A stretch of 64,000 nucleotides of DNA from assembly GCA_000091205.1 (NCBI GenBank), contig AP006493.2, one strand, 5' to 3'. Below, piece by piece: positions 1-64,000 of this stretch. This stretch comes from Cyanidioschyzon merolae (taxonomy: Eukaryota). Numbering within the stretch: the first letter of the stretch is position 1; the number at the start of each line of letters is the position of its first letter. Both the position numbers and the translations under genes were made by a program. A model generated the notes under the pieces. It did no database searches. It was not told the origin of the DNA and worked only from the letters and a program-made list of their open reading frames with translations.

Positions 1-3000
1 CCCCCCATTCCAGTATTAATGTCTCTAGCGATTGGTCCGAGGGGAATCTTTTCCATCATAGTACTGTGTGTGGCCACCTGGATACTCCAGTACGCGCAGT
101 AGTATGGATGCATTTTAGCTTGACCGCCTCGTCGTTTCCTATGTTTTGGGCCCCGGCCTTCGCGCGTGGTCTGAATCGCGCGCTCGCTTGTGTTGCTTTC
201 GTGTGTGTCGTTCTTCAACATTTTTTGTCTCCGTTTTGTTCTCTCAACATCTCACATCACTTAAATGCTGCTTTCTCGGTGCCAGGTTGTCTCCAATGTA
301 ACGCAAATATCTTATCCGAACAAAGAAAATGTTCACATTATGTTATTTTCGGTATTTTTCTGCTAAGATTCTTGTCGAATTTTGTTCCCATCCTACCTAA
401 TTAATGGCCTTCCAACTGCACATGGCTCGGTATTGTTGAGCTTTCAGTTATCTGCGACTTCAGACCAGCCCAATGGCTGTGTGCGTTGTTTGCTCCGCTT
501 AGTAACTCTGCTATCCTCATCGTGTTTCTTCACACGATTTTGATCGTTGTTTGCAAGCCCTTCGTCCATACATTCATATCCACCGGGTTTCAGAGCTCTC
601 CGAATATCCACAGTAGTCATCATTGTTCGTATTTCGTTCTTGGTTATGAACTTGCTGTAAGTCTCCCTACTCAGCTGCAAGCTCATAGCTACATATCCTC
701 TTTGGAACATATTCTCTGTTGCAACTCTATCTTTTCTCTTTCAGCGTTCCTAGCACTAGCCGTTACCTAGCCCGAATTTGCTAGTGGCTACCTTCCAGGC
801 GACTCTGGTGCGGTTTCTTCGTCGACAGCTTGTAGGTCCGGGACCTGTTGTTGCCTGCGTCTGGATCCGATTCATGGATGATCCGAGAGCAATTTTGGAA
901 AATAAAGACGACCCGAGCCCTAAGATCTCTGGCAGCCATACAGTGACCGTGGGCACTTTATTTCTATTAGGAGCTGCAATCTCCGTTTCCGCGTACCGAT
1001 CATTCTCTAGGAGGCGACCGATATCACTTTGCGCGGTCGGTATGCAGTATGCAGCACACCGGTCTGTACGCCATTTCGCTCAGCAGCTGTGCGTCGCACC
1101 TCGACTGGGCTCGTTTCTGGAGTGAGCGTCTGATACAGGAAACGGACCCTACGTATCGATGCGCGTGCCGTGGTTGTTCAGACAAGGCACATGGATATAA
1201 TTTGTTGGGTCGATTCAGGATTTGAATGTACGTCTAGCGTCGCGTCCTTACCATAAGCATCCACAGGCGCTAAGCGTACGTTATATCTGTTTCTCTCCTG
1301 CCGACCCGTATTCAGCATTCCGACTCGGATTCCGTTTTCAGTGAAGTTGAGAAGATCCAGTACAGCTGATTACCCTCACCCGTGCCCATCAATACGGTCT
1401 AGCAATGCACCTCAGTCTATCGCTTTGCCAGTGCTTGCGGTACCAGGCATAATTTCATACAAGCTGAGATCCAACATTGTTTACCATCCATATAGGTTGT
1501 TTACAGGAATGAACACATTGTCGCAGGGCAGCATGCAGGGAACTACATGTGCACTAGAAACAGACCATGATCGAGGCCTCTTCTTCTGGTCTGTATTCTG
1601 ATTCGTTGGATTCACGCACAACACTGTTCCCTATGCTCTTTCTTGTACGCGTACACTGAATTCACGAACCACTGTTCACTAATCTGTCTAGTTATTGCCC
1701 CTACACATCTCTAGAGTAGCAATAGCATTGTTCCGCGCTACCGTTCCTGGAAGGCGGAATCAGCCACCGCGCCGCCTCGGCATCAAAGAGCAGCTGGCCC
1801 CGATATGAAAATGAGCTTTTCGCCCATACAAGTCTGCTTGCGGCTGCTACAGGGATGCTTGGTTGGAGGCAAAGATCGCGAGCACCCAAACTCTGACCTT
1901 AGCGTCCTTGCTTCTTGTTTATTGTTCAAAGCTTGCTGCTTGGCGTCTCGCCTTTATTCCTTATGACCTAGAGTTTACCAGATGCGGCTTCTGAAACATG
2001 CTGCCGGCACCGTATCCACAAAGCACAGACTGGCTTCACCTGTAGCTCACTCCGGACATGTAGCGGTTCATGCCGATAAACGCACTAGAGCCAGTACTCG
2101 AACCACTCCAAACGCGGGTACCGCGGAAGAGTCGGAGCTTGTCTGGACGAGACTGTAGCAAACTCCAAGGTACCAGTTGAATGTCGCGCGTCCACTTGAG
2201 CTTCATCTAGACTTACATCATGCACATTCTGACTAGCTTCGCTGCGTGAGGGTTGCGCTCTGGGCTACGCCTCGTCGGTCGGAGTCGTGGCGACAGGCCC
2301 AATCAGGTCGATCGTTCCATAAGCACCGGTTTGTTGCTAGCAGTAGGCTGCCTTGTGCGATCAGCAGGACTGGCACGACTGTGCTCATGAGCACGGGAAC
2401 TTGCTTTGCATTAATTATGAAGTATATACATAGTGTGCGTCTTCCAGGGCACCAGAACATAAATATAAACATCGTTCTACACAAAGTTTGGAGCAGTGTG
2501 CAGAGCTTCTGGCACAGTACACTCTGCCTTTATAACTATGGGGATCAGGCTGTGGTAACGTTCTTTCTAGTGACGTCTACTGACAGCCAGGGTCATTTCA
2601 CTGCCGATATTTTTCCTGGCAGTCCTTCTCATCTGCAGTGCATCAACGGAATAACCGTGAGATATTTACTCCTTGGCCTTATAACTTTCCGTTTTCATGC
2701 TTTCCACTGCAGGAGCTGTAGAATTGTACGACTATAACCAATTCTATTTCTCCACATTCAGTCGCGAATCTTGATCATATTGCATCCAATATTGCATTTC
2801 GTTTTTTTTTTTGAAATAATTTCCATAGATTTTTCTCGTATCTTCCCAACTGTGAAATCCTTAACGCTCTCACTGCACCGTTCCAAGCACCACGCCACAG
2901 TGCTAACAGCCAATTTTCATATCTGAATGTATGTTCGAGCGGAGCGCTCAACAACTCCCCAGCCACCATACTATTTCGAAGCATAGATGCATGCAATGCT

Positions 3001-3327
3001 CGGCTCATTCTTTCTCATGTAACCGACAGCTGCTGCTTTGACTCTCGGGAAGTATTGGCGCTACTGTACTTCTTCGCACATAAAACTGTATTCCGCGGCT
3101 TTCCACGATAGCACACACGAATACTTGTATGCTACTTTGCTCGTTCGTATAAGTTGCTATGGTTGTGTGTCTTACCGTAATGCCTGGCAATATGCTGCGG
3201 GATGCTTTTTCGCGATAGAGCGCGTATTACCATCATTGCTCAAACACTATCCTATGGCAGAAAAAGCGGCACCTAGAGTGGTACCATCGGTACTGTTCGC
3301 CCCTGTTTTGCAGAGCAGATTGCCAGA

Positions 3328-5544
3328 TCAGCAGGCTGCAACTACAACACTTACGCGAGCCTCCGTTAAAACACGTGCTGCACTCGTCCAAATGTGATAG
3401 AGCCTTTCTGCATACGGCATGATACCCACAATACCCTCTGTGCCGAGCCCTGATCCCCATACCTTGCGCAGAGCATCGACCCGCGCAGGCCACAACACTG
3501 CATGTGCCACAGCATGCGATGCGTACGTCCCGTAGCAGCTCACGAGAACGCCGTCGACCACAAGGCGCCCTGAGCGAGTCAACGGCGCATAGAGACCATT
3601 GTGCGTAACTAAAGTCTCGATTGCCACTACGGGGTCCGGCAGGTGCGCAGCAACGTCCAGCAGAGCGTCGCCAACGCGGATTTCTTCCGCGAAAACTGCC
3701 TCAACGGCGGAGGTATCCAACTCAAGGCTCTGACGTATGTGCTCCTGCTGATGCTGCTGCTGCTGCTTCTGTGAAATACACGAGAAAGCGGTCGTCATAC
3801 CGTAAAAGTCTCTAGAGTGTTCGATCATTCGATATACCAGATGCTGTCTCGTCAGACGCAGCTGCTTTCCGGAACGCGTCTTGATCGCCAGAATCTCTGC
3901 AGTAGCGCCGGCCTCGTTATGCAACCATCCTAGTACACTATCTTCGACCAGTTGCCCGCGCCCATTGACGCCCATTACGGCCATACCTGATCGAAGCTCG
4001 CTTATCTGCAGATGGTTGCCCAGACCATCGATCAGCACCGAGGCATCCGCGGGGAAGCAGACCGCAGAGCCTTCGCCCACAGCGGTCTGCGTCACATTTG
4101 TCGTTGCCGACGGTTCTGCAGTAACGGAGGGCGTCGGTGATGCCGTCGGAGTAGGCGTCGGTGTTGCGATGTATAATGTGAAGAGGTCATTATAGATGCC
4201 TGGTTTGCCTAGGCCTCCGAACAGGACCGGGTCGTTTTGATCGGTATCCCAAAGAACTGCACCGTATCGCGGAGGTGGAAGCGTAGTATTGCTTGTCTTG
4301 TTAAGCTCGCCGTAGCTATAGGCTCCATTCGTTGTATTGTCACCGTCTACCCAAGTCCATTCAAGACTCGTAATATTGAACGTCCACAGGTCGTTGCAGG
4401 CACCGGGTGAACTACCACCGAAGAGATACAGAGTGTTTGACGAGTCTACAAATCCAGAGGAAAAGGACCTGTACCCCGGAGTGTTGCTCGATGACGGCAC
4501 TCCTTTCTCGCCGTATACTGCCCCATTCAAACCAATTTTTTCATCTCCAGACATCCAGGTCCATTCTTTGGAGCTGACATTGTACAGCCATAAATCATTG
4601 AGAAGGCCGCCAGGTCTGACAATCTCTCCATCACCGCCAAAGAGCCAAAAGTTCCCATCAAGGTCTCGCCACGATGTGGCTCCGTAACGTCCCGCGGGAT
4701 AATTGCTCGGCGATGCCTGGCGAAACGTACCATAGCTTCCAGAGGGGTCCGGCTCTTGACTGCCCCCTACCCAGCTCCATTCGTTGTTCGCTGGGTTATA
4801 CTGCCACAAGTCACCGTAACTACTTCCATTAGCACCAGATCCACCAAAGAGATAAAACTGGTCATCCAAGCCAACCCAGGCCGCGGTTTTGTAGCGAGCA
4901 CCAGGCGTGTTGCTTGAAGACGAGTTTCCACGAGGACCATATGTCGGGGAAACATTGGTCTTGTTGGATCCCTGCACCCATGTCCATTCGCCCGACGATA
5001 CATTATACATCCACATATCACTATAGCCCGAGTTAAAATTCCAGCCTCCATATAGCCAAAGGTTTCCGTAGCTGTCGCTCCAACCAGCGGATTGCGTCCT
5101 CGAAGGCGGATGGTTGCTCTTGTTGGGAACTCCGCGGGAGCCGTATACCCCTGCAGAGTTGAGGGATGCAGAGCCTCCAACCCAGGTCCAAGAGAACGTG
5201 CTTAGATTGTAGTTCCAGAGATCACCGAAGACGTCTCTCAAGTCGCTGCCACCACCAAACAACCAGAGCACCCCGTCAGCGCCGGTCCAGAAGACCGCAC
5301 CGTACCGCGCCGGAGGCACGTTGCTGGTGTTCGGCACACCCTGAACACCGTAGCTACCTGAACTGCCGGTAGAGTTACTGCCACCGATCCAGGTCCATAA
5401 AAAAGTATCTTCGGAGGACAAAACTCCACGAACTGTGTGTGTACTCGACACAACCAATACTACCACCAGGAGTCTCACTATGGAAAAATATCTTTTTCGC
5501 ATATAGGATACGAAAGGGGTTCTGCACCAGTGAAAAGAAAACAC
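3328..5544 (-). CDS. Secreted Kelch-repeat (6-bladed propeller-like) protein fused to a C-terminal Hedgehog-type Hint (Hog) autoprocessing domain
   Basis: Single 738-aa ORF that ends in TGA. The N-terminus has a probable signal peptide (from the 2nd Met, MRKRYFSIVRLLVVVLVVSS). It has about 6 Kelch-like repeats (LWLFGG ... DLWxYN ... WTWVxG ... PxxRYG) with many NxS/T sequons, then a Thr/Pro-rich linker (TPTPTPTASPTPS), then a Hint domain. The Hint domain starts with the Hedgehog cleavage motif G|CFPADASVLIDG and ends with NGLYAPLTRSGRLVVDGVLVSCYGTYASHAVAHAVLWP, which resembles the Hh Hog region around SCYA. Confidence 0.8.
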   Translation of the reverse strand: MFSFHWCRTPFVSYMRKRYFSIVRLLVVVLVVSSTHTVRGVLSSEDTFLWTWIGGSNSTGSSGSYGVQGVPNTSNVPPARYGAVFWTGADGVLWLFGGGSDLRDVFGDLWNYNLSTFSWTWVGGSASLNSAGVYGSRGVPNKSNHPPSRTQSAGWSDSYGNLWLYGGWNFNSGYSDMWMYNVSSGEWTWVQGSNKTNVSPTYGPRGNSSSSNTPGARYKTAAWVGLDDQFYLFGGSGANGSSYGDLWQYNPANNEWSWVGGSQEPDPSGSYGTFRQASPSNYPAGRYGATSWRDLDGNFWLFGGDGEIVRPGGLLNDLWLYNVSSKEWTWMSGDEKIGLNGAVYGEKGVPSSSNTPGYRSFSSGFVDSSNTLYLFGGSSPGACNDLWTFNITSLEWTWVDGDNTTNGAYSYGELNKTSNTTLPPPRYGAVLWDTDQNDPVLFGGLGKPGIYNDLFTLYIATPTPTPTASPTPSVTAEPSATTNVTQTAVGEGSAVCFPADASVLIDGLGNHLQISELRSGMAVMGVNGRGQLVEDSVLGWLHNEAGATAEILAIKTRSGKQLRLTRQHLVYRMIEHSRDFYGMTTAFSCISQKQQQQHQQEHIRQSLELDTSAVEAVFAEEIRVGDALLDVAAHLPDPVVAIETLVTHNGLYAPLTRSGRLVVDGVLVSCYGTYASHAVAHAVLWPARVDALRKVWGSGLGTEGIVGIMPYAERLYHIWTSAARVLTEARVSVVVAAC

Positions 5545-6300
5545 CTCCCAGGGAAACGAGTTGCTTAGAATCTACAGGGATAGGAGAGCCTCCAGCTGCT
5601 GGTACTGTTGTCACTGTTGTCTCCGTCCTTACCACCACCAGGCTCCACGAAGTATTCTGAGGTAAGCAGCACGGGAGCGCGTCAAGCACCGCCGTCTGAA
5701 TGACGCAGATCTGCGCACGGCGCTCCCGAAACGGGACATTTCTGGAATAAACGGCCAAAGATATTTTGCAGCGCCTGCTACTGAGTTTCATGAAGGCGCT
5801 CTCGTAATGGCAATGCAAGATAGTCGTCTACGCCGCAGTCGTGTTTCAGATACACATGCAGAGTCCAAACACCCAAAAGGTCTAATAGCATGCCCGTCGC
5901 ACATTCGGACCCGGCCTGCTATGACGCAGTACGAACAACTCCCTCTTTCTGCAGGTCATCTGCATATTTGTTGGCATCCCGTCTAGAGGTATGTTTGGTG
6001 TCCAGATACCCTCAACATTGGATTATGGGCCGCCAACCCGGACTGGAAGGTTGCGTGCATGCATGTGCGAACTATATTGCACAACTAAGATCCTCATGGA
6101 ATGAATATATCAATAACTGAAACACATTCTTAGTTCTATGGTCGCGCGCGGGGCTGTACAGATAGCTGGCGTCAACGCAGTGGTTCATACTGAACCACTT
6201 GCTGAGGCATGCGTTGAGGTCGACACCAATACGACGCACTTGGAGACGCAGTTGCAGTCGCAATAATGGCACTCGGAGTCGGTGTGGGACTAATCTACAA

Positions 6301-7377
6301 TCACTCGTTGTTGATGCACTCCTCGCCAGAGCGGCAACAACGCACCTTGTTCACAAGGTTATCCGAAGCGATCAGGTACGTCCCGCACTGCTTTGTAGGG
6401 TCCTTGCATACACAGAATGACGGCAACAGCACCTGTTGCTGCTGCTGCTGTTGTCGCAGGTTATTGCTGTTGCTGAACGGGTTGTACGTACAGTTCTCTA
6501 TCTCGGCGTTGCAGCACTCCGGGCCACACGGAATATAGCTCGAGTTCGATACGTTGCCGGTCGTGCCGCTCATCGAGTTCGAGACGTACCCATACGCCTG
6601 GCACACGTACTCGGTCATCGGCTGGAAGCACTCGATGCCGATCCCCAGGCAGCAACCAGCCTCCAGACACTGCTGCGGCGAGTAGCTCGTGCGCTGCGTC
6701 CCGTGCTGCTCCCCGTACAGAAGCGTGTTCAGCAGACGCACAAACTGGTTGTTGTTGATATTATTGTTGGGCAGCTGCTGGTTCTGATTCACCGCGTTCG
6801 TGCACGGCTGGCGCTCAAACTCGCCCACAGCGCACGTCTTCTCGGGCTGGAAGCAGTACGGGTTCGACTCAAAGTCGCTCTGCTGCTTGCTGTTCTGCAC
6901 CCACTGGTTCTGCGCCTGCGAGTCGTAGCAGCAGCCCTAGGCATACCAGGTAAACTGGTTGATACCCGCGTTGCCGCACGGCTGGCGCTGCGCTCCCGGT
7001 GACGGGCAGACGGGTACTGGTGCCTGCACCTCCTGCAGCGCTACAGAGGCCTGCGGTGCATGGTTGATGTCGTAGTAGCACCAGGGCGCCAGGATGCCGT
7101 TCGCTGTTGGCTGCCAGCAGCATCCCGGTATCGCAGTGCACTCGTCTGGATAGATATAGCTCCAGCCGCAGGGGACGCGCTGCGTCACTGGAACAGCGCT
7201 GCACGCCGCTGAGACGCTCTTCAGAGTGCACGCGTTCGTCTGGGCGTTGAAGCAGCACCCGACTCGCTCGTAAGCGTCCTGGTTGATGCACTGTCCTGGA
7301 GATCCGCAGAGCTCATTGCAGAAATGGGGTGGGCGTCCGCGAAGTTTCTGGTGTTGGAGTAGGGGATGTTCCTCTCA
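6301..7377 (-). pseudogene. Cys-rich extracellular protein with trefoil (P-type) domain(s) and an N/Q-rich low-complexity region; the reading frame contains an in-frame TAG
   Basis: The minus-strand frame reads ...CNELCGSPGQCINQDAYERVGCCFNAQTNAC...RVPCGWSYIYPDECTAIPGCCWQPTANGILAPWCYYD, a textbook trefoil pattern (C..R.D/PC.......C...GCC[FW]......PWC[FY]). The same frame continues ...NQFTWYA*GCCYD... across a TAG at about 6934-6936, into ORF 6301-6900, which is full of Cys pairs and poly-Q/N. No ATG or signal peptide is present in this exon; see the neighbouring Kelch exon. Confidence 0.5.
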
Positions 7378-7428
7378 ATGAAAAGACATCATTGATAAAG
7401 TCACTGCAAGCGTGTTTGAACATCCAAA

Positions 7429-7614
7429 TCAACCAAATATGATCGGATCAGTCTCAATGTTGTTCCAGAATGCTGACCCATAGCGAGCACCTGGTACAAT
7501 CCTTGGGTCGGATTCGTTCAATGCACCATATCTTGCTGGAGCATTCACTGCCGAGCTTTCATTAATCCACGCCCGTTGACCCACTTTGATATCGAATACC
7601 CACAGATTTTTCAA
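7429..7614 (-). CDS. Single Kelch-repeat exon or fragment, possibly spliced to the trefoil gene through a 60-nt GT...AG intron
   Basis: ORF MKNLWVFDIKVGQRAWINESSAVNAPARYG...IIFG parallels the Kelch repeats of the 3328-5544 protein. A GT donor just after ...ATA TTT G and an AG acceptor 60 nt downstream (7439 to 7380) would join it in frame to ...EEHPLLQHQKLRGRPPHFCNELCGSPGQC (the trefoil exon). Confidence 0.35.
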   Translation of the reverse strand: MKNLWVFDIKVGQRAWINESSAVNAPARYGALNESDPRIVPGARYGSAFWNNIETDPIIFG

Positions 7615-8083
7615 ACGTCTGCAAGTGCGCTTCTATTGCCGTATTCTTCACCGCACAGAATTACCCAAATAAACACGCTCTGCCCTCTTGAACGACCACA
7701 GTTGGCAGTCTCTGGCGCATTCGATGCGAAGTAGGTCATAGCTATAGCTAAATGAATCACTATTGAAGTACGCTTTATGACTTGCGAAGCAATTTTGGTT
7801 CTCTACATCAGGAGGAGTGCCCTTTCACCCGATCACTATCCGATCGTGACAGTGGGGTGTCGTCTCATCGTTACGCTGTTGCTCTTACATCTGTTCTTGA
7901 AGCAGTGGTCTGCGCTCCGAAGCCGCATCTCATTCTCATCACTAACAAACCTTAGACAGGGGCCAAGATAGTCGACTTGAGGACTCGCCACCGTAAAGCC
8001 TGGTCGATCAGATCAAGACTCAGTTCGAATAGCTGATCTGCCTTGTCGATTTCGTACGTTGGTTCAATAACCTGCGGTTTCGT

Positions 8084-9211
8084 CTACTCACGCCCATCGG
8101 TATACTTGCCACGCCACTGACAATACGACCCCGAGTCCGAGAACTGTCCCTGGGTCGCCACTTCGGCTACGCGGCGGCCGGCCCCATCATTGGGAACGTA
8201 TTGCCGAGTGATGTACTTCTGAAGAATCGGGAAGAATACGTAGCGGAACCAGCCACGCTTTTCGGGGAAGAGGTTGCCGTCGGCGACACATCCGGGAATA
8301 ATAGCCACAGAGGTCACCCCGTCGCGGCCGTATCGATCACTGAGCGCCTTCGTTGTTAACACCTTCGCGGCTTTGGCGTCTTTGTAGGCTTTTGTGGGCT
8401 CAAACGGGCCTCTGTCCACCATGCCTGTCGTCTGCGGACCGAGCCCCGCGGCTAGACCAGACAAATCACCGAGACGAGCCTGTGGGGGGATCTTTCCCGG
8501 CAGCGAATTCGGCGAGTGGGTCTGAGTCGTCAGAAACACAATGCGCCTGCGCGATATTTTCAGCTTCGGCAACAGCTCCCGACATAGAAGCAAATGGCTC
8601 AGATGGCACACGTGCATGGTTTCCTCGATGCCGCCCACCGTGAAACGCGGTTTCTTGTCCGGCGGATGCTATATTGCGGCATTGCAGATCAGGGCATCCA
8701 GGTGATCGACGCGCGCCACACTTGACAGCTCTCTCACAAACTTTAATACAGAGGCGAAATCAGCCAGATCACAATGCAGCACTGTATAGGTGTCCTTTGG
8801 AAGGTTTACGCTGTTTGCTGCGCGCTCCGCCCGGTCGACGTCACGACATGCCATGACGATGTGCCAGTTGCCCTTGTTGACCAGAGCGCGAGCTGCATAC
8901 AGACCGACCCCAGAGGACGCGCCAGTGATCACGGCGATCTGCGACTGTTTCGGGCCCATACGAAGATGCAGCGCGTGGTGCCGGCGCGCTACAGGCGAAC
9001 GCTGCACCACCAAAGGAAGCGGATGCTGGCAGTGGTAACGATGTCCAGCTGCGAAGCACCTGTCACGTGCGGTACACAGCGGAAACGGTGCTCGAGTTGC
9101 AGCGGGTGCGCCAACTATGTGTTTTTCCTGGCACAGTGAAAAACAAACCAATACGTCTTGCAGTTTTTTGGGATAGATTTTCTCCGGTGGTAAAGCTGCC
9201 AACTTCATCAC
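8084..9211 (-). CDS. POR: Light-dependent NADPH:protochlorophyllide oxidoreductase (SDR family) with an N-terminal transit-peptide-like extension; one in-frame TAG (8669-8671)
   Basis: VITGASSGVGLYAARALVNKGNWHIVMACRD...LICNAAI, then TAG, then HPPDKKPRFTVGGIEETMHVCHLSHLLL...LGDLSGLAAGLG...KAYKDAKAAKVLTT...FPILQKYITRQYVPNDGAGRRVAEV. This aligns residue by residue with plant and algal POR. The TAG sits exactly at the conserved Tyr of CNAAVY(L/H)P. The two ORFs are in the same frame, and no GT/AG intron can remove the stop. Confidence 0.8.
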
Positions 9212-9513
9212 CGACTAAAGTCGTTCGCGTACGCATGCATTTCCAGTGAGAAATCTCTTTCTCGTTGCTGCACGAGTGATCGCCCGTCAATTGCACAGAG
9301 TCCGACTTCTGACTCCCGTAGACTGTCTAGCGTTGAGCGCATCGAGCACAAGCGCTCAATGTCTTCCACAGAGACGAGGCAAAGCTCTTATCATTCCAGA
9401 CACCAACCTCGCCAGTACTAGTAACTCAGTGCTCCGCATTGTTGCGCTTAGATATCACAACGATCGTAGTGGCACGATGCTGCACCCCGGCGTACGGCGC
9501 AGCGGACACGCAA

Positions 9514-9682
9514 GGGAATTCCCTCCAGCGGGATGATTTCGGCGCATATGCATCTGCCAAGGCGATGCTTCGAACAGCTGAGCTATTAGGGAATTCCCTC
9601 CAGCGGGATGATTTCGGCGCATATGCATCTGCCAAGGCGATGCTTAGAACAGCAGAGCTATTAGGGAATTCCCTCCCGCGCT
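9514..9682. repeat. 75-bp tandem repeat (2.2 copies) containing GGGAATTCCC and GCATATGC palindromes; upstream of POR
   Basis: The unit GGGAATTCCCTCCAGCGGGATGATTTCGGCGCATATGCATCTGCCAAGGCGATGCTTCGAACAGCTGAGCTATTA recurs at 9514, 9589 and 9664 (partial). Confidence 0.85.
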
Positions 9683-10559
9683 ATGCTTTCATTGGTTCGT
9701 CAGAGCCTTTCCATTGATTATATATTCCATATTGCCGGACCGATATTGGCTTTCGTGAAAGCGTCCATTATGCTGAGAAATATCTGTACGTTCCATCGCT
9801 TTTGCTTACTCTCGGCTGTTCTGGTCGTTTCATAGTTTCTTGCGTGCGTAGGTTATCTGTCGTGAGCACCCGCCGTAGCCTCTCTATCGCGTTGCGTAAG
9901 CACGCTGGAAACAGAGCAGCTCTTGCGTACCACTGGGCGCGTTGGAAGAGGCTTGGGTCATGCTACATGGGGTCAGGGAGATATTTTTTTCTTTGGAGCC
10001 TCCACGCGGCTCTTGCATACCACTTGCATGCGGTAGCGTTAAACGGTGTACTATTAGTCCACCGCGACGATGTTGACGCCCAGACGCAGCATGCCCGCTG
10101 CTAGTTCCAAGTTCAATTGCGTTTCGGAGGAACTGCCCAGGTTCCCCTTATCACTCTCCACTGAAATTTACACGGGGGCAGGCCGATAGATTTTCTCGGC
10201 TCGCAGACCTCCCACCTAAATGTAACACTGGACCATACGCGAAAACATCTTCCTTTTAAAGTTTACACCAGGTGGCGATATTACTCGCTATCCTGTTTTT
10301 GGATATTGGTTAGCTTTTTTTCTCTGTCGTGCGTCTTGGTAACGCATCGCGAAATCTGGCCGCCACGTCACACTACGTGCGTCTTGCCGATCAACGGAAA
10401 CGCTTTAATGACCTCTCCTGGAGCGACTGCTCTATCGGGGCCACTTGTTTTTGCGATCGAATCGTAGCAAAGTATAGTTTTGGCTTCAATGGCGTTTCAT
10501 TCTTCAAGAAAATGTATTAAACTTATTTTCGCCGTTCAAAGCAGAAGCGTCCACTCAGT

Positions 10560-12728
10560 TTTTCTCCCAAAAAACTTAGACTTATGTACTTGGAGGTAGT
10601 GGGTTTGGTTTGGCCGGTGTTCCCGGATTTCAGAAAGAAACGAGACATATTGCGTAGCGAAGAGGGTCAGGAAAAGAAGAAGAAGCAACATGGGGTGGCA
10701 TTACATCGACGGCTGCAATAGTGACGTCTGTACGACGAAATGGTGGTGGAATCCTATATTCTCCAACATATCAATGATCCGTACGACTGAATGTTGCGAG
10801 ACCCTATCAGAAACCGTGCCGGTTCGTACGCCAGGTATATTTGTACCTTCTCTTTAGGACTGTGGCTTTTGGAGAGCGAGCTGCATTGGAACGTAACGCA
10901 CATCGCAAAAGTGATATTTCCGGAAGAAATTTTCCAAATGACTTTCATCAACCACCTGATTGTTTTTAATGGGAAAACATCGGAGATAAATGAGCGAGTG
11001 CATGCCTTCCTTAAAAATAACGCCAAATACCGCCTCAGCGGTGCTGGACACCGGGGTGACGCAGACATTTACGCATACAGGGCAAAGAGGTGCCTCACGA
11101 ATGTGAGGAACCATAAAATGGCAAACCTCGATTGTTGAGTAATACGGGCCGTCTTTGCGCTGTACCTGGGCCTATTTCGCGAAGCAATGCTTGCAATCAT
11201 CGATGGTATGAAGAACGATCGCCAGCATGAACAGGAGATCAGACTCGTCGACAAGAGGACATCACGCAGGAGAAAGAATGATGCTTTTGTTATCCGCGCC
11301 ACTATTGTAAAACATCGCTCGGTCTTGGGGCATGTCAACCGAAGAGAAAATTTTCAGATATTTGAAAAGACGAACATAGGTATTACTTCCTCATCCTGCC
11401 CTGCTTTATGTTTTCGGACCGAGACCTCCACCGCAGGGCCGACATTGAGCAGAGTGTGGAAAAATGACGAGTGCGAGAAACGACATTGAAGTCTTCTCCA
11501 GATGCGCTTCAATGTCGGTCGGTTATGCGCGTTCAAGTCACATTTTGTGAATATCGACCCCATAGTCCTTTTGCATCTTCAGGATAGAGATCTATCCATA
11601 GCTCGATGTAATCAACAAATAGGTCTCCGGTGAAGATCGGGACGCCTACGAGAAGAATATCTTCGATTTCAAGCGTCCCGAACCGGCCAAAAAAAGGTTA
11701 TTCACTGGAACAATCGATCTCGATGTGGCGCACATATGTGTACACCATCAGCGGTTGAAGGCAGCTCGTCCTATCCCGTCTTCGTTACGGGCGTTGCCGA
11801 AGAACGAACACAGGTTGACGGGCTATGGAACGTATAAGCCCCATGAAAACCACTTTGGCGTCGGCCTTAGTCCCTGTAGCACGAATATCATAACCATCGC
11901 TGTTCCCAAGCGAAGGGAAGATTGCACTGACGGCACCTTACGCCACAAACATATGCTTCTGCTGAGGTTTTCGAGAGAGAGAGATACTATCGAGAATCCG
12001 GTATAATGAATGCAAGGAAGAAGATCGTTACGTGGAATGTAGGAATGAAGGATCACCTGGAGGCTTTGAGCATGGTGACGAGCCGATGAGCGGACATTCA
12101 AGCTTTTCTGAAATTCATGGAAGTTGGGGTTGCTCATTCCGTGGCGCTGTAGGGCGAGTATACAAAGCACCGCTGGGCACGTTTGCGTATGAATCTGTGC
12201 CGTGGTAAGCATCACGCATTCGCGAGCTTTTTCAATCGATTGAACGCCTTGAAAGAGAATCAAGTCAGAGGCTCGTTGTTACATATGGTGTAGGGAGCTG
12301 GGCTCCGAAAAAAAAAAGGACTACACCAGCTCCAGCGGCAGGAATGTACAAAGAATGCGCACTGTGTTTCTCTACGATACCTGTAGGTGAGTTCCGAACA
12401 TCGTATACACACCACGAGTTGGGATGTACTCTTCAGAAGATGGAGATGGAAAAGTGCCCGCGGAGTCGTCATGATATAAAAAAGTAAGGGACAGCTGACG
12501 GGAGAGCAAATGGAAAAGAGGGGAGAAGTTCGTGGACTACTTGCATTAGTAAGTACGACTACCATCGGCAAGAAACGTATGGAGTTCGCGAACCGAGTCT
12601 TTAACGCTGCAATCAATCCACGGAGATGTGCGGGAATAGACAAAAGACTCCCAGCGTCGACACGAGAAAACATTGTTGGACAACCTCTTAAACTGGAACT
12701 ATATGAGAAAAAATGGTACCCACAGTAG
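10560..12728 (+). pseudogene. TnpB/Fanzor-like RuvC nuclease reading frame, copy 1 (multiple frameshifts and stops)
   Basis: Basic stretch (EEGQEKKKKQ), then ...RLYDEMVV..., then the segment homologous to copy 2 (WNVTHIAKVIFPEEIFQMTFINHLI ... HRGDADIYAYRAKRCLTNVRNHKMANLD). RuvC-I-like position SPCSTNIITIA. Zinc-finger-like MYKECALCFSTIPVGEFRTSYTHHELGCTLQKMEMEKC (12344-12480). RuvC-III-like EFANRVFNAAINPRR (about 12585-12630), with the expected Asp replaced by Val. Confidence 0.5.
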
Positions 12729-12890
12729 GTGGCCGGTCGGAAAAGACGGGGAGGCGTCTGCACGTCAGCTAGAGATTTTTGGTCTAGGGCGAGTTTCTCG
12801 CCAGTACTGTACACTGCCGGCAGCAACGTTTTTGTTTTGAAAGGTGTTTGTTGTCGTCGTCGGGTGCGGCGGTCGTACGAGACGTTTCGG
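12729..12890 (+). ncRNA. Candidate omega-RNA scaffold region (conserved non-coding tail of element copy 1)
   Basis: The non-coding sequence just after the stop codon is conserved between the two copies at a level similar to the coding sequence. In TnpB/Fanzor systems the guide RNA scaffold overlaps and extends beyond the 3' end of the ORF. Confidence 0.25.
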
Positions 12891-14005
12891 TCTCAGAAGC
12901 TCGAGCCGACGCTTCCAAGACACTGCAATACCGTTCCGGTTTTGAAGCATAACCACGATAGCTGCGTATGGAACGTTTCGGTGCAAGTTTGCGGAAGGCA
13001 GGGCTTCCGAAGGAGCGCTGCATCAGCGCCTGTGCTGCATAGAGCGAAACTTTGTACCAGAATTGCTGGGACGCGAGAGGAACGTCAGAGAAGCTGGAGG
13101 CACATTCCTGGTCACTGGAAGCGCTGACGCGACTCGGGCGTTTCGGCACGATTTCGGCTTTACCGCACTGAAGCGCTTGTGCAGCCGCTCTCAAGGCAGA
13201 AGCTGTGCCATCATACCTACCACAGGGTATTCGGTTCGTTCCACTTGCATCGTTAGGTCACTGTTCGTACGTCGCTTTAAGGGTTTTATTCGTCGCCCAT
13301 GCGTGCTGATGCACACTTCCGGCTCGTGTTTTCCAGATCCATACGCATAGAGCAAAGTCTGTTACGGTCATACTCGGAAACTAAGCCTTCGGCGCCGCGC
13401 CCAGGTTCCTGGAGCGTTGCGATGCCGTCCAGCCAACATCAGTGAACGTTAAATCATGGCATACTTTTATCCTGCGGTTTACGATGGTTGACCTGAACCA
13501 GGGTATCTCGGGCCAGGCGCGATACATATCGGCATCCGGGTAAGCGTACGTTATGCCGTACCAGACCCGCAAATTTCACCAGCTTTCATCCACGCATCGC
13601 TTTGGAGAATTTTGAGTCTGTTGATTTGATCCTTGTTCGCTGTTGCGGATGCGAACTCCATCACGTCCGGTATCCATGACACGACTAGCAGGTTTCAATG
13701 ATGATAGTAGGCGAACGCTACTCTGCAGTTGCAATTCTGGTGCCACCTTGTCCTTTAGCAATGCTGTCCATTTGGAACAAGCTCGCCGAGATGGTTACGG
13801 ACGCTCCCCTCCACACCTTTTCTACGGTGCCAAGACCTACCAGTTTGGCATAGGTATCCAGCATATCTCAGTCCTCCTTGTTCATCCGCTTATTTTGAGT
13901 ACAGACCGAGCACGCTTGTGCAGAGCCCGCACTTCGACGAGGCATTTGATTAACGTCCCTGTAAACGATCCGCATCCAACGCGTTACCATGCGCAGGCAA
14001 CATGC

Positions 14006-15070
14006 TCAAGATGCTTTCTTCGGCGTGCTCTGGAGTGCCTCTATACTGGATTGGAGGTCTTCTTTCTCGTCACTTTCCATGAACGGCAGTATTTGTAGTA
14101 CTTCAACGACACCATTCCGACCTAGCACACAAGGCAACGACAAGAATACATCCGCCGACTCGAGGCCTCGCAACGAGCCCGCATGCGTCGTTATTGGCAG
14201 CACTTTGCGCCGATCATGCACAATCGTTGTAACGATGCTTCCAACAGCGCTGCCAATGGCCCAGTTGGTGTAGCCTTTCAGCTTAATGACCTCGTAAGCC
14301 GCGGCTACAACTTGCTGATGGACACCTTTCACCAGATCATAGAATGCTGTGGACGCGCTCGCAGCGTCGGTCATGCGCTCGAAGCATGTTCGCAACGGCA
14401 CGCCACCAACCGTAATACCACTCCGGTACACGAACGAGGAGTCTCCGTGCTCGCCCAGTACCATGGCCTGGACGGAAGCGGTATCGATGCCCAGCCGCTG
14501 CGCCAGAAGTGTGCGGAAACGCGAAGAGTCCAAATATGTCCCTGAGCCAATCACACGTTCGCGGGGCAAGCCACTCATCTGCCACGCTAGATGTGTCAAT
14601 AGATCAACGGGGTTACTCACAACCAACAGGATTGTGTTCGGCGAATACTGCACCAGGGGCGGAATAATGCCTTTGAACAATGCGGCATTGCGATCCATGA
14701 GCTCAAGACGACTTTCTCCGGGCCGCTGACGCACACCTGCCGTTATAATACATACTGCTGAATGTGCTGTATCCTCGTAGGACTCGGCAGCCCGGATGCG
14801 GGTGCTATAGAACGCACCTCCATGCTGCAAGTCCATAACTTGACCCTTGAGTTTGTCCTTAAGAACGTCCACCAGTACCAGCTCACTACAAATATCTCGG
14901 GTCAAAATATTATACGCGCAAGCAACGCCAACGTCGCCAGCTCCAACCACGGTGATGCGGACGGGGTACGAACGTGCAAGCGCCGCACCCGGCGTGTCGA
15001 TCGCAGGCGAGACCTCCCCAAAGAGACTTCCCTGAAGCTCAGCCGCTGCCTCGTCGATCCCTGACGTCAT
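14006..15070 (-). CDS. LDH: L-lactate dehydrogenase (LDH/MDH superfamily, LDH-type Gln at the specificity position)
   Basis: RITVVGAGDVGVACAYNIL...LVDV...GQVMDLQHG (Rossmann fold). ITAGVRQRPGESRLEL (Gln102 and Arg109 equivalents). VSNPVD. LGEHGDSS (catalytic His). Ends in TGA. About 30-aa N-terminal extension. Confidence 0.85.
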   Translation of the reverse strand: MTSGIDEAAAELQGSLFGEVSPAIDTPGAALARSYPVRITVVGAGDVGVACAYNILTRDICSELVLVDVLKDKLKGQVMDLQHGGAFYSTRIRAAESYEDTAHSAVCIITAGVRQRPGESRLELMDRNAALFKGIIPPLVQYSPNTILLVVSNPVDLLTHLAWQMSGLPRERVIGSGTYLDSSRFRTLLAQRLGIDTASVQAMVLGEHGDSSFVYRSGITVGGVPLRTCFERMTDAASASTAFYDLVKGVHQQVVAAAYEVIKLKGYTNWAIGSAVGSIVTTIVHDRRKVLPITTHAGSLRGLESADVFLSLPCVLGRNGVVEVLQILPFMESDEKEDLQSSIEALQSTPKKAS

Positions 15071-16334
15071 TCCAAAGAGCGCAGTTCCACGATTTGCTTC
15101 CTTGCGAGACAGATCTTCGAAAAAGTCCGACTACAGGTTTTAGATCGCCCGAGCTGCGGTGCAGGGTTGTTTCCAGCACTGGTGCCGAGATCGCTACAAA
15201 CCCGTGATCGTTTTGTTCTCCAGCACTATAGGCCTCGCCAAAACTAGGTACAGTGCTCTTTGATAACACAGCTGTCTGATCCACGAAGGTATTGCTTTAA
15301 GTCAGAGGGAACGCCCGAGACTGAGCGCCCTGAATAAAGCATGCTATCCGTTGAGGACACAAAGATGCACTTGAGGGCTTTCGCGATCGCCCAGAAGCGC
15401 CTTCCGGAGATTCGATCCAGAGCGATGCGCGTCTCGATGACGAGTCCGCCTCCGGAGCGTTTTTTTCTTTTTGATGAAAAAACGTTTGCATTGACCATGC
15501 ATCCCAGAATTCGGAACGCACGATGGCTTCCGGGGATATCTCGATCATAGTGCACCTGTCCTCAAGTCCCATTACCCATACTACCTCTCTGATATACTGG
15601 TCGTTTCGTATGTTCTATCGAGCGCCGAGCCTGTTGTGAGCACCCGCTGTAGCGCTTATACCGCTGAAGCAGGTGCTGCACAGAGACAGAACGGCTTTGC
15701 CATACCACTAAGGGCGTCCGCTCGAGGAATGATTCACCTGAACCGGAATCAGGGCTATTTGTCATTCTGGGAACATGCAAAATGCGCAGACAGACCTACT
15801 ACCTGCGACAGCGCGAAGTGCTGTACTAGGATTCCACTGCGACCAGGGCGAGGCCCAACGCAGCATCCTGTGCATAGTCTCAGGATGAAATGCGCTGCGA
15901 ACGAGCTACGCAGGTCTTGCAGCAGCAGCAGCAGCAGCAGCGGCGGCCACTTTAGAGGCATACCGAGCTCTAGCCCGGTAGACTCGACCGGCTCGCGGGA
16001 CCTTCCGCCTCGAACATAAGCTTCCGATAATACGGCGATCTATTTCCCCTTAAACGCTTATCGTAGAGCGGGAAAAAATTTTATATCGTTTCTTGTAAAT
16101 TGTAAGTCACTGTCCTTTTTCCTATATGGCGCGCTCGATACGTGCATCTCCAAGTATGGCACTTAGGAGACACGACGCGTGTGTCGCCATTGAAGAGAAA
16201 CGCGATCGTGACGACACGTTATCTTGTTGTTCTAACGGGCAAGTTGTATATCTGTGGAAGTCGTAACAAATCATAGTTTCCAGTTCGATTGTGTCTCAAC
16301 CCTCAAGTAAACATATTCAATTGATTTCTCGCAG

Positions 16335-16342
16335 TATATAAT
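16335..16342 (+). promoter_or_regulatory. TATA-box-like motif upstream of the Fanzor-like ORF (copy 2)
   Basis: TATATAAT in an AT-rich stretch 52-59 bp 5' of ATG 16394. Confidence 0.3.
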
Positions 16343-16393
16343 AGAAGGGTTCAAAGAGCGTTCTTTTTCACAGAAAAAAATGAAAAGAAAGTT

Positions 16394-18568
16394 ATGAAAA
16401 AGCAAGTCGACGATCCTGGAGGCCCAGTGTCGCCTGCTGCCAGAAATAAAAACAAAAAACAGAGCCGAGTCCAGAAGAACAGGAAAAGAAGAAGAAGCAA
16501 AAGGGGAGGCCCTAAGTCGAAGGCGGCAAGAAAGACGACTGTACGACGAGATGCTGGTGAAAGCCTGTCTTCTTAAACATATCGACCATCCCTACAAGGA
16601 AAATTTGCGAGACGCTATCGAAAAACGTTTCGATTCGTACTCCATGAGTATTTTCAAGGCGTCGTCAAGACTGATGCATTTGGCATGGGAGATGTACGAG
16701 AACGTGGCGCACTTAGAAACGGTCGAGATTCCGGACGATTCTTTCGATAAGACCTTTATTCGACACCTGATGCTTGGCACAGCGGAAACGCGGAGGGAAA
16801 ATGTGCTAGTGCATGGCCTTTACGAAAAACATCCCTTTTACAGGTTCGAGGGTACTCGATACAAGCGTGACCGGGATATTTACATGTACGGAGCGATGAA
16901 GTATATCACGAACCTGAAGAATCCTTTGGCAGCGAACCTCGAACGTTTCATGATACGCACCGTGTCTGCACACTGCCCGGGCATCTCTCGCAAAGGAGTA
17001 TGGGCGATTATCAATGGCATCACGAACGATCGTAAGCGTGAAGATGAGGTTGAATTTGTCAGGGAGAAGGCGTCATGCAGGAGTACGAATGAAGCTGCTG
17101 TAATGCGTGCGGCGATATAATAGCACCGCGCAATCTTGGGGTTGCCGAATCCAACAGAAAGGGTATCAGATTTAAAAAACGATAAGGAAAGATACTATTG
17201 CCTCATCCTGCGATATTTTTTGTCTCTGGACCGAGGGCTCCAACGCGAGGCAGAGATGAAGGTGAGTTGGAGAAAAAATGAAGAGTGGGAGAGACGGAAG
17301 GCTCTGCTAATGGGAAAGTGCGTCAACGTCATACCAATGTGCAACATCAAGTCACATTTCGTGACTATCGACTCCAGCGTCCTTTACGGCATCATGACGG
17401 AGATCATTCCGGAGTTCGATGTAAACAGGAAGGAGTTCACCTGTGATAACCGGGAGACGGACTGGAAGAATAGCTTCAATTTCAAACGTCTCGAAGTCAA
17501 CAAACAAAAGGTATTCACTGGGATGATCGAATCCGATGGATTAGCCATGTGTATACACTATCGGCGGTTGAAGACAGATCGTCCAGTTCCGTCCTCAGCG
17601 AAGCATGAAGATGAGAAGGATATGGGTCCTGCGACGAAGAAAGTGCATGGGAACGACTTTGTCGTTCGCGCGCACCCTGGAAACACGAATATCGTAACCA
17701 TCGCAGCACCCAAGCGTGCGGAAGATGGTACTGACGGCAACTTGCGTCAGAAAGACACGCGTCTGTTGAGATTCTCGAGAGCGAGATTCTACCGAGAATC
17801 GCGTATAATGGATGCAAGGAAGAAAATTAAGACATTGAATGCAGGATTGCGGGAGCGCCTTGAAGCTAGAAGGGAGGTGACGAGCCGTGAAGCAGACTTT
17901 GTAGCTGTTCGGGAGTTCATGGAAGTTCGCGTTGCTCATTGGGAGGCGTTGTGGAAAGAATACGCCAAGCCGATGCGAGCTCTTCTGCGTCCGAATCCAT
18001 ACTGTGGGAAGCAGCGTGCATTTGACAACTTTTTCAATGAGTTGAGCTTCTAGAAGGAGGACAAATCACAAAGGCTCGCAGTGGCGTACGGAGCAGGGCG
18101 CTGGAAGACCAGGAAAGGGACTACGCCACCTCCAACGACAAGAACGTTCAAGGAGTGCGTAAGACGTTTCGTTACGATACCAATAGACGAGTTCCGTGCC
18201 TCGTATACACACCATGAACTGGGGTGCACACTTCAGAGCGTGGAGATGGAAAAGTGCCAACGGAGCCCTGAGGATATAAAAAATACGGACCGCTGACAGA
18301 AGAGCAGCTGGAAAGTATGGCGAAAGTTCGTGGGCTACTTGCATTAGTACGTACAATCAATGGCGAGATACGTATGGGGTTTGTGAACCGAGACTTTAAC
18401 GCCGCAATCAAGATAAGGAAATGTACGGTGACGGAGAGAAGACCTCCAGAGTGGACAAGAGTGAACTTCAATGGACAACCGCTCAAAGTTGAACTGTATG
18501 AGAACAAATTGGAATCAGTAGAGGGGTGCCTGTCGAACAAGACTAGGATGCGTCTGCACAGCTGCTGA
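16394..18568 (+). pseudogene. TnpB/Fanzor-like (OMEGA-type) RuvC nuclease reading frame, copy 2; interrupted by in-frame TAA-TAG (17118-17123), TAG (18054-18056) and a frameshift near 18297-18316, or alternatively by unusual introns
   Basis: N-terminal basic NLS-like segment NKNKKQSRVQKNRKRRRSKRGGPKSKAARK (16394-16576). Two long ORFs in frame, 16551-17120 and 17136-18053. RuvC-I-like position VRAHPGNTNIVTIAAP (17673-17699), with His where the catalytic Asp of G-I-D-x-G is expected. Possible RuvC-II region ADFVAVREFMEV. Zinc-finger-like segment KECVRRF...YTHHELGCTLQSVEMEKC (18081-18296). RuvC-III-like GFVNRDFNAAIKIRK (18377-18421), matching the TnpB/Cas12 D-x-N-A-A-x-N-I signature. Confidence 0.55.
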
Positions 18569-18685
18569 AAACGTACTGTCGAAAGCGTGTTTCACGCTTC
18601 AACTGTACACCGCTGGCGGCAGCGTTTTTCTTTTGAACGGCGTATTTCCCGAAGGTCGTCACGAGAGCGAGGACTTCTATACAGC
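18569..18685 (+). ncRNA. Candidate omega-RNA scaffold region (conserved non-coding tail of element copy 2)
   Basis: Same reasoning as for 12729-12890. Conservation stops just before the UFD1 start codon. Confidence 0.25.
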
Positions 18686-18696
18686 AATAAGTTGTC

Positions 18697-19707
18697 ATGG
18701 ACGACAATATGTTACCGGACGATGTTGTGGGGCCTCTGCGACCAGCACGCCCCGTGCGGAGGCAGCTCGAAAGCTTCTCGCTTGCGTTCTCGAACGCAGC
18801 TCGGCCAGAGTACGAGCTTGGCGATAAAATCCTGCTTCCACAATCGTTGCTTGCGGAACTCATCCAATGGAATACCGAAGATCCAATGATCTTTCGCGTG
18901 CAAGCACAAAGATCCGAAAGAGTCACGCACGTCGGGGTGATCGAGTTTACCGCTGAGGAAGGCAAGTGCTACTTACCTCACTGGTTGATGCAGAACCTCG
19001 CCTTGCAGGAAGGCGACGTCGTACAGCTAGAGACTGCGAGTCTCCCAAAGGCTCGCTATGTGAAGCTGCAGCCACATCTAACTGAGTTCACGCAGATGAC
19101 GAACCCGCGGGCAGTGCTGGAGACGAGACTTCGGCACTATACCGCACTAACGGAGGGTGACGAGATCGCGATTGAGTACAACGGAAAAATGTTTTGGTTG
19201 ACGGTCATTGCTTGTGAACCGGCAAGCGCTGTATGTGTGACGGACACCGACGTGAGCGTCGAGTTCGCACCGCCGCGCGATATGCCCCCGGAGATGCCCG
19301 CGGTAAGGACAAACGCCGGGATGAGCAGCACATCGCAGTGCGCTGGTCGAATCGAGTTTGGGGACGCCACCGCCGCCACCGCTGGGGAACCCGCTGCAGC
19401 AACAACTTCCCGCTCATTGTGGCGCAGAAAGAACGAAAAAGCCGCTTCCGGGGATGAAGGCATGACCACTGGCAGCCGCGATGGCGTGCCGAACGCGCCA
19501 GCGAATGCACAGCCGCAGCACGATGACTACTGGAGCAAGCTCTCGGGGGGTCGGACGCTCAGTGGTCGACCAGTGTTTGCGTCTGATTCACCCAGAACCG
19601 TGGAAACATCAACAGGTACACCGAGCAGACCAAAGGCACAACCGACCTCAACCGATGGTCCCAAAAAGTTTGTACCCTTCTCCGGTACAGGTCGGACGCT
19701 GCGCTGA
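18697..19707 (+). CDS. UFD1: Ubiquitin fusion degradation protein 1 (UFD1)
   Basis: ILLPQSLLAELIQWNTEDPMIFRVQ...THVGVIEFTAEEGKCYLPHWLMQNLALQEGDVVQLETASLP...FTQMTNPRAVLETRLRHYTALTEGDEIAIEYNGKMFWLTV aligns closely to the UFD1 double-psi beta-barrel. Ends in TGA. Intronless. Confidence 0.9.
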   Translation: MDDNMLPDDVVGPLRPARPVRRQLESFSLAFSNAARPEYELGDKILLPQSLLAELIQWNTEDPMIFRVQAQRSERVTHVGVIEFTAEEGKCYLPHWLMQNLALQEGDVVQLETASLPKARYVKLQPHLTEFTQMTNPRAVLETRLRHYTALTEGDEIAIEYNGKMFWLTVIACEPASAVCVTDTDVSVEFAPPRDMPPEMPAVRTNAGMSSTSQCAGRIEFGDATAATAGEPAAATTSRSLWRRKNEKAASGDEGMTTGSRDGVPNAPANAQPQHDDYWSKLSGGRTLSGRPVFASDSPRTVETSTGTPSRPKAQPTSTDGPKKFVPFSGTGRTLR

Positions 19708-21491
19708 ATTTGTGCTTGAAATCGAACTTGTGCGCCCTTTTGAGATGTGCACCGACGCTTTCGTGCTGAAGAAAGCTCGAGGCCTTCGAAGGAGAGCAGC
19801 CCACTACGTAGCATGCAAGATCTGCACGAAGACACTTGGCGGGCTAGCAGCCACCGCCGCAACGCTCACCACCAAGGAGGCGAAATGTGTGATGTTGAAC
19901 ACGCGAAGCGGCGCACGCGCAAGCGAAGGCAGCTCTTTCGCGCCTGCACACTGCTGATGGTAAAATCCAAGGAACATGTACTTTGTGGTCCCGGGTTCTG
20001 TGCGGTTGTCATGTATGTTCATGCCCGTGCTCGTGCAGCTGGAGATTCTACGAATGGCGCTATTCGCGCAAAGCTTCGGCCGCAGTTGATCAGCCCCTTA
20101 CTGTCGATGCAGTCACTTGTACATCTAAAGACTCATCCAGACTGAACGGATGCAGAAAGCATGCAATTCTACGAGCTCGTTTAACGACGGTCACCGTGAT
20201 CTCTCAGTGGCATCCTGCATCCGCTCGGGAAATGGAAGCGAAGCCACAGAATCTCGCACCGAAACTGGTGTCGATGTTGCAAATACATGGCGAGAACCTA
20301 CACGTTCGCAATGTGACGAGAGACGCACTCGAGAAAAAATAAAAGAGCGTCATATGCCTCCACAGAACAAGGTGGATATACGCATGGGGAGAACAGAATC
20401 GCCTGGATCAGAGGAAGTCTGTCATCGTTCACGCGTTCATCACGCCCGGGAATGTCATCCGGTGCAACGGACGATGCTGCCCGATTCCGTTCGATGGTAG
20501 AGTGAGCTATCGCAAAGAGATCATGCTGGAATTTGTTCGAGCCCGTTGAAAGATGCATACGCGCATGCCTGCGTTTTCCAGGAACATGCGTTTAAACTCC
20601 AACGACCCGCTCTATTTCCACAGATCTTGCACTGCAATCCGGAGCTTCGTGTAGACGAGCGTGTGCTTGTGGCTAAAGAGGTTTGTGTCAGCTTTAAGGT
20701 GCCTCGTGTACGAGAGCGCCTCGATGAATCATCGCAGAGCGCAGCGCCGAGTGGGTGCGTGCATCCTACGGATTTCGACCAAGGATTGATGAGGCTTACC
20801 AGTGGTCTCCCGGATGCAGCATAGTTATCGGAATCTAGCGAAGCAAACACCGCGCTGGTAGATACCGGCCAACTTCCACTGAGTATAATAAGGTTTCCCT
20901 TTCGAGAGCATGTCACAAAAAGGTGCAGCGCTTGTCGAACACATGTCCAAGCCTGAGCGCAAGGCTGAATCTCGTACTTGTGATGCAAATGGAAAATATT
21001 GTCTGATAATATCTAGTCTTTGGTGTATATGTCGCGCATCCGCAGACCCCACATAAACCGCTGGCAACCCAGAAGTTGCACCATTGTCTCATTGGATACA
21101 TGGTTGTTCTTTGATGACAGTACAAACCAGATCCTCATCAAACACCGCCTGCTGCGGTGTGTCATCATTATCTCATTATATGTATATGTTATTATTTGGT
21201 AGTAATGTCCAAAACATTCAGATACCCCACCAGCCCATGCCTGCTGCACGCGCATCCCGAGCGGCCTTGGGCGCCTGCAGCGTCAGGCTGCACCACGTAG
21301 AGCAAACTTGCTGCGTACGCGAAGAGCGTGACGTATTCTTCGGCGTCACCCGAGCGTTCCATACGCGTATCCTCTACAGCGTGTGCTTGCTCGATAGGTG
21401 CGACACTATTGTCAATCAGTGTTCCAGTGCAGTGTATAGGGAGTGAGCTCAGGCCATAGTGATTTACAACACACGCGCTGTGTACTGGTGA

Positions 21492-24242
21492 ATGGGGTTC
21501 ATATGCGTCTCTCTCTTTCAGGGGTTCAGCATCGGCGCGGAACGGGTGGGAAGTTACTCTGGCTTTTACCGAAGACGGCATCCGGGATGGAGGTTTCGAC
21601 CACGGCAACCGGGTACGCTCCCGGTGCTTCCGTTGCCGCCTGACAGACTGACGCCCAGATGGGATGCACCCGCGATCCGCGTATCGAATGGTTCGTCAGT
21701 CACACGCAGTATTCCGCGAATGTCGGCAAGAACTGGTTCCCGTGGCTTTGAAGAGCAGCAGGGCGGCGACGCGTCGGTTTCTGCGGCCTCTGAAGTTGTT
21801 GGCGGCACACCTGGTACCTCCACTGAAGGTGCAGCCACAGGCACGCTAGGCTCTGGCCGGCCGTGGAATAAAGGCGTGGCGCATTCGCCGGAAGTTCGGG
21901 CTCGAATAGGAGCTGCTCGACGAGGTAAGGCGCCATGGAATAAAGGAAAGGCGTTGTCAGAGGAGCATCGACGGAAAATAGGCGCAGCGCACGAAGGTCG
22001 TCCTCTGAGCTCAGAGCATCGTCAACGCATCGCCAAGGGCATGCGACGCCGGCCCGATGACGTCTTGACCGGTAAAAAGGGAGGCGACACTCCAGCTGGT
22101 GCCGCCTCCACCGAGGCACACGAGCTCGACGAATTTGGACGCCTACAGAAGCTGCTCTTGTCCGCTGAACTGGAAACGGGTATCGTGCCGAATACGGAGT
22201 CTGCTAGCACGGGCCGCCATGCGATGCAAGACGCATCGGAAACACAGGAAAATGTCCTTTCTCAAAGCGATGACGTAGAAGAAAATCGGATCGAAAGTAT
22301 GGAACCGGCTGGACGCGCGTCCCCAGAAGATGAAGTAGAGGCATCATCGTTGGACTCGGTTGCACTAGACGTGCAGCGTTTTACACGCCTAAGAGCTGAA
22401 CTTCGAGCGTGGAGCCAACTGTTTGCTCGCTTTCATGGCGGTAGGCGTCCATCGCTTGCTGACGTGCGTCGCACCGGTTCCCTTGAGATTATCAACAAGT
22501 TTGAAATGTATCTGAAGCTTCGGGAACGGTTGCGCAATCTGGCGGATGAAGTACTTGGCGACACGCTTATGATTCCTGGTGTAAGTCGAAAGGTTTTAGC
22601 CGCCCCGGGCGGCAGTGAAGATGTTTCCAAGGACTACCGCTCGACAGAGGTAATCGATACCTGGATGCGATATCTGCGTATGCAGAGAGAAATTGAGAGG
22701 AGCGGTGAATCCACGACCCAGACTCCGTCGGTTGGCGTCCCGAAGACTCGGAGACGTACGAGAAGGAGCCCCGTGGAAGTCATGAAGGAGAACGCTCGCA
22801 AACCTATTTCGGTTTGGCCGAACCAGGTCAAAGTCGATTCCGGAAAGGACGGGGCGCCCGATCATTCCGTCCCAGGGGAACCGAATGAAACCTCATGGAC
22901 TCGGGCCGTATCGAAAGAGATGACCCATGCGGACGAGTCTGTATTATCACCATCGAGGAGCCTGGTGTCTGATGTGGCGCCAAAAGCTGATCCCGACTCG
23001 GGGGGAATCATTGCAGGGGCGCCACCAATAAGCTTTCCGAGAATTCCCGCAACGGCCGAGTCGAGCGCCGCTGAAGGTGCAACCTTGCTGCCAACAAAAA
23101 CTCTGAACAAGGCGAATGCTCTGCAGAAGCAATACAATCGGGGTTCGAGTACAAGGAAATCTTCGCGAACGAGGCGCAGCGCTTCGAAAGATAGCAAGAC
23201 AGCCGATCCAGCGCTGGACTCCGGCACACTTCCGAATACGATGCAGAACGACAGCAACGAAACTCTTTATCGAGAGGCGTCCGCCGCGACTCGCACGACT
23301 TGTGAACACAATGAGAACCCTGCGCCCAATGGAGCGGACACTGGGCACGCGAGTAGCACAGGGCCCACTTTTTTCAACTCGACGGAATCGACGACTGACG
23401 ACCGATCCAGGAGCCGCGAATCGTCGACAAATGCGCCGTTGGCGACGCACGACCTGTACCACAGCGCTTCGAGCACTCTCGGAAACGAGTCTAACGCCAC
23501 AGCGCCGAGCACCATTATGTCCGTAACACCGTCCGCAGCCGCTGTCCATGAGATGGCGACGGAGTGCGCCTCGTGCGCCACCGAGACCGCGCAGCATGCA
23601 GGAGCATCCATGCCGAATCCGGGCGCTGCCTCTGCCACCAGTAATGAAGGAGTATTTCTAGACGAGGACCAGCGCAACGAACAGGGCCAAAAGCCGGTGC
23701 CCGTGGTACCTCCGCAGGATCCAGCCAGCAGCCATGCGCTGGAAACTCGGAAAACCCTTGATCCCGGGCGGACGGATAACGACTCCGCAGAGCCCAGACC
23801 TGGTGTCGTGAACGCCGTTCAGCCCGAACTCGGATTAAGTGAGGAATTCGTTTTTCCGAGCGTAATCGAGCACGAGCTGGAGCCGCTGGATTATAGCCTA
23901 TTAGGGCGGATACGGCTCCTGGGCGTCAATGATGTGCGCGAAATCCTCTCACTACGCAAGACTCTGCGAAGATGGATTGAGCAGTTTAAGTTGAAGTACG
24001 GGCGCCGGCCTACCGTTCAGGACGCGGATCTGTATCTCTCAGCGGATGATCATGTCGAACTACGAAAAGTTCAATGCAGGAAATATGTTCAGTTACGGGA
24101 CACGCTGGAGCTGAAATCGCGCAAGATATACGACGATTCATTCGTTGAACTATTAGAGCAACATCATGCACGAATCGAGCGGCTTGTGGAGCGCCTCGCT
24201 CGGGAGCCAGCACAACTCACACCGCCCGAAGCGACGCCCTAG
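21492..24242 (+). CDS. Large Ser/Thr/Pro-rich hypothetical protein with three NUMOD3-like repeats and a duplicated C-terminal W...F....GRRP..D motif (real start may be downstream of 21492)
   Basis: 916-aa uninterrupted ORF that ends in TAG. Three repeats: WNKGVAHSPEVRARIGAARRGKAP, WNKGKALSEEHRRKIGAAHEGRP, LSSEHRQRIAKGMRRR. Two internal repeats: LRAELRAWSQLFARFHGGRRPSLADVRR...YLKLRERL and LRKTLRRWIEQFKLKYGRRPTVQDADL...YVQLRDTL. Confidence 0.6.
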   Translation: MGFICVSLFQGFSIGAERVGSYSGFYRRRHPGWRFRPRQPGTLPVLPLPPDRLTPRWDAPAIRVSNGSSVTRSIPRMSARTGSRGFEEQQGGDASVSAASEVVGGTPGTSTEGAATGTLGSGRPWNKGVAHSPEVRARIGAARRGKAPWNKGKALSEEHRRKIGAAHEGRPLSSEHRQRIAKGMRRRPDDVLTGKKGGDTPAGAASTEAHELDEFGRLQKLLLSAELETGIVPNTESASTGRHAMQDASETQENVLSQSDDVEENRIESMEPAGRASPEDEVEASSLDSVALDVQRFTRLRAELRAWSQLFARFHGGRRPSLADVRRTGSLEIINKFEMYLKLRERLRNLADEVLGDTLMIPGVSRKVLAAPGGSEDVSKDYRSTEVIDTWMRYLRMQREIERSGESTTQTPSVGVPKTRRRTRRSPVEVMKENARKPISVWPNQVKVDSGKDGAPDHSVPGEPNETSWTRAVSKEMTHADESVLSPSRSLVSDVAPKADPDSGGIIAGAPPISFPRIPATAESSAAEGATLLPTKTLNKANALQKQYNRGSSTRKSSRTRRSASKDSKTADPALDSGTLPNTMQNDSNETLYREASAATRTTCEHNENPAPNGADTGHASSTGPTFFNSTESTTDDRSRSRESSTNAPLATHDLYHSASSTLGNESNATAPSTIMSVTPSAAAVHEMATECASCATETAQHAGASMPNPGAASATSNEGVFLDEDQRNEQGQKPVPVVPPQDPASSHALETRKTLDPGRTDNDSAEPRPGVVNAVQPELGLSEEFVFPSVIEHELEPLDYSLLGRIRLLGVNDVREILSLRKTLRRWIEQFKLKYGRRPTVQDADLYLSADDHVELRKVQCRKYVQLRDTLELKSRKIYDDSFVELLEQHHARIERLVERLAREPAQLTPPEATP

Positions 24243-24881
24243 ACGGGAGCGCCCGACATTCGCGCACGTCGCCACACCACGATGCATTCAAAGAGCAGCG
24301 ATGCGCGTCGCCCGCCTTGAGTGCCGGATTGTCTTCGGAGCGACACCCCAGTCGGATTGTCGAAAGGCGTACTGCAGGCAGCGGTGAACGAGCGTCGCTG
24401 CCCAGTGCGTCTCTGAACGAGCCCGCCGCTTTCCAAAGCTATATGTTCACCGAATGCGTACGAGGCATAGAGATCTGACTGCGGTAAGCAACGTGCACAT
24501 CTCACATTCCGTCACATGATGATTACGGAACCAGCGCTTCAGGGCATCGCGTCGCGTCTGTACAGAGGTGCCGTACGCTCTCTCGGTCACCGAGATCCAG
24601 CACTGCTGTAGCATCGCGGTTGTCGCGTACCGGGTTGTGAGCGCCAAAACCGCCAACGAGGAGCGCTACGCTTCCCTGGAGCGGGAATCACCGCTCGCCA
24701 GCTGCGGCCTCGTTGCCGGGCACGGCATATTCGTGCAGTGGCGGCGCCAGACCCTGAGCGCCTCGCTCGCATCCAATGGTTATCCCAGCGCACAGCGCTT
24801 ATGTAAACAAGACAGGAATTTCGGAGCCCATTCACGACGTTGGGTTGCTGTCCCCGGTATCCAGAGTATGGAAGGCGCAAA

Positions 24882-26285
24882 CTATATGCCCGTCGAGTAC
24901 AACCACAGGTCCCGATACTGTTCCGTTGCTTTTGCAGCACGCTGCATATGGCTGCGTCGACTCACAGACTCGGTCTCTTTCATGCTTTTTGGAGCCTCTG
25001 GTGCAGTTTTCGGAGCTCGGTTGCTAGGTATTTGGGCACCACTATGGAGGCGAGCATGCGAGGCGGCGAGCTCGGCAGCAATCTCTGAGCCAACAGCCTC
25101 CGCGTATGTTTGCGGGTGTTTGCTCAGCGCGATATCGATAGGCGGTGTCACTGGGGTAATCGGCAAAACTGCTCGGCGATCAGGCGATCTTCCAGCGTCT
25201 GGCTGGACGTCTGTAGACCACCGGGCAAAGTCCTGGTCTGTTTGATGCTCTTCAAGGCCGGAGTCTGCACAATAGACGTGACCTGCCGCCGCTGTCGGCT
25301 CCGATAGACTACCCTCCGCGACGTTGCCTCGAATAGACGCGTGCGATAACTCTGATCCAGTGCCAGGATCGTGACTCGGAGAGCTTCTCGGCGATCGCTG
25401 GCCGAGGTACTGTTCGAGTTTCCTCCAAACGAGGGATGGCGAGACGACAGGCGCTTGTGTCCTGCCGCGTTGACCGCTATCGCGGTCGCCTGATGTACGG
25501 CTCGTGTTCGTCTCGGCGAGCGCATTCCGTAAACCCTCACTGGGCGCAGCGGGTGCACTCTGACTCAGCACGATACTGCCATCTGAGTCGACCTCGTTAC
25601 GTTCTGGGCCATGCGCAAACGTCCGGGATCTGCGGTTGATATCATTAGAGCCCGAGAGCCGGCGCTGAAGCCCCTGATACGGCACACTGCCTGACGGGAT
25701 GATCCCGAGCTCTTCAAGGTCGATCATGGCGTGCCCCGAGTCAACCGACGGCCGAGGACGCTCACCAGACGTGCCGTGAAGCGCAGGGCAGCCGTCCTCA
25801 GACGCAGGCCCCCCGGCAGCAAGGGTTCTTACGGCTGTGTTTCCCATCGCAGAGGCGCCACGGGTCTGTGAAACGGTGCCCCGGCTCCCGGGTACCGTCG
25901 GGTCAGTCGTACCCCTGCGTTGCCCAAGCGAACGCGATGCACGGCCTACATCGCTGCCTTGCACGTATGTATCTCGTTCTGGCTCCGCAGACTTGCTGCC
26001 GGTGGCCTCCGAAAACCACGCGTCCTGATCGAGGCTATCCGCCTCCGGTTCGCTTGGAACGATATCACCGTACGTTATCACCGGGCGGGCTCGATTCGCA
26101 CTATCCCAGGCGTCGACAACGGCAGAGCGACTCCCAGCGCCGACATAGCTCGCGAAAGAGGCCACGAGGCGCCCCAGCGGTGACCTCGGCGGGTGCGCAC
26201 TGCCAGCCTCGCCGTCGCTGCCCTCGAACCCGTTGGTGCCTCTGGGCGAGGCCTGCTCGTCCACGGTCATCTTTCTTGTTCCCAT
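24882..26285 (-). CDS. Hypothetical Ser/Pro/Gly-rich low-complexity protein
   Basis: 467-aa ORF. The function cannot be recognised. It may be continuous with the upstream ORF 26381-27016 (same strand). Confidence 0.35.
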   Translation of the reverse strand: MGTRKMTVDEQASPRGTNGFEGSDGEAGSAHPPRSPLGRLVASFASYVGAGSRSAVVDAWDSANRARPVITYGDIVPSEPEADSLDQDAWFSEATGSKSAEPERDTYVQGSDVGRASRSLGQRRGTTDPTVPGSRGTVSQTRGASAMGNTAVRTLAAGGPASEDGCPALHGTSGERPRPSVDSGHAMIDLEELGIIPSGSVPYQGLQRRLSGSNDINRRSRTFAHGPERNEVDSDGSIVLSQSAPAAPSEGLRNALAETNTSRTSGDRDSGQRGRTQAPVVSPSLVWRKLEQYLGQRSPRSSPSHDPGTGSELSHASIRGNVAEGSLSEPTAAAGHVYCADSGLEEHQTDQDFARWSTDVQPDAGRSPDRRAVLPITPVTPPIDIALSKHPQTYAEAVGSEIAAELAASHARLHSGAQIPSNRAPKTAPEAPKSMKETESVSRRSHMQRAAKATEQYRDLWLYSTGI

Positions 26286-27520
26286 GATACCCAGACACGA
26301 AAAAATATACTACGTTCTGCTCGGATACGCTCCGTACGCGTGTGCTCCGAACGAAAATATCACGCAGTTGCTGGTTAAGCTCAAGCGGCGATCGATCGAA
26401 AGCGCCCTGAGGCGATCTCGAGATAAGCGCGAGCCGCCACCGCCGCCACAGGCCAAGCGTCGACAAGGCAACCGATCGCGAGCCGACCAACGCCCGCACG
26501 CGAGATGGCGAGATTGCAGTCCAGAGGCGGGGTGCGTGATGCTGTCTTTACATTTAGCGACAAAAGGTATTTTACGGACATGTGCTGTTTCGCGGTACGC
26601 GCCTGCTGCGATCCACTACACGTGACCTGGCTTTCGGACGCTGCGAGGTGCCCGGTGCGGGCGTCCGTTTTGTCCATAGATCCGGGCACCGGCGTCGAGA
26701 ACGATGCTTTCGTGTCATGCTGGAGCATCGGCGCCGGCGTATGGTATTCGTTTCCGAGTGTGGATGATGGATCAGGTCGGGGGTGCTCTGGGCTGGTCCA
26801 TACATCTTTTGGGTAATTATGTACAAAAAGCGTCATGCTAGGAGACGCTGTGCCTTCTTGAGCTCTGGACTCGAAAATTGCTATCCAGGAATTTTGGGCC
26901 TTGAAAAGCCATGGTGCGTTCGATACATCCTGCTCATTCGCTTGATGTATTGCCCGACGCACCCCTGCAATTCTAGGGACCGCCATGCGCCGTACGAGCT
27001 GGCGCAAGCGCGTCATCAGTTGGAATGCGGGTATGCTCTCGATGCGCTTTCTGCATGTTCTGCGTCGTGCAAACGTCGTTTCATTTGCGATTATGGGCAG
27101 TTTTTTGGGTGCTCAAAACACGCACCACCTGACATAACTTGATCTAGTTCGAGCGGATCAGGTTCGCAAGACGCCTGCACATAACAACTGGGGCTCCCGA
27201 GCCAGCTGCCGGACCTCGAGCAATTATAATGCTCCCTGACCTACCAGCTGGAGCGCTTCGTACAAGCCTTGAAATGTTTTTCGTACGCTTCGCCATGCCA
27301 ACGCGTTGCTACATACGAACTCCTGGACCTTTGCGTGTCCAGAAACACCATGCGGCGGATCATCGCTTGATGACGACAACATGCTCACAAAAACATCCAT
27401 CTATCACGCAACGCTCTTCTCATCACATCCGAAATCATTTGTGTGAAAGAAGTTCCGTCTTGATCAGTGCATCTCGATGGAATGCTCCACAGCATCGACG
27501 TCTGATCCGAATCCTTTTCT

Positions 27521-29017
27521 TTGATCAGCGACTGCGGAGAGAGCGCACCATCGTGCGTAGCGCCGGTCAGTGCGCGACGGCGCCTCGGCGCACGATCGCC
27601 CCAGGCCAGCCGCTGCTTCGAAGCGCTTGCCTCTAGCTCGTGCGGGGTGCTATCGAACGAGCTTGCCGTTCCGGTTATGTATTTGGTCGCGGGCACTTCA
27701 AAGCTTACGTGTAAAGGTAGAGAGGCAGCTGCCATTTGTCGCCCCCAGGGTTCGGATGCGGTCGTGGCGCACTGTTGGTACCGTCGTAAACGGGAGGCGA
27801 CGCCTGGCGCCGAACGCCGGAGAAGCACCGTGAAGGCGGAGGTCCCTGTCACGACCACAGATGAGCGTGTGCTCTGGGTGGATGCGCCCTCGCGAAAGTA
27901 CCCTATCATTTTCCGAAACAAGCCAAGTCTTCACGACTCTGAGCTCTTCGCGCCGCACATAAGCGGGAACTCTGTCCTGATCGTCACGAACGAGACGGTG
28001 GCGCCCCTGTACCTTCACCGGCTGCGGGAGGGGCTTTCTCGCTGCCCCCAGGTGGATAGAGTTGAAGAGTGCATCCTCCCTGACGGAGAAGAATACAAAA
28101 CAATGGATAGTTTGCGTGCAATTATCGACGTGTGTATGCAGAAAAGACTCGATCGCAAGTCGACGCTGTTTGCCCTCGGTGGTGGCGTCATCGGGGACCT
28201 CACTGGGTTTGCGGCTTCCGTTTTCTTGCGCGGTATACCGTTTATTCAGGTGCCGACCACGTTGCTCGCGGTCGTCGACTCGGCCGTTGGCGGTAAAACG
28301 GGAATCAATCACCCGCTGGGAAAGAATATGATTGGCTCTTTCTACCAGCCGCACGCTGTGATCGTTGACGCGAGCACCCTGAAGACACTCGACCCTCGAC
28401 AGATTTCAGCGGGTATAGCGGAGATCATCAAGTACGGCCTGATATGTGATGAGGAGTTCTTCAACTGGTGCGAGCGCAATGTGTCGAAAATGGTTTCGCT
28501 GAGCCCGGGGGCTATCCAGTACGCCATGGAGCGCAGTTGCCAATGCAAGGCGGCCGTTGTCGCTGCAGATGAACGCGAAAGTAGCGGGTATCGGGCGATT
28601 TTGAACCTCGGGCACACGTTCGGACACGCAATTGAGGCTGCAACTGGATATGGAACCTGGTTGCACGGGGAGGCTGTGGCAGCCGGCATGGTGATGGCAG
28701 CTGAAATGAGCCGGCGCCTGGGCTTTATCGACGAACAGGTCGTTCGCCGAATAGAGGCTATTCTGACCGAGGCAGCGCTGCCGGTGCGTCCGCCACCGAG
28801 TATGAACGTTGAAACTTTTCTCACATACATGGCCATGGATAAGAAGGTAGAGCGTGGTGTCCTGCGTCTCGTGCTACTCGAACGGCTTGGAAAAGCGATC
28901 GTGACCGCTAACTACGAGCGTCAGGTGCTCGTGGATACCATTGAGTACTTTCGACGCCTGTACCAGGAGCAGCCAGAAAACTATGAAAGGCGTCTAGCCC
29001 ATCTGCGACCAAAATGA
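27521..29017 (+). CDS. aroB: 3-dehydroquinate synthase (monofunctional, bacterial/plastid type) with an N-terminal extension of about 115 aa (possible transit peptide; start codon uncertain)
   Basis: YPIIFRNKPSL...VLIVTNETVAPLY...ILPDGEEYK...LFALGGGVIGDLTGFAASVFLRGIPFIQVPTTLLAVVDSAVGGKTGINHPLGKNMIGSFYQPHAVIVD...AVVAADERESSGYRAILNLGHTFGHAIEA...GEAVAAGMVMAA is collinear with E. coli AroB. Ends in TGA. Confidence 0.9.
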   Translation: MISDCGESAPSCVAPVSARRRLGARSPQASRCFEALASSSCGVLSNELAVPVMYLVAGTSKLTCKGREAAAICRPQGSDAVVAHCWYRRKREATPGAERRRSTVKAEVPVTTTDERVLWVDAPSRKYPIIFRNKPSLHDSELFAPHISGNSVLIVTNETVAPLYLHRLREGLSRCPQVDRVEECILPDGEEYKTMDSLRAIIDVCMQKRLDRKSTLFALGGGVIGDLTGFAASVFLRGIPFIQVPTTLLAVVDSAVGGKTGINHPLGKNMIGSFYQPHAVIVDASTLKTLDPRQISAGIAEIIKYGLICDEEFFNWCERNVSKMVSLSPGAIQYAMERSCQCKAAVVAADERESSGYRAILNLGHTFGHAIEAATGYGTWLHGEAVAAGMVMAAEMSRRLGFIDEQVVRRIEAILTEAALPVRPPPSMNVETFLTYMAMDKKVERGVLRLVLLERLGKAIVTANYERQVLVDTIEYFRRLYQEQPENYERRLAHLRPK

Positions 29018-30481
29018 CCATAAAGCACCTTTACGGGGCGCTGACGTGCAAGCCATGAGCACATCTCCACGGACGATTTCTCGTCTGGCCTCTGGCGAAA
29101 CACTGAAACGCTCCTGACCCCGTGTGAGCGAGCGCGCGACCTAAGCATGTACGCGTCCGAACGGCGCTGCTGAGGCCTGGGGCTTGGACCTCTCTTGATA
29201 CCTTTCGAGTTGAGCTGGGCACGGCTAACTGGAGAACCGTGCGCCCATCGCTCGACGCTCGATTTGAACTTTGTCGTCATTCGTTGAGAGCCGAAGGCCC
29301 GGTAGGAAAATAAGCACGGGATTGTACGACGAGATGTTGCTGCCGCTGTTCTGGAGAGATAGACGTTTCGATTCAGGTCTGTACTTGCGAGCTCGCCCTC
29401 AGCTGCGCAGGTCCACTGCTGTCCAAGAATACACAAGTCGCTGCTCGAGCACGCGAGTCAATGACGCGCCCTCTGCCCCGGGAAGTCGTTCGTGGAGCGA
29501 GTGCTCTACCATGAAATCTCATCAATGTCTTCGCGGCCTTTGTACTGCGCCTCGCCGCAATCGTTCTACCCTTTACCGAATTAGAGCCTATCTGTACCAA
29601 GTGCTGACGCAGCCTCCAACGTCTGCCGCGCAGCTTAACTTGTCCGCATCGTCCGCAACAAGTGCGAACCGCAATGTCCGGTCCCGCCGCGCGTTCGCTC
29701 TCGCTGCGCTACCCGATGAGACGCTGATAACAGCAGCTGATAGGCAAGCTTTTGCGTACCAGAACAGCATGTATAAATGACACCGCATCAAAAGCTCTCG
29801 CTGCGAGAGCGCGCTTTATCGCTTTCCGCTGTCAGAGATGCATCGTACTGGGTAGGCGTCATGATTCCACGTGCAGGGCACTTCGCGCAACGTATCGATG
29901 TCTCGGGGGTCGTACAGCGTCCACATGCCGTACCGTACCGTCCATGCCATGACGGTGTGACTCGAATTGCATCAGCGAAACTTTCCTCTTCGGGGGTCAA
30001 ACGGAATCGAGGCGGTCGTGGCACGCAATGCATTGCGCTCTCTGTAGTGCTAACCTAAAACAAAAACGCCGGCTTTAACGGGACCTGTCGCTAGACAACA
30101 AACGACGTATCGACTGACTGAACGCGCGCGCTGCGGCTGCTGCGCTGCACAAGTATCCACAGGAACGCAGACGCTGCCTGTGCTGGCGGCAGCGCCAGCA
30201 CAGCCAGACCAACCACAAGACACATCACGAGCGGCCGGCACGCTGCACCCGACTCGTTTCCCAGCTGCCTAACGCTGCGACTGCCACGGAGACGTGCCTC
30301 AGGAACGCAACCTAGCGGCATTTCGAGGTGCACGGCCTCGAGCGCTGACACCGGCCCGGTCGCGTGATCATATGCCTCCGTGCCACAGCGACACACTAGA
30401 AGCTCTCGGTGCGGTCGCGTCTGATCCAGTGTAACTGAATCGCGCACGGTGTCGTACACACACGCTGCATCACTCACGCGT

Positions 30482-30820
30482 TCACCCGCTCTCGAGCTTT
30501 GTCATCATGTTTTTCTCCAGAACAAACTTATTTTCCTTATACTTTTGGGACTGCTCAAAAGCCTCCAAATACTTCCACCCCAGCACGGTGTTACATACGG
30601 TGCAGTGCAAATCCGCAACAGCGTGTAGTCCAGTAATCAGCATTCGATTTTCTTTCGGACCCGCTGTCACATTGACAACGTTCGCGAACAGGTACGCGCG
30701 ACCGTGACGTCCCTGGAACTGCTTTGACATGATATCTTCGTGGAGAGCGAGGTGCGCGTTACACGTCGCACAGGAGTAGATAGTCGACCCACTCAGATAC
30801 TTTTGGTAAACTCTACCCAT
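30482..30820 (-). CDS. Yippee-family zinc-binding protein (YPEL-like)
   Basis: 112 aa. YSCATCNAHLALHEDIMSKQFQGRHGRAYLF...LHCTVCNTVLGWKY carries the two CxxC pairs of the Yippee fold. Ends in TGA. Confidence 0.85.
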   Translation of the reverse strand: MGRVYQKYLSGSTIYSCATCNAHLALHEDIMSKQFQGRHGRAYLFANVVNVTAGPKENRMLITGLHAVADLHCTVCNTVLGWKYLEAFEQSQKYKENKFVLEKNMMTKLESG

Positions 30821-31198
30821 AGCCCGTCAGAGGTGCACGGTGTCAACAGCGGCGCTTCGGGCGCGCTCTGTGTGAAAAGACCCCCTGTACCTCGCGCGCA
30901 GCTCGAACGCTCTGTACAGGGCGAGCTTTTCTGCAGCCTGCGAGAGCACCCCGTTCACGACAAGCGGCAACCAAGTGGAAACCGTTTCCAACAGCAGCGG
31001 TGCTCAGTGTAACACCAGACGAGAAACAAAGCAGCTGGAAAGCAGCACGACGGATGAGTCACGTTTCGAGAAGCGCGCACTGAGCACACATCCGTAGCGC
31101 CGCGCTGGTCAGCGCAGGCGCACCGGGGAAATTCCGTTGACATCGATCTCGCGTGTGTGACAAGCCGCACGGAAGCGCATGCGCCTCCGAATCCAGTG

Positions 31199-31202
31199 TG
31201 TG

Positions 31203-31238
<36 letters not shown>

Positions 31239-31350
31239 AATACCTACATGTTTACCTTCCTACCTGCCTTCCTACCTGCCCGCTTACCTGCCTGAATACC
31301 TACATATTTACCTTCCTACCTGCCTTCCTACCTGCCTGAATACGTGCCTG
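31199..31350. repeat. (TGCC/CCTG)n microsatellite followed by an imperfect duplication of about 60 bp
   Basis: tgcctgcctgcctgcc... for about 38 bp, then ctgaatacctacat[g/a]tttaccttcctacctgccttcctacctgcc twice. Confidence 0.85.
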
Positions 31351-31957
31351 GCCTTCTTCTTTCGCACTGCGAGCCGGGGCTGCGATATCAGCTGGCGTGG
31401 TGTCGTAGGCTCGGAGTGTCCTGCGTTTGTGAGCGTGCTTCGTGGTTTGGGTAAACGCTGTACGCCGGCCGATAGCGGCGCTCTTGTGGGTGTGATCGAT
31501 GACACCAAGCAGCGGCGGTATGTTGACGTGTGTGTTGGATTGCCCGGGAATGCGCTGGATGGACACGTTTCGGACGGCTGCGCTAATGGATCATAGGAAG
31601 CAGCCGCGGTATCCTGCCGTACCTTCTGGGGTGTTCTGAAAAGCACTCGATGCACACGTGTCGAACGTGCGTGCTGCTGGAGCGACACGGGTCGTACCTC
31701 AACCACACAGGCGGATAAGAGCGTCACAGGCACCTGGTCGCCATGCTACGGCACGTGTGTTTGCTCTTGAAGCCACACGAGACTGCGTGCGTGTCTCGCT
31801 CTCGGTACCTGAATGAAACTGTCGGACATGGACGTACCGCCCGCGATACACGCTCATGCGCGCATCGCCTGCTCGCAACCGAAGAAAATCAAATCCACTG
31901 CTCCTCAGTGTTTACATAATACACACGCAAAGTCAATGATGTGAGCATGTTGACAAG

Positions 31958-32920
31958 TCAGCTGCGCGCAGGTTGAAACCTATTCATCCGTGTGAAAAAT
32001 CCCCAGGTTAGATCTTGCATATCCACCCCGATTGGTGAGTAGGGGCAGGAGAGCTCGCGCTTCAGATCATCAGCAACGCTGCGACAGAGGGCATCACGTG
32101 CCTGACACCGTTCCCATGCATCTGCTGGCGGCTGATCAACGAATCTCGAATGATTCTGGAACATCGGCTCACAGGTACCTCCCTGTGAACGCTTCGCCTC
32201 ATCAACCAACACCGATTCAGGGATTTGTGTAGCCCGAGCGGATGACGCGGATCCCAAGCAAGGCTCCTCTCGTGAGGGATGCTGTCCACTGGACTCGGTG
32301 TCTGGCGAGCTGGCGGATGCGTCGGCGCGCGGCGACTCGGTTTGTTCAGGTGCGGTTGCGTCCACAACGCTCAAGCGCGGTTCTGTCGTTATCTGGTCAC
32401 GAATTGGAGATGCTTCGGCTGGCACTTTCGATGCACCCGCTTCGTCCAAAGGTGCTGGCTGGTCTACGTGAACAACCGTACCGTCCGGCACATCTTCCAC
32501 CAGTTCTGACCCGAGCACAGCGAGATGTTTCGTCACAGTGTCGACATCCCCTTGGACGGCAACGTTCGCTGCATGCTCGCTCTCTAAAACGACTGGCACC
32601 TTGGGGTCGGTGGCGGCGTCTCCCGAGTGAGCGTCCGAGCGCGCGCTCGTTCCCGGCGTGACGACGTTGAGCCAACGCTTACGATCGCTGGGCAGGTGCA
32701 CACCCGACTCTTTCGGGATCTCCCTGGTACCCAGGAGCGAGCCCAGTGCCCAGCCTTCTGCGTTGAGCTGCCGGTGAACTCGCGCAACGTCACTCTGACA
32801 GGCTGACTTGTCGAACGGAGACGCCCATCTAGGCAGTGCCTCTGTACGTATTCGGCTGCTGGGCAGCGGTCGGGGCCCTACACTGTCAAACGGAGGACGC
32901 GTCTCAGTGTCTGCTACCAT
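31958..32920 (-). CDS. Hypothetical protein with a conserved C-terminal motif (CPYSPIGVDMQDLTWG); paralog of 33531-33968
   Basis: 320-aa ORF. The C-terminal LKRELSCPYSPIGVDMQDLTWGFF matches the neighbour's LRAPYAPTGVDMTDLTWGGM. Confidence 0.5.
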   Translation of the reverse strand: MVADTETRPPFDSVGPRPLPSSRIRTEALPRWASPFDKSACQSDVARVHRQLNAEGWALGSLLGTREIPKESGVHLPSDRKRWLNVVTPGTSARSDAHSGDAATDPKVPVVLESEHAANVAVQGDVDTVTKHLAVLGSELVEDVPDGTVVHVDQPAPLDEAGASKVPAEASPIRDQITTEPRLSVVDATAPEQTESPRADASASSPDTESSGQHPSREEPCLGSASSARATQIPESVLVDEAKRSQGGTCEPMFQNHSRFVDQPPADAWERCQARDALCRSVADDLKRELSCPYSPIGVDMQDLTWGFFTRMNRFQPARS

Positions 32921-33530
32921 ACCTGCCTAGGCAGCTGACTAGATAGACAAGGTGCTACGTCGCGCGCAGAGAACCCCCGGATGCCGATGCTGCGTTCCCG
33001 TCTCGCTAGCCTCGATGCGTGACGTGGCAGCGGACAGCACCCTGGACAAAAGTTGCACGCACGACGCATCGGCGATGCGATCTGGGTGTGTGCGCAGTGC
33101 CTGCGCCTCGGCGGGTGCATGCCCTGCGCGCGTCGCTGCGGCAGCGGGAATTCGCCTGTGAACGGAACGCAGGTAGCGTGCCCAGGAACGGGTGTTTACG
33201 GAACGCTGCTTTTGGCGCTGTGCTGAATGATGTGCTATCGGGGGTCCAGCCTAAAACGGAAGATTTCCAAATGGATGTGCGTTCTTCATTCAGCGTCTCC
33301 ATCGAGTCAGGAGAGGTGGATGCTCATGGAGCCATTCCCAGGGGCCCATCGGGCGGGATAAAAATCTCATGGAGCGAGTGCAGCATCCATCTAGAGCAGG
33401 TGCGTGATCTAGAGAGGGCATGTACAACCGGGCGGGGATTTCAGCGACTGATGCATCAGGAGCCGCGTGTTCGGCTACGCTTCGTAACCTAAGCTTCTAG
33501 AAACACAAAGTTAAGCGATCAAGGCAAGGG

Positions 33531-33968
33531 CTATTCTGCCACGGTGAGGCGTCTGCGCTGCATGCCACCCCAAGTCAGATCCGTCATATCGACTCCAGTA
33601 GGCGCGTAAGGTGCACGCAGCTCCGACGTGCACGCATCGTCATAGCTGCCGTCTACTTTCACGATAAGGACATGTTTCGTCTCATGACCAGCTCGGTTGA
33701 TGGTACCGAAGTTGGACTGAATGGGAAGCTCGCGCGAGGCCTTACGAGACGGTATCAACGAGGGCCTTGCAGTCTGCTGCGTCACTTCTGCTGAGGGCGT
33801 CGAAGCTCGTACTGTTTGGACTCGAGCGCTTCCAGGCCTTGCGGGCGTATTGCGAAGGCGATTCGACGGAAAAGGCTTCGGGGGTGAGCACACCCCCAGG
33901 TCCACATAATCGTTACCTGAAGAGACCATCCCGGGAGCGAGGCAGCGAGTCGTGGTCGAAATCCTCAA
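33531..33968 (-). CDS. Hypothetical small protein sharing the C-terminal PYxPxGVDMxDLTWG motif with 31958-32920
   Basis: 145-aa ORF. C-terminal ...DDACTSELRAPYAPTGVDMTDLTWGGMQ. Confidence 0.45.
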   Translation of the reverse strand: MRISTTTRCLAPGMVSSGNDYVDLGVCSPPKPFPSNRLRNTPARPGSARVQTVRASTPSAEVTQQTARPSLIPSRKASRELPIQSNFGTINRAGHETKHVLIVKVDGSYDDACTSELRAPYAPTGVDMTDLTWGGMQRRRLTVAE

Positions 33969-34286
33969 GCGCAGAAGCTATCGAACGAACGATATGGGCG
34001 ACGGCTTCTGGCCTCACAAACGCAGACTCGGTTTCAGAAGACGACGGAACCCGTTCTGTTCAAGGATACGGAGCCAGCGCCACGAACGAGCGACAGCACC
34101 ACAACAAAAAGTCCAGTTCGAACTGCTGAGCTGCGTTTGCGAGCTCGAGACACCGTCCCTCGCTAAGCGCGATTCGAATTCGTCGACGATGCTCAAGACG
34201 TCGCTGCAGCGACGCACGAGCACGATCCCCGGCGGACAGCACGAGAGAACGTGTCTATCTAGGAACAATCTGGACTAGAACGCTAC

Positions 34287-34500
34287 GGGCAATCGACACC
34301 GGGGCCGCCGTCCGTCCATTCCTCGATCACAAGGAATTTACTGAACTATAAGGGAATTTTCTTTGAGAGAGGTCCGGCCCGATGTAGAACGCGCCAGGCA
34401 ATCGTCACGCCGAGCAGCCTTCCGTCCCTTGCTTTGCAAGAAGGAATTTACTAAACATTAAGGGAATACCTTTAGTGAGTTTCTCCCGCGATCGGTGTGA
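34287..34500. repeat. Tandem duplication (2 copies of about 110 bp) in the upstream region of the PDI-like gene
   Basis: GGCAATCG[A/T]CAC[CG]...TCC[A/G]TCC[A/C]TT...CAAG(AA)GGAATTTACT[G/A]AAC[T/A]AT[A/T]AAGGGAAT...TTT.AG.GAG recurs with period about 110 bp. Confidence 0.7.
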
Positions 34501-34819
34501 AGTGGCGCCCCAAAAGCGCATCAACGCCACTTCGCCAGCCGTTTCATCGCCAGCGCGTGACAAATCAAAATAAACGCGCGCATCCAAACATGGCATCCCG
34601 CCGTCTCAGGGCGCGCTGACTTCAAGTTTATGTTGTTTGCGTTGTGCGTCCTACTCGGTGCGCGACCGTAGTACTGGCAACAGAACACAAGCAAAACTCT
34701 CCGTAACATCCAAGTACCAGCGTCTATTGACCTTATTCTCTGTATCAGTGCTTCTATAGGATAGGTCTGGTAAGTCGTTTGTGCAACGTTCTGTTTTCTA
34801 GAACAGATCAGAGAAGAAA

Positions 34820-37654
34820 ATGTCACGCGGGGGACACTGGCGCCAGCCAGCTATCGGTTTGTGTCTATGGCTGGTGATCGGCGTTGTGCTCAGCGGTCAG
34901 ACGACAAGAGCACTGTTTCTACCGGATCTGTCTCCGACCGGCTTTCGCAACTACATCGAGAATCGCGGCAACGACACGATTGCCGCTGTCAAAGTTTATG
35001 CGCCCTGGTGCCACCACTGCCAGGATATGGAAGACGATTGGAATATCCTCGGTAATATCTTCGCAGACTTGTCGAACGTGGTCATCGCCAGCATCAACGG
35101 CGACAAGCATGTGAAACTTCGCGAGTCTCTGGGTGTGACAGGCTATCCCACGATATTCCTCTATGACAAGGGAGCGGAGAAGCCACGTGACTGGAAGTAC
35201 GCTCGCAACTGGGGTCTCCTGGCCATGGAGATGAAGCGAATGGCACAGGAGGCCGGCGGCAGCACCGCCAGCGAAGTCGAATCCGTCGCTATACCGCAGT
35301 CGCCCACGTTGCTCACGGAGTATCGAGCGCGCTATGCCCGAGTGACGAAACAGTCGCCGATCATCAAGCTGGATGAGAAGTCGCTGACGGCAGTGGCATT
35401 CGATCGCAGTCGCGACGTTGTGCTGGCGGTTACGAAACAAGGCGCTCCCCAGATGTCCTCGTTCATGAAAGCGTTTGCGGAAGCGGGGACGTCTTTTGTG
35501 GTAGCTGGTCATTCGCCGAACGAAATCGTGTTTGCCGAAGTCGATGCCGCGACCTACAATCAAATCCAGGAAAAGGAGAAATTGCCTCCTTTGAAATCAG
35601 CACCTGCTGTGCTGTTCCTGCCACAGGGTCCCGACAAGAGAACCAAGATCGACACACTCGTGAGCGACGCTGGAGCAGCCTCGAAGATGACCGCTGCTGC
35701 GCTCATCGATCTCGTTAACGCGAAGGCCGGTACAGAGATCACAGTCGGGGGCGCACTGCACCCGCAAGCTGGCCGCATTCCGCAGCTAGACAGCATCATA
35801 GCAGCGTGCTTCAACGACGCTGCGTTTCGAGCAAAGTACCCCAGTTATGATGAGGCGCGCCGCGCAAACTTCAGTGGCGTAAGTGACCTCATCAAACAGA
35901 CCGACCAAAAGTTGGAGGATAAGGTTTACGAACTCTCTGGAGATGGAACGCTTTCAGCGGTGCAAGGAAACTTTTATCTGAAGACGTTCGAAAAGTTTGT
36001 GGATCCAACATCGGAAGGCCTCAAAGAGATCGTTCAAATGATCGGCAGATACGAACACACACTGGAAGAGGCGCCCCTGAAAAAGTCCATGCAGGCATCG
36101 CATTTGCGCGAGTTCGCTCGAATGCGGAACCTGATGCGCATTTTCGAAGAACACTCCGAGGAGCTGCGCCAAGAAGTCGAAAAGCTCACTCGTCGAGTGA
36201 AGTCGCTAGTAGCAGACTCAGTGACGATCGACATTCTCGATGACAAGTTCCGCGGCGATGACGAGACTCGCGAGCGCTTCGCCGAGCGAGTTCGCACGCT
36301 CAGCGAGGCCCGCGCCGAGGCACTCGCGGCGGCCTCGCGTGGACAGCCGTACAGAGCTCGCGAGGCGGTCGTCGCTCAGGCAGTTGCAGGCATTCGCGAC
36401 AAGCACGTCTGGGTCGTTCCAAAAGGCAGCATCATTCCGAACGAGGTGGTCTTCAAAGTTGCTGAGCAAAAGCTCCCCGACCTCGTCGTTGTGCTGGGCC
36501 CGGCCGCACAAGAGCAGGCCCCCCAAAAGCCCGCATTTTATTCGAAACATGATAAGATGTCGTCAGGGCCGAACGCTGCACCCGCAGAGCCGCTCGAGTA
36601 CACCGAGAATGCAACCGACCTCGCAACAGTCACCCGTTACCTTGAGCGAGCGATGCTGCCGCCGCCACCGAGCAGCGTTGTTGAGCTCACCGACAAGACT
36701 TTTGCAAAAGTCGCTCTCGATAAGGGCAAGACTGTGATGGTGGCGTTTGTGGCCAGCTGGTGTGGCCACTGCAAGCGTCTCAAGCCCGAGTACGAAAAAG
36801 CGGCTGCGATTATTGGGCGCAGGGGTCTGGATCCCGACCGAGTCGTCATGGCAATGATCGATGCGGACAAGTACGACCGCATTCGCGACGAATACGCCAT
36901 CCAGGGTTTCCCGACGATCAAGCTCTTCCACGCCAGCGACAATCTGGTGGAAGACTACCAGGGAGGTCGCTCCGCAGCCGAACTGCTCTCCTATCTTGAA
37001 TCCAAGGCCCAAGAAGACGCAAGCGGCAAGCGTCTACAGACTGTTGACGACGAGTCGAAAGGCGGACGCAAATTCGTCCAGGAGCTGACACCCGAAACCC
37101 TGGACGCTCTGCTGGAGCAACCCGACAAAGCGGTGCTGCTCATGCTGTACGCTCCATGGTGTGGCGCCTGTCAGCGCCTCAAGGCCTCCTACGAGAAACT
37201 CGCGGAATACTTTGCTTCGCGTCGCGAGGATGTGGTGATCGCCCGTCTCGATGCCGACAAGCATGCGTCGGAGGTCGAGCAACGCATCAAGATCGAACAC
37301 TACCCGACGTTCCGCTTCTGGCGCAAGGGCGGTCCAGAGAAACGGGCTATGGATGAATCACTCGATGAGCTGCGTTACGACGTGGACCTGGTCGCGCTAC
37401 GCCACTTTGTAGAGGAACACGCTGGTACACCCAAACCGGTACCGCTGGGGAGACGTATTTTCAGGCGGCTGCTCACCAGCGCCAGCGACCTGCTCGGGTA
37501 CCTGTCGCACCGGATGCCGTTCCAGGTGACGACGCCCTGGTACCTCGCGATGCTATCGCTATCAACCGTGTTCTTGGTGTACGGTCTGATTCGCGTGCTT
37601 CCGACTCGTGCTCGCAAACGAGCGTTGCACACATCAACGAAGAAGACCGAGTAA
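34820..37654 (+). CDS. Membrane-anchored protein disulfide isomerase-like protein with three thioredoxin domains (active sites CHHC, CGHC, CGAC), an N-terminal signal peptide and a C-terminal TM helix
   Basis: VKVYAPWCHHCQDM...GYPTIFLY; VAFVASWCGHCKRLKPEYEKAA...GFPTIKLF; LMLYAPWCGACQRLKASYEKLA...HYPTFRFW; C-terminal WYLAMLSLSTVFLVYGLIRVLP. 944-aa uninterrupted ORF. Confidence 0.85.
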   Translation: MSRGGHWRQPAIGLCLWLVIGVVLSGQTTRALFLPDLSPTGFRNYIENRGNDTIAAVKVYAPWCHHCQDMEDDWNILGNIFADLSNVVIASINGDKHVKLRESLGVTGYPTIFLYDKGAEKPRDWKYARNWGLLAMEMKRMAQEAGGSTASEVESVAIPQSPTLLTEYRARYARVTKQSPIIKLDEKSLTAVAFDRSRDVVLAVTKQGAPQMSSFMKAFAEAGTSFVVAGHSPNEIVFAEVDAATYNQIQEKEKLPPLKSAPAVLFLPQGPDKRTKIDTLVSDAGAASKMTAAALIDLVNAKAGTEITVGGALHPQAGRIPQLDSIIAACFNDAAFRAKYPSYDEARRANFSGVSDLIKQTDQKLEDKVYELSGDGTLSAVQGNFYLKTFEKFVDPTSEGLKEIVQMIGRYEHTLEEAPLKKSMQASHLREFARMRNLMRIFEEHSEELRQEVEKLTRRVKSLVADSVTIDILDDKFRGDDETRERFAERVRTLSEARAEALAAASRGQPYRAREAVVAQAVAGIRDKHVWVVPKGSIIPNEVVFKVAEQKLPDLVVVLGPAAQEQAPQKPAFYSKHDKMSSGPNAAPAEPLEYTENATDLATVTRYLERAMLPPPPSSVVELTDKTFAKVALDKGKTVMVAFVASWCGHCKRLKPEYEKAAAIIGRRGLDPDRVVMAMIDADKYDRIRDEYAIQGFPTIKLFHASDNLVEDYQGGRSAAELLSYLESKAQEDASGKRLQTVDDESKGGRKFVQELTPETLDALLEQPDKAVLLMLYAPWCGACQRLKASYEKLAEYFASRREDVVIARLDADKHASEVEQRIKIEHYPTFRFWRKGGPEKRAMDESLDELRYDVDLVALRHFVEEHAGTPKPVPLGRRIFRRLLTSASDLLGYLSHRMPFQVTTPWYLAMLSLSTVFLVYGLIRVLPTRARKRALHTSTKKTE

Positions 37655-38117
37655 GCACATTCGAAGCGTAACGTCAGGTTGTAGCGATCGAGGAAGCAAG
37701 TGCCCAGGCGTTCCTGAGCTGTCCTCGCAGCACCGTTTGTCGACTGGTACGCACCGCGTCCAGTTCAGGTGTCTGCTGCCGTGGCGAACAGAGTTGCGCT
37801 GCTTGTTGCGGTGGCAGCGGCAGGCGCTTGTCAGCATCTGGATTGTCCTCGACTCGGAGTCATCGAGCGTTTATAAAGGATCCTGAACCGAGACTGCACA
37901 TTTTCGAACACGACCTAGGCGGCAGCTTGCACTGCACAACACATACTCCGATACACATTCATTCGTTCATGTATTCATTCGTGGGGTGCGTTTTGCGTGA
38001 TTCACGGCATTCGTAGACGATCCGTATCAACCTGTCGTGGAGAGGTTTCCAATCAAGTCACGCCACGCATCAGACCGCTGAAGGGCGACTGGCCTGGACG
38101 ACACTGCGCGTTCTTTT

Positions 38118-39341
38118 CTAGACCAGCACTTGAACACCGCGATACCGAAAATGGGGTTTGGGCGGAAACGTACACCCCGGCTGGCGGATGACAACGTTTG
38201 CCGCATAGTTGCCTGCTGCAACGCACTCCACAATCGGTCGACCGAGTGCCATCATGGCCAGGAAGCCACCCACAAACGCATCACCCGCCCCATTGGTATC
38301 GACAACGTCGTTGTCGGGGCAGGGAATCACGCCGTATTCGCTGGTGCTCCATAGCCGTTCACCATCACCAATGACAAGGACAATGGGATCGGCACCGCAG
38401 GTAAAAACGACGGTGCGAGGTCGACTCGTCCGTTTTGGAGTTTTCGTCGCCAGTGCAGTGGCAACCTCAAACAGTTGCGCTCGAGTCAGGGCCTCGCAGG
38501 CAGCATCGTCGATGAGACCCATGCGTTTCGCGAGCGCACACGCCTCGGTTTCGTTCCCAAAATACACATCGACAAACGGTTGCACTGCACAAAAGTGATT
38601 CCAGTACTCTGGCACCTGTAGTAGAAACGGTGCCGATAGGTTCATGCAGAACGTTTTGTCGGCGTTTTGAGCAACGTGTTCACCGATGGCTAGCGCAGAC
38701 TCCACCGAAACCGTGAGAAAGAATCCCGCGATATAGAATAGCTTTGCTGCTTCCACGAGCTGCCATTGGTCCGGGTGCCGCAGGTGCTCTATTTTGTAGG
38801 TGTTGGCTGCGCCAAGATCAGCGACCAATGATCGACACTGACCGTTACTGGTGACCAGCACTGCACACGTGCCGGTGGGCTCGTGCTCGTCCACCCGGTA
38901 CTGCACGTGCACGCCGTCTCGACGAGCGGCTTGTCGCATCCGTTCCGCAAAATCGTCGTTGCCCACCGCGCCGAAGTAGGCCGTGCTTCCAGGCCGCTGG
39001 AGCATCCACTGCGCAACCCGAATGGCGTTCTGGGTTGCACCACCTGCGACATAGTCGGCTGCATAGGCGTCTCGTAGTTCGCGAACGAGCGGCCGGTGTC
39101 GTTGTTCAGCCAGGATCGCGTTATTCGGCTCCAGTCCGTACTTGGTGAGCAGGGTGTCAGGAACCGAAGCGGAAACGTCAAGAAGGGGATTCCCCATCCC
39201 GAGAATGCGCACGGTGTCACGAATGCCCATTAGAGAAGCGAGTCGACGTCGGACGAGTTGCCAAGGTCGAATAAACGCCGCAGCGCTGTAGTCGAGGCCG
39301 CCGCAGCCGCCAAACCACCGCCACATGGCAAGCGCAAGCAT
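38118..39341 (-). CDS. ADK: Adenosine kinase (PfkB/ribokinase family) with a short N-terminal extension
   Basis: ILGMGNPLLDVSA...YVAGGATQNAIRVAQWMLQ...YFGAVGNDDFAERM...EPTGTCAVLVT...YIAGFFLTVS...FGNETEA...DTNGAGDAFVGGFL...AGNYAANVVIRQPGCTFPPKPHF aligns throughout with human ADK. Ends in TAG. Confidence 0.9.
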   Translation of the reverse strand: MLALAMWRWFGGCGGLDYSAAAFIRPWQLVRRRLASLMGIRDTVRILGMGNPLLDVSASVPDTLLTKYGLEPNNAILAEQRHRPLVRELRDAYAADYVAGGATQNAIRVAQWMLQRPGSTAYFGAVGNDDFAERMRQAARRDGVHVQYRVDEHEPTGTCAVLVTSNGQCRSLVADLGAANTYKIEHLRHPDQWQLVEAAKLFYIAGFFLTVSVESALAIGEHVAQNADKTFCMNLSAPFLLQVPEYWNHFCAVQPFVDVYFGNETEACALAKRMGLIDDAACEALTRAQLFEVATALATKTPKRTSRPRTVVFTCGADPIVLVIGDGERLWSTSEYGVIPCPDNDVVDTNGAGDAFVGGFLAMMALGRPIVECVAAGNYAANVVIRQPGCTFPPKPHFRYRGVQVLV

Positions 39342-40045
39342 CTTCGTGTCAACGCAGATTCACTTCATGAATGCATCGATTCCTCCTTGTCGCAAAGCGA
39401 CAGCTTGCCCAGCACGAACCATGCATCGATTGATCAATGCATAATAGATGAAGCAGTGTCCAGCGCATCACCCAGGCTCGTGTCCATTCCCTAGATAGCG
39501 CTGCGATCGACGACAACAACCGCTCTAGACCGTCATGATGATCTAGAGGGAGCAAGCGCGCTCGTAGCTGCTCGTAACGACGGCATCACAAAGCTGTGTG
39601 CATTCGTGGGCGATTTGGCAGCGAGCGTTCGCAACTTGTTGATCTGCAACTGACGTGCGCTTGACGCTTATCATGGACCAGTGCGCGACCACCAGTGATA
39701 TCTTTATTGTGGGTATTGCGGAGCGAGCAGCTCCCGCTCGTTGTCTCGGACGCACGCGTTCCGTGATGCGCTCCTCATCGCCCTGTCCGCTGTTCGCACA
39801 GGCGCTACTTGTTCGCCTGGCGTCGACGCGGCGAACATGCAGGCGCAGACGTGCCATGTACGGCACCGTTCGCACCGCGCACATCCCATATGTCACGCGC
39901 AATGCGACCAGTGCCCAGCGATAAACGCCATGAGAGGGTCGTATTCGCGCGCACCTTGACACATCGTCGAGGTGCGCGCGAATACGTTTCGGTACTTTCA
40001 CTGAGGATAGCGCCCGACGACGACAAGCACTGACGATCAAGCCAA

Positions 40046-43000
40046 CTACCCAGTCCCGGGAGGCAACGACTCGCCCGACAGACGCTCGATCTGGTGCTGC
40101 ATATACGAGAGCCGACGGAGCCAGGGCTCCTCCTCAGAGCCGATCGCAAGACCTGCTGCTGAAGCCAGCGGTATCGTGGACCCATGCGCAGGTGCCGATG
40201 ATACGGAGCTCGTCGCCATGCTGCTGCGATAACCTGCGATAGCGCGGCATCCACAGAGCGTATCCGCATGAATAGCGGCAAGTCGCAGCAGGAACGCAGC
40301 TGCTCCCGTTCCGCACACCATGCACGGTCCGGGTACGCGCCACGGACCGCTGCGAGGCATACCGCTCCGGTGCCAGTGCGCTTCGGCAAGGAAGAGTGAC
40401 GATTCGGTACCATCGGCGGCTTCGTTGGTGTTTCCGTCCCTAGTGGAAAGCGGGGCGATCGTAAAGTGCACCGAATTGAATGCACCAGGCAAGACATCGG
40501 GCGTCGCAGCGATCCGAGCCTCGGTTCGTCGCGCACACCAAAAGATCTTGACGTGATCGTTCCCGACGTGGCGCTTCTTCCGAATCAGGCTTTTGCGCTC
40601 CGAGGAGGATCCTCTGGTCGCTGCCGCGAAGCGAACAGCAGGATTTGTTGGTGTCCCAGCTGGCTCCGGAACTGAGTTGCCAGGATCCGTGGCGAGTCGA
40701 GCTCCTTCCGTTCCGAGCTCAGCGGGCATCAGGGTAGTGGTGTGGAAGATAAGCTGTGTAGCGGCGTCGCGATAGTAGAGTGCAAAGGCACCGTCCGCTT
40801 GGCGCTCGCTGTAATCGAGCCCGCCGGTGTAGCCAAACATCCAGTGGTCCGTGAGTCTCAGGAAAACGCCAAGATTCGTACAGAAATCGTCGTACTGCGA
40901 ATCGCCGGCGACGTTTGCAAGAATCTCGGACTCTGTCTGCTGACCTGTGCCCACGTACATCAGACCTATACGATGAATATCCTCTGGTGGCATGCGATCG
41001 AGCACCTGCCAGACCTGTCGATCGAGTACAAGGCGTCGCCACGCTTCCAGTGGCTGCCTGTGCATGAACTGGGCGAGGACGCCCCGCAGATGTGCATCGA
41101 GTTTTTTCTCAACGGCGGAGTCGACAAGCTCCGGACCATTGGGGCTTTTCTCAGTCGGTATAGCGTTGTCAACAACAGCAACACCACCGCCACCAACAAC
41201 AACAGATGATGATAATGATGATGATGATGATGGAGCCGGCTGTTCCGCTGCGAACGGTAATCGAACGGACGACCGATCCGTCGACGCCGCTGCCGTGCCC
41301 TCCACCTGGACCCTTCGAGGCGCTTCTGCAAAAGTTGCGGCCCGGGCACTCGAGGACTCGGTCGCGTATCGTCGCTCGGGATACCAAGTCCAGGGCGGTT
41401 CGTGCAGCCTCAATTGCATTCGGCTGGATCCGGTCACTCTTCGTATCGCCAGGGTCAATTCGTATCCGTTGCGATAGGCGTTGATCACGACGGGAAGTGC
41501 GTCGGTGCCCGCCAGCGCCCAGCTGGCTACCAAAGGAGCCTGTTGTAGCGCCTTGTCCAGAAGCGTACTCGGTCCGCGGTCAACGAGACGAACGCCGCCG
41601 AAGCAGTATGTGAATTCAGCGGCAACTGCGGCGAACAGGGTGCAACCATGTTTTCGGCAGCGCTCTTCCAGGGCCTCCAGATACGGCCGCAATACGGTGA
41701 CATCGTGAACCAGCGAAGCCCAGTTGCACCATGCGCTCATCGCGAGGCGCCGTAGCTGGGCGCCCTGGCTCTGAGCGACTGCTGGTGACGCACCTTGGAG
41801 ACTAGCGCCAGTGGGTGCAAACAAAGGCACCAACGTAATCACGATGCTGAAGGCGATATGCGCATAGGTTGCGTTCCGTCGCGTCGCCAGACCCGCAACG
41901 ACACCGCCGTCCACACCGATGGAGGCCGTCTCGAACGCCGCCAGCAGGCCGACATCCGCCGGGCCGGAGCCCGACTCGGGGTCAGCGCCAGCGCTCTGAA
42001 CGCCATCGGCGTAACGCACGCGAGGAGACAGCGCAGCCTGCATCGCCACATCACTGCAAACAAACGAGCCCGTCTCTGGTGCAGTCGCCTGAGCGCTCGG
42101 AACCAACTCCCGAAAACATAGCGCCACGCCATGAAGGCTCTCCAGGATCGCTGCCGCCTCATTCACGCAGTCCGCCAGGTGACGAGCATGCTCTACGCAT
42201 GTGCGTGGCCGCTCGCCCGACACGGCGACCAGACGCCCCGCAAAGACCTGCAGCGCGACCAAATACGCCGCAGTGATCGACTGTAAAGCCACCGTCGGCT
42301 CGCGGTCTTTGGCCATGCACCAGCCCTGTACCAGAAGACGCAGTGTGAAATCCAGCATGGGGGGATACAGAGGCAGACGCTCGGCTTCCGCCACAAGCCA
42401 ATACAACTCTGCGATCACCATATCCAGAAGGTGCTCTATGTGCTGCGCCCACGACATTGGTGCGCTGCGGGCCAGCTCTCGTAACGTTATCGCAGCCAAT
42501 ACCTCGAGCGCAAGATGGCGCGCCGCCAAGCTCAGATAGCTACCAGATTTGTCGGTGGCGAGCTTCCGCGAGCGCTCGAGCCACTGACCCAGCAGGTCGT
42601 AGGTCTGCAGCGCCGGCACCAGCGCAATCGGCCCGAAACCCGGGTCCGTGACCAAATGCACAAGACAAGCCATAATGCTCTCCAGTTCGGGGGGTTGGAA
42701 AGCTTCTGTAGTACCGTCGACTGCCGGCGGTGCTGCCGTTGCATACGCTGCGTCGTCCATGGTAGAATGCAGAAGCCTCCCGAGCAGGTGATGGTACCAG
42801 GCTGCGACAGGAACGAGTACACCAGCTCCGAACACGTCCGTATGCGCAGGAATCGTAGGCTTCACCGAGGGTTGATCAGCGGGAGCGGATGATTCGCCTG
42901 TTGCCGGTGCTGGTGCATCGCTTCCGTCTGCGTGGCGCTCCAGCGCCTCGCCCGTTCGCGCTGATACCGACGCGCCCCGCGTGCGCTCGGTGCGACACCA

Positions 43001-46000
43001 GACCCCGCTTGATGCCGTATCCACGGCTATGCCAGGCGGCAGTGAGTAGGCGCTGCGTTCACCATCACCAGAGACGGCTCTTGCATCCGGCACATCGCCA
43101 AGTCGTACCGGACACGGAAGCGTTTTCCCGTCTAACTGCAGAAACGGTGAGTGCGGCAGATCTTTGCTTAGTCGGCAGATAAAGCCACAAAATGCCAACA
43201 GGTGTCGGCGGCTCTGTGCGTGCCCGCCTGGGGCGTCGTTCTCGCCAAGCGACCCAGCGTGCGCAGTGCGCCATTCGAGACAGTGATCGGTGAGAAGCGC
43301 GAACAGCACCGAGGCCCGTGGCGCCTCGTGCTCGCGCAGGTACGTCTCGAGAGCAGCCAACAAGGTTGTCAGGACCTCGTCGCCCAGATCAAGCAGTTCC
43401 CGCGCGAAACGCTCAAACACGGCTAAGCTCGTTGGGGCACTCAGCGCAACCGCCACTGTATGAACAAGCTCCTCTGTGAGTTCTGCATCCAAGCCATATT
43501 CGCTAGGCGTTGACGGGCGACTCTGTGCGGACTGACGCAGCTCCTTCCATGCGCCCAGCAACACCGGTTGCACCACTTCCGTCACAAACAGATCCGCATA
43601 GAGACCCTTCCAGACGGTAAATGTATCGCGGAAAAACCGCACTGCTCGCAGTCGGACCGCCTGCCTGGGCTCATCTCGTAGGTACACCGTCAGCACGTAC
43701 TGAAGTCGATCGACCCATGTCTCGAGGCCGAAGAAAGGTTGCGCGAGACGCTCGCGCAGCGCCAGCATTCGCAAACGCTCTGGTACTCTGGTAAGAGGGC
43801 CGACCCTCTCCAGGAACGAGAGAATCTCTGGGCCATCACCAAAAGACTGAGGCGAGGTTCGTTCAACATAATCGAGCACCGATTCAATAAAGCGATGTGC
43901 GACTTGCTCCCAAAACGCGGCCATATCCGCGATGGATCCGGCCTCCGGCGTCGACTGTGCGCGTACATCGGGCGCCGCATCCAGGCTTCTGACGGTCATC
44001 GCGCCGGTTTCGGCTGCGAGACTCGCGTTCGCAGAGGCTCGGTAGTCGTCGCTCTGAATTCTGTGAGCAAGTGTGCCCGTCGAATCATTGGAAGGAACGA
44101 AACGAGCGATTGTGGCACGAACGCTACTCGTCGGGATCGCTCTCGAGCCGGTGCCGCACAGCATTAGCTCGTTGCCGGCTCCGGTGGAGATTCCAGTACT
44201 CGAAACATCTCCGAATCTCTGCAGAAGAGCCCGGGTGGCCACTTCGACCAGGAGCGTAAGCGCTCCGTCGTCAAACTGCGAAACACAGTGGCTCACGCGT
44301 ACCAGACGATGAAGCGCTGCGACCAGCTCCATCGTAAAGAACGGAGATTTTTCTGCCCATTGAGCGGCACTCTCGCTAACTCGTATGATGAGCGCGCTGG
44401 CGAAAGCAAATCCATCAGCCTTTTCAAAGATGCTCCCCTGCGCGAGCGTCATCAGTAAACAATGCATTGCACCGAGCGCAGCCGCTTCGATAAGCATCTC
44501 GTCGGTTTCCGGGGAATTCGCCACAACACTCGGCCGTGTCCCGCACGAAGCCTCGATATTGGCATGCTGCCGCCCCAACGCCTCCGTCGCTGGAGCAGCA
44601 GTGCCACCACTGGCAAAGGAAAAAGGCTGGCGGTATGATTCTCCCGACAGTGATTCCGGCAAACTTGACAACGCTGGTAGACGCTCAGCCTCGCCAGAAG
44701 CCAGAAGAGTACTAGCTGGTACCGGAAACATTTCACCTGCTAATAGGCGGCTAGCACTCTCTAAAACGCGATAAACCCAAGGCGTCTCCAGAAGCTGCAA
44801 GAAAAGCGCAGTGGCAGCATGCGCGGCGCTCGGCGCACGCAACACGCAAAGACACGCACCCGTCGCTAATGCGTGCACCAGCACGGACACGGATTCCGCG
44901 TGCACGCATCGCCCGAATTCCCGCCAAATCACATGCTGCACGGTACCCGAAGCGCAGACGAGGATACAGAGCGCGCCTAGCACCTCGCAACACTGCGTAT
45001 AGAGACAAACCGAATGGATTCGTGCTCCCCGAGTTGTGAGCGCTCTCCAGCAGGCGCCAAACACATGTATCACCACAGGCCGGGTGAGCAGTGTCCAGTC
45101 AGCGGATGTTAGGGATTTCTTGGTGCGCCCATTGACGAGAGCAGTCCCCTTGACGGTCGTCCACAGGAGGGAAACGTAAGCGCGCCCCAAACATGTGAGA
45201 AGTGCATCAAACCCGCCGGCAAACGCAGCGTGCAGCTCTAGTACGGATACAAGCCACTGTCCCAGGCATTCCATGGCGCGTGCGTCCACCTCGCCGGGAG
45301 CATCCCGACGCGCCTCCCTACGGCGTTCTGTAGAGCAAATGCCGATCGAGTGGGCTAAGTGTACCACGGTACAGGCTGCATCAATATCAACAGAACATAA
45401 CCACGCCCAGTCGAGCATTTCGAGCAGATCCAGCATCTTGTCCAAATCTGCTCCGCGTAGCGCTCGCGCAGCCGCATCGGACCAAGTTTGCTGAATCCGG
45501 TTCGTGAGTAGATGCCCCATTGGCGACGAGTCGGCTCGTCTGCGCTGGGACTCTTCTGGGTATTTCGCTGTCGCCCCGTCGTCCGTGGTCCAGCGATCCC
45601 ACAGATACTCCAGTAGCTCCAGATCAGTCTGAAGAGCGCTCTCTACATCATCCGCATACTCTAGTTTCTGTTCATTGTGAGCTCGCGCAGTGCCACTCAG
45701 GTCCGCAATCAGTACACTCGCGAGCGCACAGAATTTTCTGTGGACCTCACAGGCATTCTTGTCGTCGCTGTCCCTGCGTGGTTCTCCTACTAACGCTGGG
45801 GGCAGGACATTTGTCGCATTCTTCGCAGTCAGTATCCTTGTCGCCCCGGAGTTGATGGATACGAGCCAAAGGGCCGGCGACAAGGTCGCCTGCGCGTGCA
45901 GGCAGGCGGTCAAAGATTCCAAGCGTATGCCAGGTTTCCCGTGCGACGCCTCCGCACTCGTCGAGCTGCCGGAGACAGGTGACACCCTCTCTGCGTCATC

Positions 46001-46576
46001 ATTTCGGTCACTACCGCTTTCGGTCTGTGCTACATGCCTCAGTAGGATCCACTGCTGCTTCATCGTTTCGAAGCTGCGAGCCCGAGTCGCACCGGAGAGC
46101 ACTACTGCCAAAGTGCCCAGTACCTGCACCAGGCTCTTGTCGCTTCGCAACGACTCTCGTGCGATTTGCTCTAGTTCTGGGGACGGTGACGCTGCTGGTA
46201 GATTTAACTGCGTTGAGGTGCCATGGTGCGGCGAACTTGTCAAAACAGGCGAAGATTCCGTGTCTAGAACGTGTACTTCGCGAGTCGCAAACGCACGTTG
46301 CTCCGAGCGACTCGCGTCGACACCAGCAGACCTGCTCGTGGTGGCGTCCACCGCGCTCTCAAGCTTGGAGTCGGTTTGCGTGCCGTTTCTCGGTTCAGCA
46401 TGGGAAAAAGGCGCTCTCGTCGCGGCGTTCATTGCAGAACCGTCCAGCTGGGATCCTGAAAATTCGGAAGAGCTTGGTTCGAGGCCCAGCGTTCTCTGGA
46501 AAGCCCGCCAAAGAGCGAGACTCGATCCAACGGAAGCGTGTTCCTTTCCATCCATAGCTTCAACATCTACAGCCAC
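40046..46576 (-). CDS. TSC2: Tuberin (TSC2) homolog: 2176-aa intronless protein with a C-terminal Rap-GAP domain
   Basis: The C-terminal region LDRMPPEDIHRIGLMYVGTGQQTESEILANVAGDSQYDDFCTNLGVFLRL...GGLDY...IFHTTTLMP...RKKRHVGNDHVKIFW...GAFNSVHFTIAPL...PWLRRLSYMQHQIERL matches the tuberin GAP domain ([21 protein letters not shown]...KKRHLGNDFVSIVY...GQFNFVHVIVTPL...KWIARLRHIKRLRQRI). Ends in TAG. Internal poly-Ser and an (ATGATG)n tract. Confidence 0.8.
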   Translation of the reverse strand: MAVDVEAMDGKEHASVGSSLALWRAFQRTLGLEPSSSEFSGSQLDGSAMNAATRAPFSHAEPRNGTQTDSKLESAVDATTSRSAGVDASRSEQRAFATREVHVLDTESSPVLTSSPHHGTSTQLNLPAASPSPELEQIARESLRSDKSLVQVLGTLAVVLSGATRARSFETMKQQWILLRHVAQTESGSDRNDDAERVSPVSGSSTSAEASHGKPGIRLESLTACLHAQATLSPALWLVSINSGATRILTAKNATNVLPPALVGEPRRDSDDKNACEVHRKFCALASVLIADLSGTARAHNEQKLEYADDVESALQTDLELLEYLWDRWTTDDGATAKYPEESQRRRADSSPMGHLLTNRIQQTWSDAAARALRGADLDKMLDLLEMLDWAWLCSVDIDAACTVVHLAHSIGICSTERRREARRDAPGEVDARAMECLGQWLVSVLELHAAFAGGFDALLTCLGRAYVSLLWTTVKGTALVNGRTKKSLTSADWTLLTRPVVIHVFGACWRALTTRGARIHSVCLYTQCCEVLGALCILVCASGTVQHVIWREFGRCVHAESVSVLVHALATGACLCVLRAPSAAHAATALFLQLLETPWVYRVLESASRLLAGEMFPVPASTLLASGEAERLPALSSLPESLSGESYRQPFSFASGGTAAPATEALGRQHANIEASCGTRPSVVANSPETDEMLIEAAALGAMHCLLMTLAQGSIFEKADGFAFASALIIRVSESAAQWAEKSPFFTMELVAALHRLVRVSHCVSQFDDGALTLLVEVATRALLQRFGDVSSTGISTGAGNELMLCGTGSRAIPTSSVRATIARFVPSNDSTGTLAHRIQSDDYRASANASLAAETGAMTVRSLDAAPDVRAQSTPEAGSIADMAAFWEQVAHRFIESVLDYVERTSPQSFGDGPEILSFLERVGPLTRVPERLRMLALRERLAQPFFGLETWVDRLQYVLTVYLRDEPRQAVRLRAVRFFRDTFTVWKGLYADLFVTEVVQPVLLGAWKELRQSAQSRPSTPSEYGLDAELTEELVHTVAVALSAPTSLAVFERFARELLDLGDEVLTTLLAALETYLREHEAPRASVLFALLTDHCLEWRTAHAGSLGENDAPGGHAQSRRHLLAFCGFICRLSKDLPHSPFLQLDGKTLPCPVRLGDVPDARAVSGDGERSAYSLPPGIAVDTASSGVWCRTERTRGASVSARTGEALERHADGSDAPAPATGESSAPADQPSVKPTIPAHTDVFGAGVLVPVAAWYHHLLGRLLHSTMDDAAYATAAPPAVDGTTEAFQPPELESIMACLVHLVTDPGFGPIALVPALQTYDLLGQWLERSRKLATDKSGSYLSLAARHLALEVLAAITLRELARSAPMSWAQHIEHLLDMVIAELYWLVAEAERLPLYPPMLDFTLRLLVQGWCMAKDREPTVALQSITAAYLVALQVFAGRLVAVSGERPRTCVEHARHLADCVNEAAAILESLHGVALCFRELVPSAQATAPETGSFVCSDVAMQAALSPRVRYADGVQSAGADPESGSGPADVGLLAAFETASIGVDGGVVAGLATRRNATYAHIAFSIVITLVPLFAPTGASLQGASPAVAQSQGAQLRRLAMSAWCNWASLVHDVTVLRPYLEALEERCRKHGCTLFAAVAAEFTYCFGGVRLVDRGPSTLLDKALQQAPLVASWALAGTDALPVVINAYRNGYELTLAIRRVTGSSRMQLRLHEPPWTWYPERRYATESSSARAATFAEAPRRVQVEGTAAASTDRSSVRLPFAAEQPAPSSSSSLSSSVVVGGGGVAVVDNAIPTEKSPNGPELVDSAVEKKLDAHLRGVLAQFMHRQPLEAWRRLVLDRQVWQVLDRMPPEDIHRIGLMYVGTGQQTESEILANVAGDSQYDDFCTNLGVFLRLTDHWMFGYTGGLDYSERQADGAFALYYRDAATQLIFHTTTLMPAELGTEGARLATDPGNSVPEPAGTPTNPAVRFAAATRGSSSERKSLIRKKRHVGNDHVKIFWCARRTEARIAATPDVLPGAFNSVHFTIAPLSTRDGNTNEAADGTESSLFLAEAHWHRSGMPRSGPWRVPGPCMVCGTGAAAFLLRLAAIHADTLCGCRAIAGYRSSMATSSVSSAPAHGSTIPLASAAGLAIGSEEEPWLRRLSYMQHQIERLSGESLPPGTG

Positions 46577-46725
46577 CGCTTTATTCGACTTGTCAACAAC
46601 TCTTAGTCTCGTCGAAATTTCATTTCGCCTGCATACACTCTGCGAGGAGACACCAAAGTCTTCAAAAGCGCAGTCTTTCCGGAAAGCGCTGCAGGTACTC
46701 GATGAAGCGGCCGCAGGCGTGCCTT

Positions 46726-46750
46726 TGTAAACGAAGCAGCAGCAGCAGCA
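46726..46750. repeat. (CAG)n microsatellite
   Basis: gcagcagcagcagcagcagcagc just upstream of the TSC2-like gene start. A similar (CAG)8 lies at about 15921-15945. Confidence 0.85.
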
Positions 46751-49221
46751 GCAGCAGCGCCGACTGTGCCAATTCGTGATCTTGGCGCAGATACACTACA
46801 GCCGCTTTTCGGGGAAGCGCGTGCACGGAACGAAAAGTCCTCGGAAGGAATGAGCGCTACGGACCCGCGGGCCGGCATCTGGAAAGCCAGTGGCAGGGAT
46901 CAGGTGCAGGCTGATTGGTCAGGCGTGGGTCCAAGGTGCACCGGGTAACTAGCACTGCCTGTTTTGGTCCTTGAGCGCTACCCAGTTCGTTTGAGAGCGC
47001 TCGCTGCACCCGGAGTCGCAGTACCCTCTCGAAAGTTTTTTCAGATTTATAGGTGAAAGATTAACGAAATCGATCAACCAAGGAAAATTACATCGCACTT
47101 TGGCACGAAAGAGTTGACAAGCAATTGAGAACCGCCGGCGGGAGGCTTTCCTAGCTGCTTTCTCAGGCAGCCTTGCGACGCGCGCGGAACTGCTGTGGCG
47201 GGAATTAGTTCTTCATAGAGGGTGTGACGACGACGAACACGCGAGATGCGGCGTCCTGGAATCGCGGATTCCCCGACGACCGATGTGTTCATCGTCGAGC
47301 GGGCTCCGCCCCAGTGGTATCCTGTGACGGAGCCATCCTGTCTCCGTCTGGCGTCTGCGCGAGTCTCAACATACATTCACACACACACACACAGACGGAC
47401 AGAATCGCAGGATCAACCGCGCTGTCATATCGTACCTGTTCTCTGTGTTCAGTCTGGTGACCATATCCCCATGTCAGACAGACATGGAACGGGTCCACTT
47501 GGCTCACTCGGGTATACATGGTTCATTTCCGGTGCCTCCAGGGTATCATCAAGGCCAGCCTGTACTTGCTTCTTCGCGAACGACTTCCTCATCCTCGCTC
47601 TTAACTCCGGCTTTGAATACGCCTGTCTCGACTTTACCTTCAGCCCCGTCGTCAGCAGTAGAAGGATGTTGATGGCAGCGGTATTGTGCCAAGTGCGCAG
47701 CTGCCAGCAGTTGCTGGCGCATTTCGCGCTCAGCAAATAGCTGCGATCTCCGGTTCACTTGCCACGTTCATCTCCTTTGGATGCAGCCTCGGTGCGCCAT
47801 TCGCAGTGGTGACACTTGCGTGTGGTCAGGACCTTCTATACGCCCGTTAAACCTCCTGCGCTTCCTCTGAGCGCCGCCCTTTGGCACGTGAACGCCTGCT
47901 TCGGCGCTCGGTACACGCCCTTGACTGCTACAGAGGATTTCCCTCAATGCCCTCTTGCGTTTGCGAGCCTGGTTCCGTACGCTTCCGTCCGAGGCGTCTC
48001 CTGGTCGATCCGCTCAGCGAGGACTCTCTCCGGTGCACGTGCCAGCGTATGCGCTTCCATTCGATAGGGGGGTTTTGGAACGCGATTTTGACCATGACGA
48101 AACAAGTTCCAGAGGGAAAATTCAGGCCGGAGAACAAGTCGAGAAAAACCGATCTGTCTACGACTCCTTCTCGCAAAGCGGTGACGCATTCTCTTTTGCA
48201 GGCAATCGCTGCGATAGCACAAGTCCGAGTCAACCACCTTTTCCATTTAAAAAGAGAATACGCGAGCCTCTGGGGGCATATCTTTGGCCGGCATTAAGCT
48301 GCTACTGACGAATGCCGTTTCTTCGACGGCCGCAAACAGAAGAAATTTTCTCTCTCGAACGGAATCGATGATTTGGCGTGACAAGTTCAGTGAATATCGG
48401 CATGAACTTGTGAACAAATCTTCAAGGAAGGATGTCGAGTCTGCTCTTCACCGTCAATCCAGCGTTGCGGATTTGTGCGCCAGCTAGTTGCCTTTAAACA
48501 GAAAACTTGAAGACTGCGTAATTCGAGCATGCGAAGCGGTGACCATTTGCATCTTATATCCATACACTGGACGATGGCATCGGTACTTTGACAAACCCCG
48601 AATGGATGGCGCTATGGATCATCCTTAATCTGTTGACGTTTCGAGTTCCAGCGAGACAACCTCAAACGAGCGACTCCAAGACGACGAACGAAACCAGTAG
48701 AATGAACAGATGAATCCGTGAGCCCTTCGTGCTGCACGTCGAATCTCGAGCGTATACATCCAAAAGCATACTCGGGAAAATCTCCAGGCGGGAACAGAGC
48801 CAGCAGTTCAGTGATCCATTTGAATCTGACAAGGATGTAGCAGCCTCTGGAGAGGCGTCGACATTGAAGCTCCGCTGAACGCCAGCAGTCGCGCACCCCG
48901 ATAGACCTCATCCGAATCGTCAATCCAACACCGTACACAACACAAGATACAGCGAGCTCCACTGGAGGCCGCTCCGAACCAAACAACCCCAAAGCGCATC
49001 CAAACGCTGAAATGTGCCCGCAAGGGTCATCTCGGGCACTTATCATGCCTCTTGAGCCGAGCGCGGGTACGCAGGCGGCATACTGTCGTGTCCGCGTGGC
49101 GTCCGGTGAGTCGCCCGTGCACCACCGCTGCAGAGGCATTCCCATCAGTTGACAAATGCGCACACGTACACAACATGTCGTGCATCCCAGCATCGCTCAC
49201 GAGCGCAAGAAGGCTCCGCGG

Positions 49222-51681
49222 CTACCTCCTGAACGCGGAGCGATCGGTCTGAATGGAGCGCGAACGACGACGTTCCAGCGCCTGCAGATGTAACGTCGGA
49301 CGCAATAAGGACGACTGCGTGATATCCATCATATTTCGATCGAAGCGGAACCGCGCTGCCTCGTCGCTGCTCTGCGGAATCGATCGAATCCTCCCACCGT
49401 ACATGGTCGCGATGATCACGAGTTTCGAAAATACGGAAAACTTCCCCGACAAGCTATAGTCTGCGTTATTGACCCCTATAGAGTAGCCAACGTTGCCGTA
49501 GGCGCTAGCGATTTCAAAAAGAATGTCGAAAACCGTGACTGTGCCGAGCGTTTGAACCTCGCGTATTGAGTTGCGAAGCAAGTAATTCTCTGCAATGCAG
49601 ACGACAAAAAGCGCTAGGAAAAGCCAAGCAATGTCGAAGACAAGCAAATTCTCGAAGGTTTTCCCCAGTTCACGGAGCACGGGAGCGGCCCCAGCGGCCG
49701 CATTCGCTGCTGCAGACTTGGAACTCAGCGAAGCGTACGCCGCATCGTTGAGTTGAGCAGGTTCGACACGCTTCCTCTGCGAGGCTGTCGAAGGCATAGA
49801 GGTGCGCAGCGTCAACACATACGGAACCGGCGACAAATACATCAGAACTGCATACAGAACGAGCAGCGCAGGCGAAATCGCGCGAAAGCTGACGACTTGA
49901 AAGCCAGCGTTTCTGGTGCAAACGCTCTGGAAGGCTCCAAGATAAACCAAACTCCCTGCCGAGTAGGAGGCTAGGAGCTCGGTTCGATCCAGATTCAGCG
50001 CTAAAAATGCAATGAATTGAACAAGTAACAGAATCACGAGGATGATACCGAGCACAAATGTTTGGGCGCCATTAAAGAGAAAAATGGAAAACTTACGACC
50101 GTGAAGCAGCAAGTACTCCCAGGGCGCCTTGTCGCGTGCCAGACGACGCCCGAGCAAGACCAGCAGGTAGAGCGCTACGGGTAGGCCAGTGTTGCCTATG
50201 ATGATCAGCACACCCAACAAGAACAATGCTCCTGGCTGGTTGGCAAGTGGCGCTAAGCTCGCGTTAAGCAGCGTGAGACCACAGTTATGCAGCGCTGAAA
50301 CACTTGTGAACACTGAAAACCAACCCGTTGTGGCGCCGCTCTGGGCAATCGCTGGAGAGGGACCCGGCGGGGTCACCACAGCTGCAAAGACCAGCGGTAA
50401 GAAAATCGCTAGTAAGCCGACGTAGAAGATGGCGTTCAACAGAATGAGTTTGCCCATGGCTTCAAACTCCAAAACCGCGTTGCGCGCAAATTCGTTCCCT
50501 TCTAGGCATATGCTTCGCCGCTGGTAGACAACACTTCTCCCTGCCAATTCTCGAGACATCGAGCGTCCGATTGAGTTGGCGCGAGCTTCTCGCTCTAAGG
50601 AGTGAATCGTTGACTCTCGTGCGAGAAACCTGCTGCCATCACGAAAACGGTTTGTGACCATGTCCGGCGAAGCGGCTCCATTGCCCGAATGTTTTGCACC
50701 ATACACGTTCACCTGACCTGAGGATAACGAACGTTCGGGATCGCCATACGTGTTCGCCTTCTGTACGGGCTTTGGCGGCTCCGGCACATGCAGCTGTGAG
50801 AGGCTGGCGTAAATACTTACCGGTCGATCATGAATGCTCTCATCCAAGCCATAGATGCTCTCTTCATCGTCTGCACCGAGATCGTCCTCGCCTTGTGCAG
50901 CGTGGCGCGACAGCTCCGACCGAAGATGGCGCTCTCGGCGGATGAGCGCACCATACCAGTGCCAGTAGAGCCGCCGCTTGATGAGTGGCGGCAGAAAAAC
51001 GGTGAAAATTTGGCTCCCGATGATGATCATGATGAATAGCAGTGCAAGAAACCCATTATTCATGGCCGACATATTCACGGAATTGAGACCCGTTTCCGTG
51101 AAGGCTGAGACGACCATGTAGTACGTGTCGATGAAGGCGATTTGCCCATGGAGAATAGCTGCTCCAACACCTGCCGCGATAATTGGAATCAACACCACGT
51201 AGGCAACAAAGATGTAGCGGTAATTGAGATTATGGAGAAGCCATCTCATAAAACGCCGATACCATGGAATAACCACGGTCCGCGAGTAGGGCCTTCCCGA
51301 GGATTGCACGGTTTCCGCAGGTCCGCTCTGGTACGTCGCTTCATAGCCTATAGACTCCCGGTCAGGCTGGTCTGGGTACCAGTCGTACGCAACGCCTTCT
51401 GTGCGACTTAAGCGCGCGCGTGCTCTGAGCGACGGCGACGCAGCGTCGAGCCGGTACCCGCCCTGCGGGTCTTCAAAGAGGCCCTCGTAGCTGCCACCGC
51501 CAGGACCTGGTGTAGCGGCTACAGGAATAGTATACACTGCCAGTTCAGTGTCGTCAGAGCTTCTCCCGGGCTGCGCGATAGTGTGCGACGCTAGAGAGCC
51601 GTTTCCCAGCCTTGGTGACGTCGACACATCCGCCTCCGCTTCAGTACTTAAGGAACCAGGGAAGTCCTCTGTAGGGGCCAT
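49222..51681 (-). CDS. Trk/HKT-type high-affinity K+ (cation) transporter
   Basis: 819-aa ORF with the four-MPM-repeat topology. SAFTETGLNSVNMS. HNCGLTLLNASL. GAFQSVCTRNAGFQVV. YGNVGYSIG pore-loop signatures. FLLGVLIIIGNTGLPVALYLL. Ends in TAG. Confidence 0.85.
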   Translation of the reverse strand: MAPTEDFPGSLSTEAEADVSTSPRLGNGSLASHTIAQPGRSSDDTELAVYTIPVAATPGPGGGSYEGLFEDPQGGYRLDAASPSLRARARLSRTEGVAYDWYPDQPDRESIGYEATYQSGPAETVQSSGRPYSRTVVIPWYRRFMRWLLHNLNYRYIFVAYVVLIPIIAAGVGAAILHGQIAFIDTYYMVVSAFTETGLNSVNMSAMNNGFLALLFIMIIIGSQIFTVFLPPLIKRRLYWHWYGALIRRERHLRSELSRHAAQGEDDLGADDEESIYGLDESIHDRPVSIYASLSQLHVPEPPKPVQKANTYGDPERSLSSGQVNVYGAKHSGNGAASPDMVTNRFRDGSRFLARESTIHSLEREARANSIGRSMSRELAGRSVVYQRRSICLEGNEFARNAVLEFEAMGKLILLNAIFYVGLLAIFLPLVFAAVVTPPGPSPAIAQSGATTGWFSVFTSVSALHNCGLTLLNASLAPLANQPGALFLLGVLIIIGNTGLPVALYLLVLLGRRLARDKAPWEYLLLHGRKFSIFLFNGAQTFVLGIILVILLLVQFIAFLALNLDRTELLASYSAGSLVYLGAFQSVCTRNAGFQVVSFRAISPALLVLYAVLMYLSPVPYVLTLRTSMPSTASQRKRVEPAQLNDAAYASLSSKSAAANAAAGAAPVLRELGKTFENLLVFDIAWLFLALFVVCIAENYLLRNSIREVQTLGTVTVFDILFEIASAYGNVGYSIGVNNADYSLSGKFSVFSKLVIIATMYGGRIRSIPQSSDEAARFRFDRNMMDITQSSLLRPTLHLQALERRRSRSIQTDRSAFRR

Positions 51682-53419
51682 GCAGCGCAGTGGCTACAAA
51701 AGCAACGGCCCCTTCGGCCCAAACTTAAGGTTTGTTACACTGTTACTGGAAAAGGAAAGGCCAAACACCGTCCAGGGTATGCGTAACTAGTTTCCAGAGC
51801 TTCACTGGTGTCGTGGAAACGACGCAACTGACTGAGACTTGCCTAACCGCACGAATAGCCGCACATGATCGTCGTGCAATCGAAGCCGCGTGCTTCAAGA
51901 GTACCAGTTAGAACTTAAAGATACCTATTTGTTCCAAAAATATCTATTTTTGTCAGATCTGTTCAGAAATCGTCGGATGACGTTGGTTCAATAAGCGCAA
52001 GCCTACAAGCACTGAGCATCTGCTGGCGTGTACCCTCGATCCACTCAAGCGCTGAACTTGTGAGGGATGTGCCTATCCTGGACTCTCGCCGTAGCGCTGG
52101 ACTATTAGGCCACCGCTGCAAGCGCCATACAAAGAGGGAATGGCACCACGGTACCTTTATTGCCGTTTACACGAAACTCGCTCGTGACTTCTTGGACCAG
52201 CGGCGGTCGAAAACCTCAGAATCGGACTCCTTGGATCGCGAACTCACCGTCGTTCAGGAGTTGCGTTCTGAACCTATCTCGTAGGCGCAATTTAATTGCT
52301 GCGCATTTGCGGAGAGTTTCGTCTTGCATTGTATACAGTCAAGTTGCACGATAGACTGCGCTCTCTGTGTGTTTTGAAGCACAGATCCCGCCGCAAGTCT
52401 CGCGAGATTATGTTGAAGAGATGCGTGCTTAGAGAACACTGTTACGGGAAAGCGCACGTCACCTGAGTATCTTTGAACATTTTCCAGTGAATTGCGAGAT
52501 TGCTTCCACTGAATACGGAGAATGCGATTTCCAGTGCAGCAGCAGAACATCGAACAATCGAGTCTGTCGGGTCCAAGATGCGCGCTTTTTACAGCACGCG
52601 CGCCATTCTCTGGTTCAATATTCGTTCTCGAACAATAGTTGCAACAGCGTTGAGTTAGTCTACTGGTTCACTATATCCGCGTTGTACTAAAACGTAACAC
52701 TAGAGTGCAGGCCCTGTTCCTGGGTGTCTATTTTTTCGCAATTTTTTCAAATGTCCAGCCTCGACATTCGAAGTTCAACAGTAAGCGCTTCCGGGATCAT
52801 TGGTTCGTTTTGCGGTTTTCAGAGGTCTTTCTCGGAGGGGGTCATTCGAGGTTGTGGCGCTGGAATTCGATACGTTACCCGAATGAAGATGCTTCACAAC
52901 GATTTGCAAGAGAGATGTGTTACACTGCAGATATCATGAATTAATCTGCCCGTGCATGTACCCGTTCTTCTCCTTTCCTTACGTGTAGCATGCTCAAATT
53001 CAATATGCTTCAAATTTTGGATCTTTGTGGTTCAAGCTAGCTCATGGGTGCAGCCATTCGAGCCGCTGCGTTGACGAGCAAAAATACGCGACGTTGTCCA
53101 TTGTCGACTAGTTCATGAGCTCATGCTGGGCGTTCACTGGCTCCATCACGTCAAGCTATCGATTCCTTTCGAAAGATGAAATCATCCTCTCTGTATATCC
53201 ATCGACGAAACATTATTCGACAGCAGCGTGACACCGCTTCCGGGATATGCCCCCAAGGGCTCCCGTCCGTTCTGTATCCATGGAAAAAGGGGTTAGTCTC
53301 GGACATCAGTCATCGCGGCGATTTTCTCAAATGGAGAGTGTCTCACCACTTTATACGAAACGAGCGTGGATGGATTGGAATTCCTCGACTTGGTCTCTAG
53401 CCTGGATTTTCCTTCAGGT

Positions 53420-53960
53420 ACTTGATTCCTGATGAACAATATCAGGTTCAACTAGTCCTGGATCGAATGGGACAGCGTTCGTTAGCATTTGCAGAACAAG
53501 CAGTTTTCGCGGAGGGGACCGCCAAGGACAAGTCAGTGTTCGTAAGCTATAGCACCGGGTCCGGAAATGGAGGAGGGTATCGAGTTGAGCCCTCTGTATC
53601 CGTCAAGGGCCTGTACCGAGCGAAGATGCGAGGCAACGCGCGGAATAAAGCGGATCGGGATGGAGGAGATATAACGGACATACACAGGAACTCTTGAGCA
53701 TGACCAAGTTTCACCGCAGCTAGGTGCGCATCGAATCTATATAGAATGCAGACGGAAACGGCAAGCAGAGCGTAGATCGCGTCTTCCGCGTGTGCATGAA
53801 AAGAGATGGCAAAAGCCGTTCGATGCGAAAACGGCAGATGAACACTGCCAGCAACATCAGCCGACTGCTGATAAAGAACCTGGCGAGACAAGCGCGACCG
53901 GTGTATTTAAAGCCAGGTACAAGAGACAGAAAAAGGAATCATTCAAGGAAAAAGTCTGCA
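53420..53960 (+). repeat. ~0.5 kb dispersed repeat, copy A (pair with 61000-61500); contains a short conserved ORF
   Basis: Blocks such as GGGTATCGAG..GAGCC.TCTGTA.CGGTCA...CCGAGC..AGATGC, ggcaagcagagcgtagatcgcgtcttccgcgtgtgcatgaa and gccagcaacatcagccgactgctgata recur in the same order and orientation at 61100-61480, at about 75% identity. Confidence 0.55.
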
Positions 53961-54199
53961 AACCCGGCGTTGATGACAATGGGAACAGATCCAACCTTTA
54001 TAAAGTATGCCCCTGTTCGTGAACCTGTTTCGATTTATTCTTCTATGGGTGCCTGTCGGGTGCTGCAGTGAATGACGCGCGCACATGCCTGTCTCGCGGT
54101 GTCTCGGTTCCTAGAGCGCACTTGCCCGCAAGTACTGGCATGCTCGTATGCATTCCACATGCGATGCGCTGAGCCTCAGAACAGAGCACCTCGATGCAG

Positions 54200-56125
54200 C
54201 TACGGACTGCGCAACTGGTGCCGAGTAGATGGTGCTGCAGCTGACCCAGGCGTGTTCGTCACAGGAAGACGAGGCGTATGCGTGGGGGAATCGGTCAGTA
54301 GTACGGCCGTTGGATTCTCGCGCGACAACTCGGAGAAGAACGCGGCAAGTTCAGAGTCGTCAGGGGCAGCGTTGAGACTGCGGCTGCGAGCCCGTTCGCG
54401 CTCCGCTATGAGTGCCCCTTGACGGGCCCAGAGAAGCACCAGATGCGCATATGTTGCGTTCAAGCCAATAAGATAGAACGGGAGACAGGCTAAAAGGCCG
54501 AATATCTTGGCGAAGAAGGAGCTCCAAGGAATGTGCCAGGCAATGCCAAAAACAATGGGCGGAGCACTCGCATCTGCGAGTGCGTAACAGAGCAACCGGA
54601 AAAGCACACCACCACGTGCGTGCTTCCCATCCGAGAGTCGATGCCTTCGCATACACATCGTTCCGAAACATATCATCCAGAAGAATGTAAAAAGCACTTT
54701 GAAGTGAATATAGATCGCGACCGCCAAGTACGGAGTCGCCAACATGGGGATGCAAAGTGCTGCCGCCAACGTAGTGCACAACCATCCGGTCATGCCTACG
54801 ATCACCATCACGTAGAGGTACAGACGATCATCAAGCCCGAAAAAATACCGCATAACTCGAGTTTGTGCAAACCAATTCCCCAGCCAGAGAAACGGAGCTC
54901 GGCGGCGACGGTTTGGTGGAGCGAAACCCAGTGGATTCGACATCGACCACCAGAGCACGTACATTCCCAGATAGACACCCAGAAACCGCAAAGCAACCCA
55001 CTTCCAGTTAAGGCTGTAGTCCGGGGGATACGGATCCGACAGCTGAGATCGCATCGCGTGCCAGGCCCAGGAAAGGTCCATGACTGGGTACGTCCACCAT
55101 TGCCACGGTTTGAAGAGCGGTACACCCATGAATTCCATGATACGAAGACCACCACAGCGAGCTGGAACCTCCCACTGTAGCCGTGGATAGTACACAATAT
55201 GGTCCAAATGGTATCCAAAGGGCAATCGACGCAAGGGACCCCCGCGATGCGCATCGTCTGGCCCGAAACCTGGCGCGTAGAACAGCTCCGAGAAGTAGAC
55301 GTTGAGGAAGCCCTGGTCGCCTCCATCGTAGGATTCTGTAACGGCCAGTTTTTCGAGCATACTCTGGAAAAGAGCCTGTGATGGCCGTATAACCATAACT
55401 CCCGAATTAAAATGACAGGGATTGATAAATGCAGCGCAAAAGTCGCCACACTCGAACATGTCTTGAACATCACCTAACACCAATGTATCCGCGTCAACGT
55501 ATACGACTTTTTCGAACTGTTCAAGAGCGAAAACTTGCAGTTTTGCGAGTACATCATCAAAGCGATGATTGTAGTGTTCGCCCCCCGTGTACGGGTTCCG
55601 TACTCGACGAACCTCCAAGGTGTAAACTCCGTCACGGTGAAGCTGAGCGCGTGCTTTCGCGGAAACGTCAGCAGTCACCATGGACAGGAGGATAGCTTGT
55701 GGTTGCTGCAGGTCGTGCCCAGCTCGCGCCGCGCTCGCCGCTTCCAGCGTTCGTTCGTCAAGCTCGCCCGCCGTGCCACCAGCTGGCTCGAAGAGCACAC
55801 CTCTCTGCTGGTGAACGCGCAGCGAATGGAACATAACACGCGCCGGGAGTACGTACGTGTCACCATATAGAAAAGTAACGTACGCCAGGGGGCGCGGACG
55901 CACCACATTCGCTTGTTTCCCCCCGGGTAGCTCCTGCGTTCGTACGTGCTCGCCTCCAGCGAGCGTCTGATTTTCCGTGCTGGGAAGACTGGCACCCGCT
56001 GCACGTCTAAAAGCCGGCCAACCAGGCGGGTTTTCCAGTGACGATGATCTCAACGATGTCTGCGATGCATCCAGAAATACATATGCGCTGATGACGATAA
56101 TGAGTGCAAAAAACTTGAGCCTCAT
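54200..56125 (-). CDS. GT8 glycosyltransferase of the PGSIP6/IPUT1 type (inositol phosphorylceramide glucuronosyltransferase-like) with a C-terminal multi-TM domain
   Basis: YVTFLYGDTYVLPARVMFHSL. VYVDADTLVLGDVQDMFECGDFCAAFINPCHFNSGVMVIRPSQALFQSMLEKL. DQGFLNVYFSEL (DxD and GT8 signatures, very close to plant IPUT1 GRFCAVFINPCIFHTGLFVLQPS / DQGFLVSYFS). Downstream W/F-rich hydrophobic helices. N-terminal signal anchor. Ends in TAG. Confidence 0.85.
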   Translation of the reverse strand: MRLKFFALIIVISAYVFLDASQTSLRSSSLENPPGWPAFRRAAGASLPSTENQTLAGGEHVRTQELPGGKQANVVRPRPLAYVTFLYGDTYVLPARVMFHSLRVHQQRGVLFEPAGGTAGELDERTLEAASAARAGHDLQQPQAILLSMVTADVSAKARAQLHRDGVYTLEVRRVRNPYTGGEHYNHRFDDVLAKLQVFALEQFEKVVYVDADTLVLGDVQDMFECGDFCAAFINPCHFNSGVMVIRPSQALFQSMLEKLAVTESYDGGDQGFLNVYFSELFYAPGFGPDDAHRGGPLRRLPFGYHLDHIVYYPRLQWEVPARCGGLRIMEFMGVPLFKPWQWWTYPVMDLSWAWHAMRSQLSDPYPPDYSLNWKWVALRFLGVYLGMYVLWWSMSNPLGFAPPNRRRRAPFLWLGNWFAQTRVMRYFFGLDDRLYLYVMVIVGMTGWLCTTLAAALCIPMLATPYLAVAIYIHFKVLFTFFWMICFGTMCMRRHRLSDGKHARGGVLFRLLCYALADASAPPIVFGIAWHIPWSSFFAKIFGLLACLPFYLIGLNATYAHLVLLWARQGALIAERERARSRSLNAAPDDSELAAFFSELSRENPTAVLLTDSPTHTPRLPVTNTPGSAAAPSTRHQLRSP

Positions 56126-56576
56126 CGCACGGCTTGCGTACTGGGGTGCTCACACGCGCCGGTGGCATTCACACACGCTCAGACAGACAGCGGCGCATGG
56201 CGTAGACGGCTGCATCTGCAGCAGGGCGCGTTGGATGGCGCGCTGCTGGTGCGCCACAGGGTGTCGATAGCGAGGCATCCAAGGATGTTTCCCTAGACGC
56301 TGTCATATCGGATCATGGAAAGCTATTATCGTTCACCAATGACAGATGATAATCAATCCTAGTGTGGATTCAGGGCGCTGCAGTTTTCCTGGATGCCTAT
56401 TTCATACCGTACCAGTATCCCGCTCCAGGACGCAATCGAAATGCCGCACCTCCGGATCGCTAGGATTCTTCTCACTGAAAGTCTGCAACGTTTCAATAAG
56501 AGGCGCATACAGTGTACGACACGATTTACCTGAATGATCGCGCGACACATAAAGCCACTGGACGCTCCGAAATCAT

Positions 56577-57040
56577 GAGATCGTTCCCAGAGATCTCGAA
56601 TGGGGGTTTTCCAACGCTCGATAGACACAGTACATGCATGTGTTCTTATTGAAGAAATGTAAGCACGAGATCGTTCCCAGAGATCTGGAATGGGAGCTTT
56701 CCAACGCTCGATAGACACAGTACATGCATGTGTTCTTATTGAAGAAATGTAAGCACGAGATCGTTCCCAGAGATCTCGAATGGGGGTTTTCCAACGCTCG
56801 ATAGACACAGTACATGCATGTGTTCTTATTGAAGAAATGTAAGCACGAGATCGTTCCCAGAGATCTGGAATGGGGGTTTTTCCAACGCTCGATAGACACA
56901 GTACATGCATGTGTTCTTATTGAAGAAATGTAAGCACGAGATCGTTCCCAGAGATCTGGAATGGGGTTTTTCCAACGCTCGATAGACACAGTACATGCAT
57001 GTAAGCGCTCTTATTGAAGAAATGTAAGCATAGCGAGCTT
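56577..57040. repeat. Satellite-like tandem array, about 5 copies of a 90-91 bp unit
   Basis: The unit GAGATCGTTCCCAGAGATCT[C/G]GAATGGG[G/A]G[T/C]TTTCCAACGCTCGATAGACACAGTACATGCATGTGTTCTTATTGAAGAAATGTAAGCAC begins at 56577, 56667, 56757, 56847 and 56938. The last copy is degenerate. Confidence 0.9.
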
Positions 57041-58117
57041 CTCAGCTTTGATTACTTCGTGATCTGCCGTTTGCGCGGCTGACAGTGCACCATCTCGCGC
57101 ATGCAGCTCTGTTTCGCACCGTTCTTGTCTGTCGGTTTTTCAGCATGCACCCGCACTCGTAGCGCATGTACGTCGTGCTGAACGCACCGACAGGAAGCGT
57201 GCGGCATAGGCACCTGAGCTTATTGGACACTCCCGTCGAAGCATGAGCAGGTCCGCGTCCTTTGCGCGCTTCTGAACGTCCAGCGTCATAGGCTGCCGCC
57301 AGGAAACGATTGGACCTGCCGGGGATTTTCGCTTGGAATTCACCGATAATGCCGGTGAATGCGAGTTTCCCGCCTCTGTAGAAGCGACACCGTTTGCGAC
57401 CTCAGCGTAGTACCAAGGACGCCCACCAAAGACCCTCCACACGATGCATTTGGTCGCTCATGGACGCTCGGAATAAATTATAGGAAGCATAACCCTCGGC
57501 TCCATACGGTGCCTGGAGCGTCGACTTGGGTCCTGATGCCGCCACCGCTCCCCTTGCTGTTCGTATGCCTTCTAGCGCCCATCACGTCCGACTGCCGCTC
57601 ATACCGAGCGATTGAAGAGGTTGAACAGGTTCATCCGCTTTCCGTTCAGGTTGTGACCTCCGCCATCTTTCAATAGATAATCGGTGGCGGTGATGATTTC
57701 CCCCCAGCGGGGATCGACGCACGGCACGTGACCTTTCCCTTCATGTGCCCGGATCCGTTGGATATGCGTTTCGTGGCTCGACGCAGGTTTCGGATTCACA
57801 AGCGTCACAAAGACCGTCGAGCTTGGTATCCCGTCGGTCGCCGTCGTCCCTGGAAACGAGAAATCTTGAACGAGCGCCGCCAGTGCTCTTCGTGTGGCTG
57901 CTCGGACGCTTCAGGCTTACTCGCAGAGAGCAGCGGCACCGCACAGAGGAGGCCATCCAGTACACAAGTGTCTACTGACGCGCGATTCACCTTGATCTGG
58001 CATACCGAGACCACGTCGAATAGACGCGTGACGTGCACCGGACGGTCGGATCCCGAGATGGGGGCTGCTCAGCTCTGGAAGCACCTGTCCAGAGAAACGT
58101 GGTAGCACAGGAGCCAA

Positions 58118-58121
<4 letters not shown>

Positions 58122-58182
<61 letters not shown>
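58122..58182. repeat. (CAGG)n microsatellite (about 15 units), the reverse complement of the (CCTG)n at 31199
   Basis: aggcaggcaggcagg... for about 60 bp. Confidence 0.9.
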
Positions 58183-60999
58183 TGCGCTTCAGCCACTTTT
58201 CGGATACGATATCTGCAGGTGCGACGCCGAGCACTAAACGATATCGTCGGGCGATCTGGGGCGATTCTGGCTCTCGTTGCTGCATTTTTTTTCGAAGTCG
58301 ATACCAGTTGGAGCTCTTGCGTATCCAGCTCGTCATTTGCCTCCATCGATATCCAAGAATCCCGTCAACCTATCTCCCCTGTTCTGGACCACTGAGGTGA
58401 GGCTGCGACATGCAGAGGGCGCGCTGCATGGGGCGCTCGACATTGGCCGGCATGTGGTTTTTGAGGTTGGCCCCAGACATGCCGGCACCTGCGCTGCGGA
58501 CGTTCTCATTACAGACGCCGGCCTACGAAGCGTCACGGCATGCTGGGTGGCGTGTTCTCAAACCCTGGATGCCACGACCAGGCCGTATTGCATCTTGTTT
58601 TCTGGCCATCTGTTGTCGCACGAACGTTTCATCGAAAGGTTATGAGAGGAATGTAGACAACTGGCGGCCGTGCGTCCAGCCCTCCGATGAGCAGATGCTT
58701 GACGAGGCGCGTCTGGGCGAGCGCAGCTGGGCGAGCCTTCGTTGAGTACGAAGCTGCGCGATCCTGAATGGCGTCTCGCATCTCACGGCTTGACAGATTC
58801 TCGCGGGTGGTGCATTTCTTGGGGAAGCGGTGGCATCGCTTTGAGACAGATCTTGTCGCTCCGACATCTGTTCCTCCCCGTCGCTCCTTACCCTATTCTC
58901 GGAAGGCTCTTTCTCTGGTTCGCCCGGTGGTCGCTTTTCTTTCTCTAGTTCCTGGCAGGCGCCCTGCATTCCATCTCTATCGAGCATATCTGTATGTCGT
59001 TCTCCCAGTGGAGACTCAGGCGCACTGGGTGGAAGGTTGCACTGAAACTCGCCCTTTCTATGTATGTATCGACTACTCCTCAAGCACCTCTCCATCGTCG
59101 TATCCGCCGAGAGCTCGCCCACGGACGGAAGCGCGCCTCTCAGCTCCCGTCCGGGCACGAGCAGCGCGGCGACGCATCAGCTCATGGCTTGCAAAGGTGG
59201 AGAATGGCTTCTCCAAGAACGGTGTCACAGATGCGGACGGCTCGTCGAATGAGTCGTGAGCATCCATCCATGGTTCGACAAACTGAGCAGGCTCCTTCAG
59301 CTGGACGGAACCAGGACGAATAGGCTCACGCAAACATCAGCTCAATGCCAAGCTCAGCTGCACAATCCGTGGCCGCTCTTGCGTGACAGAGGGCGACCTT
59401 GTCCAAGAGCGTATCAGAAGAATGTGGAAAGGAGAAGCCGAAAAGCGCTTCGACGCATCGTGAGGAGTTGAGTGATCACGGCTCTTTTGCTATTTGGTGT
59501 TGGCGACACCGAAGCCTCGCACCCAGGCCAGCTGGTGCCGTCCTGCTCGCTAATCTCCTTTGTAGGAATAGCGATTTGTCCCTCTTTGAGTAGGCATTCA
59601 CAGGTGTACCATCCCTCCAGATTCGAGTCTCAGCGATTGAGACGAACACCTCACGCTCCGGTAACAAACGTCCACGCGTCCATACGAGATCAATAGAGTG
59701 TTGTTTATTGCACGACAGTCTTCACGACGAGCGTTTTTCTCCTGTGTCTATCAGCGTGTCTTCATCAGCATTCGTATGAACCACACGGAAGCCTCACATC
59801 CTATGGCTTCCTTCGCCGTGTTCCTAGTAGAATGCATGGAATTCAATGGATTATCCAGGACACAGTCGTCTTGGTGGCGTTCGGTGACTTCTGTTTCGGG
59901 TGCACGATGCTCAGGACAGAGACGAGAACAGGAGCGCTTCATCCACTTGCGTATTAAAAAGTATCCGACATGTACGAGAATGACGATTTTTCGCAAACTA
60001 GCAGTCACAGCACCAAGTGTGCACGAGATTCTACTCCAATGTACAAAATATATTCCTTTTATAGTATACCTGCGAGAAAGACAATCAAATACGAATCAGG
60101 CGCTCTGGCACTAGAATCTCAGACTTCGATACACTTTGTCACAGAATACTAGGAGAGATGCATGCGATGACGTTTCCCCACGCACACAGAGATTATCATT
60201 CGAAGCAAGTGCCAGATTAAAATTCGAGACTGGGGTGTCCACGCTGTCTTGCCATTCGATTTTTCCAGCCATTTTTCAGAGGCACAGCCTCGGCATTCGA
60301 GGTGCAACGATGACGGCATGGGAATTCATACGTAGAGTTAGAATTCTCAGTCGTTATTTAGGAGAAGCATCTTCTACGCTGCGTCATGGGAATTCGTCAC
60401 GACACCGGACTGTCTATCTTTCGCGAAGCCTTCGAACAAGTTTTCATAGCATGACCGATGCCATTATCCAGTTCGTACGTACAGGTCCCTACTATTCTTC
60501 TTACCTCACATGCAATATGGTCAAACCACGCATTACTCAAGTTTTCGATTTTTCTGTTCGACGGCTACTCGTGGGCGCAGCATTACACGCAGGGGCATCG
60601 CTGACGAAAGCGACTCGGCGTCGTCACTCGAAGACTTGCTCACAAGCTCATGCCACAATTCACGTTACGTCTCACGCAGAGTAATCGATGCCAGTCGGAA
60701 CACAAATCCTCCTCTCTATTTTGCCATTCGCTAAACGGGATTCGATCGCAGCATGGTGCCTCCGACTAGCTACGCTCTCAGAGGATCCCGTCTCTTCACT
60801 TTCCTCAGAGAAGCTTTGTAGAGTCTGACATGAGTCATTACGGCGATTATTTTTCGTGAATCGCGCGTCACTGCTTTGCACGAAGGGGTCATACGAGGTT
60901 AGAAATATCCCAACGTGTCCTCCTGCCTGAAGTTTACTTCCTGCATTTGTTTCATCATGGAAAAACATCGCATGCCACAAATCCTCCTTCAAATGCAGC

Positions 61000-61500
61000 A
61001 GCATGCGCTTCCATATGCAGCTGACGGCATACTCTCCGAGCGAATTGCCTAGAAAAAGCCAGTGATCGTGGGGTCCAGCACTGGGCGCGGAAGCAGAGCA
61101 GGGTATCGAGCGGAGCCGTCTGTACCGGTCAGCCGCACACCCCGAGCAGAGATGCATGTCTAAAAGAGCCACAGGGCGATCATCGTAGTGCCCGGTGCGC
61201 TGGGCGTTCGGGAACACCTGACCGCAACCAAGCTCCATCGTTACGAAAGGCGTATCGAGACAGGTTGCGAAAAAGATGATCATGGCAAGTGAAGCGTAGA
61301 CCACAATTTCCGCCCGTGCATGAACTGTGTCGACAGCTTCTGGAAGCTGCGTGATTGGGACTTGAACGCCGCCATCAACATCATTCGACTGCTGACAACG
61401 GATCTGGAGAGACCGGAGAGACCAACGTGTCTGAGGGCAGAGATACAAGAGATAGGGAAAGGAAGCAATGACAAAAAATGACTGATATGCGTAGTATTTA
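61000..61500 (+). repeat. ~0.5 kb dispersed repeat, copy B (pair with 53420-53960)
   Basis: See copy A. It overlaps minus-strand ORF 60672-61448, whose product shares a segment (VDTVHARAEIVVYASLAMIIFFATCLD vs ISFHAHAEDAIYALLAVSVCILYRFD) with ORF 53547-53891. Confidence 0.5.
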
Positions 61501-62096
61501 TTTCAGCAAAACGAGACCCACACTTTAGCTTGTATACCTGTGTTCGTCGACCTTTTCCATGAAACGCTGATGTACGTGTAAAGGGCCGCTCTAAAGGCGG
61601 GAAAGAACCAAGGGCGCAAAGCATCTCTTTGGAGTCGAGAGCGCCGAATCCACTCATACATGAAATGTTTGTATTCGAGGCTCGGAGCGACTCGGTCTAG
61701 TCGAACAGAAGAAACCGATGCGTTATAGGGAAACTTTTTGGAGTTACGTTTGATATTTCTTGTCAGAGAATACTTTGTGTTGATTGCCATACAAGTGCAT
61801 CGGGCTCTCAGCTGAACGTACGCGATCCAGCTGCCGAGCATCCAACGGAACAGACAACGCAGTTTGTCGACAGAAGCCACTATACGCCGGAATCGGGCGC
61901 AGCGGCTGTGTAATCAACCTTTTGAGACTCCGCTTGGGAAACCGAGTGTCCTCCGAAGTACGACGCGCTGCTACTTGCTTCTGGGGCCGCTTCAGGAAAA
62001 ACTGCCCCCTAGCTGACGGCGACGCGACCTGGGCTCCAAACTTCAGCGTTCCCTGGGAGCGTTTCGGCTAGACGATCCTCATTCGCCCACAAGCCC

Positions 62097-62339
62097 ATGG
62101 ATCTTCTGCCTGTGCTGCGATCCCAGGTTCACGTTCAAACGACCGACGGGCGCCTCCTAGCGGGCAAGCTGTTAGCGTTCGACGCTCATAGCAATTTATT
62201 ACTCAGCCACTGTACAGAACGTCGCGGGGAATCAGCGAAACGCTACTTGGGCATGGTGCTGGTGCGCGGGGAGCATGTGCTCGCAGTTATCACGCCCAGA
62301 ATCACGGAAACTGAACAGAAAACTGCCGCATCTGAATGA
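62097..62339 (+). CDS. Sm-like (LSm/Sm fold) small protein
   Basis: 80 aa. VHVQTTDGRLLAGKLLAFDAHSNLLLSHCTE...RYLGMVLVRGEHVLAV matches the Sm1/Sm2 motifs (h.V.L.dGR...G.L..FD.hMNLVL.d..E ... R.lG.v.iRG). Confidence 0.6.
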   Translation: MDLLPVLRSQVHVQTTDGRLLAGKLLAFDAHSNLLLSHCTERRGESAKRYLGMVLVRGEHVLAVITPRITETEQKTAASE

Positions 62340-63410
62340 ACGTAGTCATAGCATAGCCTCAGCGCGTTGATGTCTTCTCCGGTCGTATTGCTTTGAGGCA
62401 ACAGACCACCCGAACGGATTCCAAGCGCTTGGTATCTCGATGCGGACTTTGCATAGCACGGAGGACTTGTTAGGGGGCACGAATCGAGATTCAAAAAGGA
62501 ATAGCTGCTCAGAATCGTTAGGGCGTGAGCTGCCACGCAAACCAGCATGGTTAGAGACGTACTCTCTAGCGTCGATGCACACTCGCACGCAATCTACGAT
62601 GCGTACTCTCAAGTAGACCAGCTCTGAAACCGGTTGTATCGAGACTGAGGCATGAACAATACCAGGGCGGCCCTGAAAGTCGTCGTAGAGATGCCGACGG
62701 TTACGGGAAAGTCTCTGCGAGCGGTATGTCCGCCAGATTTTCCGCGGCTTCATCGTGGCTCGCAAGCCCTTGTGAACTACGACTGGCATGGTTTAGTTTT
62801 CGTTGCCCATGCACCACACAAATACTGCTTGGCCCCACATCCAGAAATCGGAGCAACACGGGTTCGAGCACTGCGTCTGAAGAGGGCATCATACAAGGCG
62901 GGTACAGCTTGCGCGGAGGCGAAACTGCCGCTGATCTCGGTTTGCTGTTCTTGGCGGCAACCAGTATATATAGCAACGCACTGGGCGACGTTCAATGCCT
63001 CATGCTATGCTGGGCATCCTTCTGGACCTGGAGTCGGCAAGTTCGTTCGGGATAGGCTTTTCTTTCATCAAAAACCACAGCAGTGACGCGAAAGAGAATG
63101 TTTACGAATGTACATGCGATATGACGAGTCTTCAACGAAGCGTTAGCGGTGTCCGCTGCACTAGTCGCGTCCAGGGCACAGCGATCGCGGACGTGGCAGC
63201 GGTGATCGTGTGGGCCTGCACCCCTTTTGCGAAAGATGCAAATTGGTCATGTTGATGTCGGTTCCCGGCACATCACTTACACGGCTCTACACGATCGCAC
63301 AGGAACTGCCGATTATTTTCTGCTGCTGCCTCATCAGACGAAGACACATCCCTGATCCTGCGGCGCCTGGCCTCATCGACGTTCGTGCTACAGGTGCACT
63401 GCGCAGAGGC

Positions 63411-64000
63411 CTAAAATCCCAAAGATTCCGGTGGCAACGCATTACCTGTACTCGATAGGGCGCTTACCAGATACAGAAACAGGGCGAGTCCGCCCAGCGC
63501 CAAAAACGGTATCCAGTCCTGCATACCGTTATCCATGAGTGCATCGTTCCAGTCGTCAACCATGTCTTCCTCATCAGGGAACGCCTGGGCCTCCTTGGAG
63601 CGGAACGCACTGCGCCTCCCGCTACTGCTACCAGCACGCCATCGAGTGCCCTGACTTGCTTTCCGGTAGGCTTCCTCCTCTTCAAAGCGAAGGAGCTGTT
63701 CAAGGTACGGGTCTCGATTCTGTGCAGTTTCCCGATCCTCCGCTCCGCGTCGGCGACCACGCGGCCCGTCGTACTCGTTCGGCATTGCAGGAATGCCGCT
63801 AATAAGCGGACGGTCGCTACGGACACCACCGTGCTTGTCGCGAACGCGAACCCGCAGCGACTCGTCCGCAAGCACGCCCGTGGGTAGCGGCACGCTCTGC
63901 CCGATGAACACGCGCACCAGACGGTGCCACCAGTCGTCACCGTTGGCCACGCTTGCGGGTTCATATTCATCAAATGCGTCTGCCTCGCCCTCTTCATCAA
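63411..64000 (-). CDS. Hypothetical acidic/charged protein with a C-terminal transmembrane tail anchor; the 5' end runs off the window
   Basis: The frame is open from the window edge (...DEEGEADAFDEYEPASVANGDDWWHRL...) to ...DWIPFLALGGLALFLYLVSALSSTGNALPPESLGF. A single C-terminal hydrophobic helix. Confidence 0.4.
   Translation of the reverse strand, partial: DEEGEADAFDEYEPASVANGDDWWHRLVRVFIGQSVPLPTGVLADESLRVRVRDKHGGVRSDRPLISGIPAMPNEYDGPRGRRRGAEDRETAQNRDPYLEQLLRFEEEEAYRKASQGTRWRAGSSSGRRSAFRSKEAQAFPDEEDMVDDWNDALMDNGMQDWIPFLALGGLALFLYLVSALSSTGNALPPESLGF

Follow-up and report, generated by a model that had tools for sequence, protein, structure and literature searches.

An open reading frame near a telomere of Cyanidioschyzon merolae joins a secreted Kelch propeller to a Hedgehog-type Hint (Hog) domain, and raises the question of whether its product cleaves itself and what then becomes of the Kelch part. 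We analysed this locus in a window of 64,000 nucleotides (GenBank assembly GCA_000091205.1, contig AP006493.2) that begins at the left telomere of chromosome 11 (chromosome end 11L), as marked by one copy of AATGGGGGG, the C. merolae telomere repeat (Nozaki 2007, PMC1955436). We conclude that the gene, CMK001C, belongs to the subtelomeric Kelch/trefoil/Hog family of the Cyanidiales and probably encodes a self-cleaving, likely sterol-anchored Kelch protein. The coordinates of the features are given in Table 1.

The reading frame at 3328..5544 (minus strand) is present, and counts 738 aa if read from a GTG. However, this GTG at 5544 is only an upstream in-frame codon, and translation truly begins at the ATG at 5502, for a length of 724 aa. 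BAM80407.1 (XP_005536443.1, UniProt M1VCQ8), which is CMK001C and is annotated as "similar to hedgehog protein", matches this protein with 100% identity. Published work already covers the gene as well as its architecture, genomic setting and expression pattern, and the novelty implied by the preliminary description falls away. The subtelomeric genes were mapped by Nozaki 2007 (PMC1955436), Kelch+Hint fusions were reported with 11 copies in Cyanidioschyzon by Cho 2023 (PMC9812998), and the genes were moved to the non-Hh Hog proteins in 2026 by a Plant Cell paper that labels CMK001C 'K+Hog' in its Data Set 8 (PMC13353863). Both the Kelch+Hint architecture and the subtelomeric duplication can be found in these three papers. 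The function of the Cyanidiales Hog proteins is called unknown in this literature (PMC9812998, PMC13353863). What is new here is a per-residue catalytic audit, a region-wise analysis of selection and a mosaic history of the genes.

Table 1. Features of the CMK001C locus, in coordinates of the window.
Feature	Coordinates	Strand	Basis or remark
Telomere repeat unit, one copy (AATGGGGGG read on the minus strand)	1..9	-	Marks the chromosome end
CMK001C, complete coding sequence	3328..5502	-	724 aa plus TGA stop at 3328-3330
Signal peptide, aa 1-26, MRKRYFSIVRLLVVVLVVSSTHTVRG	5425..5502	-	Hydropathy, SignalP-5, model
Six-bladed Kelch beta-propeller (cargo), aa 27-447, 14 sequons	4162..5424	-	Pfam, W[ST]W, model
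Thr/Pro/Ala-rich linker, aa 448-481, ends at Val481	4060..4161	-	PTPTPTASPTPSVTAEPSATTNVTQTAVGEGSAV, model
Hint core, aa 482-659	3526..4059	-	Pfam PF01079, alignments, Foldseek
Cys482, equivalent of Hh-C Cys1, predicted nucleophile of the N-to-S acyl shift	4057..4059	-	Alignment with SHH and Drosophila Hh
His528, at the Hedgehog Asp46 position	3919-3921	-	Alignment
Thr551 (TxxH)	3850-3852	-	Alignment with Hh-C T69
His554 (TxxH)	3841-3843	-	Alignment with Hh-C H72
Variable Gln-rich insert, aa 560-606	within 3526..4059	-	
Cys656, SCY cysteine (motif J, Hh-C C143)	3535-3537	-	Alignment
Sterol/adduct-recognition region (SRR/ARR), aa 660-724	3331..3525	-	Pfam, alignments, model
Decayed Kelch+trefoil remnant	6301..7614	-	Pfam, in-frame stops
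Remnant: last Kelch blade only	7423-7614	-	
Remnant: T/P linker in shifted frame, followed by trefoil and Cys-rich modules	7328-7393 (linker)	-	

The N-terminal half has the features of a secreted Kelch protein. The signal peptide, modelled as a lone helix, is strongly hydrophobic in its core (hydropathy peak of 3.3 in an 11-residue window), and CMK001C is classified as SP(Sec/SPI) by SignalP-5 in Data Set 8 (PMC13353863). Six blades follow, each with a W[ST]W motif (aa 36, 105, 173, 242, 314 and 382), in a region that matches the Pfam Kelch families Kelch_1 to Kelch_6 (E 2e-35 to 5e-07) as well as beta-propeller families, and that AlphaFold models with a pLDDT above 90 across aa 30-447. When the whole protein was searched with Foldseek, all matches returned were Kelch propellers, six-bladed ones such as LZTR1, NS1-BP and KLHDC2 (target TM-score ~0.8). 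The protein contains 15 N-x-S/T sequons, all but one of them in the Kelch part, as compared to 6.9 +/- 2.3 in composition-preserving shuffles. The linker is modelled as disordered, with a pLDDT below 50 at aa 450-478, and a Thr/Pro/Ala linker of the same type was described by Cho 2023 (PMC9812998).

The Hog region was modelled and searched with Foldseek separately from the whole protein. Its best structural match is Drosophila Hh-C, with a target TM-score of 0.90: 6TYY was recovered at E 1.1e-11 (0.90) and 1AT0 at E 1.4e-11 (0.89), with an rmsd of 2.0-2.1 A. At the sequence level, the Pfam Hint family PF01079 reaches 115.2 bits (cutoff 29.7, E 4.1e-33) over profile positions 10-207 of 213, and phmmer matched SHH in the PDB at E 2.6e-10. 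The first reading of this gene as a secreted Kelch propeller, a T/P-rich linker and a Hedgehog-type Hog domain is borne out by Pfam, Foldseek, the signal peptide and the sequons. The Hint profile that it asked for is found, and the Cys-Phe junction and the TxxH and SCY motifs do align with the catalytic residues of Hedgehog.

The cysteine at 482 is kept in every Hog sequence that covers this site of the alignment, and the scissile bond is predicted to be Val481-Cys482. The cleavage context had been described as exactly that of Hedgehog, which is true of the CFP junction only: residue -1 is Val481 instead of Gly (Lys in one ortholog), and the Asp46 position is occupied by His528. The TxxH motif reads LTRQH, with Thr551 and His554 offset by 70 and 73 from Cys1, and motif J reads VSCYG, with Cys656 kept across all Cyanidiales copies. 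Every Cyanidiales copy has His in place of Asp46, as do six unrelated Hog proteins that are not Hedgehogs. In engineered Hedgehog, D46H is active in both the Drosophila and the human protein: D46H/D303H retains cholesterolysis and widens sterol tolerance (PMC9163320), and it autoprocesses in cells (PMC12054796). By analogy, it is plausible that His528 acts as a functional general base.

Downstream of the Hint core, motif K reads SHAVAHAVLWPARV and aligns significantly with Drosophila Hh and SHH. Motif L reads GIMPYAERLY; the multiple alignment pairs it with G[IV]HWYxxLL, and it is not significant alone. The HWY of the Hedgehog sterol-recognition region is replaced by MPY in this motif, and the Y..LY core is kept. 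The model gives this region a helix-loop-helix fold (H663-686 and H697-723) with low to moderate confidence (pLDDT 44-78), and the protein ends in ...VVVAAC, of which ...AAC is conserved in the family. A Pfam search at E <= 1 did not find the HhN family HH_signal (PF01085), which the true Hedgehogs of our comparison set possess. CMK001C is therefore not a bona fide Hedgehog, since both HhN and the Gly at -1 are absent.

We infer cleavage, a sterol adduct, surface display and a binding target of the Kelch propeller. The precursor would enter the ER via its signal peptide, and the Kelch propeller would be N-glycosylated, as its sequons suggest. The Hog domain would work once, on its own chain: Cys482 would attack the carbonyl of Val481 in an N-to-S acyl shift that Thr551 and His554 would assist, Val481 being the carrier of the acyl group. 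The thioester may then move to Cys656, as shown for C143 of Hedgehog. Its resolution would fall to a hydroxyl nucleophile that the helical C-terminal region positions and His528 activates, this His being a natural counterpart of the engineered, still active D46H 'general base swap' in Hedgehog. The likeliest nucleophile would be a membrane sterol. A cycloartenol-type sterol pathway is predicted in C. merolae, whose sterols were chemically uncharacterised as of PMC2817430. Once freed, the glycosylated Kelch propeller would sit on its Thr/Pro stalk at the surface of the wall-less haploid, probably held there by a lipid anchor, and the Hog fragment would be discarded. Release of the Kelch cargo via auto-cleavage, which the preliminary description had proposed, is a reasonable reading of the sequence.

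One alternative concerns the nature of the nucleophile. Because MPY replaces HWY and motif L is not significant alone, the nucleophile could be a non-sterol compound, or water. The Hog domain would then still cleave, and the Kelch part would become a soluble secreted glycoprotein or carry another adduct. The Val at -1, where Hedgehog has Gly, fits this possibility, as does the choice of Burglin 2008 to rename the corresponding region of non-Hedgehog Hog proteins 'adduct recognition region' on the ground that their sterol use is unproven (PMC2362128). However, the C-terminal region has a dN/dS of 0.16 as compared to the metagenomic ortholog L001, with motif K and the Y..LY core of motif L kept; such constraint is not expected for a tail serving only hydrolysis. 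Furthermore, a His general base fits the activation of a sterol, as with D46H of Hedgehog. We therefore regard resolution by water or a non-sterol nucleophile as rather unlikely, and retain sterol anchoring as the favoured outcome.

The position of the gene raises a second concern. CMK001C is located only 3.3 kb from the telomere and adjoins two broken genes, one of them a POR copy interrupted by an in-frame stop, the other a Kelch+trefoil (K+T) remnant; it could thus be a silenced or decaying subtelomeric duplicate in which the Hog domain survives as a relic without catalysis. The locus was compared with those of metagenomic relatives (L001 and L003), one of which holds the same position and orientation beside a telomere, which speaks against this reading. 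The 724-codon reading frame is intact and every catalytic residue is present. The Kelch half does have a dN/dS of 0.8 as compared to a close paralog, as might a decaying copy, but that of the Hog half is 0.20 as compared to the L001 ortholog, and the Hog half, including its sterol/adduct-recognition tail, is under purifying selection. Hog loci carry H3K27me3 and are described as moderately repressed (PMC5405695); nevertheless, CMK001C reaches ~500-700 TPM in the wall-less haploid against ~36 in the walled diploid, ~14-19x higher (PMC13353863). With an intact frame, purifying selection on the Hog half and high haploid expression, the pseudogene reading was rejected as very improbable. That the C-terminal module is an intein active in protein splicing is the weakest proposal of all and hardly credible: the Hint fold is common to inteins, inteins and BIL domains do appear as weaker matches (E ~1e-7), and Mikulski et al. 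2017 grouped the genes as 'intein-containing' with the GO term 'protein splicing' (PMC5405695), but there is no C-extein, the protein ending in ...AAC right after the helical tail, the Pfam match is to PF01079 with no intein family reported, Hh-C is better than any intein by about four orders of magnitude in E-value, and the genes are called non-Hh Hog proteins in PMC13353863, so this reading too was rejected.

The two halves of the self-cleaving protein that we favour do not share one past. Evolution is faster in the Kelch half, whose history is unlike that of the Hog half, and these genes are therefore mosaics. Bacterial secreted Kelch proteins show 32-43% identity (median 38%) over the whole six-bladed propeller, and are as near to the Kelch part of CMK001C as is the second Cyanidiales Kelch lineage. 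In a Kelch tree of 40 taxa, built without eukaryotic outgroups, the grouping of Cyanidiales Kelch sequences has a bootstrap of only 68%. A bacterial origin of the Kelch cargo may be considered from these comparisons. The bacterial proteins, many of them with a type IX secretion CTD and auto-annotated 'N-acetylneuraminic acid mutarotase', have no Hog domain and carry other C-terminal modules.

As a member of the Cyanidiales K/T/H family, CMK001C lies within a subtelomeric 'PH element', together with trefoil, POR and LDH genes. A Kelch+trefoil gene had been noticed next door to CMK001C. A Kelch blade and a trefoil (Pfam Trefoil PF00088, E 1.1e-10) are indeed present, but the gene is broken, with in-frame stops at 7429-7431, 7375-7377 and 6937-6939, and Data Set 8 lists no protein between CMK001C and CMK006C (PMC13353863).

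CMK001C shares the architecture of the K+H (K+Hog) family of Cyanidioschyzon merolae and Cyanidiococcus yangmingshanensis. With animal Hh-C (1AT0, 6TYY) it has in common the Hint fold (TM-score ~0.9), Cys1-Phe, TxxH, the SCY cysteine C143, motifs K and L, a signal peptide and the C-terminal placement on a secreted cargo. It differs in its cargo, a Kelch propeller with no HhN, and in the replacements of Asp46 by His, Gly-1 by Val and HWY by MPY; a Gln-rich insert of 30-45 residues after TxxH and the conserved ...AAC end are found only on its side of the comparison. Lineage-specific secreted N-terminal cargoes are also carried by the non-Hedgehog Hog proteins described from protists, nematodes and other red algae (Burglin 2008), and other protist Hog proteins can likewise have His where Hedgehog has Asp46. 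In the other red-algal and moss Hog proteins, the motif-J cysteine is replaced by Ser, Thr or Asp (Burglin 2008, PMC2362128), whereas the Cyanidiales copies keep it. Hog domains had been called rare outside Metazoa. This view does not survive the 2,376 representative clusters with a match at E <= 1e-3, nor the presence of Hog across many protist groups already reported by Burglin 2008 (PMC2362128). In a scan of ten Hog representatives, the longest among the 150 with the best scores (2,376 matches in total), no Kelch cargo was found on a Hog protein from outside the Cyanidiales.

The Cyanidiales copies retain the full catalytic set of Hedgehog, the cysteine equivalent to C143 among it, with a His as the putative general base. 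It is possible, though we put it forward tentatively, that a Hog domain with this natural His esterifies an algal sterol or membrane lipid at Val481, giving the wall-less haploid a coat of glycosylated Kelch proteins that subtelomeric swapping of Kelch and Hog modules would diversify. If this is true, a Kelch propeller on a mucin-like stalk would sit in the outer membrane leaflet and form a coat in hot acid, and Hedgehog-style protein lipidation would occur outside animals on an entirely different cargo. With its 17 Hog genes and its genetic tractability, C. merolae offers a possible test case. The CMK001C system is suited to a study of whether sterol-dependent autoprocessing is older than animals, and of the role that Hog domains play outside Hedgehog.

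The C-terminal part of CMK001C matches the Hedgehog-type Hint family PF01079 in Pfam (E 4.1e-33, 115 bits against a cutoff of 29.7), at residues 493-718 of the 738-aa open reading frame and profile positions 10-207 of 213; no HH_signal domain was found by Pfam in the protein. Pfam matches are numbered on this reading frame and catalytic residues on the 724-aa protein. A phmmer search of PDB sequences retrieved human SHH at E 2.6e-10, as well as Drosophila Hh. The last 257 residues were modelled separately and compared with known structures using Foldseek. The best match was the Drosophila Hh autoprocessing domain 6TYY (E 1.1e-11, target TM-score 0.90, rmsd 2.0 Å); 1AT0 gave E 1.4e-11 and a target TM-score of 0.89, and inteins and BIL domains came about four orders of magnitude behind the Hedgehog structures. 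The strong PF01079 match and a fold nearest Drosophila Hh-C uphold the Hint/Hog assignment of the preliminary description. Hog domains are widespread in protists, according to a survey that did not include Cyanidioschyzon (Burglin 2008, PMC2362128). Searched exhaustively with phmmer, the Hog domain matched 2,376 representative clusters, only 4 of them at E <= 1e-30. Three of these four were already in our Cyanidiales comparison set, and the fourth, the protein P0153, has a Hint domain only. Of the best 150 matches, the ten longest carry HH_signal, trypsin, AIG1 plus CARD, or nothing recognisable as cargo; Kelch was absent from all ten.

The reading frame proposed for the gene exists, and its 724-aa product is 100% identical to BAM80407.1 / XP_005536443.1 / UniProt M1VCQ8, which carries the annotation "similar to hedgehog protein". 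Several Kelch families match it in Pfam (E 2e-35 to 5e-07). In the AlphaFold2 model of the whole protein (mean pLDDT 85), aa 30-447 form a confidently predicted propeller and aa 450-478 a disordered Thr/Pro linker; a beta-rich Hint domain and two C-terminal helices follow. The propeller resembles the six-bladed Kelch domains of LZTR1, NS1-BP and KLHDC2 (Foldseek, target TM-score about 0.8). Six W[ST]W blades were counted. The protein has 15 N-x-S/T sequons, 14 of them in the propeller, and this total is about twice the composition expectation of 6.9 +/- 2.3. The profile at the N-terminus is that of a classical signal peptide, called Sec/SPI by SignalP-5 (Data Set 8, PMC13353863). The signal peptide, the roughly six sequon-rich Kelch repeats and the T/P-rich linker claimed earlier are thus all borne out.

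Features of the chromosome end carrying CMK001C
Feature	Position	Strand	Remarks
CMK001C reading frame	3328-5544	-	earliest in-frame ATG at 5502
...AAC end	3331-3339	-	
Gln-rich insert	3685-3825	-	aa 560-606
His528	3919-3921	-	position of Hh-C D46
Kelch propeller	4162-5424	-	
Kelch+trefoil remnant	6301-7614	-	upstream of CMK001C; last Kelch blade only; in-frame stops 7429-7431, 7375-7377, 6937-6939
Protochlorophyllide-reductase-like ORF	8084-9211	-	short-chain dehydrogenase; in-frame TAG 8669-8671 after '...CNAAI'
L-lactate dehydrogenase gene, CMK006C	14006-15070	-	intact; Ldh_1_N and Ldh_1_C domains

The Hedgehog (Hh-C) active site comprises C1, D46, T69, H72 and C143 (PMC12054796). We audited these positions in an alignment of 27 Hog sequences, true Hedgehogs included. 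Cys482 (C1), Thr551 and His554 (T69 and H72 of the TxxH motif) and Cys656 (C143 of SCY) are conserved. Both the Hint match and this alignment of catalytic motifs, on which the preliminary description had made its reading depend, were therefore found. Its "exact Hedgehog cleavage context" was overstated: the residue at -1, Gly in Hedgehog, is Val481 here and Lys in one Cyanidiococcus copy. D46 is replaced by His528; all Cyanidiales copies have His at this position, as do six unrelated non-Hedgehog Hog proteins known from metagenomes and transcriptome assemblies (P0132, P0139, P0141, P0142, P0143 and P0149). Judging from these sequences, His appears to recur in nature as an alternative to Asp at the general-base position, and the engineered D46H swap would therefore have widespread natural counterparts. 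Hedgehog engineered in this way (D46H/D303H) retains structure and cholesterolysis, accepts more sterols (review PMC9163320) and autoprocesses inside cells (PMC12054796).

The changed position and the TxxH residues lie at offsets 47, 70 and 73 from Cys1, against 46, 69 and 72 in Hh-C, and the SCY cysteine at 175 against 143, because of a Gln-rich insert. This low-confidence insert, between TxxH and the following Hint strands, differs in length and sequence among paralogs and Cyanidiococcus copies; true Hedgehogs are shorter and variable there. Of the motifs in the C-terminal region, K (SHAVAHAVLWPARV) gives a significant alignment to Hedgehog, whereas L reads GIMPYAERLY instead of G[IV]HWYxxLL. 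All the Cyanidiales Hog proteins examined share the ending ...AAC, with the terminal Cys following a hydrophobic stretch, a feature that other Hog and Hedgehog proteins lack; this Cys could be a disulfide or an acylation site.

The window, which is the left end of chromosome 11, opens with CCCCCCATT; this is the telomere unit of C. merolae, AATGGGGGG (Nozaki 2007, PMC1955436), in reverse complement. CMK001C lies 3.3 kb from the telomere, which its 3' end faces. A hot-spring metagenome contig (L001) encodes the K+Hog (Kelch-Hog fusion) ortholog P0007 at 883-3171 and terminates in two tandem AATGGGGGG units (7199-7216) that lie about 4 kb downstream of it; the gene's subtelomeric placement and its orientation are thus conserved. 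The adjoining Kelch+trefoil gene reported previously does contain a Kelch blade and a trefoil domain (PF00088, E 1.1e-10) after a frame-shifted T/P linker, but three in-frame stops break its frame and it is not an intact gene. The reductase-like ORF probably represents the 'P' of the subtelomeric PH element in the form of a pseudogene copy; alternatively, its TAG could reflect an intron or an error in sequencing. No protein between CMK001C and CMK006C is listed in Data Set 8 of PMC13353863, consistent with a broken remnant and an interrupted reductase ORF. Lactate dehydrogenase is the 'L' gene among subtelomeric genes (Nozaki 2007, PMC1955436).

Between CMK001C and P0007, the Hog halves are 72-80% identical (dS 0.8, dN/dS 0.20; 0.16 in the SRR/ARR, the sterol/adduct recognition region), and the Kelch halves only 40%, with saturated synonymous sites. 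Against the close paralog-like copy at locus L003, dN/dS is 0.80 for Kelch and 0.51 for Hog, and Kelch dS is twice Hog dS. The processing module, adduct-recognition tail included, is thus more constrained than the Kelch cargo. The P0007 Hog domain is of the Cyanidioschyzon type, whereas its Kelch is of the Cyanidiococcus type, clustering with P0041 of Cyanidiococcus at 100% bootstrap and a Kimura distance of 0.41. K+Hog genes are thus mosaics, produced either by module exchange at the linker or by gene conversion homogenising Hog modules within a genome. Outside Cyanidiales, the propeller's closest kin are Kelch proteins secreted by bacteria (32-43% identity, median 38%, over the whole domain), many of which have a type IX secretion sorting domain. 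These bacterial proteins and a second Cyanidiales Kelch lineage are equally close to the propeller, and the six Cyanidiales Kelch domains cluster with only 68% bootstrap. A bacterial source of the cargo is possible, and we regard it as a lead.

The best-supported model is Hedgehog-like autoprocessing in the secretory pathway. An N-to-S acyl shift at Val481-Cys482 would be followed by a thioester relay that may involve Cys656; a hydroxyl nucleophile, which the C-terminal helices would position and His528 would activate, would then resolve the thioester and set free the glycosylated propeller on its Thr/Pro stalk. Hydrolytic or non-sterol release is the main rival, but a sterol seems the most likely nucleophile because the adduct-recognition region is conserved and constrained, Hedgehog with His as its general base still works with sterols, and C. 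merolae is predicted to make sterols, via cycloartenol (PMC2817430). Intein splicing by the C-terminal module, or a dead subtelomeric relic, is contradicted by sequence, fold, selection pattern and expression data.

Nozaki 2007 (PMC1955436) catalogued subtelomeric elements at all 40 chromosome ends; the PH element defined there includes 11L, and among the Figure 3 symbols are T (trefoil factor), P (protochlorophyllide oxidoreductase), L (lactate dehydrogenase) and H (hedgehog protein). Cho 2023 (PMC9812998) described the Thr/Pro/Ala-rich linker joining Kelch to trefoil or Hint domains and counted 11 K+H (Kelch+Hint) copies in Cyanidioschyzon and three in Cyanidiococcus. These Hog loci are among H3K27me3 targets (Mikulski 2017, PMC5405695). 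PMC13353863 (Plant Cell 2026) reclassified the genes as non-Hh Hog, reporting 17 Hog genes in C. merolae and haploid-biased expression; its Data Set 8 lists CMK001C (BAM80407.1) as "K+Hog", SP(Sec/SPI), with a TPM of about 36 in the diploid against 488-547 and 674-717 in two haploid strains (logFC -3.55 and -4.02). Such expression in wall-less cells would fit a propeller acting as a surface coat. The Kelch-Hog observation is confirmed and its interpretation supported. Gene and architecture are in these publications and therefore already known, so CMK001C is of low interest as a discovery; its residual value is that a tractable alga lets the biochemistry of a non-animal Hog protein be tested directly.

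Follow-up and report, generated by a model that had tools for sequence, protein, structure and literature searches.

Genes of the Cyanidiales that couple Kelch repeats to a trefoil domain (K+T) or to a Hint domain (K+Hog) belong to an already published subtelomeric family (Nozaki 2007; Cho 2023). Fusions in which Kelch is joined to trefoil or Hint by a Thr/Pro/Ala linker are the commonest subtelomeric duplicated genes of the Cyanidiales (Cho 2023, Nat Commun 14:10), and trefoil domains of Cyanidioschyzon merolae have been annotated since 2007 (Nozaki 2007). In intact members one intron-less frame specifies a signal peptide and a Kelch propeller of six blades, then a linker rich in Thr and Pro, and then a Cys-rich region in which two trefoil modules are full and two partial; some members end in a Ser/Thr/Ala tail. 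According to published data, the walled diploid phase is where the intact K+T paralogues are chiefly expressed. Their products are probably heavily glycosylated proteins secreted to the cell surface or cell wall, and their trefoil modules would bind glycans like the vertebrate TFF lectins. Convergent acid protection has been suggested for the algal trefoil proteins (PMC13353863).

Full-length K+T genes are represented by C. merolae CME001C (BAM79243.1), an uninterrupted frame for 901 aa in which six Kelch blades follow the signal peptide, the linker is long and a Ser/Thr/Ala tail is present; it is diploid-biased and strongly expressed in diploid cells. CMH282C (BAM79920.1), annotated as 'similar to trefoil factor', is a trefoil-only ('T-only') variant within the PH element at the right end of chromosome 8 of C. 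merolae 10D. It is a single open frame of 373 codons that lacks the signal peptide found in CME001C; it starts at the ATG of MFKHACSDF..., passes through a short Thr/Pro linker into the Cys-rich trefoil region, stops after ...ECINNE, and has a K+Hog gene (CMH283C) as neighbour. In Cyanidium caldarium, CDCA10G3079 is an intact trefoil-only gene with its own signal peptide, a Thr/Ser/Ala linker and no Kelch remnant. Housekeeping genes surround it, ~32-52 kb in from the end of a contig of 470 kb, and it has been classed as non-subtelomeric (Cho 2023). The six-Cys P-domain motif with CG, GCC and PWC is common to the algal module, vertebrate TFF1, TFF2 and TFF3 and the P-type domain of GH31 glucosidases (PF00088). 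In the alga, unlike in the TFFs and GH31 enzymes, the trefoil domains form part of a far larger Cys-rich region, to which a Kelch propeller is fused.

The window analysed here, the whole stretch of 64,000 nucleotides, is the left end of chromosome 11 (11L) of C. merolae 10D, with six ORFs matching 10D chromosome 11 proteins exactly (CMK009C among others). Nozaki 2007 counts 11L as a PH element and gives the names T, P and H to genes found at chromosome ends; several syntenic copies were recovered. The eight PH elements of 10D are 6L, 7R, 8L, 8R, 11L, 14R, 18R and 19R, and TFF-like genes number 15. The setting of the locus is defined by the following features.

1..9, plus strand: one unit of the telomere repeat, CCCCCCATT (complement of AATGGGGGG), marking the chromosome end
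3328..5502, minus strand: CMK001C, which encodes a Kelch + Hint ('hedgehog-like', K+Hog) protein and is gene H in the PH subtelomeric element (Pfam recognises Kelch and Hint, E = 4e-33)
6232..7614, minus strand: the whole of what is very probably a relic of a K+T gene, homologous to CME001C residues 390-878
7955..9211, minus strand: a protochlorophyllide-reductase-like SDR (POR-like) gene, the P gene of the PH element

The telomere repeat of C. merolae is described in PMC1955436, and the relic, on the minus strand 6.2-7.6 kb from the repeat unit, lies near a telomere in a duplicated subtelomeric element, as is typical of the K+T family. CMK001C, for which the first ATG at 5502 is our own reading of the ORF, is listed as 'similar to hedgehog protein', K+Hog, in the Data Set gene list of PMC13353863. 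No mention of the identifiers CMK001C-CMK004C was found in the main texts of the literature. Looked up by exact sequence, the ATG-start version of the Kelch-Hint protein, P0104 and P0130 gave no match, and the window ORF 6301-6900 was identified as P0090. In the 10D protein list CMK001C is followed directly by CMK006C, and no protein is annotated for the relic between them. The POR-like gene contains an in-frame TAG at 8671-8669, which is TGG in the copy L007.

Our results argue strongly that the locus is a non-functional relic, a pseudogene, of a K+T gene in the PH element at 11L. Window positions 7614-6232 are collinear with CME001C residues 390-878 at 76% identity including gaps (tblastn), and the relic is 93% identical to CMH282C residues 31-373 (tblastn). 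Identity and collinearity with annotated members place it in the Cyanidiales subtelomeric K+T family, and with CME001C and the other full-length K+T genes it shares its subtelomeric position and the order of last blade, linker and trefoil/Cys-rich modules. The complete propeller and N-terminal signal peptide of the K+T variant are absent, the last blade alone being left. This truncated architecture is that of CMH282C, which retains the Cys and Gln changed at 11L and is annotated, whereas the 11L copy carries a 2-bp deletion, a Cys-to-Trp change and a TAG and has no protein annotation. The Cys-rich trefoil region that runs from ...TPTPIC as far as the RCC...C motif at the C-terminus is shared with CDCA10G3079, at 55% identity. 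The remains of the gene, and the lesions within them, are as follows.

7432..7614, minus strand: remnant of the last Kelch blade (LKNLWVFDIKVGQRAWINESS...PGARYGSAFWNNIETDPIIFG), with no ATG and with stop codons upstream
7374..7433, minus strand: candidate 'intron', the only 60-nt in-frame GT...AG near the coordinates first proposed for one, homologous to paralogue coding sequence
7429..7431, minus strand: in-frame TGA ending the Kelch frame; L002, L003 and L007 read GTT GGA AAT there (alignments)
7313..7423, minus strand: short ORF in another frame, MFKHACSDFINDVFSLRGTSPTPTPETSRTPTPFLQ and a stop, matching CMH282C residues 1-32 and including a Thr/Pro linker remnant
7410..7411, minus strand: site of a 1-bp deletion (AACACG-CTTGC) relative to L002, L003 and L007
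7325..7326, minus strand: 2-bp deletion site (CACCCC--ATTTC), seen in the DNA alignment with L002, L003 and L006
7228..7320, minus strand: module 1, a partial trefoil-like Cys module (CNELCGSPGQCINQDAYERVGCCFNAQTNAC) with one conserved Cys changed to Tyr (TAC 7272-7270)
7069..7203, minus strand: module 2, a complete six-Cys trefoil (P-type) domain (CSAVPVTQRVPCGWSYIYPDECTAIPGCCWQPTANGILAPWCYYD), PF00088
6844..7008, minus strand: module 3, a second full-length trefoil domain, disabled in the window copy by Cys-to-Trp (TGG 6948-6946) and CAG-to-TAG (6939-6937)
6937..6939, minus strand: in-frame TAG, a nonsense mutation from CAG (Gln), adjoining the Cys-to-Trp change
6304..6843, minus strand: rest of the Cys-rich region, in which a fourth GCC module is degenerate (QQCLEAGCCLGIGIECFQP), a stretch is rich in Asn and Gln, and the C-terminal part is again Cys-rich (CGPECCNAE...CVCKDPTKQCG...RCCRSGEEC)
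6301..6303, minus strand: terminal TGA, which is TGG in L002 and TGT in L003, L004 and L007

At the 5' end, the first 389 residues of CME001C have no counterpart in the window copy. The syntenic environmental contig L014 carries the P gene, a full K+T gene and a Kelch gene in the window's order, and its positions 3477-7166, within which the signal peptide and five blades lie, are not matched by anything between 7692 and 7615 in the window. This comparison shows that a deletion of ~3.7 kb took the promoter, signal peptide and five blades from the 11L copy, and the remaining last blade now abuts the 3' flank of the POR-like gene. An upstream first exon with a signal peptide was sought in 7614-7800, where a possible GTAAT...TTGCAG intron lies near 7660-7615. 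Such an exon is rejected: the phase is incompatible, MTYFASNAPETANCGR... does not qualify as a signal peptide, and L014 puts the real N-terminus in the deleted 3.7 kb. By BLASTP the Kelch piece matches the last blade (residues 385-443) of the Kelch-Hint protein encoded next to it, at E = 4e-13, and it aligns to CME001C residues 390-449; scanned alone against Pfam it has no match. It is one Kelch blade of the same gene as the trefoil piece. A recent duplication of neighbouring CMK001C is ruled out for the blade, with an identity of just 32-35%. At the 3' end the terminal TGA is common to CMH282C and the full-length P0093, and L002, L003, L004 and L007 read past the site into a Ser/Thr/Ala/Pro tail, a remnant of which is recognisable in the window at 6300-6232.

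The trefoil assignment, which the initial annotation based on the signature RVPCGWSYIYPDECTAIPGCCWQPTANGILAPWCYYD, is secure. The Pfam check places it on the minus strand at about 7203-7069, where the window translation scores 42.8 bits on PF00088 (profile positions 1-42 of 43; gathering score 21 bits). Module 2 of the near-identical homologue P0002, scanned alone, scores 44.6 bits over the same profile positions. When tested against the trefoil pattern C-x10-C-x9-C-x4-CC-x10-C with CG, GCC and PWC motifs, module 2 reads C-x10-C-x9-C-x5-CC-x12-C. The spacing between Cys3 and Cys4 is therefore 5 residues against the usual 4; relative to TFF3, a single residue is added ahead of CC and two are added behind it. 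Human TFF3, TFF1 and TFF2 are its best PDB sequence matches (TFF3, 6v1c, E = 8.5e-6, all six Cys aligned), and MGAM is also similar (E = 5e-3). The trefoil fold has three loops held by disulfides 1-5, 2-4 and 3-6. The AF2 model of a 337-aa homologue (7-sequence alignment) was unusable at pLDDT 37, and a single-domain model reached pLDDT 67; Foldseek found nothing in the PDB with E below 1. A partial trefoil reported upstream, CINQDAYERVGCCFNAQTNAC, holds as a partial trefoil-like module. The intact homologue of this module 1 scores 18.4 bits on PF00088 positions 12-33, under the gathering score, and its Cys-to-Tyr change recurs in L001 and L010-L013. Module 3 of intact P0002 scores 28.4 bits over profile positions 1-43 of 43. 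The window's own version scores 22.5 bits over that range and loses the six-Cys pattern, as Cys3 is Trp and a stop follows. Module 4 reaches only 10.5 bits, and the region 6304..6843 is conserved out to C. caldarium CDCA10G3079. The peptide NSKQQSDFESNPYCFQPEK is specific to the 11L copy; its paralogue form is NGKQQSDFASNPYCFQPEK. As the initial annotation had it, a genuine trefoil domain belongs here to a Cys-rich protein of a protist, a red alga; given what has been known in C. merolae since 2007, this is no new phylogenetic surprise.

The lesions suggest a path by which the copy may have decayed. The 1-bp deletion would have put the ATG (7423) in frame and created a signal-peptide-less 'T-only' ORF of the type still annotated at chromosome 8R (CMH282C). 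The TGA, the 2-bp deletion and the Cys-to-Tyr change would have followed in the 11L lineage, with the Cys-to-Trp and CAG-to-TAG changes within the second trefoil domain the most recent. This order is drawn from few copies, and the metagenome contigs may represent other PH elements (orthologues or paralogues). Splicing of the 11L copy is very improbable, and no secreted trefoil protein can come from it. Decay is general in relic-type copies: L003, L006 and L007 have other stops, and the same Cys codon is TGG, TAC or TAA depending on the copy. Relic branches carry 53 non-synonymous and 42 synonymous changes, against 9 and 20 for the full-length-type L004 (Fisher p = 0.03). Two observations count against a pseudogene. 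Pairwise dN/dS over the trefoil region is 0.15-0.33, resembling purifying selection (about 0.2 between the window and L001, on very few changes), and the sister copy CMH282C is transcribed (TPM 25-71). By inference, we attribute the low dN/dS to recent origin and sequence exchange with functional paralogues, because the trefoil half of P0093/L014 is ~99% identical (protein) to the window. The relic itself may be transcribed or have a role as an RNA.

Such exchange raises the question of whether the relic, non-coding as it is, has been kept as a sequence donor, in which case ectopic recombination would move tracts between T relics and full-length K+T genes and diversify a secreted surface family. 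P0093/L014 is indeed a mosaic. Beside its window-like trefoil half, it shares with the window 93.8% identity over the DNA block that spans the trefoil region and the K+Hog gene, whereas at its last Kelch blade the DNA identity is just 72% and its linker belongs to the L004 type. Synonymous distances among the copies are not additive, and dN/dS is low despite disabling lesions. The mosaic is, however, equally explained by conversion in the opposite direction or by duplication history, and retention for this purpose would require evidence of selection; we consider it very unlikely.

A pseudogene also accounts for the junction between the Kelch and trefoil pieces, where the initial annotation had proposed a Kelch exon (7429-7614) spliced to the trefoil exon through a 60-nt GT...AG intron at 7380-7439; for a functional two-exon gene of this kind, the TAG would have to be an error or a readthrough site. 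The two ORFs share one frame with two TGA codons between them (7431-7429 and 7377-7375), and the trefoil frame, as first noted, lacks an ATG and signal peptide. No GT...AG stands at 7439/7380. The 60-nt in-frame pair 6 nt away, at 7433-7374, would drop both TGA codons and restore the frame, in itself weak evidence, and the trefoil region retains a long frame and low dN/dS. Against this, CME001C, P0093 (865 aa), L002 and L003 run from the last Kelch blade through the Thr/Pro linker into the trefoil region in a single unbroken frame, and the candidate intron aligns to coding sequence of L002, L003, CMH282C and CME001C and includes, at 7423-7421, the start codon of CMH282C. The intron is not supported because the paralogues read through in one continuous frame and the candidate is homologous to their coding sequence. 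After splicing, moreover, 7373-7326 would be out of register with the ancestral linker and read EEHPLLQHQKLRGRPPHF instead of ...TFPTPTPKTSRTPTPIC. The Kelch 'exon' has neither ATG nor signal peptide and supplies one blade of six. Only 27 introns have been reported in the genome (PMC4829280), the 5' site is GTTGAT with no branch-point-like CTAAC, which by our own reading looks weak as a splice signal, and the TAG is independently confirmed in metagenome contigs. A functional spliced gene is thus very improbable.

In the relic, the frame is broken instead by the TGA at 7431-7429 and the two deletions, with the TAG at 6939-6937 interrupting it again further on. The 1-bp deletion shifts the Kelch frame and thereby brings the ATG at 7423 into frame with the linker, of which a short remnant rich in Thr/Pro/Ala, TSPTPTPETSRTPTP, persists in the shifted frame at about 7360-7325. 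The 2-bp deletion splits this ATG-initiated frame from the trefoil frame and ends the short ORF at TGA 7315-7313. Relative to CMH282C, the break falls between residues 31 and 32 (tblastn), with residues 1-32 on 7423-7328 (P0104 as query, frame -1, 81% identity) and 31-373 on 7332-6304. Judged from these alignments, the Kelch-trefoil join is not a splice and the apparent intron is an artefact of two frameshifts.

The TAG was correctly recognised as lying in frame inside a trefoil domain, but it occupies 6939-6937 rather than 6934-6936 and precedes the third GCC motif of the frame, in the second full trefoil domain, not the second motif. All copies compared read CAG at this site unless they belong to the window's own lineage, and L001, L002 and L004 have TGC/TGT and CAG at the module 3 sites. 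A really intact gene whose stops and frameshifts stem from faulty sequencing or assembly of the reference might be entertained for a subtelomeric region repeated at eight chromosome ends and hard to finish, all the more as L001, at 98.3% identity, reads CAG and TGC where the window has its two specific changes. Yet the TAG is not a sequencing error, because four independent contigs have it: L010-L013, from four metagenome samples and 97.8-99.5% identical to the window, carry the exact TGG...TAG. The three that reach the upstream sites all share the same TGA and both deletions, as does L001, and errors in the reference are a most implausible source of the lesions. That the TAG is recoded or read through to make a full trefoil protein is scarcely credible, even though the neighbouring POR-like gene also has a single in-frame TAG and both frames stay open beyond it, because TAG ends four of the six ORFs in the window that exactly match annotated 10D proteins (CMK009C, CMK010C and two more), stop-codon usage that rules out an alternative genetic code; moreover, the two TAGs stand for different amino acids (Gln and Trp), and even readthrough would leave no start codon, no signal peptide and two upstream frameshifts. 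On the codons of the compared copies, the TAG at 6939-6937 is a true nonsense mutation and simply terminates.

The 11L copy is a pseudogene of a published family and, as a finding, ordinary. What the present analysis adds is the presence, in the 11L PH element, of a T copy that has no annotation, is truncated at its 5' end and carries several disruptions, beside a POR-like gene with a nonsense TAG. Its importance beyond annotation is small, the trefoil having been published in 2007, the K+T fusion and its subtelomeric amplification in 2023, and diploid-phase expression also. It carries a caution for de novo reading: in an intron-poor genome, near-telomere ORFs that share a frame across a short stop-containing gap are likelier to be a decaying paralogue than a spliced gene. 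The mosaic with the full-length gene hints at ongoing recombination within the K+T family, which would be of modest interest for the dynamics of Cyanidiales subtelomeres. Given that mosaic and the low dN/dS despite lesions, there is an outside chance that the trefoil relics of PH elements are not inert and that, by exchanging tracts with full-length K+T genes, they may form an archive diversifying secreted diploid-phase surface proteins, loosely comparable to the pseudogene archives of antigen families.

The locus lies on the minus strand, 6.2–7.6 kb from the telomere at the left end of chromosome 11, and is a decayed copy of a gene family already known from the literature. The placement follows from six long ORFs of the window, which are identical to annotated 10D proteins encoded on one 852,849-bp chromosome (CMK009C, CMK010C, a PDI-like protein, adenosine kinase, a Trk2p-like and a glycogenin-like protein), and from a single telomere unit, CCCCCCATT, at positions 1–9. 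This is the complement of the species' unit AATGGGGGG (the repeat is described in PMC1955436), and its single occurrence agrees with the published statement that no more than 2.5 repeats could be sequenced at the chromosome ends. Trefoil factor (T), POR (P) and hedgehog (H) genes have been described at C. merolae chromosome ends, with 11L among the named PH elements (Nozaki et al. 2007), and the locus is flanked by the latter two:

3328–5544, minus strand: CMK001C, K+Hog gene (Kelch + Hint), 'similar to hedgehog protein'
7955–9211, minus strand: protochlorophyllide-reductase-like (POR-like) SDR gene, P gene of the PH element

In CMK001C a signal peptide and a six-blade Kelch propeller are joined by a Thr/Pro linker to a Hint (Hog) domain. 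The POR-like gene keeps one frame throughout apart from an in-frame TAG at 8671–8669, which is TGG (Trp) in copy L007; given this stop and its absence from the 10D protein list, it is probably a second pseudogene. Just past it is a 75-bp tandem repeat (9513–9680; 2.2 copies, 96% identity). Neither the locus nor its POR-like neighbour is annotated as protein-coding in the 10D gene list (PMC13353863), in which CMK006C comes immediately after CMK001C.

The trefoil domain, the Kelch blade and the TAG reported in the initial annotation are all real, and its minus-strand frame is present on re-reading. The trefoil region matches Pfam PF00088 at 42.8 bits (E = 4.9e-11; gathering score 21). When modules were scored one by one using the intact homologue P0002, two exceeded that threshold:

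7320–7228, minus strand: module 1, CINQDA.E.VGCCFN..TNAC, 18.4 bits, under threshold
7203–7069, minus strand: module 2, RVPCGW...PWCYYD, 44.6 bits, profile positions 1–42 of 43
7008–6844, minus strand: module 3, RQPCGNAGINQFTCYAQGCCYD...NPYCFQP, 28.4 bits intact and 22.5 bits in the window version
inside 6843–6304, minus strand: module 4, a fourth GCC motif, faint at 10.5 bits

The only PDB sequence matches of a 98%-identical homologue are human TFF3 and TFF1, porcine spasmolytic polypeptide and maltase-glucoamylase (top match E = 8.5e-6, six of six Cys aligned). The ORF at 7429–7614, proposed as a Kelch-repeat piece, gave no Pfam match when scanned alone; it can be aligned with each blade of the adjacent Kelch-Hint protein, the last blade best (E = 4e-13), which bears the proposal out.

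Protein searches returned CDCA10G3079 of Cyanidium caldarium ('Trefoil factor', 55% identity) and eight hot-spring metagenome clusters (80–98%), within which fall two annotated 10D proteins. In CME001C (BAM79243.1, 901 aa) a signal peptide, a six-blade Kelch propeller and a Thr/Pro linker precede the Cys-rich trefoil region, after which comes a Ser/Thr/Ala tail, whereas CMH282C (BAM79920.1, 373 aa) is a 'T-only' form that begins MFKHACSDFLNDVFALRKAFPTPTPK... and lacks a signal peptide. Another truncated T copy apparently lies beside an unrelated gene in P0009, a 389-aa metagenome ORF on a 1559-nt contig, whose N-terminus has ribosomal L39e-like and C2-domain Pfam matches and is followed by a Gly-rich stretch and the C-terminal half of the Cys-rich region.

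The Kelch and trefoil ORFs had been proposed to be spliced in frame through a 60-nt GT...AG intron at 7380–7439. Neither GT nor AG occurs at 7439 or 7380, although a 60-nt in-frame GT...AG stretch is found at 7433–7374. This stretch is homologous coding sequence and includes the CMH282C-type start codon. By tblastn, CME001C residues 390–878 align to 7614–6232, CMH282C residues 1–32 to 7423–7328 in one frame and residues 31–373 to 7332–6304 in another (93% identity); the metagenome copies L002 and L003 read from the last Kelch blade through to the trefoil region in one open frame, ...DPIVFVGNGYINTTGSDFLNGIFALKKTFPTLTPKPTRTPTPICTDELCGSP.... Multiple alignment instead places between the ORFs substitutions giving a TGA (7431–7429) and deletions of 1 bp (7411/7410) and 2 bp (7326/7325). 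As the deletions sum to 3 bp, the two ORFs seem to be in the same frame on either side of a gap that contains stops. With coding homology across the stretch and the gap explained by these lesions, a splice join is very unlikely and the intron is not supported. Only 27 introns are reported for C. merolae (PMC4829280).

The in-frame TAG within the trefoil region is present, at 6939–6937 rather than 6934–6936. Recoding is not credible, since TAG is the stop codon of four of the window's six annotation-confirmed genes. The codon is CAG (Gln) in all compared copies outside the window's own lineage, and intact copies carry a Cys three codons earlier (FTCYAQGCC versus FTWYA*GCC). A reference error is ruled out by the identical TGG...TAG in L010–L013, four contigs that each come from a different metagenome sample (97.8–99.5% identity to the window); all three of these that reach far enough also carry the TGA and both deletions. 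Shared across separate samples, the lesions can be taken as real alleles. The Cys codon at 6948–6946, third of the second trefoil domain, was lost independently as TGG in the window, TAC in L003 and L007 and TAA in L006, and these three copies hold further stops and Cys losses. On parsimony-assigned branches, relic-type copies show 53 non-synonymous or nonsense against 42 synonymous changes, compared with 9 against 20 in the full-length-type copy L004 (Fisher p = 0.03). Nonsense changes in the relic and the POR-like gene are both C-to-T or G-to-A transitions. The relic's terminal TGA is also found in CMH282C and in the full-length protein P0093; beyond it, at 6232–6300 (minus), the frame reads L*ISPTPTPSAIIATATASPSAS, a remnant of the Ser/Thr/Ala/Pro tail translated in other members.

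The environmental contig L014 (JGI 3300005861) has the window's gene order, but there the POR-like gene and the next Kelch gene flank a complete K+T gene of 865 aa (P0093). Between 7692 and 7615 the window lacks any equivalent of L014 positions 3477–7166, which hold intergenic region, signal peptide and five Kelch blades; this indicates that the 11L copy is a 5'-truncated K+T gene. Judging by which copies share which lesions, the truncation would have been followed by the 1-bp deletion, creating a CMH282C-type ATG-initiated ORF, then by the TGA, the 2-bp deletion and a Cys-to-Tyr change, all common to L001, and lastly by Cys-to-Trp and the TAG.

Kelch joined by a Thr/Pro/Ala linker to either trefoil or Hint is the commonest subtelomeric duplicated gene type of Cyanidiales, with 12–24 copies (Cho et al. 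2023). Thirteen of the 15 TFF-like genes of C. merolae are expressed chiefly in the walled diploid phase, with convergent acid protection as the suggested role (2026 Plant Cell paper, PMC13353863), and several are induced in a nickel-stress transcriptome. CMK001C shows the opposite of the K+T genes, a strong haploid bias (published TPM ~490–720 haploid, ~36 diploid). By analogy with TFFs and from the published expression, intact members may be secreted glycan-binding wall or matrix proteins.

Pairwise dN/dS in the trefoil region (0.15–0.33) is below expectation for an old pseudogene and does not fit simply with a decayed copy. The trefoil half of P0093 is ~99% identical to the window in protein, and DNA identity is 93.8% over the L014 block from the trefoil region up to and including the K+Hog gene. 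In contrast, P0093 has a different type of linker and a last Kelch blade with only 72% DNA identity. The pattern indicates a mosaic K+T family and suggests gene conversion or recombination within it. There appears to be sequence exchange between relics and functional genes, or else a very recent split, and this may explain the low dN/dS of the trefoil region.

Follow-up and report, generated by a model that had tools for sequence, protein, structure and literature searches.

In-frame TAG codons in subtelomeric protochlorophyllide oxidoreductase and trefoil-domain copies of Cyanidioschyzon merolae: very probably ordinary nonsense mutations in redundant pseudogenes

The 64,000-nucleotide stretch of DNA analysed here, termed the window, belongs to chromosome 11 of the red alga Cyanidioschyzon merolae 10D. 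This is based on exact protein matches between its open reading frames and BAM80407.1-BAM80411.1, BAM80416.1, BAM80418.1 and BAM80419.1 of that strain (tags CMK009C and CMK010C among them). No protein is annotated between BAM80407.1, which is hedgehog-like, and BAM80408.1, an L-lactate dehydrogenase (LDH). That gap is occupied by damaged copies of two genes, one for the light-dependent protochlorophyllide oxidoreductase (POR) and one for a trefoil-domain protein. The features of the region are as follows.

3328–5502, minus strand: intact Kelch-Hint ('hedgehog-like') gene, part of the same subtelomeric block; exact match to BAM80407.1, with Pfam Kelch and Hint domains
6301–7330, minus strand: trefoil-domain pseudogene, the trefoil part of a former Kelch-trefoil gene
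6937–6939, minus strand: TAG in the trefoil frame, in place of CAG (Gln) in FTCYAQGCCYD
6946–6948, minus strand: lost trefoil-domain cysteine, TGC to TGG (Cys to Trp), three codons ahead of the TAG
7325–7620, minus strand: Kelch remnant and Thr/Pro linker, with two frameshifting deletions and most Kelch repeats missing
7952–9163, minus strand: POR pseudogene, colinear with the functional C. merolae POR (403 aa)
8084–8086, minus strand: second POR TAG, in place of AAG (Lys) in GREKTKPQ
8669–8671, minus strand: first POR TAG, in place of TGG (Trp) in the NAAIWHP motif
9161–9163, minus strand: lost canonical POR start, CTG where functional copies have ATG
11067–12852: repeat element X, second copy, partial
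14006–15070, minus strand: LDH gene of the subtelomeric gene set; exact match to BAM80408.1 (852,849-bp record)
16258–18618, plus strand: repeat element X, a companion of POR copies at most loci, recognized by similarity to the copies at those loci

The genome of C. merolae 10D is finished to all 40 chromosome ends, and homologous elements as long as 20 kb, situated in the terminal regions, contain genes for trefoil, POR, LDH and hedgehog proteins (Nozaki 2007, BMC Biol 5:28, Fig. 3; LDH is named among the terminal-region genes in the figure legend). These PH elements are found at 6L, 7R, 8L, 8R, 11L, 14R, 18R and 19R (Nozaki 2007). The POR, trefoil, Kelch-Hint and LDH genes of the window all lie within its 3.3–15.1 kb interval and reproduce the gene content of a PH element. 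Organism and chromosome are the same, and 11L is on the published list. By gene content, with the left-end placement taken from Nozaki 2007, the window most probably holds the subtelomeric PH element at 11L. The telomere repeat AATGGGGGG was not found within the 64 kb, and the window may begin inside the element.

The repeat family with its POR and trefoil copies is therefore already known, and the 11L copies are very probably ordinary pseudogenes in it. The text of Nozaki 2007 never uses the word 'pseudogene', and the disabled state of the 11L copies is only implicit there in the absence of protein annotation; the lesions and mosaic pattern detailed here go beyond that work. In Cyanidiales, Kelch domains fused to trefoil or Hint domains via a Thr/Pro/Ala linker are present in 12–24 chromosome-end copies (Cho 2023, Nat Commun 14:10). 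The window is similar, with an intact Kelch-Hint gene and a Kelch-trefoil remnant that has a TPTPTP linker. However, the emphasis of Cho 2023 is on adaptive duplication, whereas the Kelch-trefoil copy in the window is a decayed remnant. Copies of element X are 74–82% identical, contain open reading frames and at most loci are found roughly 1 kb upstream of POR. Pfam and PDB sequence searches gave no support for element X as a Fanzor/TnpB element.

The trefoil copy has a Pfam Trefoil match (E = 4.8e-11) and homologues P0121–P0129; tblastn with P0122 covers window positions 7548–6232. Despite the Pfam match, the copy does not show the six-cysteine pattern, open frame and signal peptide of a trefoil protein. 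It is truncated at its 5′ end, and the remaining fragment has neither start codon nor signal peptide. The residue lost at 6946–6948 is the third cysteine of the affected trefoil domain, and paralogues have Cys, Trp, a stop or Tyr at this codon. Relative to intact Kelch-trefoil paralogues, 1 bp is deleted near 7410 and 2 bp near 7325, which brings two TGA stops into frame. The deletions are unevenly distributed in the family: L040, L033 and L032 have both the additional 1 bp at 7410 and the additional 2 bp at 7325, L016 has only the former, L026 and L014 only the latter, and L012 shares the deletions of the window.

The POR copy is matched by tblastn over residues 1–403 of the functional protein P0001 (window positions 9163–7955, 90% identity) and by Pfam adh_short (E = 1.5e-21). 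It has no frameshifts; its in-frame stops are at codons 165 and 360 of P0001. At the first, TGG is found in 31 copies, and TAG only in the window and in L035, L036 and L037. At the second, AAG is the codon in 29 copies and AAC in one, and only the window has TAG. The window copy reads NAAI-x-HPPDKKPRFTVGGIEETMHVCH around the first TAG, a stretch private to it, and GRE-x-TKPQVIEPTYEIDK across the second. Beyond the second TAG, 43 codons are homologous to the POR C-terminus (TKPQVIEPTYEIDKADQL...) before a stop at 7952–7954. A 20-nt intron (GTGAGT...CAG) at this TAG was considered and rejected: excision shifts the frame into a stop, and it is the read-through frame that keeps POR homology.

At the 5′ end of the POR copy, the codon at 9161–9163 is ATG in 18 copies, and CTG in the window and in 10 contigs that share its N-terminus (MKLAAL...). 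Functional PORs begin MQALFV, and the window reads LQDVLV. An upstream ATG at 9206–9208 would lengthen the transit peptide by 15 residues. Five near-invariant residues are replaced against all intact relatives: D to G in TVDGIEE, M to T in VLTMKAL, F to I in IFPGC, R to P in LFREK and Y to C in SYYQW. The copy shares its high protein identity with functional POR, a member of the SDR superfamily, and keeps the TGASSGVG nucleotide-binding and YKDAK catalytic motifs. Unlike a functional enzyme, which has an uninterrupted frame of about 400 codons with start and transit peptide, it is cut short by two premature stops, no longer has the canonical start and differs at near-invariant residues.

These results alter the first-pass annotation of the region at several points. 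It had described two neighbouring genes, each interrupted by a single in-frame TAG and otherwise perfectly conserved. A TAG does interrupt the POR-like frame at 8669–8671 (ICNAAI-TAG-HPPDKKP), as claimed, and the minus strand carries both genes. The trefoil frame is also interrupted by a TAG, but at 6937–6939 rather than at about 6934–6936, and POR has two such codons, the one at 8084–8086 having evidently been taken for the true end of the gene. The first POR TAG was said to replace an invariant tyrosine; the alignment has Trp (NAA[IT]WHP) in all cyanidiophyte and other red-algal PORs, and Tyr only in the cyanobacterial sequence. The claim of otherwise intact genes does not hold, given the lost POR start and replaced residues, and the frameshifts, Kelch loss and Cys to Trp change in the trefoil copy.

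Copies of the family are numerous in the environment. A scan of hot-spring metagenomes found 42 POR loci, which lie beside different unique genes and many of which come from one sample. Most full-length metagenome POR copies are damaged by stops or frameshifts, and lesions are common to subsets of copies. In C. merolae 10D itself, two intact 403-aa PORs, BAM81403.1 and BAM79708.1, have W and K at the positions of the two POR TAGs; they are the intact paralogues expected in the genome of a duplicated pseudogene.

We consider it very probable that the TAGs are ordinary nonsense mutations in redundant, non-processed POR and trefoil pseudogenes of a chromosome-end repeat, with intact PORs elsewhere. 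Redundant duplicated copies would have drifted under relaxed selection and gained point nonsense mutations, TGG to TAG and AAG to TAG in POR and CAG to TAG in the trefoil gene. Further decay would have removed the POR start codon and changed conserved residues, and would have left the trefoil copy with two frameshifts and a truncated 5′ end. Under the standard genetic code translation would halt at each TAG, so that full-length protein would be absent, and POR function would be provided by the intact paralogues on other chromosomes. Judged from their sequences, the 11L copies probably lack expression or function. The copies would not evolve independently of one another, as ectopic conversion could carry lesions, including the TAG at 8669–8671, from copy to copy.

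Of the other explanations, error has a very small chance of being correct: the TAGs might be wrong base calls, or the region a mis-assembled blend of repeat paralogues. Many-copy repeat families are difficult to assemble, and none of the three stops is present in the near-identical contig L012, which reads a sense codon at each site. In addition, the second POR TAG (8084–8086) is present nowhere else, and because it is unique to the window it is without independent confirmation. However, the first POR TAG recurs in three independent metagenome contigs, L035–L037, from three samples, and the trefoil TGG and TAG allele is matched base for base in L055 (3 samples). These two TAG alleles are therefore not sequencing errors, and the error option entertained by the first-pass annotation is unlikely. 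Relative to L012 there are 63 substitutions and no indels; the substitutions are clustered and mostly common to other paralogues, which is not the pattern of errors. The finished state of the chromosome ends (Nozaki 2007) also argues against mis-assembly.

Programmed readthrough of TAG, or a context-dependent sense TAG yielding full-length POR and trefoil proteins, had also been suggested and is more improbable still. In its favour, TAG is the codon at each of the three in-frame stops, which lie within 1.8 kb, and homology resumes after every one. Yet the residues at the three sites in close relatives are Trp (TGG), Lys (AAG) and Gln (CAG), each one base from TAG; as none is Tyr and all three differ, no single recoding fits. 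The 3′ contexts, TAG-CAT-CCG, TAG-ACG-AAA and TAG-GGC-TGC, do not match CARYYA, a known readthrough motif, and no tRNA gene was found within the 64-kb window. Nor is TAG avoided as a terminator, a point on which the earlier reading was right: it ends 7 of the 14 large open reading frames in the window, and five of these seven match annotated C. merolae 10D proteins over their full length without a single difference, with environmental orthologues equally long. Paralogues also bear frameshifts, another kind of lesion, and the POR copy combines the loss of a canonical start with damaging missense changes.

A scan of the whole window for frames with one interrupting stop was set aside as too noisy, because long spurious antisense reading frames dominate at 55% GC. 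Only the three TAGs of the two genes had homology on both sides.

It is equally improbable that the truncated reading frames are functional themselves, for instance as a Rossmann fragment (179 aa) or as a short peptide from the trefoil gene. Frames of 179–199 aa are still open, but the catalytic YxxxK motif is missing from the 179-aa N-terminal POR fragment, and exact look-up of the fragment in public assemblies returned no gene on record. The missing start codon and signal peptide of the trefoil fragment likewise speak against a functional peptide. Nine substitutions are unique to the window POR, seven nonsynonymous (one of them a stop) and two synonymous, which also argues against functional fragments. 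The dN/dS ratio is 0.20 for the window against intact L008, 0.07 for L012 against L008 and 0.03 for the intact orthologues L008 and L010 (dS saturated). Disabling lesions and relaxed constraint, the marks of a duplicated pseudogene, are thus found together. A ratio of 0.2 points to weakened constraint but not to neutrality; some of the divergence has therefore accumulated while constraint was in force, or was brought in from functional copies.

That the organism is truly in the course of losing POR or photosynthesis is the least probable explanation of all: one POR is disabled here and many disabled copies are present in related environmental genomes, but the two PORs intact in the same genome are highly conserved, their type is abundant in databases (a 56-member cluster), and chlorophyllide can be made only through POR because C. 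merolae, with three por genes, has no plastid chlL/N/B (Hunsperger 2015, Table 2). The same table contradicts the idea that a plastid DPOR (chlL/N/B) renders POR dispensable. The earlier suggestion of recent pseudogenisation thus stands as the decay of one redundant copy, but not as loss of POR.

The decay of these pseudogenes has left a patchwork. The contig most similar to the window is L012 (98.3% identical, same flanks), in which the frames of POR and of the trefoil segment are open. Between positions 8795 and 7980 the two differ at 41 of 816 bases, whereas the other 2950 bases hold 22 differences (Fisher p = 9e-14), and 32 of the 41 window states in this tract are also found in other paralogues. 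Differences are concentrated in coding blocks. Such clustering, together with the states of other paralogues, suggests ectopic gene conversion between repeat copies; the within-genome version of this process would follow by extension from environmental relatives. As to the open frames of L012, the lesions in the window may be recent, conversion may have homogenized L012, or its sequence may be a chimeric consensus from the metagenome. A RIP-like mutation bias was considered and rejected, as the substitution spectrum relative to L005 contains all classes.

Perhaps, then, the chromosome-end POR and trefoil copies, pseudogenes included, form an actively recombining pool in which conversion moves tracts and nonsense alleles, and both disables and repairs copies. 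We put this forward tentatively, as a possibility with the odds against it; it would explain why L012 appears 'repaired' over exactly the coding blocks. Non-processed subtelomeric pseudogenes shaped by ectopic recombination are known from yeast subtelomeric families and human olfactory-receptor copies. A comparison with such subtelomeric families is also cited in Mikulski 2017. The likeness lies in the multiple copies, the lesions common to subsets and the patchwork similarity among copies. The difference is that the gene here encodes the one kind of protochlorophyllide reductase that the alga has, and is not a typical contingency or environment-sensing gene.

The main outcome is a clear negative. 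Neither a variant genetic code nor programmed readthrough is involved, chlorophyll synthesis is not being lost, and the stops represent decay among redundant repeat-family copies in a genome that is finished and well studied. The case also warns about scans of this kind: a motif known from plants (NAAVY) led to a mis-assigned residue, and an in-frame stop passed for a true terminator. Of modest interest is that the sole protochlorophyllide reductase family of C. merolae sits in terminal repeats together with a swarm of damaged copies, whose mosaic pattern would be a convenient natural record of conversion between the copies. The chromosome-end compartment has been reported in published work to be H3K27me3-marked. 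If the concept of a recombining pool is true, the only protochlorophyllide reductase of this alga would be kept in an unstable, H3K27me3-marked compartment, possibly providing plasticity in copy number or expression.

The window ORFs for LDH, a UFD1-like protein, CMK009C, CMK010C, adenosine kinase and the Trk-like, glycogenin-like and hedgehog-like proteins are identical to C. merolae 10D proteins in an exact-sequence look-up (BAM80407.1–BAM80411.1, BAM80416.1, BAM80418.1 and BAM80419.1), all on one 852,849-bp record. The interval between BAM80407.1 and BAM80408.1, which holds the window copies of POR (light-dependent protochlorophyllide oxidoreductase) and the trefoil gene, is free of annotated proteins. 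The telomeres of C. merolae are flanked by homologous elements as long as 20 kb, with 'PH' elements at 6L, 7R, 8L, 8R, 11L, 14R, 18R and 19R (Nozaki et al., 2007, PMC1955436). Since window 3.3–15.1 kb matches exactly the published PH gene set of trefoil, POR, LDH and hedgehog genes, we take the window to be the left end of chromosome 11 (11L); the left-end placement rests on that paper because no telomere repeat was found inside the window. Kelch-trefoil and Kelch-Hint subtelomeric duplications are described across the order (Cho et al., 2023, PMC9812998).

The decayed frames are as follows.

9206–9208 (ATG) to 7952–7954 (stop), minus strand: POR-like frame
9161–9163, minus strand: position matching the functional POR start, CTG in the window
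~7330–6301, minus strand: trefoil frame, with a TAG at 6937–6939

The first-pass annotation described a single TAG in each of two otherwise intact genes. The POR TAG at 8669–8671 is indeed in frame on the minus strand, but a second in-frame TAG at 8084–8086 had been mistaken for the terminator, and the 43 codons beyond it (TKPQVIEPTYEIDKADQLFELSLDLIDQALR...) align with the POR C-terminus. Nor is the rest intact. The start site reads CTG, where 18 other copies have ATG, and near-invariant positions carry replacements (D to G, M to T, F to I, R to P and Y to C). The residue lost at 8669–8671 was thought to be an invariant Tyr; it is Trp (NAA[IT]WHP) in every close relative, in both annotated PORs of 10D and in the other red algae, with Tyr only in the cyanobacterial sequence among those aligned. 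The nearest homologues are metagenome and Logan proteins (73–94% identity), followed by red-algal PORs (~54%). Upstream of the window POR copy, at a distance of ~300 bp, is a 75-bp tandem repeat (9513–9680; 2.2 copies, 96% matches) that is also found at the environmental loci L005 and L016.

The trefoil TAG is likewise a true in-frame stop, although it lies three bases from the position first assigned. Compared with intact Kelch-trefoil paralogues, this copy is missing a single base near 7410 and two bases near 7325, deletions that bring two TGA stops into frame; its Kelch region is reduced to a stub, and a domain cysteine is gone (TGC to TGG, 6946–6948). Across paralogues (window, L026/L014 and L016/L033/L032) this codon is TGC (Cys), TGG (Trp), or a stop or Tyr codon, so that the position has been hit repeatedly.

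The metagenome contig L012 is colinear with window 9179–5414 at 98.3% identity and with zero indels. The differences are clustered, with 41 in 816 bases at 8795–7980 and 17 at 7319–6829, and only 5 in 1380 bases of intergenic DNA (Fisher p=9e-14 and 6e-8). Among the 41 POR differences, 32 are states found in other paralogues, in varying combinations. The simplest reading of these alignments is that ectopic gene conversion limited to stretches common to paralogues would account for the mosaic; L012 might instead be a chimeric metagenome consensus. Against the intact copy L008, dN/dS is 0.20 for the window, 0.07 for L012 and 0.17–0.28 for other damaged copies; that between L008 and L010, which are intact orthologues, is 0.03, with dS saturated. 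The window has nine private substitutions, of which seven are nonsynonymous (one a stop) and two synonymous.

Sequencing or assembly error had been offered as a source of the TAGs. It is not supported, as the first POR TAG recurs in three loci from three samples (L035, L036, L037), and the trefoil TGG+TAG allele is exactly repeated in L055 and present in three samples. Their recurrence in other contigs marks both as real alleles; the TAG at 8084–8086 is a private allele, seen in the window only. Programmed readthrough is not supported either, since TAG, rightly read from the start as a true terminator, ends seven of the 14 large window ORFs (five of them end-to-end identical to annotated proteins), and the three TAGs replace Trp, Lys (GREKTKPQ) and Gln (FTCYAQGCCYD), encoded in L012 by TGG, AAG and CAG. 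Three different residues, each one base change from TAG, argue for nonsense mutation and not for a reassigned or read-through codon. No tRNA gene was found within the window.

On other chromosomes, strain 10D carries BAM81403.1 and BAM79708.1, both intact PORs of 403 aa, which share 98% identity; the window copy is ~90% identical to them. C. merolae has three por genes and lacks plastid chlL/N/B (Hunsperger et al., 2015). Thus POR is essential to the alga and the window copy is not, and the suggestion of pseudogenization holds in a benign sense, the decay of a redundant copy.

In a metagenome scan, POR turned up at 42 loci, many from the same sample beside different unique genes and therefore distinct. 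Premature stops or frameshifts interrupt most of the full-length copies, and subsets share them at codons 12, 165, 277, 322, 353 and 359. Contigs frequently end within POR or 0.4–0.6 kb past it. The 76-kb contig Ga0080006_1178247 (L029 and L030) has a truncated, outward-reading POR at each end, with the same match statistics against the window; the inverted arrangement may be genuine or may come from misassembly. At most loci POR has, ~1 kb upstream of it, a repeat called element X (~2.4 kb, copies 74–82% identical), and the window contains two copies of this element.

16258–18618 and 11067–12852, window: element X
2826–4088, minus strand, L026: element X
6535–7485, minus strand, L030: element X

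Two motifs in the longer ORFs of L026 and L030, G(M/V)(D/N)PGNTN and VDEFRTSYT, are reminiscent of the RuvC motifs of TnpB/Fanzor; Pfam and PDB sequence searches gave no match. One Fanzor1 element is described in C. merolae, CMe-1A (~3 kb, ~150 copies; Bao and Jurka, 2013), and element X may be this element.

Elsewhere in the window, LDH (14006–15070) is multi-copy: BAM80408.1, BAM79100.1 and BAM78829.1, from three 10D chromosomes, share one 90%-identity cluster. Environmental contigs with the same LDH protein (L001–L004) have additional tandem copies of a ~250-bp segment directly upstream of LDH (window 15045–15296), so that the 5′ region of LDH varies in structure. In the hypothetical 916-aa CMK009C (21492–24242), Pfam finds the nuclease-associated motif NUMOD3 (E=4e-10); its environmental orthologues are mostly 840 aa. 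Repeats include five copies of an intergenic 90-bp tandem unit (56577–57030; 95% identity, scoring at a period of 181 bp as well), (TGCC)n inside a 56-bp repeat (31201–31350) and a perfect (AGGC)x15.5 (58121–58182).

The observation of the TAGs is real and its description wrong. The genome is finished, the repeat family is known and is placed at chromosome ends by the genome paper (Nozaki et al., 2007), and the POR and trefoil copies within it are duplicated pseudogenes of an ordinary sort. They offer no novelty of kind, and the probably conversion-driven mosaic among POR copies is the sole mildly interesting remainder.

Follow-up and report, generated by a model that had tools for sequence, protein, structure and literature searches.

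The window analysed here, 64,000 nucleotides in length, is the left, subtelomeric end of chromosome 11 of Cyanidioschyzon merolae 10D, and its proteins match C. merolae 10D BAM80408, BAM80409, BAM80410 (= CMK009C), BAM80415 and BAM80418 exactly. The LDH gene is flanked by two direct, paralogous Fanzor-like copies in the same orientation, the second of which lies between LDH and UFD1. The two are about 69–80% identical in nucleotide sequence. The family was sampled as 80 metagenome loci, homology to which set both ends of each element (Table 1). Both elements extend beyond positions 10560–18568, the span covered by the original prediction.

Table 1. Features of the two Fanzor1 element copies, numbered from the first nucleotide of the window
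Feature	Position	Strand	Remarks
Copy 1, whole element: probable CMe-1A relic, older and more decayed	about 9690–12850	+	~3.16 kb; both ends from homology to family loci
Copy 1, remains of Fanzor1 reading frame (MVVESYIL... to terminal TAG)	10740–12772	+	three-frame translation; tblastn matches in frames 1, 2 and 3
Copy 1, RuvC-I motif GVGLSPCSTN	11857–11886	+	Ser (11869–11871) instead of catalytic Asp; family consensus VVGADPGNTN
Copy 1, RuvC-II motif VGEFRTS	12383–12403	+	Glu kept
Copy 1, RuvC-III motif NRVFNAAINP	12591–12620	+	Val (12597–12599) instead of catalytic Asp
Copy 1, right end, conserved non-coding tail with eroded terminal hairpin	12773–12850	+	3'-end alignment; right-end motif match 12799–12817
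Copy 2, whole element: probable CMe-1A relic, younger	about 15465–18645	+	~3.18 kb; coverage by 80 family loci from ~15465 to 18643–18646
Copy 2, 5' non-coding module, only in some family members	15465–16167	+	two 5'-boundary classes among loci, ~15468–15569 and ~16167
Copy 2, N-terminal leader, family ATG (MKKQVDDPGG...) and basic stretch	16394–16550	+	split over three frames
Copy 2, Fanzor1 reading-frame body	16551–18568	+	three stops, one frameshift
Copy 2, adjacent stops TAA TAG	17118–17123	+	CAA GAG (Gln-Glu) in family and in orthologue L087
Copy 2, RuvC-I motif VVRAHPGNTN	17661–17690	+	His (CAC, 17673–17675) instead of catalytic Asp
Copy 2, stop TAG	18051–18053	+	Leu in family (...LSALKED...); common to all orthologues
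Copy 2, RuvC-II motif IDEFRAS	18183–18203	+	Glu kept
Copy 2, 1-nt deletion (frameshift)	18279–18282	+	window strain only; L086, L087 and L088 all have an extra G
Copy 2, RuvC-III motif VNRDFNAAIKI	18383–18415	+	Asp (18392–18394) kept
Copy 2, right end, conserved non-coding tail	18569–18645	+	terminal hairpin a mismatched mix of two family variants; right-end motif match 18595–18613

Bao & Jurka (2013, Mobile DNA 4:12, PMC3627910) classed CMe-1A as a Fanzor1 family and described ~150 copies of it in the C. merolae genome; these are ~80% identical to their consensus of ~3 kb, lack terminal inverted repeats and include some genes that are still intact. The 5' part of the element, of 635 bp, is common to TE-N2_CMe. 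At 3.16 kb (copy 1) and 3.18 kb (copy 2) the window elements fit this length, and no inverted repeat linking the element ends was found in either. Their median identity to other family members is about 70% and 80%, respectively, and metagenome contigs yielded 303 related stretches. The 5' module of copy 2 probably corresponds to the TE-N2_CMe-like part of published CMe-1A. As judged from their sequence, both copies are decayed members of CMe-1A, an assignment based on the species and the protein family, on length and divergence, and on the fact that this is the sole Fanzor1 family listed for C. merolae. They are ordinary genomic relics of a family described in 2013.

It is improbable that the pair arose from a single ~5.8 kb block by tandem segmental duplication, and not from two insertions. 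The shared orientation and the near-constant 5.8 kb spacing would fit such an event, but the constant spacing is explained by the equal length of the elements, homology between the copies is limited to the element, their flanking sequences (one with LDH, the other with UFD1) being unrelated, and the copies are only ~69% identical, each being closer to other family members.

The relationship to Fanzor1 is remote and needs profiles; a search with a single sequence gave no match. In the PDB, a profile built from 30 diverse relatives with family member P0001 as its anchor matched Fanzor1 structures and no others (9cf0, E-value=8.7e-23; 8gkh, 1.4e-16; 9cer, 1.8e-13), and a narrower family profile matched 8gkh at 5e-4. 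These results, together with the published classification, uphold the description of both copies as Fanzor-like. The residues D484, E656 and D725 are invariant in an alignment of 30 diverged full-length relatives, and the RuvC-I Asp is kept in 78/78 other sampled CMe-1A loci. The majority consensus of the family translates as one open frame of 756 codons. The best metagenome loci (L005 and L007) possess D/E/D and a 722-codon ATG-to-stop frame, the stop lying 36 codons before the consensus end. It had been proposed that intact relatives with canonical D/E/D residues would make the two window copies ordinary decayed relics; the canonical residues were found in relatives, which places the copies among such relics, but a fully intact member was not found among the 80 metagenome loci, and for intact copies in strain 10D the source is the statement of Bao & Jurka.

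The Pfam zinc-ribbon/TNB domain PF07282, located between RuvC-II and RuvC-III, scored 34.4 bits in the distant relative P0055 (cutoff 26.3) and 18–19 bits, under the cutoff, in P0202 and P0207. It gave no score for the CMe-1 clade or the window copies, where the paired CxxC motifs are absent, and with the CMe-1 clade none of the Pfam TnpB models reached threshold. An AlphaFold2 model built from a 55-sequence alignment (mean pLDDT 41.7, pTM 0.28) was too poor for a fold search.

A continuous ORF of about 600–750 codons is absent in both window copies. Relative to the family consensus frame copy 1 contains 7 premature in-frame stops and ~9–11 frameshifting indels, in keeping with the further frameshifts suspected in it, and an additional TAG close to where the frame normally stops; its triad is Ser/Glu/Val. 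That of copy 2 is His/Glu/Asp, and the alignment confirms all four of these states of the RuvC-I and RuvC-III Asp as they had been read from the sequence. The lesions in the body of copy 2 had also been recognized: the adjacent stops were placed exactly, the single TAG was put 3 nt off (at 18054–18056), and the frame change 'near 18300' is the 1-nt deletion, with AAAAAATAC in copy 2 vs AAAAAAGTAC in the family. The long open segments are real, with 189 aa (given earlier as 190) and 305 aa. The leader of copy 2 carries two frame changes and one stop within A- and G-rich tracts, which the earlier reading had missed; the ancestral continuous leader is present in L009 and P0049, and the length of the A-tract differs between copies. 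On these grounds the window copies are relics of Fanzor1 genes, and not functional Fanzor1 genes.

Copy 2 has orthologues at the same LDH–UFD1 site in other strains (L086, L087 and L088), which are 97.4–97.8% identical to it. The RuvC-I His is the same in all three, and no variable site falls at that position. The lesions are polymorphic between strains: L087 has sense codons at the position of the adjacent stops, and the three orthologues are without the 18282 frameshift but with a different stop, TGG to TAG at 18453. Assembly or sequencing errors as the source of some or all lesions, at least copy 2 being truly intact, are a very doubtful proposition. The 18282 deletion, present in the window sequence only and adjoining an A6 run, might be such an error, but the TAA-TAG occurs also in the independent contig L086, the TAG at 18051 and the His codon occur in all three orthologues, and without the doubtful frameshift the three stops, the broken leader and the missing RuvC-I Asp remain.

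Substitutions were divided into those private to a copy and those common to other members. Private change amounts to ~3% of sites in copy 2 (21/21/18 substitutions by codon position; 11 synonymous, 49 non-synonymous) and ~7% in copy 1 (53/58/36; 15 synonymous, 132 non-synonymous), counts which depend on the 80-sequence sample and the multiple alignment. The common substitutions are enriched at third positions (p = 7e-4 and 2e-6). Overall dN/dS against the consensus is 0.51 for copy 2 and 0.54 for copy 1; intermediate values of this kind are expected from selection followed by decay, and the neutral private substitutions point to decay. Simulated neutral decay of copy 2 gave 2.3 +/- 1.6 new stops and, at ~3% random substitution, a longest open segment with a median of 326 codons (5–95% range 186–479). 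A 305-codon open stretch is therefore about what ~3% neutral decay leaves, and the claim that such segments are unusual for neutral decay finds no support.

Between strains the copy 2 orthologues differ at 64 variable sites (24/18/22 by codon position; 17 synonymous, 47 non-synonymous), without a synonymous excess (expected fraction 0.22, p = 0.36); the contigs are metagenomic, and the differences among them form a mosaic to which recombination or assembly could have contributed in part. In the neighbouring genes third positions account for 7/9 (LDH) and 7/10 (UFD1) of the changes between strains. Divergence is 1.98% in the relic ORF vs 0.85–0.89% in the neighbouring genes, and is fastest, at 3.46%, in the 5' module of copy 2.

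The right end of the family is a conserved non-coding region of ~75 nt with a sharp stop at window position 18643–18646. Most members possess a strong terminal hairpin, in two sequence variants which both pair; the guide RNA presumably includes this hairpin. It is eroded in both window copies: copy 1 shows no hairpin (fold z = +0.85) and copy 2 gave z = -0.35. RNAalifold on the right end produced no more than two short stems, in which covariation was nearly absent, and Rfam gave no match for this region.

The original prediction had also left room for a non-catalytic, RNA-guided DNA-binding role. Retention of one or both copies by the host as a nuclease-dead protein of this type is extremely unlikely. 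The two open stretches of copy 2, its overall dN/dS below 1 and its presence at the same site in several strains could be read in this way, and loss of the RuvC-I Asp alone is the type of change that yields a dead binder. The dN/dS below 1 is, however, due entirely to substitutions shared with the family, the private and between-strain ones showing no codon-position bias and looking neutral; the open-stretch lengths fit the neutral expectation; no strain has a continuous frame, and the stops differ by strain; the presumed guide-RNA hairpin is eroded; and the region diverges ~2x faster than the neighbouring genes.

An intron had been considered in copy 1, at GTAAGG following DIKK; this candidate was rejected, being the family K-Y-G codons AAG TAC GGA with TAC mutated to TAA. 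Introns are often present in the Fanzor genes of other eukaryotes, and in many copies the family ATG, beside an A-tract, does not share the frame of the body, but the chance that these genes still function, with introns, read-through, recoding or programmed frameshifting overcoming the stops, is negligible, since each stop replaces an aligned sense codon of other members (CAA GAG to TAA TAG; Leu to TAG), so that the surrounding sequence is coding and not intron, the stop sites vary between strains, the A-tract length simply varies by copy with some copies in frame, the neighbouring LDH and UFD1 are uninterrupted ORFs in the standard code, and copy 1 would need rescue of ~10 frameshifts.

We are thus left, with high confidence, with the reading that both copies are dead, independently inserted CMe-1A members which, to judge from the sequence comparisons, have drifted neutrally since insertion, make no protein product and have not been co-opted; the suspicion that they are fossils is borne out by the neutral private substitutions and polymorphic lesions. 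An active CMe-1A element would encode Fanzor1, a TnpB/Cas12-like nuclease with a split RuvC site (Asp...Glu...Asp), and by analogy with SpuFz1 the omega-RNA guide would be transcribed from its right end. Purifying selection on the protein in the lineages ancestral to both copies would account for their gene-like appearance and for mutual differences that fall mostly at third codon positions. Each copy would then have inserted beside the LDH gene and drifted, acquiring stops, frameshifts, active-site substitutions and right-end hairpin damage. Copy 1, with more private change, its 7 premature stops and ~10 frameshifts, would be the older, and copy 2, with 3 stops and one frameshift in the body and further leader lesions, the younger.

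Both loci should be annotated as CMe-1A (Fanzor1) pseudogene relics, and not as candidate genes or a nuclease-dead RNA-guided protein. Beyond correct annotation their significance is small, yet they provide a clean example of separating decayed from domesticated copies in an old repeat family, by splitting active-lineage substitutions from copy-private ones and by comparing orthologous copies between strains. The family might interest those seeking a heat- and acid-adapted Fanzor, given its many near-intact members, invariant D/E/D and conserved right end, all of which are properties of other copies. Near-intact D/E/D members in natural Cyanidioschyzon populations, purifying selection on the protein and the conserved hairpin leave a slender chance that the family still supplies active Fanzor1 in this hot-acid alga and that the relic right ends yield guide-like RNAs which it uses in trans; if so, they would direct Fanzor1 to the adjoining sequence, in the case of copy 2 just upstream of UFD1.

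Bacterial TnpB (IS200/IS605, e.g. ISDra2) is the ancestral family of Fanzor. CMe-1A has the same split RuvC site and, in its members, a conserved right-end hairpin, but it has no TnpA partner and its host is eukaryotic. The guide RNA of TnpB (omega-RNA) derives from the right end of the transposon, a region terminated by a hairpin (PMC10432273). Fanzor1 structures have been solved for Parasitella parasitica Fz1 (9cf0), Spizellomyces punctatus SpuFz1 (8gkh; Saito et al. 2023, PMC10432273) and Guillardia theta GtFz1 (9cer). With these the CMe-1A family shares a basic N-terminus and the order of the catalytic residues: the Asp of RuvC-I comes first, then the RuvC-II Glu, within a D-E-F-R-T-S-type motif, and last the RuvC-III Asp, within N-R-D-x-N-A-A. 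It differs in that the CMe-1 clade has HHELGC...C instead of the paired CxxC zinc-finger cysteines and that CMe-1A lacks inverted repeats, which in SpuFz1 elements are 30 nt long (PMC10432273); the window copies differ further in being non-functional. The closest likeness is to CMe-1A itself: ~3 kb elements of the same genome without terminal inverted repeats, at ~80% identity, with a single Fanzor1 ORF and a separate 5' module in common with a short non-coding element. Some published members are intact; the window copies, by contrast, are broken and their active sites have lost residues, but otherwise they differ from CMe-1A in nothing essential.

Two direct paralogous stretches of the window (~10.5–12.85 kb and 16.3–18.64 kb), sharing 69–80% nucleotide identity in a repeat search and pairwise alignment, belong to two decayed Fanzor1-type elements, copy 1 and copy 2, which lie on either side of a gene specifying LDH. 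Five window proteins have exact counterparts among the C. merolae 10D proteins of an 852,849-bp record (BAM80408, LDH; BAM80409, UFD1; BAM80410, CMK009C; BAM80415; BAM80418), and because the locus-tag numbers are low the window appears to come from the left end of chromosome 11. The related loci fetched from metagenomes align with the window from about 15465 onwards (a subset only from about 16167), and the homology breaks off abruptly at 18643–18646. These limits define elements of 3.17 kb each (see the table), which exceed the span recognized in the original prediction. The whole window was also searched for further right ends or 5' modules standing alone, and none was found.

Both elements are members of a family published in 2013. 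CMe-1A is the sole Fanzor1 family listed for C. merolae (Bao & Jurka 2013, PMC3627910), with approximately 150 copies that share about 80% identity with a consensus of some 3 kb; it lacks terminal inverted repeats, its target duplications were not determined, and its 5' 635 bp also occur in the short element TE-N2_CMe. Protein searches yielded 55 and later 215 related fragments, all metagenomic, while a DNA scan gave 303 related stretches; 80 loci were fetched. The median identity to other family members is 80% for copy 2 and 70% for copy 1, and our data on both copies fit the published description. The second large protein search, which used a profile, mostly recovered fragments of CMe-1A itself and brought in no relatives that were named or distant.

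Features of the two elements and their surroundings (positions in the window)
Feature	Coordinates	Strand	Remarks
75-nt tandem repeat	9513–9690		2.4 units, 97% identical; stops exactly at the 5' start of copy 1
Copy 1	~9690–12850
Copy 1 right end	12820–12850		region compared for hairpin
LDH gene	14006–15070	-
LDH-upstream unit	15071–15296		226 nt, directly upstream of LDH; single occurrence in the window
snR75-like match	15420–15510	+	C/D-box snoRNA-like; across the 5' boundary of copy 2
Copy 2	~15465–18645
Copy 2 leader	16394–16550		contains ATG; two changes of frame plus one stop, within tracts rich in A and G
A-tract	16440–16470		about 18 codons into the family frame
Copy 2 body	from 16551		189 codons open
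Block of derived changes	17051–17199		8 changes in 150 nt, including both adjacent stops
Stops TAA-TAG	17118–17123
Gap relative to family	17596		one 25-aa unit only
Second open stretch	to 18053		305 codons, up to TAG at 18051–18053
1-nt deletion	18279–18282		closes a further stretch after the TAG
Last segment	to 18568		other frame, up to TGA at 18566–18568
Copy 2 right end	18615–18645		region compared for hairpin
Older Fanzor1-like relic	57138–58636	-	three frames, several stops

Three-frame translation of copy 2 yields a recognizable TnpB/Fanzor-type protein, its pieces lying in different frames. Copy 1 is far worse: measured against the family frame it has seven premature in-frame stops and some ten indels that shift the frame, and a TAG stands roughly where the normal stop is. 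The coordinates of the original prediction are correct save for two points: the second stop of copy 2 is present, 3 nt from the place given for it, and the frame change, expected near 18300, is real but lies about 20 nt ahead of that. The active-site substitutions agree with its description, namely His-Glu-Asp in copy 2 (VVRAHPGNTN / IDEFRAS / NRDFNAAI) and Ser-Glu-Val in copy 1 (GVGLSPCSTN / VGEFRTS / NRVFNAAI). GTAAGG, considered as the start of an intron in copy 1, represents the Lys-Tyr-Gly codons of the family, in which TAC has become TAA.

The A-tract is a frameshift hot spot. Its length differs among copies (the window and the equivalent region of loci L005–L085), so that only in some members (e.g. 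L009, P0049) do the ATG and the body share a frame. Directly upstream of the RuvC-I strand, family members (loci such as L005; proteins P0023 and P0011) carry from one to about six 75-nt / 25-aa tandem units, KHEEKKEAxPATQEVxDNDLVVDA, each closing with a near copy of the NDFVVGAD motif.

The defects are private to copies 1 and 2. A census of the other loci found the RuvC-I Asp in 78 of 78, with the RuvC-II Glu and RuvC-III Asp kept in most, and the majority consensus of the family stays open in one frame over 756 codons, with this D/E/D triad. The sampled loci included no member whose frame runs unbroken from the ATG to the usual stop; that strain 10D has fully intact copies is thus a statement of the 2013 paper (PMC3627910). 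Closest to intact are L005 and L007, with 722 codons from an ATG and D/E/D kept, the stop standing 36 codons ahead of the consensus end. There are many diverged relatives of full length that have a proper start and D/E/D (P0131, P0200, P0202, P0207).

Copy 2 was found at the same LDH–UFD1 site, with 97.4–97.8% identity, in three metagenome contigs (L086, L087, L088), and its lesions are polymorphic among strains. Where the window and L086 carry TAA TAG, L087 has CAA GAG; the G missing from the window at 18282 is present in all three contigs, and these share a stop at 18453 (TGG to TAG) which the window does not have. An assembly error could lie behind the 18282 deletion at most, and leaves the other lesions unexplained. 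The two copies are unlikely to have arisen when a 5.8-kb block was duplicated in tandem, since their homology is limited to the elements and either copy is nearer to other members than to its partner. Bypass of the stops by introns, read-through or recoding is excluded, because an aligned sense codon stands at each stop in other members and the stop sites differ among strains.

Decay, as opposed to domestication, was assessed from the substitutions. Against the consensus, overall dN/dS is 0.51 for copy 2 and 0.54 for copy 1; compared with each other, the copies give 0.56. The changes were then split by origin. Those shared with other members are inherited from a once-active source lineage and are enriched at third codon positions (78/49/95 by position in copy 2, p = 7e-4; 105/92/166 in copy 1, p = 2e-6). 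Those private to one copy are flat, both in copy 2 (21/21/18; 11 synonymous, 49 non-synonymous) and in copy 1 (53/58/36; 15 synonymous, 132 non-synonymous). Selection thus acted before insertion and not after it. Between strains, the copy 2 frame has 64 variable sites (24/18/22 by codon position), 17 synonymous and 47 non-synonymous, against an expected synonymous fraction of 0.22 (p = 0.36); in the flanking genes third positions account for 7/9 changes in LDH and 7/10 in UFD1. Divergence is 1.98% in the relic frame and 0.85–0.89% in the neighbouring genes. The syntenic contig ends before copy 1, no orthologue of which was found in other strains, so this comparison covers copy 2 alone.

When the private changes of copy 2 were reverted and an equal number put back at random, 2.3 ± 1.6 new stops arose and the longest open segment had a median of 326 codons (5–95% range 186–479); for copy 1 the median was 185 (range 110–289). 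The observed 305 and ~200 codons are typical of such decay and not, as had been proposed, unusual for it. A non-catalytic binding role, also suggested, is not supported by the flat private changes and the lack of a synonymous excess between strains. The view of both copies as fossils is correct.

Across 16700–18520 the strain differences of copy 2 are arranged blockwise, a different contig deviating in each block; the derived changes at 17051–17199 occur in the window and L086 and not in L087. The pattern suggests haplotype recombination, or conversion from another copy, rather than uniform mutation. In metagenome contigs of related strains (L001–L004) the LDH-upstream unit is present 2–4 times in tandem, spaced ~249 nt. 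Paralogues of this LDH gene with at least 90% identity (BAM79100, BAM78829) occur on the records of two other C. merolae chromosomes, which would fit a duplication of chromosome-end regions. An Rfam scan gave nothing beyond the snR75-like match (27.5 bits, E = 0.019), which falls below the gathering score of 40 and is probably due to chance.

Pfam and NCBIfam scans of the single ORF pieces and the joined copy 2 protein gave no match, nor did a single-sequence search of PDB; profiles were needed to detect the Fanzor homology. A 15-sequence profile had SpuFz1 (8gkh; E = 5e-4) as its sole PDB match. Only an exhaustive HMMER search of public data with the family profile reached diverse full-length relatives, giving 2,968 clusters (50% identity) at E ≤ 1e-3, many of them full-length at 600–700 aa. 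Many of these clade relatives (P0200–P0345) have an invariant D/E/D, and none is annotated in the tools used. A profile of 30 diverse relatives gave exactly three PDB matches, all Fanzor1, from Parasitella parasitica (9cf0; E = 8.7e-23), Spizellomyces punctatus (8gkh; E = 1.4e-16) and Guillardia theta (9cer; E = 1.8e-13). D484, E656 and D725 (numbering of P0001, a family member) are invariant across this alignment. The Pfam Cas12f1-like TNB model placed one relative above cutoff, and an AlphaFold2 model from a 55-sequence alignment was too poor to use (pLDDT 41.7). The older relic at 57138–58636 shows 25–32% amino-acid identity to the family consensus and P0054; as only one Fanzor1 family is listed for the species, it may be what is left of a second lineage of greater age.

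The ends of the family elements are defined and lack inverted repeats, and the right end is conserved and non-coding. Folded singly, the last ~30 nt of most members (L005–L085) form a strong hairpin in two sequence variants, CGTTCGA-CTTT-CGAACG and ACGTTTTTC-TTTT-GAAAGACGT, both with stems of 9–10 bp. RNAalifold returned just two short stems with almost no covariation, missing the terminal hairpin because the variants pair in different registers. Copy 1 has lost the hairpin and copy 2 carries a mismatched mix of both variants. In many loci the ~10 nt past the hairpin are T/G-rich. A right-end hairpin, without inverted repeats or target duplications, could also suit a rolling-circle transposon of the Replitron or Helitron type; the Replitron paper reports none of these proteins from red algae, and no Rep gene was found here.

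The protein encoded by the family is of Fanzor1 type, has an invariant RuvC triad and has been under purifying selection. Without a frame or a complete active site, and with damaged right ends, copies 1 and 2 lack the mechanism that such a protein would serve elsewhere in the family. By analogy with TnpB and SpuFz1 (PMC10432273), the family protein would cut double-stranded DNA as an RNA-guided endonuclease; the right end of the element would be transcribed into its guide RNA, the guide itself being read from flanking DNA, and the protein may help the element to persist.

Follow-up and report, generated by a model that had tools for sequence, protein, structure and literature searches.

Two decayed repeats bracketing an LDH gene of Cyanidioschyzon merolae are almost certainly copies of the Fanzor1 element CMe-1A

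Bao and Jurka (2013, Mobile DNA 4:12, PMC3627910) described CMe-1A as a transposable element of Cyanidioschyzon merolae that encodes a Fanzor1 protein and is present in about 150 copies, approximately 80% identical to a published consensus of 3,169 bp. The 734-aa protein is encoded by a single exon, some copies elsewhere in the genome retain intact reading frames, and the 5′ 635 bp are 95% identical to a separate element, TE-N2_CMe. The element has no terminal inverted repeats (TIRs) and no detectable target-site duplication, and its transposon class was left unclassified. The same paper defined Helitron2 and listed a C4 zinc ribbon within the TnpB/Fanzor signature; CMe-1A was classed as Fanzor1 by its describers although its protein lacks this ribbon.

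Biochemical and structural work on Fanzor1 appeared in 2023-24, and later censuses included red algae. Characterised Fanzors use an RNA derived from the 3′ non-coding sequence beside the right transposon end, and about 60% of Fanzors carry a nuclear localization signal in a disordered N-terminus (Jiang et al. 2023). For SpuFz1 of Spizellomyces punctatus (PDB 8GKH, 9CEU-9CEZ; Saito et al. 2023), the omega RNA and the CATA target-adjacent motif (TAM) are experimentally known. The two proteins are only about 15% identical, and SpuFz1 has a CxxC...CxxC zinc ribbon that the CMe-1 clade lacks. The SPu-1 element has 33-bp TIRs and TA target-site duplications, and CMe-1A has neither.

CRe-1, CRe-2 and CRe-3 of Chlamydomonas reinhardtii (Bao and Jurka 2013; CrFNuc in Jiang et al. 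2023) are Fanzor1 genes in non-autonomous Helitron2 transposons. Like CMe-1A, they are algal, high-copy, non-autonomous Fanzor1 carriers without a transposase of their own, with end hairpins, T-run targets and variable or chimeric 5′ parts. However, the CRe genes are split into 5-10 exons, compared with a single exon in CMe-1, and the ends of the CRe elements match confirmed Helitrons; for CMe-1A, the flanks and end structures only hint at such a link. ISDra2 (IS200/IS605; TnpB, PDB 8H1J) shares with CMe-1A a RuvC nuclease core, subterminal hairpins, the lack of inverted repeats and target-site duplications, and a guide RNA expected to cover the gene's 3′ end and the element's right end. Unlike CMe-1, ISDra2 TnpB is a prokaryotic protein of about 400 aa, paired with a TnpA Y1 transposase that has no equivalent gene near the examined CMe-1A copies, and its structural match to the CMe-1 model is weak and partial (Foldseek E=0.019, 273 columns).

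We analyzed a 64,000-nt stretch of DNA (the window), which exact protein matches to its genes identified as part of chromosome 11 of C. merolae 10D, in line with the guess of an intron-poor algal host in the original prediction. A lactate dehydrogenase (LDH) gene on the minus strand (14006-15070) lies between two direct repeats, copy 1 at the lower and copy 2 at the higher coordinates, and the neighbouring genes of the copies are LDH and a UFD1-like gene. When 15001-19200 was compared with the window by blastn, 16480-18643 of copy 2 aligned with 10668-12847 of copy 1 at 68.7% identity over 2,205 columns, together with two weak 5′ matches (15585-15653 with 9809-9879, and 15804-15915 with 10029-10142). 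Outside the repeat limits, no match between the copies was found in this search, and the flanks of the two copies are therefore unrelated. The proposed pair of diverged direct copies bracketing LDH is thus real and its unrelated flanks are borne out, although the identity between the copies, about 69%, is slightly lower than the 70-75% claimed.

To place the copies on the published element, we used the CMe-1A consensus from Additional file 2 of Bao and Jurka (2013). Copy 2 aligned with it in a single blastn alignment (15473-18642 with consensus 2-3169, 82.2% over 3,195 columns), and copy 1 aligned from 9708 to 12844 with consensus 14-3167 at 73.5%. Combined with a coordinate map, this gives a full-length copy 2 at 15472-18642 (plus strand, consensus 1/2-3169) and a full-length, more decayed copy 1 at 9698-12846 (plus strand). 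The element limits originally set at 15598-18685 are replaced by those of the consensus, 15472/3-18642 and 9698/9708-12846. The usual family rule is about 80% identity across 80% of the length; copy 2 lies within this convention, and copy 1, at 73.5%, lies below it and is therefore counted as an older CMe-1A member. Both copies share with CMe-1A the colinear 3,169-bp consensus, the 5′ TE-N2 module, the single 734-aa frame, the 3′ end and the lack of TIRs, and they differ from it as single insertions that have decayed through stops, frameshifts and the loss of catalytic residues. We conclude that copies 1 and 2 are almost certainly full-length, independently inserted and since decayed members of CMe-1A, a non-autonomous Fanzor1 element of C. 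merolae. Because the alignment runs end to end, no plausible refutation of this identity remains, and the novelty implied for the family gives way to an element published in 2013.

Approximately 80 further copies in hot-spring metagenomes have common termini and adjoin unrelated host genes, and they suggest several features beyond the 2013 description: a 2.5-kb core, exchangeable 5′ modules and T-rich flanks. In copy 2, the 5′ module (15472-16117, plus strand) corresponds to TE-N2_CMe, consensus 1-635, on the basis of the published identity of the two elements. The core Fanzor unit (16127-18642, plus strand, consensus approximately 645-3169) is delimited by a junction common to the metagenome copies, and a conserved hairpin lies at its 5′ edge, at about 16129-16145. 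Many metagenome copies lack the 5′ module and start at consensus position ~645. Upstream of this one junction, the core is preceded by no fewer than four distinct sequence contexts, an inverted TE-N2 module among them, and a GCGC..GCGC hairpin recurs at its 5′ edge. At the other end, about 25 independent copies show homology that stops sharply after ...GAAAGGCGT, immediately before a T. The element is preceded by a T run in its 5′ flank, with T at −3 and at −2 in 13 of 15 copies each, and the 3′ flank begins with TT (T at +1 in 25/25 copies and at +2 in 24/25), suggesting one or two extra T's past the published 3′ end. The only inverted similarity linking the two ends is subterminal, a perfect 10-nt inverted repeat between consensus 5-14 (GACAAAACGT) and the sequence just upstream of the hairpin H1 (ACGTTTTGTC), with a score reached by 1% of shuffles; TIRs are absent.

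These ends bear on how CMe-1A moves. We consider it possible, though unlikely, that the element is a non-autonomous rolling-circle transposon of the Helitron2 kind, whose terminal hairpins are replication start and stop signals and possibly also part of an omega RNA. Besides the absence of TIRs and of a detectable target-site duplication, the T-run flanks resemble the preference of Chlamydomonas Helitron2 for insertion between TTTT and T/C, hairpins occupy both the very 3′ end and the core's 5′ edge, the 10-nt inverted repeat is perfect, and the exchangeable 5′ modules fit a Helitron-style bypass of the element end. However, about 62 nt separate the 3′ arm of this repeat from the element end, whereas 20-30 nt is typical of Helitron2, and only 8 of the arm's 10 positions are conserved in the metagenome copies. 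No Rep/helicase gene was found near the metagenome copies whose neighbours were examined, and Bao and Jurka, who defined Helitron2, left CMe-1A unclassified. Metagenome contigs with an identical LDH cover 12879-15359 and break at the transposon edges; no empty (pre-insertion) site was found among them, so the exact insertion point is unproven. More generally, no transposase was detected beside the six metagenome copies with examined neighbouring genes. An IS200/IS605-type TnpB element was also considered and rejected, given the red algal host and the lack of an adjoining TnpA or serine recombinase, both next to the LDH and UFD1-like neighbours and in those six copies. CMe-1A must be moved by a transposase acting in trans.

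The 3′ non-coding tail of copy 2 (18584-18642, plus strand) consists of H1 (18584-18598), a conserved ACTACTGTACAC box and the terminal hairpin (18622-18642). Given its sharp homology end and conserved hairpin, we regard this tail as a candidate for the 3′ end of an omega RNA scaffold, for a transposition signal, or for both. When the registers were scored directly, the terminal hairpin was found to be conserved in two mutually exclusive registers with G·U pairs. The sense strand folds more stably than the antisense strand (−26.7 versus −22.3 kcal/mol), and the mean folding z-score was only −1.1. For the last 220 nt, the RNAalifold consensus was weak (−6.5 kcal/mol) and built on long-range pairs; the terminal hairpin is absent from it, since each of the two subfamilies pairs in a register of its own. 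A search of Rfam yielded nothing above gathering thresholds, which, like the weak consensus and the z-score, speaks against an omega RNA. By analogy with SpuFz1, GtFz1, PpFz1 and TnpB, the Fanzor1 protein would bind an omega RNA (fRNA) transcribed from the element's 3′ end and spanning the last part of the reading frame as well as the hairpin-rich tail of 60 nt, with the sequence immediately past the 3′ terminus as its guide. The complex would cleave matching DNA adjoining a short TAM, and this cleavage may help the element to persist or home. The hairpins could instead be transposition signals at the DNA level.

The arrangement around LDH might also be read as the arms of a segmental duplication, or as a host multigene family, perhaps tied to a multi-copy LDH. 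The repeats are indeed in direct orientation around LDH, and three C. merolae LDH paralogues fall into one 90%-identity cluster, which indicates that LDH itself is duplicated in this species. Yet homology breaks off at precisely the published element limits on either side, each copy is nearer to the CMe-1A consensus (82.2% and 73.5%) than to the other copy (68.7%), dozens of other copies have these same ends and unrelated neighbouring genes, and 69% identity makes a poor recombination substrate. We therefore hold a duplication or a host gene family to be very improbable. Since dozens of copies have common defined termini and unrelated flanks, the repeat is a dispersed transposable element, as had been proposed. 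A composite element in which the repeats carried or duplicated LDH was rejected as well, the flanks being unrelated and the copies only 69% identical. The flanking of LDH by two CMe-1A copies is most simply accidental, the result of two insertions into adjacent intergenic regions of a very compact genome.

The encoded protein was then compared with known nucleases at increasing depth. A single-sequence search with the repaired copy 2 protein gave no match in Pfam or PDB, and a 7-sequence profile gave only a chance haemagglutinin match in PDB. Pfam was also blind to the CMe-1 consensus protein, with the tail of TNB (OrfB_Zn_ribbon), RD.NAA.NI, as the sole match (E 0.2-0.5). A profile of 46 family sequences matched the solved Fanzor1 chains PpFz1 (E=4e-22), SpuFz1 (E=2.2e-16) and GtFz1 (E=4.9e-12), spanning all three RuvC motifs. 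We modeled the homologue P0001, which starts after the consensus N-terminus, with AlphaFold on the 46-sequence alignment and obtained a pLDDT of 80.4 and a pTM of 0.79; a shallow alignment gave an unusable model (pLDDT 38). In a Foldseek search of PDB, the best seven matches were all Fanzor1 (SpuFz, PpFz, GtFz; E 2e-16 to 4e-14, TM up to 0.72), with SpuFz matched over its full length (E=2e-16, TM 0.72 on target), and the best Cas12/TnpB match reached only E ~1e-2. The predicted TnpB/Fanzor-like nuclease homolog is thus a Fanzor1 by profile and by modeled fold, the latter being far closer to SpuFz, PpFz and GtFz than to any Cas12 or TnpB.

Three residues, D431, E603 and D672, are invariant in the 46 family sequences and occupy the same alignment columns as D383, E541 and D606, the SpuFz1 residues named in the literature. 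The correspondence was obtained by residue count on the profile-SpuFz1 alignment, with the DPG Asp at D383, the DEF Glu at E541 and the NRD Asp at D606. As in SpuFz1, a [TS][TS] pair belongs right after the RuvC-II acidic residue, and it appears as VDEFRTSY in the consensus, IDEFRASY in copy 2 and VGEFRTSY in copy 1. The motifs quoted in the original prediction are all present: the RuvC-I segment VRAHPGNTNIVTIA / GLSPCSTNIITIA (consensus counterpart GADPGNTNIITIA), the motif IDEFRASYTHHELGC, and the RuvC-III motif as NRDFNAAIKI / NRVFNAAIN, so that FNAAI does fall on RuvC-III. Each outcome that the original prediction named as refuting it was looked for, and none was observed. The basic N-terminal stretch was likewise recovered, with the clusters GKKRKT and KTKKQKREARRQR in the consensus; in the P0001 model, which begins after this N-terminus, the first ten residues are of low confidence. 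By its consensus, an intact CMe-1A carries one intronless 734-aa gene for a Fanzor1 with REC/WED, a split RuvC and the triad D431/E603/D672. Judged from sequence, the family is Fanzor1, its members and consensus carrying the triad, and the window copies are relics of members, not working members. Contamination by a bacterial TnpB was rejected, as the window is one unbroken stretch of a C. merolae chromosome and the protein matches Fanzor1 best.

A Cys/His zinc-finger-like block had also been proposed, but no C4 ribbon exists in any of the 46 family members. Between RuvC-II and RuvC-III, two CxxC motifs occur in 0/46 members, and a single Cys column is kept in 33 of them. The 'CALC' string is found in copy 1 only, at a place where the consensus reads KECARRF, and is therefore not a conserved feature. 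Since the family lacks the signature C4 ribbon, nuclease activity of the intact CMe-1 protein is assumed. Matches at E≤1e-3 comprise 2,677 representatives of 50%-identity clusters. The homologues bear the precomputed Pfam label DUF8286. A second homologue search, for the taxonomic spread of the clade, returned only Cyanidiales-like metagenome proteins.

We projected both copies onto the consensus frame. Of the reading frames proposed at 16394-18568 and 10560-12728, the start at 16394 coincides with the consensus ATG, but neither frame is open. The decayed Fanzor1 frame of copy 2 (16394-18568, plus strand) is interrupted by three internal stops (consensus codons 242, 243 and 557) and by 5 frameshifting indels, and it terminates five codons before the consensus stop, which maps to 18583; its protein is 72.8% identical to the 734-aa consensus. 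The RuvC-I catalytic codon (17673-17675, plus strand) has changed from Asp to His (D431H; VVGADPGNTN to VVRAHPGNTN), while the RuvC-II Glu codon (18189-18191, plus strand; IPIDEFRASY) and the RuvC-III Asp codon (18392-18394, plus strand; FVNRDFNAAI) are retained. In copy 1, the frame is broken by 10 internal stops and 13 frameshifting indels, and two catalytic Asp residues are lost (RuvC-I D431S and RuvC-III D672V). Reassigned stop codons were rejected as the cause, as LDH and the neighbouring genes are readable with the standard code. By their sequence, both copies are dead pseudogenes with catalytic residues lost, and for this reason non-functional. That they might be functional or host-domesticated RNA-guided nuclease genes beside LDH has virtually no chance of being right, refuted at both loci by the sequence itself, even though the copy 2 protein is mostly readable with RuvC-II and RuvC-III intact and intact CMe-1A frames were reported in 2013.

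A third relic belongs to this protein family but has diverged much further, to about 30% amino-acid identity, and was detected at 57078-58805 on the minus strand by tblastn and the family HMM. It is frameshifted and shows three colinear matches (HMM positions 40-80, 256-317 and 467-571), and no similarity to CMe-1A was found at the DNA level by blastn.

Since the 2013 paper already covered CMe-1A with its Fanzor1 protein, copy number and unusual structure, the locus itself has little discovery value. The sharp 3′ terminus with its two-register hairpin, the T-rich flanks, the modular 5′ part and the third relic are small additions to a known element. For annotation, approximately 6.3 kb around the chromosome 11 LDH and approximately 1.7 kb near 58 kb are dead transposon, not host genes. 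Two leads are of specialist interest: a Fanzor1 clade without the zinc ribbon usually treated as part of the TnpB/Fanzor signature, and flanks and end structures that hint at a Helitron2-like element. A joint reading, which we offer tentatively and think rather doubtful, combines them. CMe-1 may belong to the large Fanzor1 clade that lost the zinc ribbon (the 2,677 representatives), carried in Cyanidiales on a 2.5-kb core that is mobilized into T runs in a rolling-circle, Helitron2-like manner and swaps its 5′ modules by bypass of element ends, and the 3′-terminal hairpin may both terminate transposition and form the final stem of the omega RNA. The window holds no intact copy; one from a thermoacidophilic alga could interest engineers of heat-stable compact genome editors. 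If the joint reading is true, the nearly intact metagenome copies L001 and L003 could specify a Fanzor that is adapted to heat and acid and functions despite lacking a zinc ribbon.

We aligned the CMe-1A consensus, taken from Additional file 2 of Bao and Jurka 2013 (PMC3627910), with the window. For C. merolae, that study recorded CMe-1A as the sole Fanzor1 family, with about 150 copies, each at about 80% identity to a 3,169-bp consensus that encodes a single-exon protein of 734 aa. The element was described as lacking terminal inverted repeats, its target-site duplication was listed as undetermined and its transposon class was left as unknown, while the 635 bp at its 5′ end shared 95% identity with TE-N2_CMe, a separate element (PMC3627910). 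Red algae have also been covered in later Fanzor censuses. Copy 2 (15473-18642) corresponded to consensus positions 2-3169 at 82.2% identity in a single alignment, and copy 1 (9708-12844) to positions 14-3167 at 73.5%. Each copy resembled the consensus more closely than it resembled the other copy, as expected of two independent insertions that decayed separately. The two repeats are copies of CMe-1A, an element already published in 2013 and not a new one.

With 15001-19200 as the blastn query, a single further copy was found in the window (16480-18643 against 10668-12847, 68.7% identity over 2,205 columns). The copy-to-copy homology continued 5′-ward in two further, weak matches, and this search gave no match outside the copy limits. 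Together with three-frame translations, it confirmed the repeat, its approximate limits, its orientation and the motifs quoted in the original prediction. An L-lactate dehydrogenase (LDH) gene of 354 aa lies between the copies (14006-15070, minus strand). Four ORFs in the window, encoding LDH (BAM80408), a UFD1-like protein, CMK009C and a glycogenin-like protein, exactly match annotated C. merolae 10D proteins (852,849-bp chromosome), so the host had been guessed correctly as an intron-poor alga. From the gene numbering, the window is probably close to the left end of chromosome 11. This LDH is one of a multi-copy set: three C. merolae LDH proteins, encoded on different chromosomes, share one 90%-identity cluster. 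Metagenome contigs with an identical LDH stop at transposon edges and contain 15045-15296 repeatedly, which may reflect an assembly artefact or a duplication of the promoter region. At 9513-9680, immediately 5′ of copy 1, a 75-bp unit is repeated in tandem (2.2 copies, 96% matches).

To score decay, each copy was projected onto the consensus frame, alongside three-frame translations. The protein proposed in the original prediction was present in the translations, but in pieces and with interrupted frames. In copy 2, the frame begins with an ATG at 16394, meets two adjacent stops near 17118 and a further stop near 18051, shifts near 18285 and ends at 18568; the copy 1 frame was interrupted many more times. 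Copy 2 carries 5 frameshifting indels and 3 internal stops (codons 242, 243 and 557), against 13 and 10 in copy 1. By consensus numbering, the RuvC-I aspartate D431 is replaced by His in copy 2 and by Ser in copy 1, the RuvC-II glutamate is retained in both, and the RuvC-III aspartate D672 is retained in copy 2 and replaced by Val in copy 1. Neither copy can give a working protein, and both are decayed relics.

The repaired copy 2 protein alone matched nothing in Pfam or PDB. Public metagenomes yielded 50 close relatives of it, some of which keep GADPGNTNII, VDEFRTSY and NRDFNAAINI intact, and the precomputed Pfam label on the homologues was PF26935 (DUF8286). When 1.84 billion cluster representatives were searched with a profile, 2,677 relatives reached E≤1e-3, and 412 reached E≤1e-30. 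In a full-length alignment of 46 sequences, D484, E656, R724, N727, A729 and N731 (numbering of the homologue P0001) were invariant. Among solved structures, the profile of this alignment matched the Fanzor1 proteins of Parasitella parasitica (E=4e-22), Spizellomyces punctatus (E=2.2e-16) and Guillardia theta (E=4.9e-12), and the alignments to all three covered the three RuvC motifs. By residue count, the invariant acidic positions fall on SpuFz1 chain residues 777, 935 and 1000; once 394 residues are subtracted for the MBP fusion, they become D383, E541 and D606, exactly the magnesium ligands given by Saito et al. AlphaFold on the same alignment produced a confident model (pLDDT 80.4, pTM 0.79), whose seven best PDB matches were all Fanzor1 structures (E 2e-16 to 4e-14, TM up to 0.72); Cas12 and TnpB structures matched only at E of about 1e-2. 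The Fanzor-like reading thus holds on all three points where it was open to refutation, namely a profile match, alignment of RuvC-III and defined termini. CMe-1A encodes a Fanzor1 homologue, and the catalytic triad is conserved across the family.

SpuFz1, PpFz1 and GtFz1 have a CxxC...CxxC between RuvC-II and RuvC-III. Paired CxxC motifs were found in this segment in none of the 46 clade members, which keep one Cys column there, and the CALC motif is present in copy 1 only. The zinc finger proposed earlier is therefore unsupported, and its absence is the single point in which the CMe-1 clade differs from the published TnpB/Fanzor signature. Directly 5′ of the RuvC-I motif is a 75-bp (25-aa) unit (KHEE.KEA.PATQKVQDNDLVV, 17598-17672), whose tandem number varies among copies (metagenome loci L001, L010, L041 and others): P0001 has four, and copy 2 has a single unit that has lost 12 bp. 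The model shows this segment as disordered (pLDDT <50, residues 388-470).

The element ends were defined from 80 related hot-spring metagenome loci, 82-90% identical to the consensus. The metagenome copies L001 and L003 are close to intact. About 25 independent copies share a sharp 3′ homology limit, immediately after ...GAAAGGCGT and before a T. The tail of about 60 nt past the stop codon comprises a GC hairpin, a conserved ACTACTGTACAC box and a terminal hairpin, the last in two forms with different pairing registers. The first, ACGTTTTTC-TTTT-GAAAGGCGT, was found in 12 copies including copy 1 and copy 2 (8-9 of 9 pairs), and the second, CGTCGTTCGA-CTT-TCGAACGGCG, in 8 copies (9-10 of 10 pairs); neither group fits the opposite register. 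G.U wobbles occur among the pairs, and folding is more stable for the sense strand (−26.7 kcal/mol) than for the antisense (−22.3 kcal/mol). The terminal hairpin looks like a selected structure. Its site corresponds to the guide RNA ends in Fanzor and TnpB, but it could equally be a transposition signal at the DNA level; Rfam and RNAalifold added no support for RNA structure in the 3′ tail. In several metagenome copies (loci L023, L026 and L064), an open frame runs from within the element 3′ end into a downstream host gene, e.g., for glycerol-3-phosphate dehydrogenase or an RsmB-like methyltransferase, indicating that elements often lie directly upstream of host genes in the same orientation.

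At the 5′ end, copies begin at consensus position 1 or about 645. At the latter, a common core that opens with a hairpin follows at least four distinct upstream sequences, including an inverted TE-N2 module; CMe-1A therefore looks like a composite of a 2.5-kb Fanzor core and a TE-N2 module. Rfam also gave a match below threshold to the C/D-box snoRNA snR75 (15420-15510, plus strand; 27.5 bits, E=0.006, gathering score 40), which overlaps the copy 2 5′ terminus within this module and is probably due to chance. The flanks are T-rich, with TTTTY ahead of position 1 and TT(T)G past the end, and a 10-nt inverted repeat pairs the 5′ end with the sequence immediately upstream of the first 3′ hairpin. 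Such flanks, end hairpins and inverted repeat recall the Fanzor1-carrying Helitron2 elements of Chlamydomonas, but the likeness is incomplete, and we consider it unlikely that CMe-1A is a Helitron2-like element. No transposase was present among the neighbours of six metagenome copies, which are ordinary host genes.

The same protein family has left a third relic, also frameshifted, at 57078-58805 (minus strand), with about 30% amino-acid identity, no DNA similarity to CMe-1A and three colinear family-HMM matches (positions 40-80, 256-317 and 467-571). This relic stems from a much earlier insertion or else from a second Fanzor1 lineage; CMe-1A is the only C. merolae family listed by Bao and Jurka (PMC3627910). 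The RuvC-III end of the family profile also aligns with a short frame at 61293-61478 (plus strand; ...RPCMNCVDSFWKLRDWDLNAAINIIRLL...; E=3.3e-4 within the window), which has a CxxC just upstream, like canonical TnpB/Fanzor proteins. This frame had no Pfam match, runs antisense to a 258-aa ORF (60672-61448, minus strand) and may be a fourth, distinct relic. Among distant clade members, P0050 (30% identity; metagenome locus L089, 412-3541) overlaps the end of a DDE_3 (Tc1/mariner-type) transposase gene, the classic Fanzor1-in-Mariner arrangement, and P0049 (L088) is surrounded by short genes lacking annotation and a D12 methyltransferase, perhaps a viral setting.

By analogy with characterised relatives, an intact Fanzor1 protein of this family would bind RNA from the element 3′ end, with the flanking sequence serving as the guide. 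Matching DNA next to a TAM would then be cut, which may aid persistence of the element.
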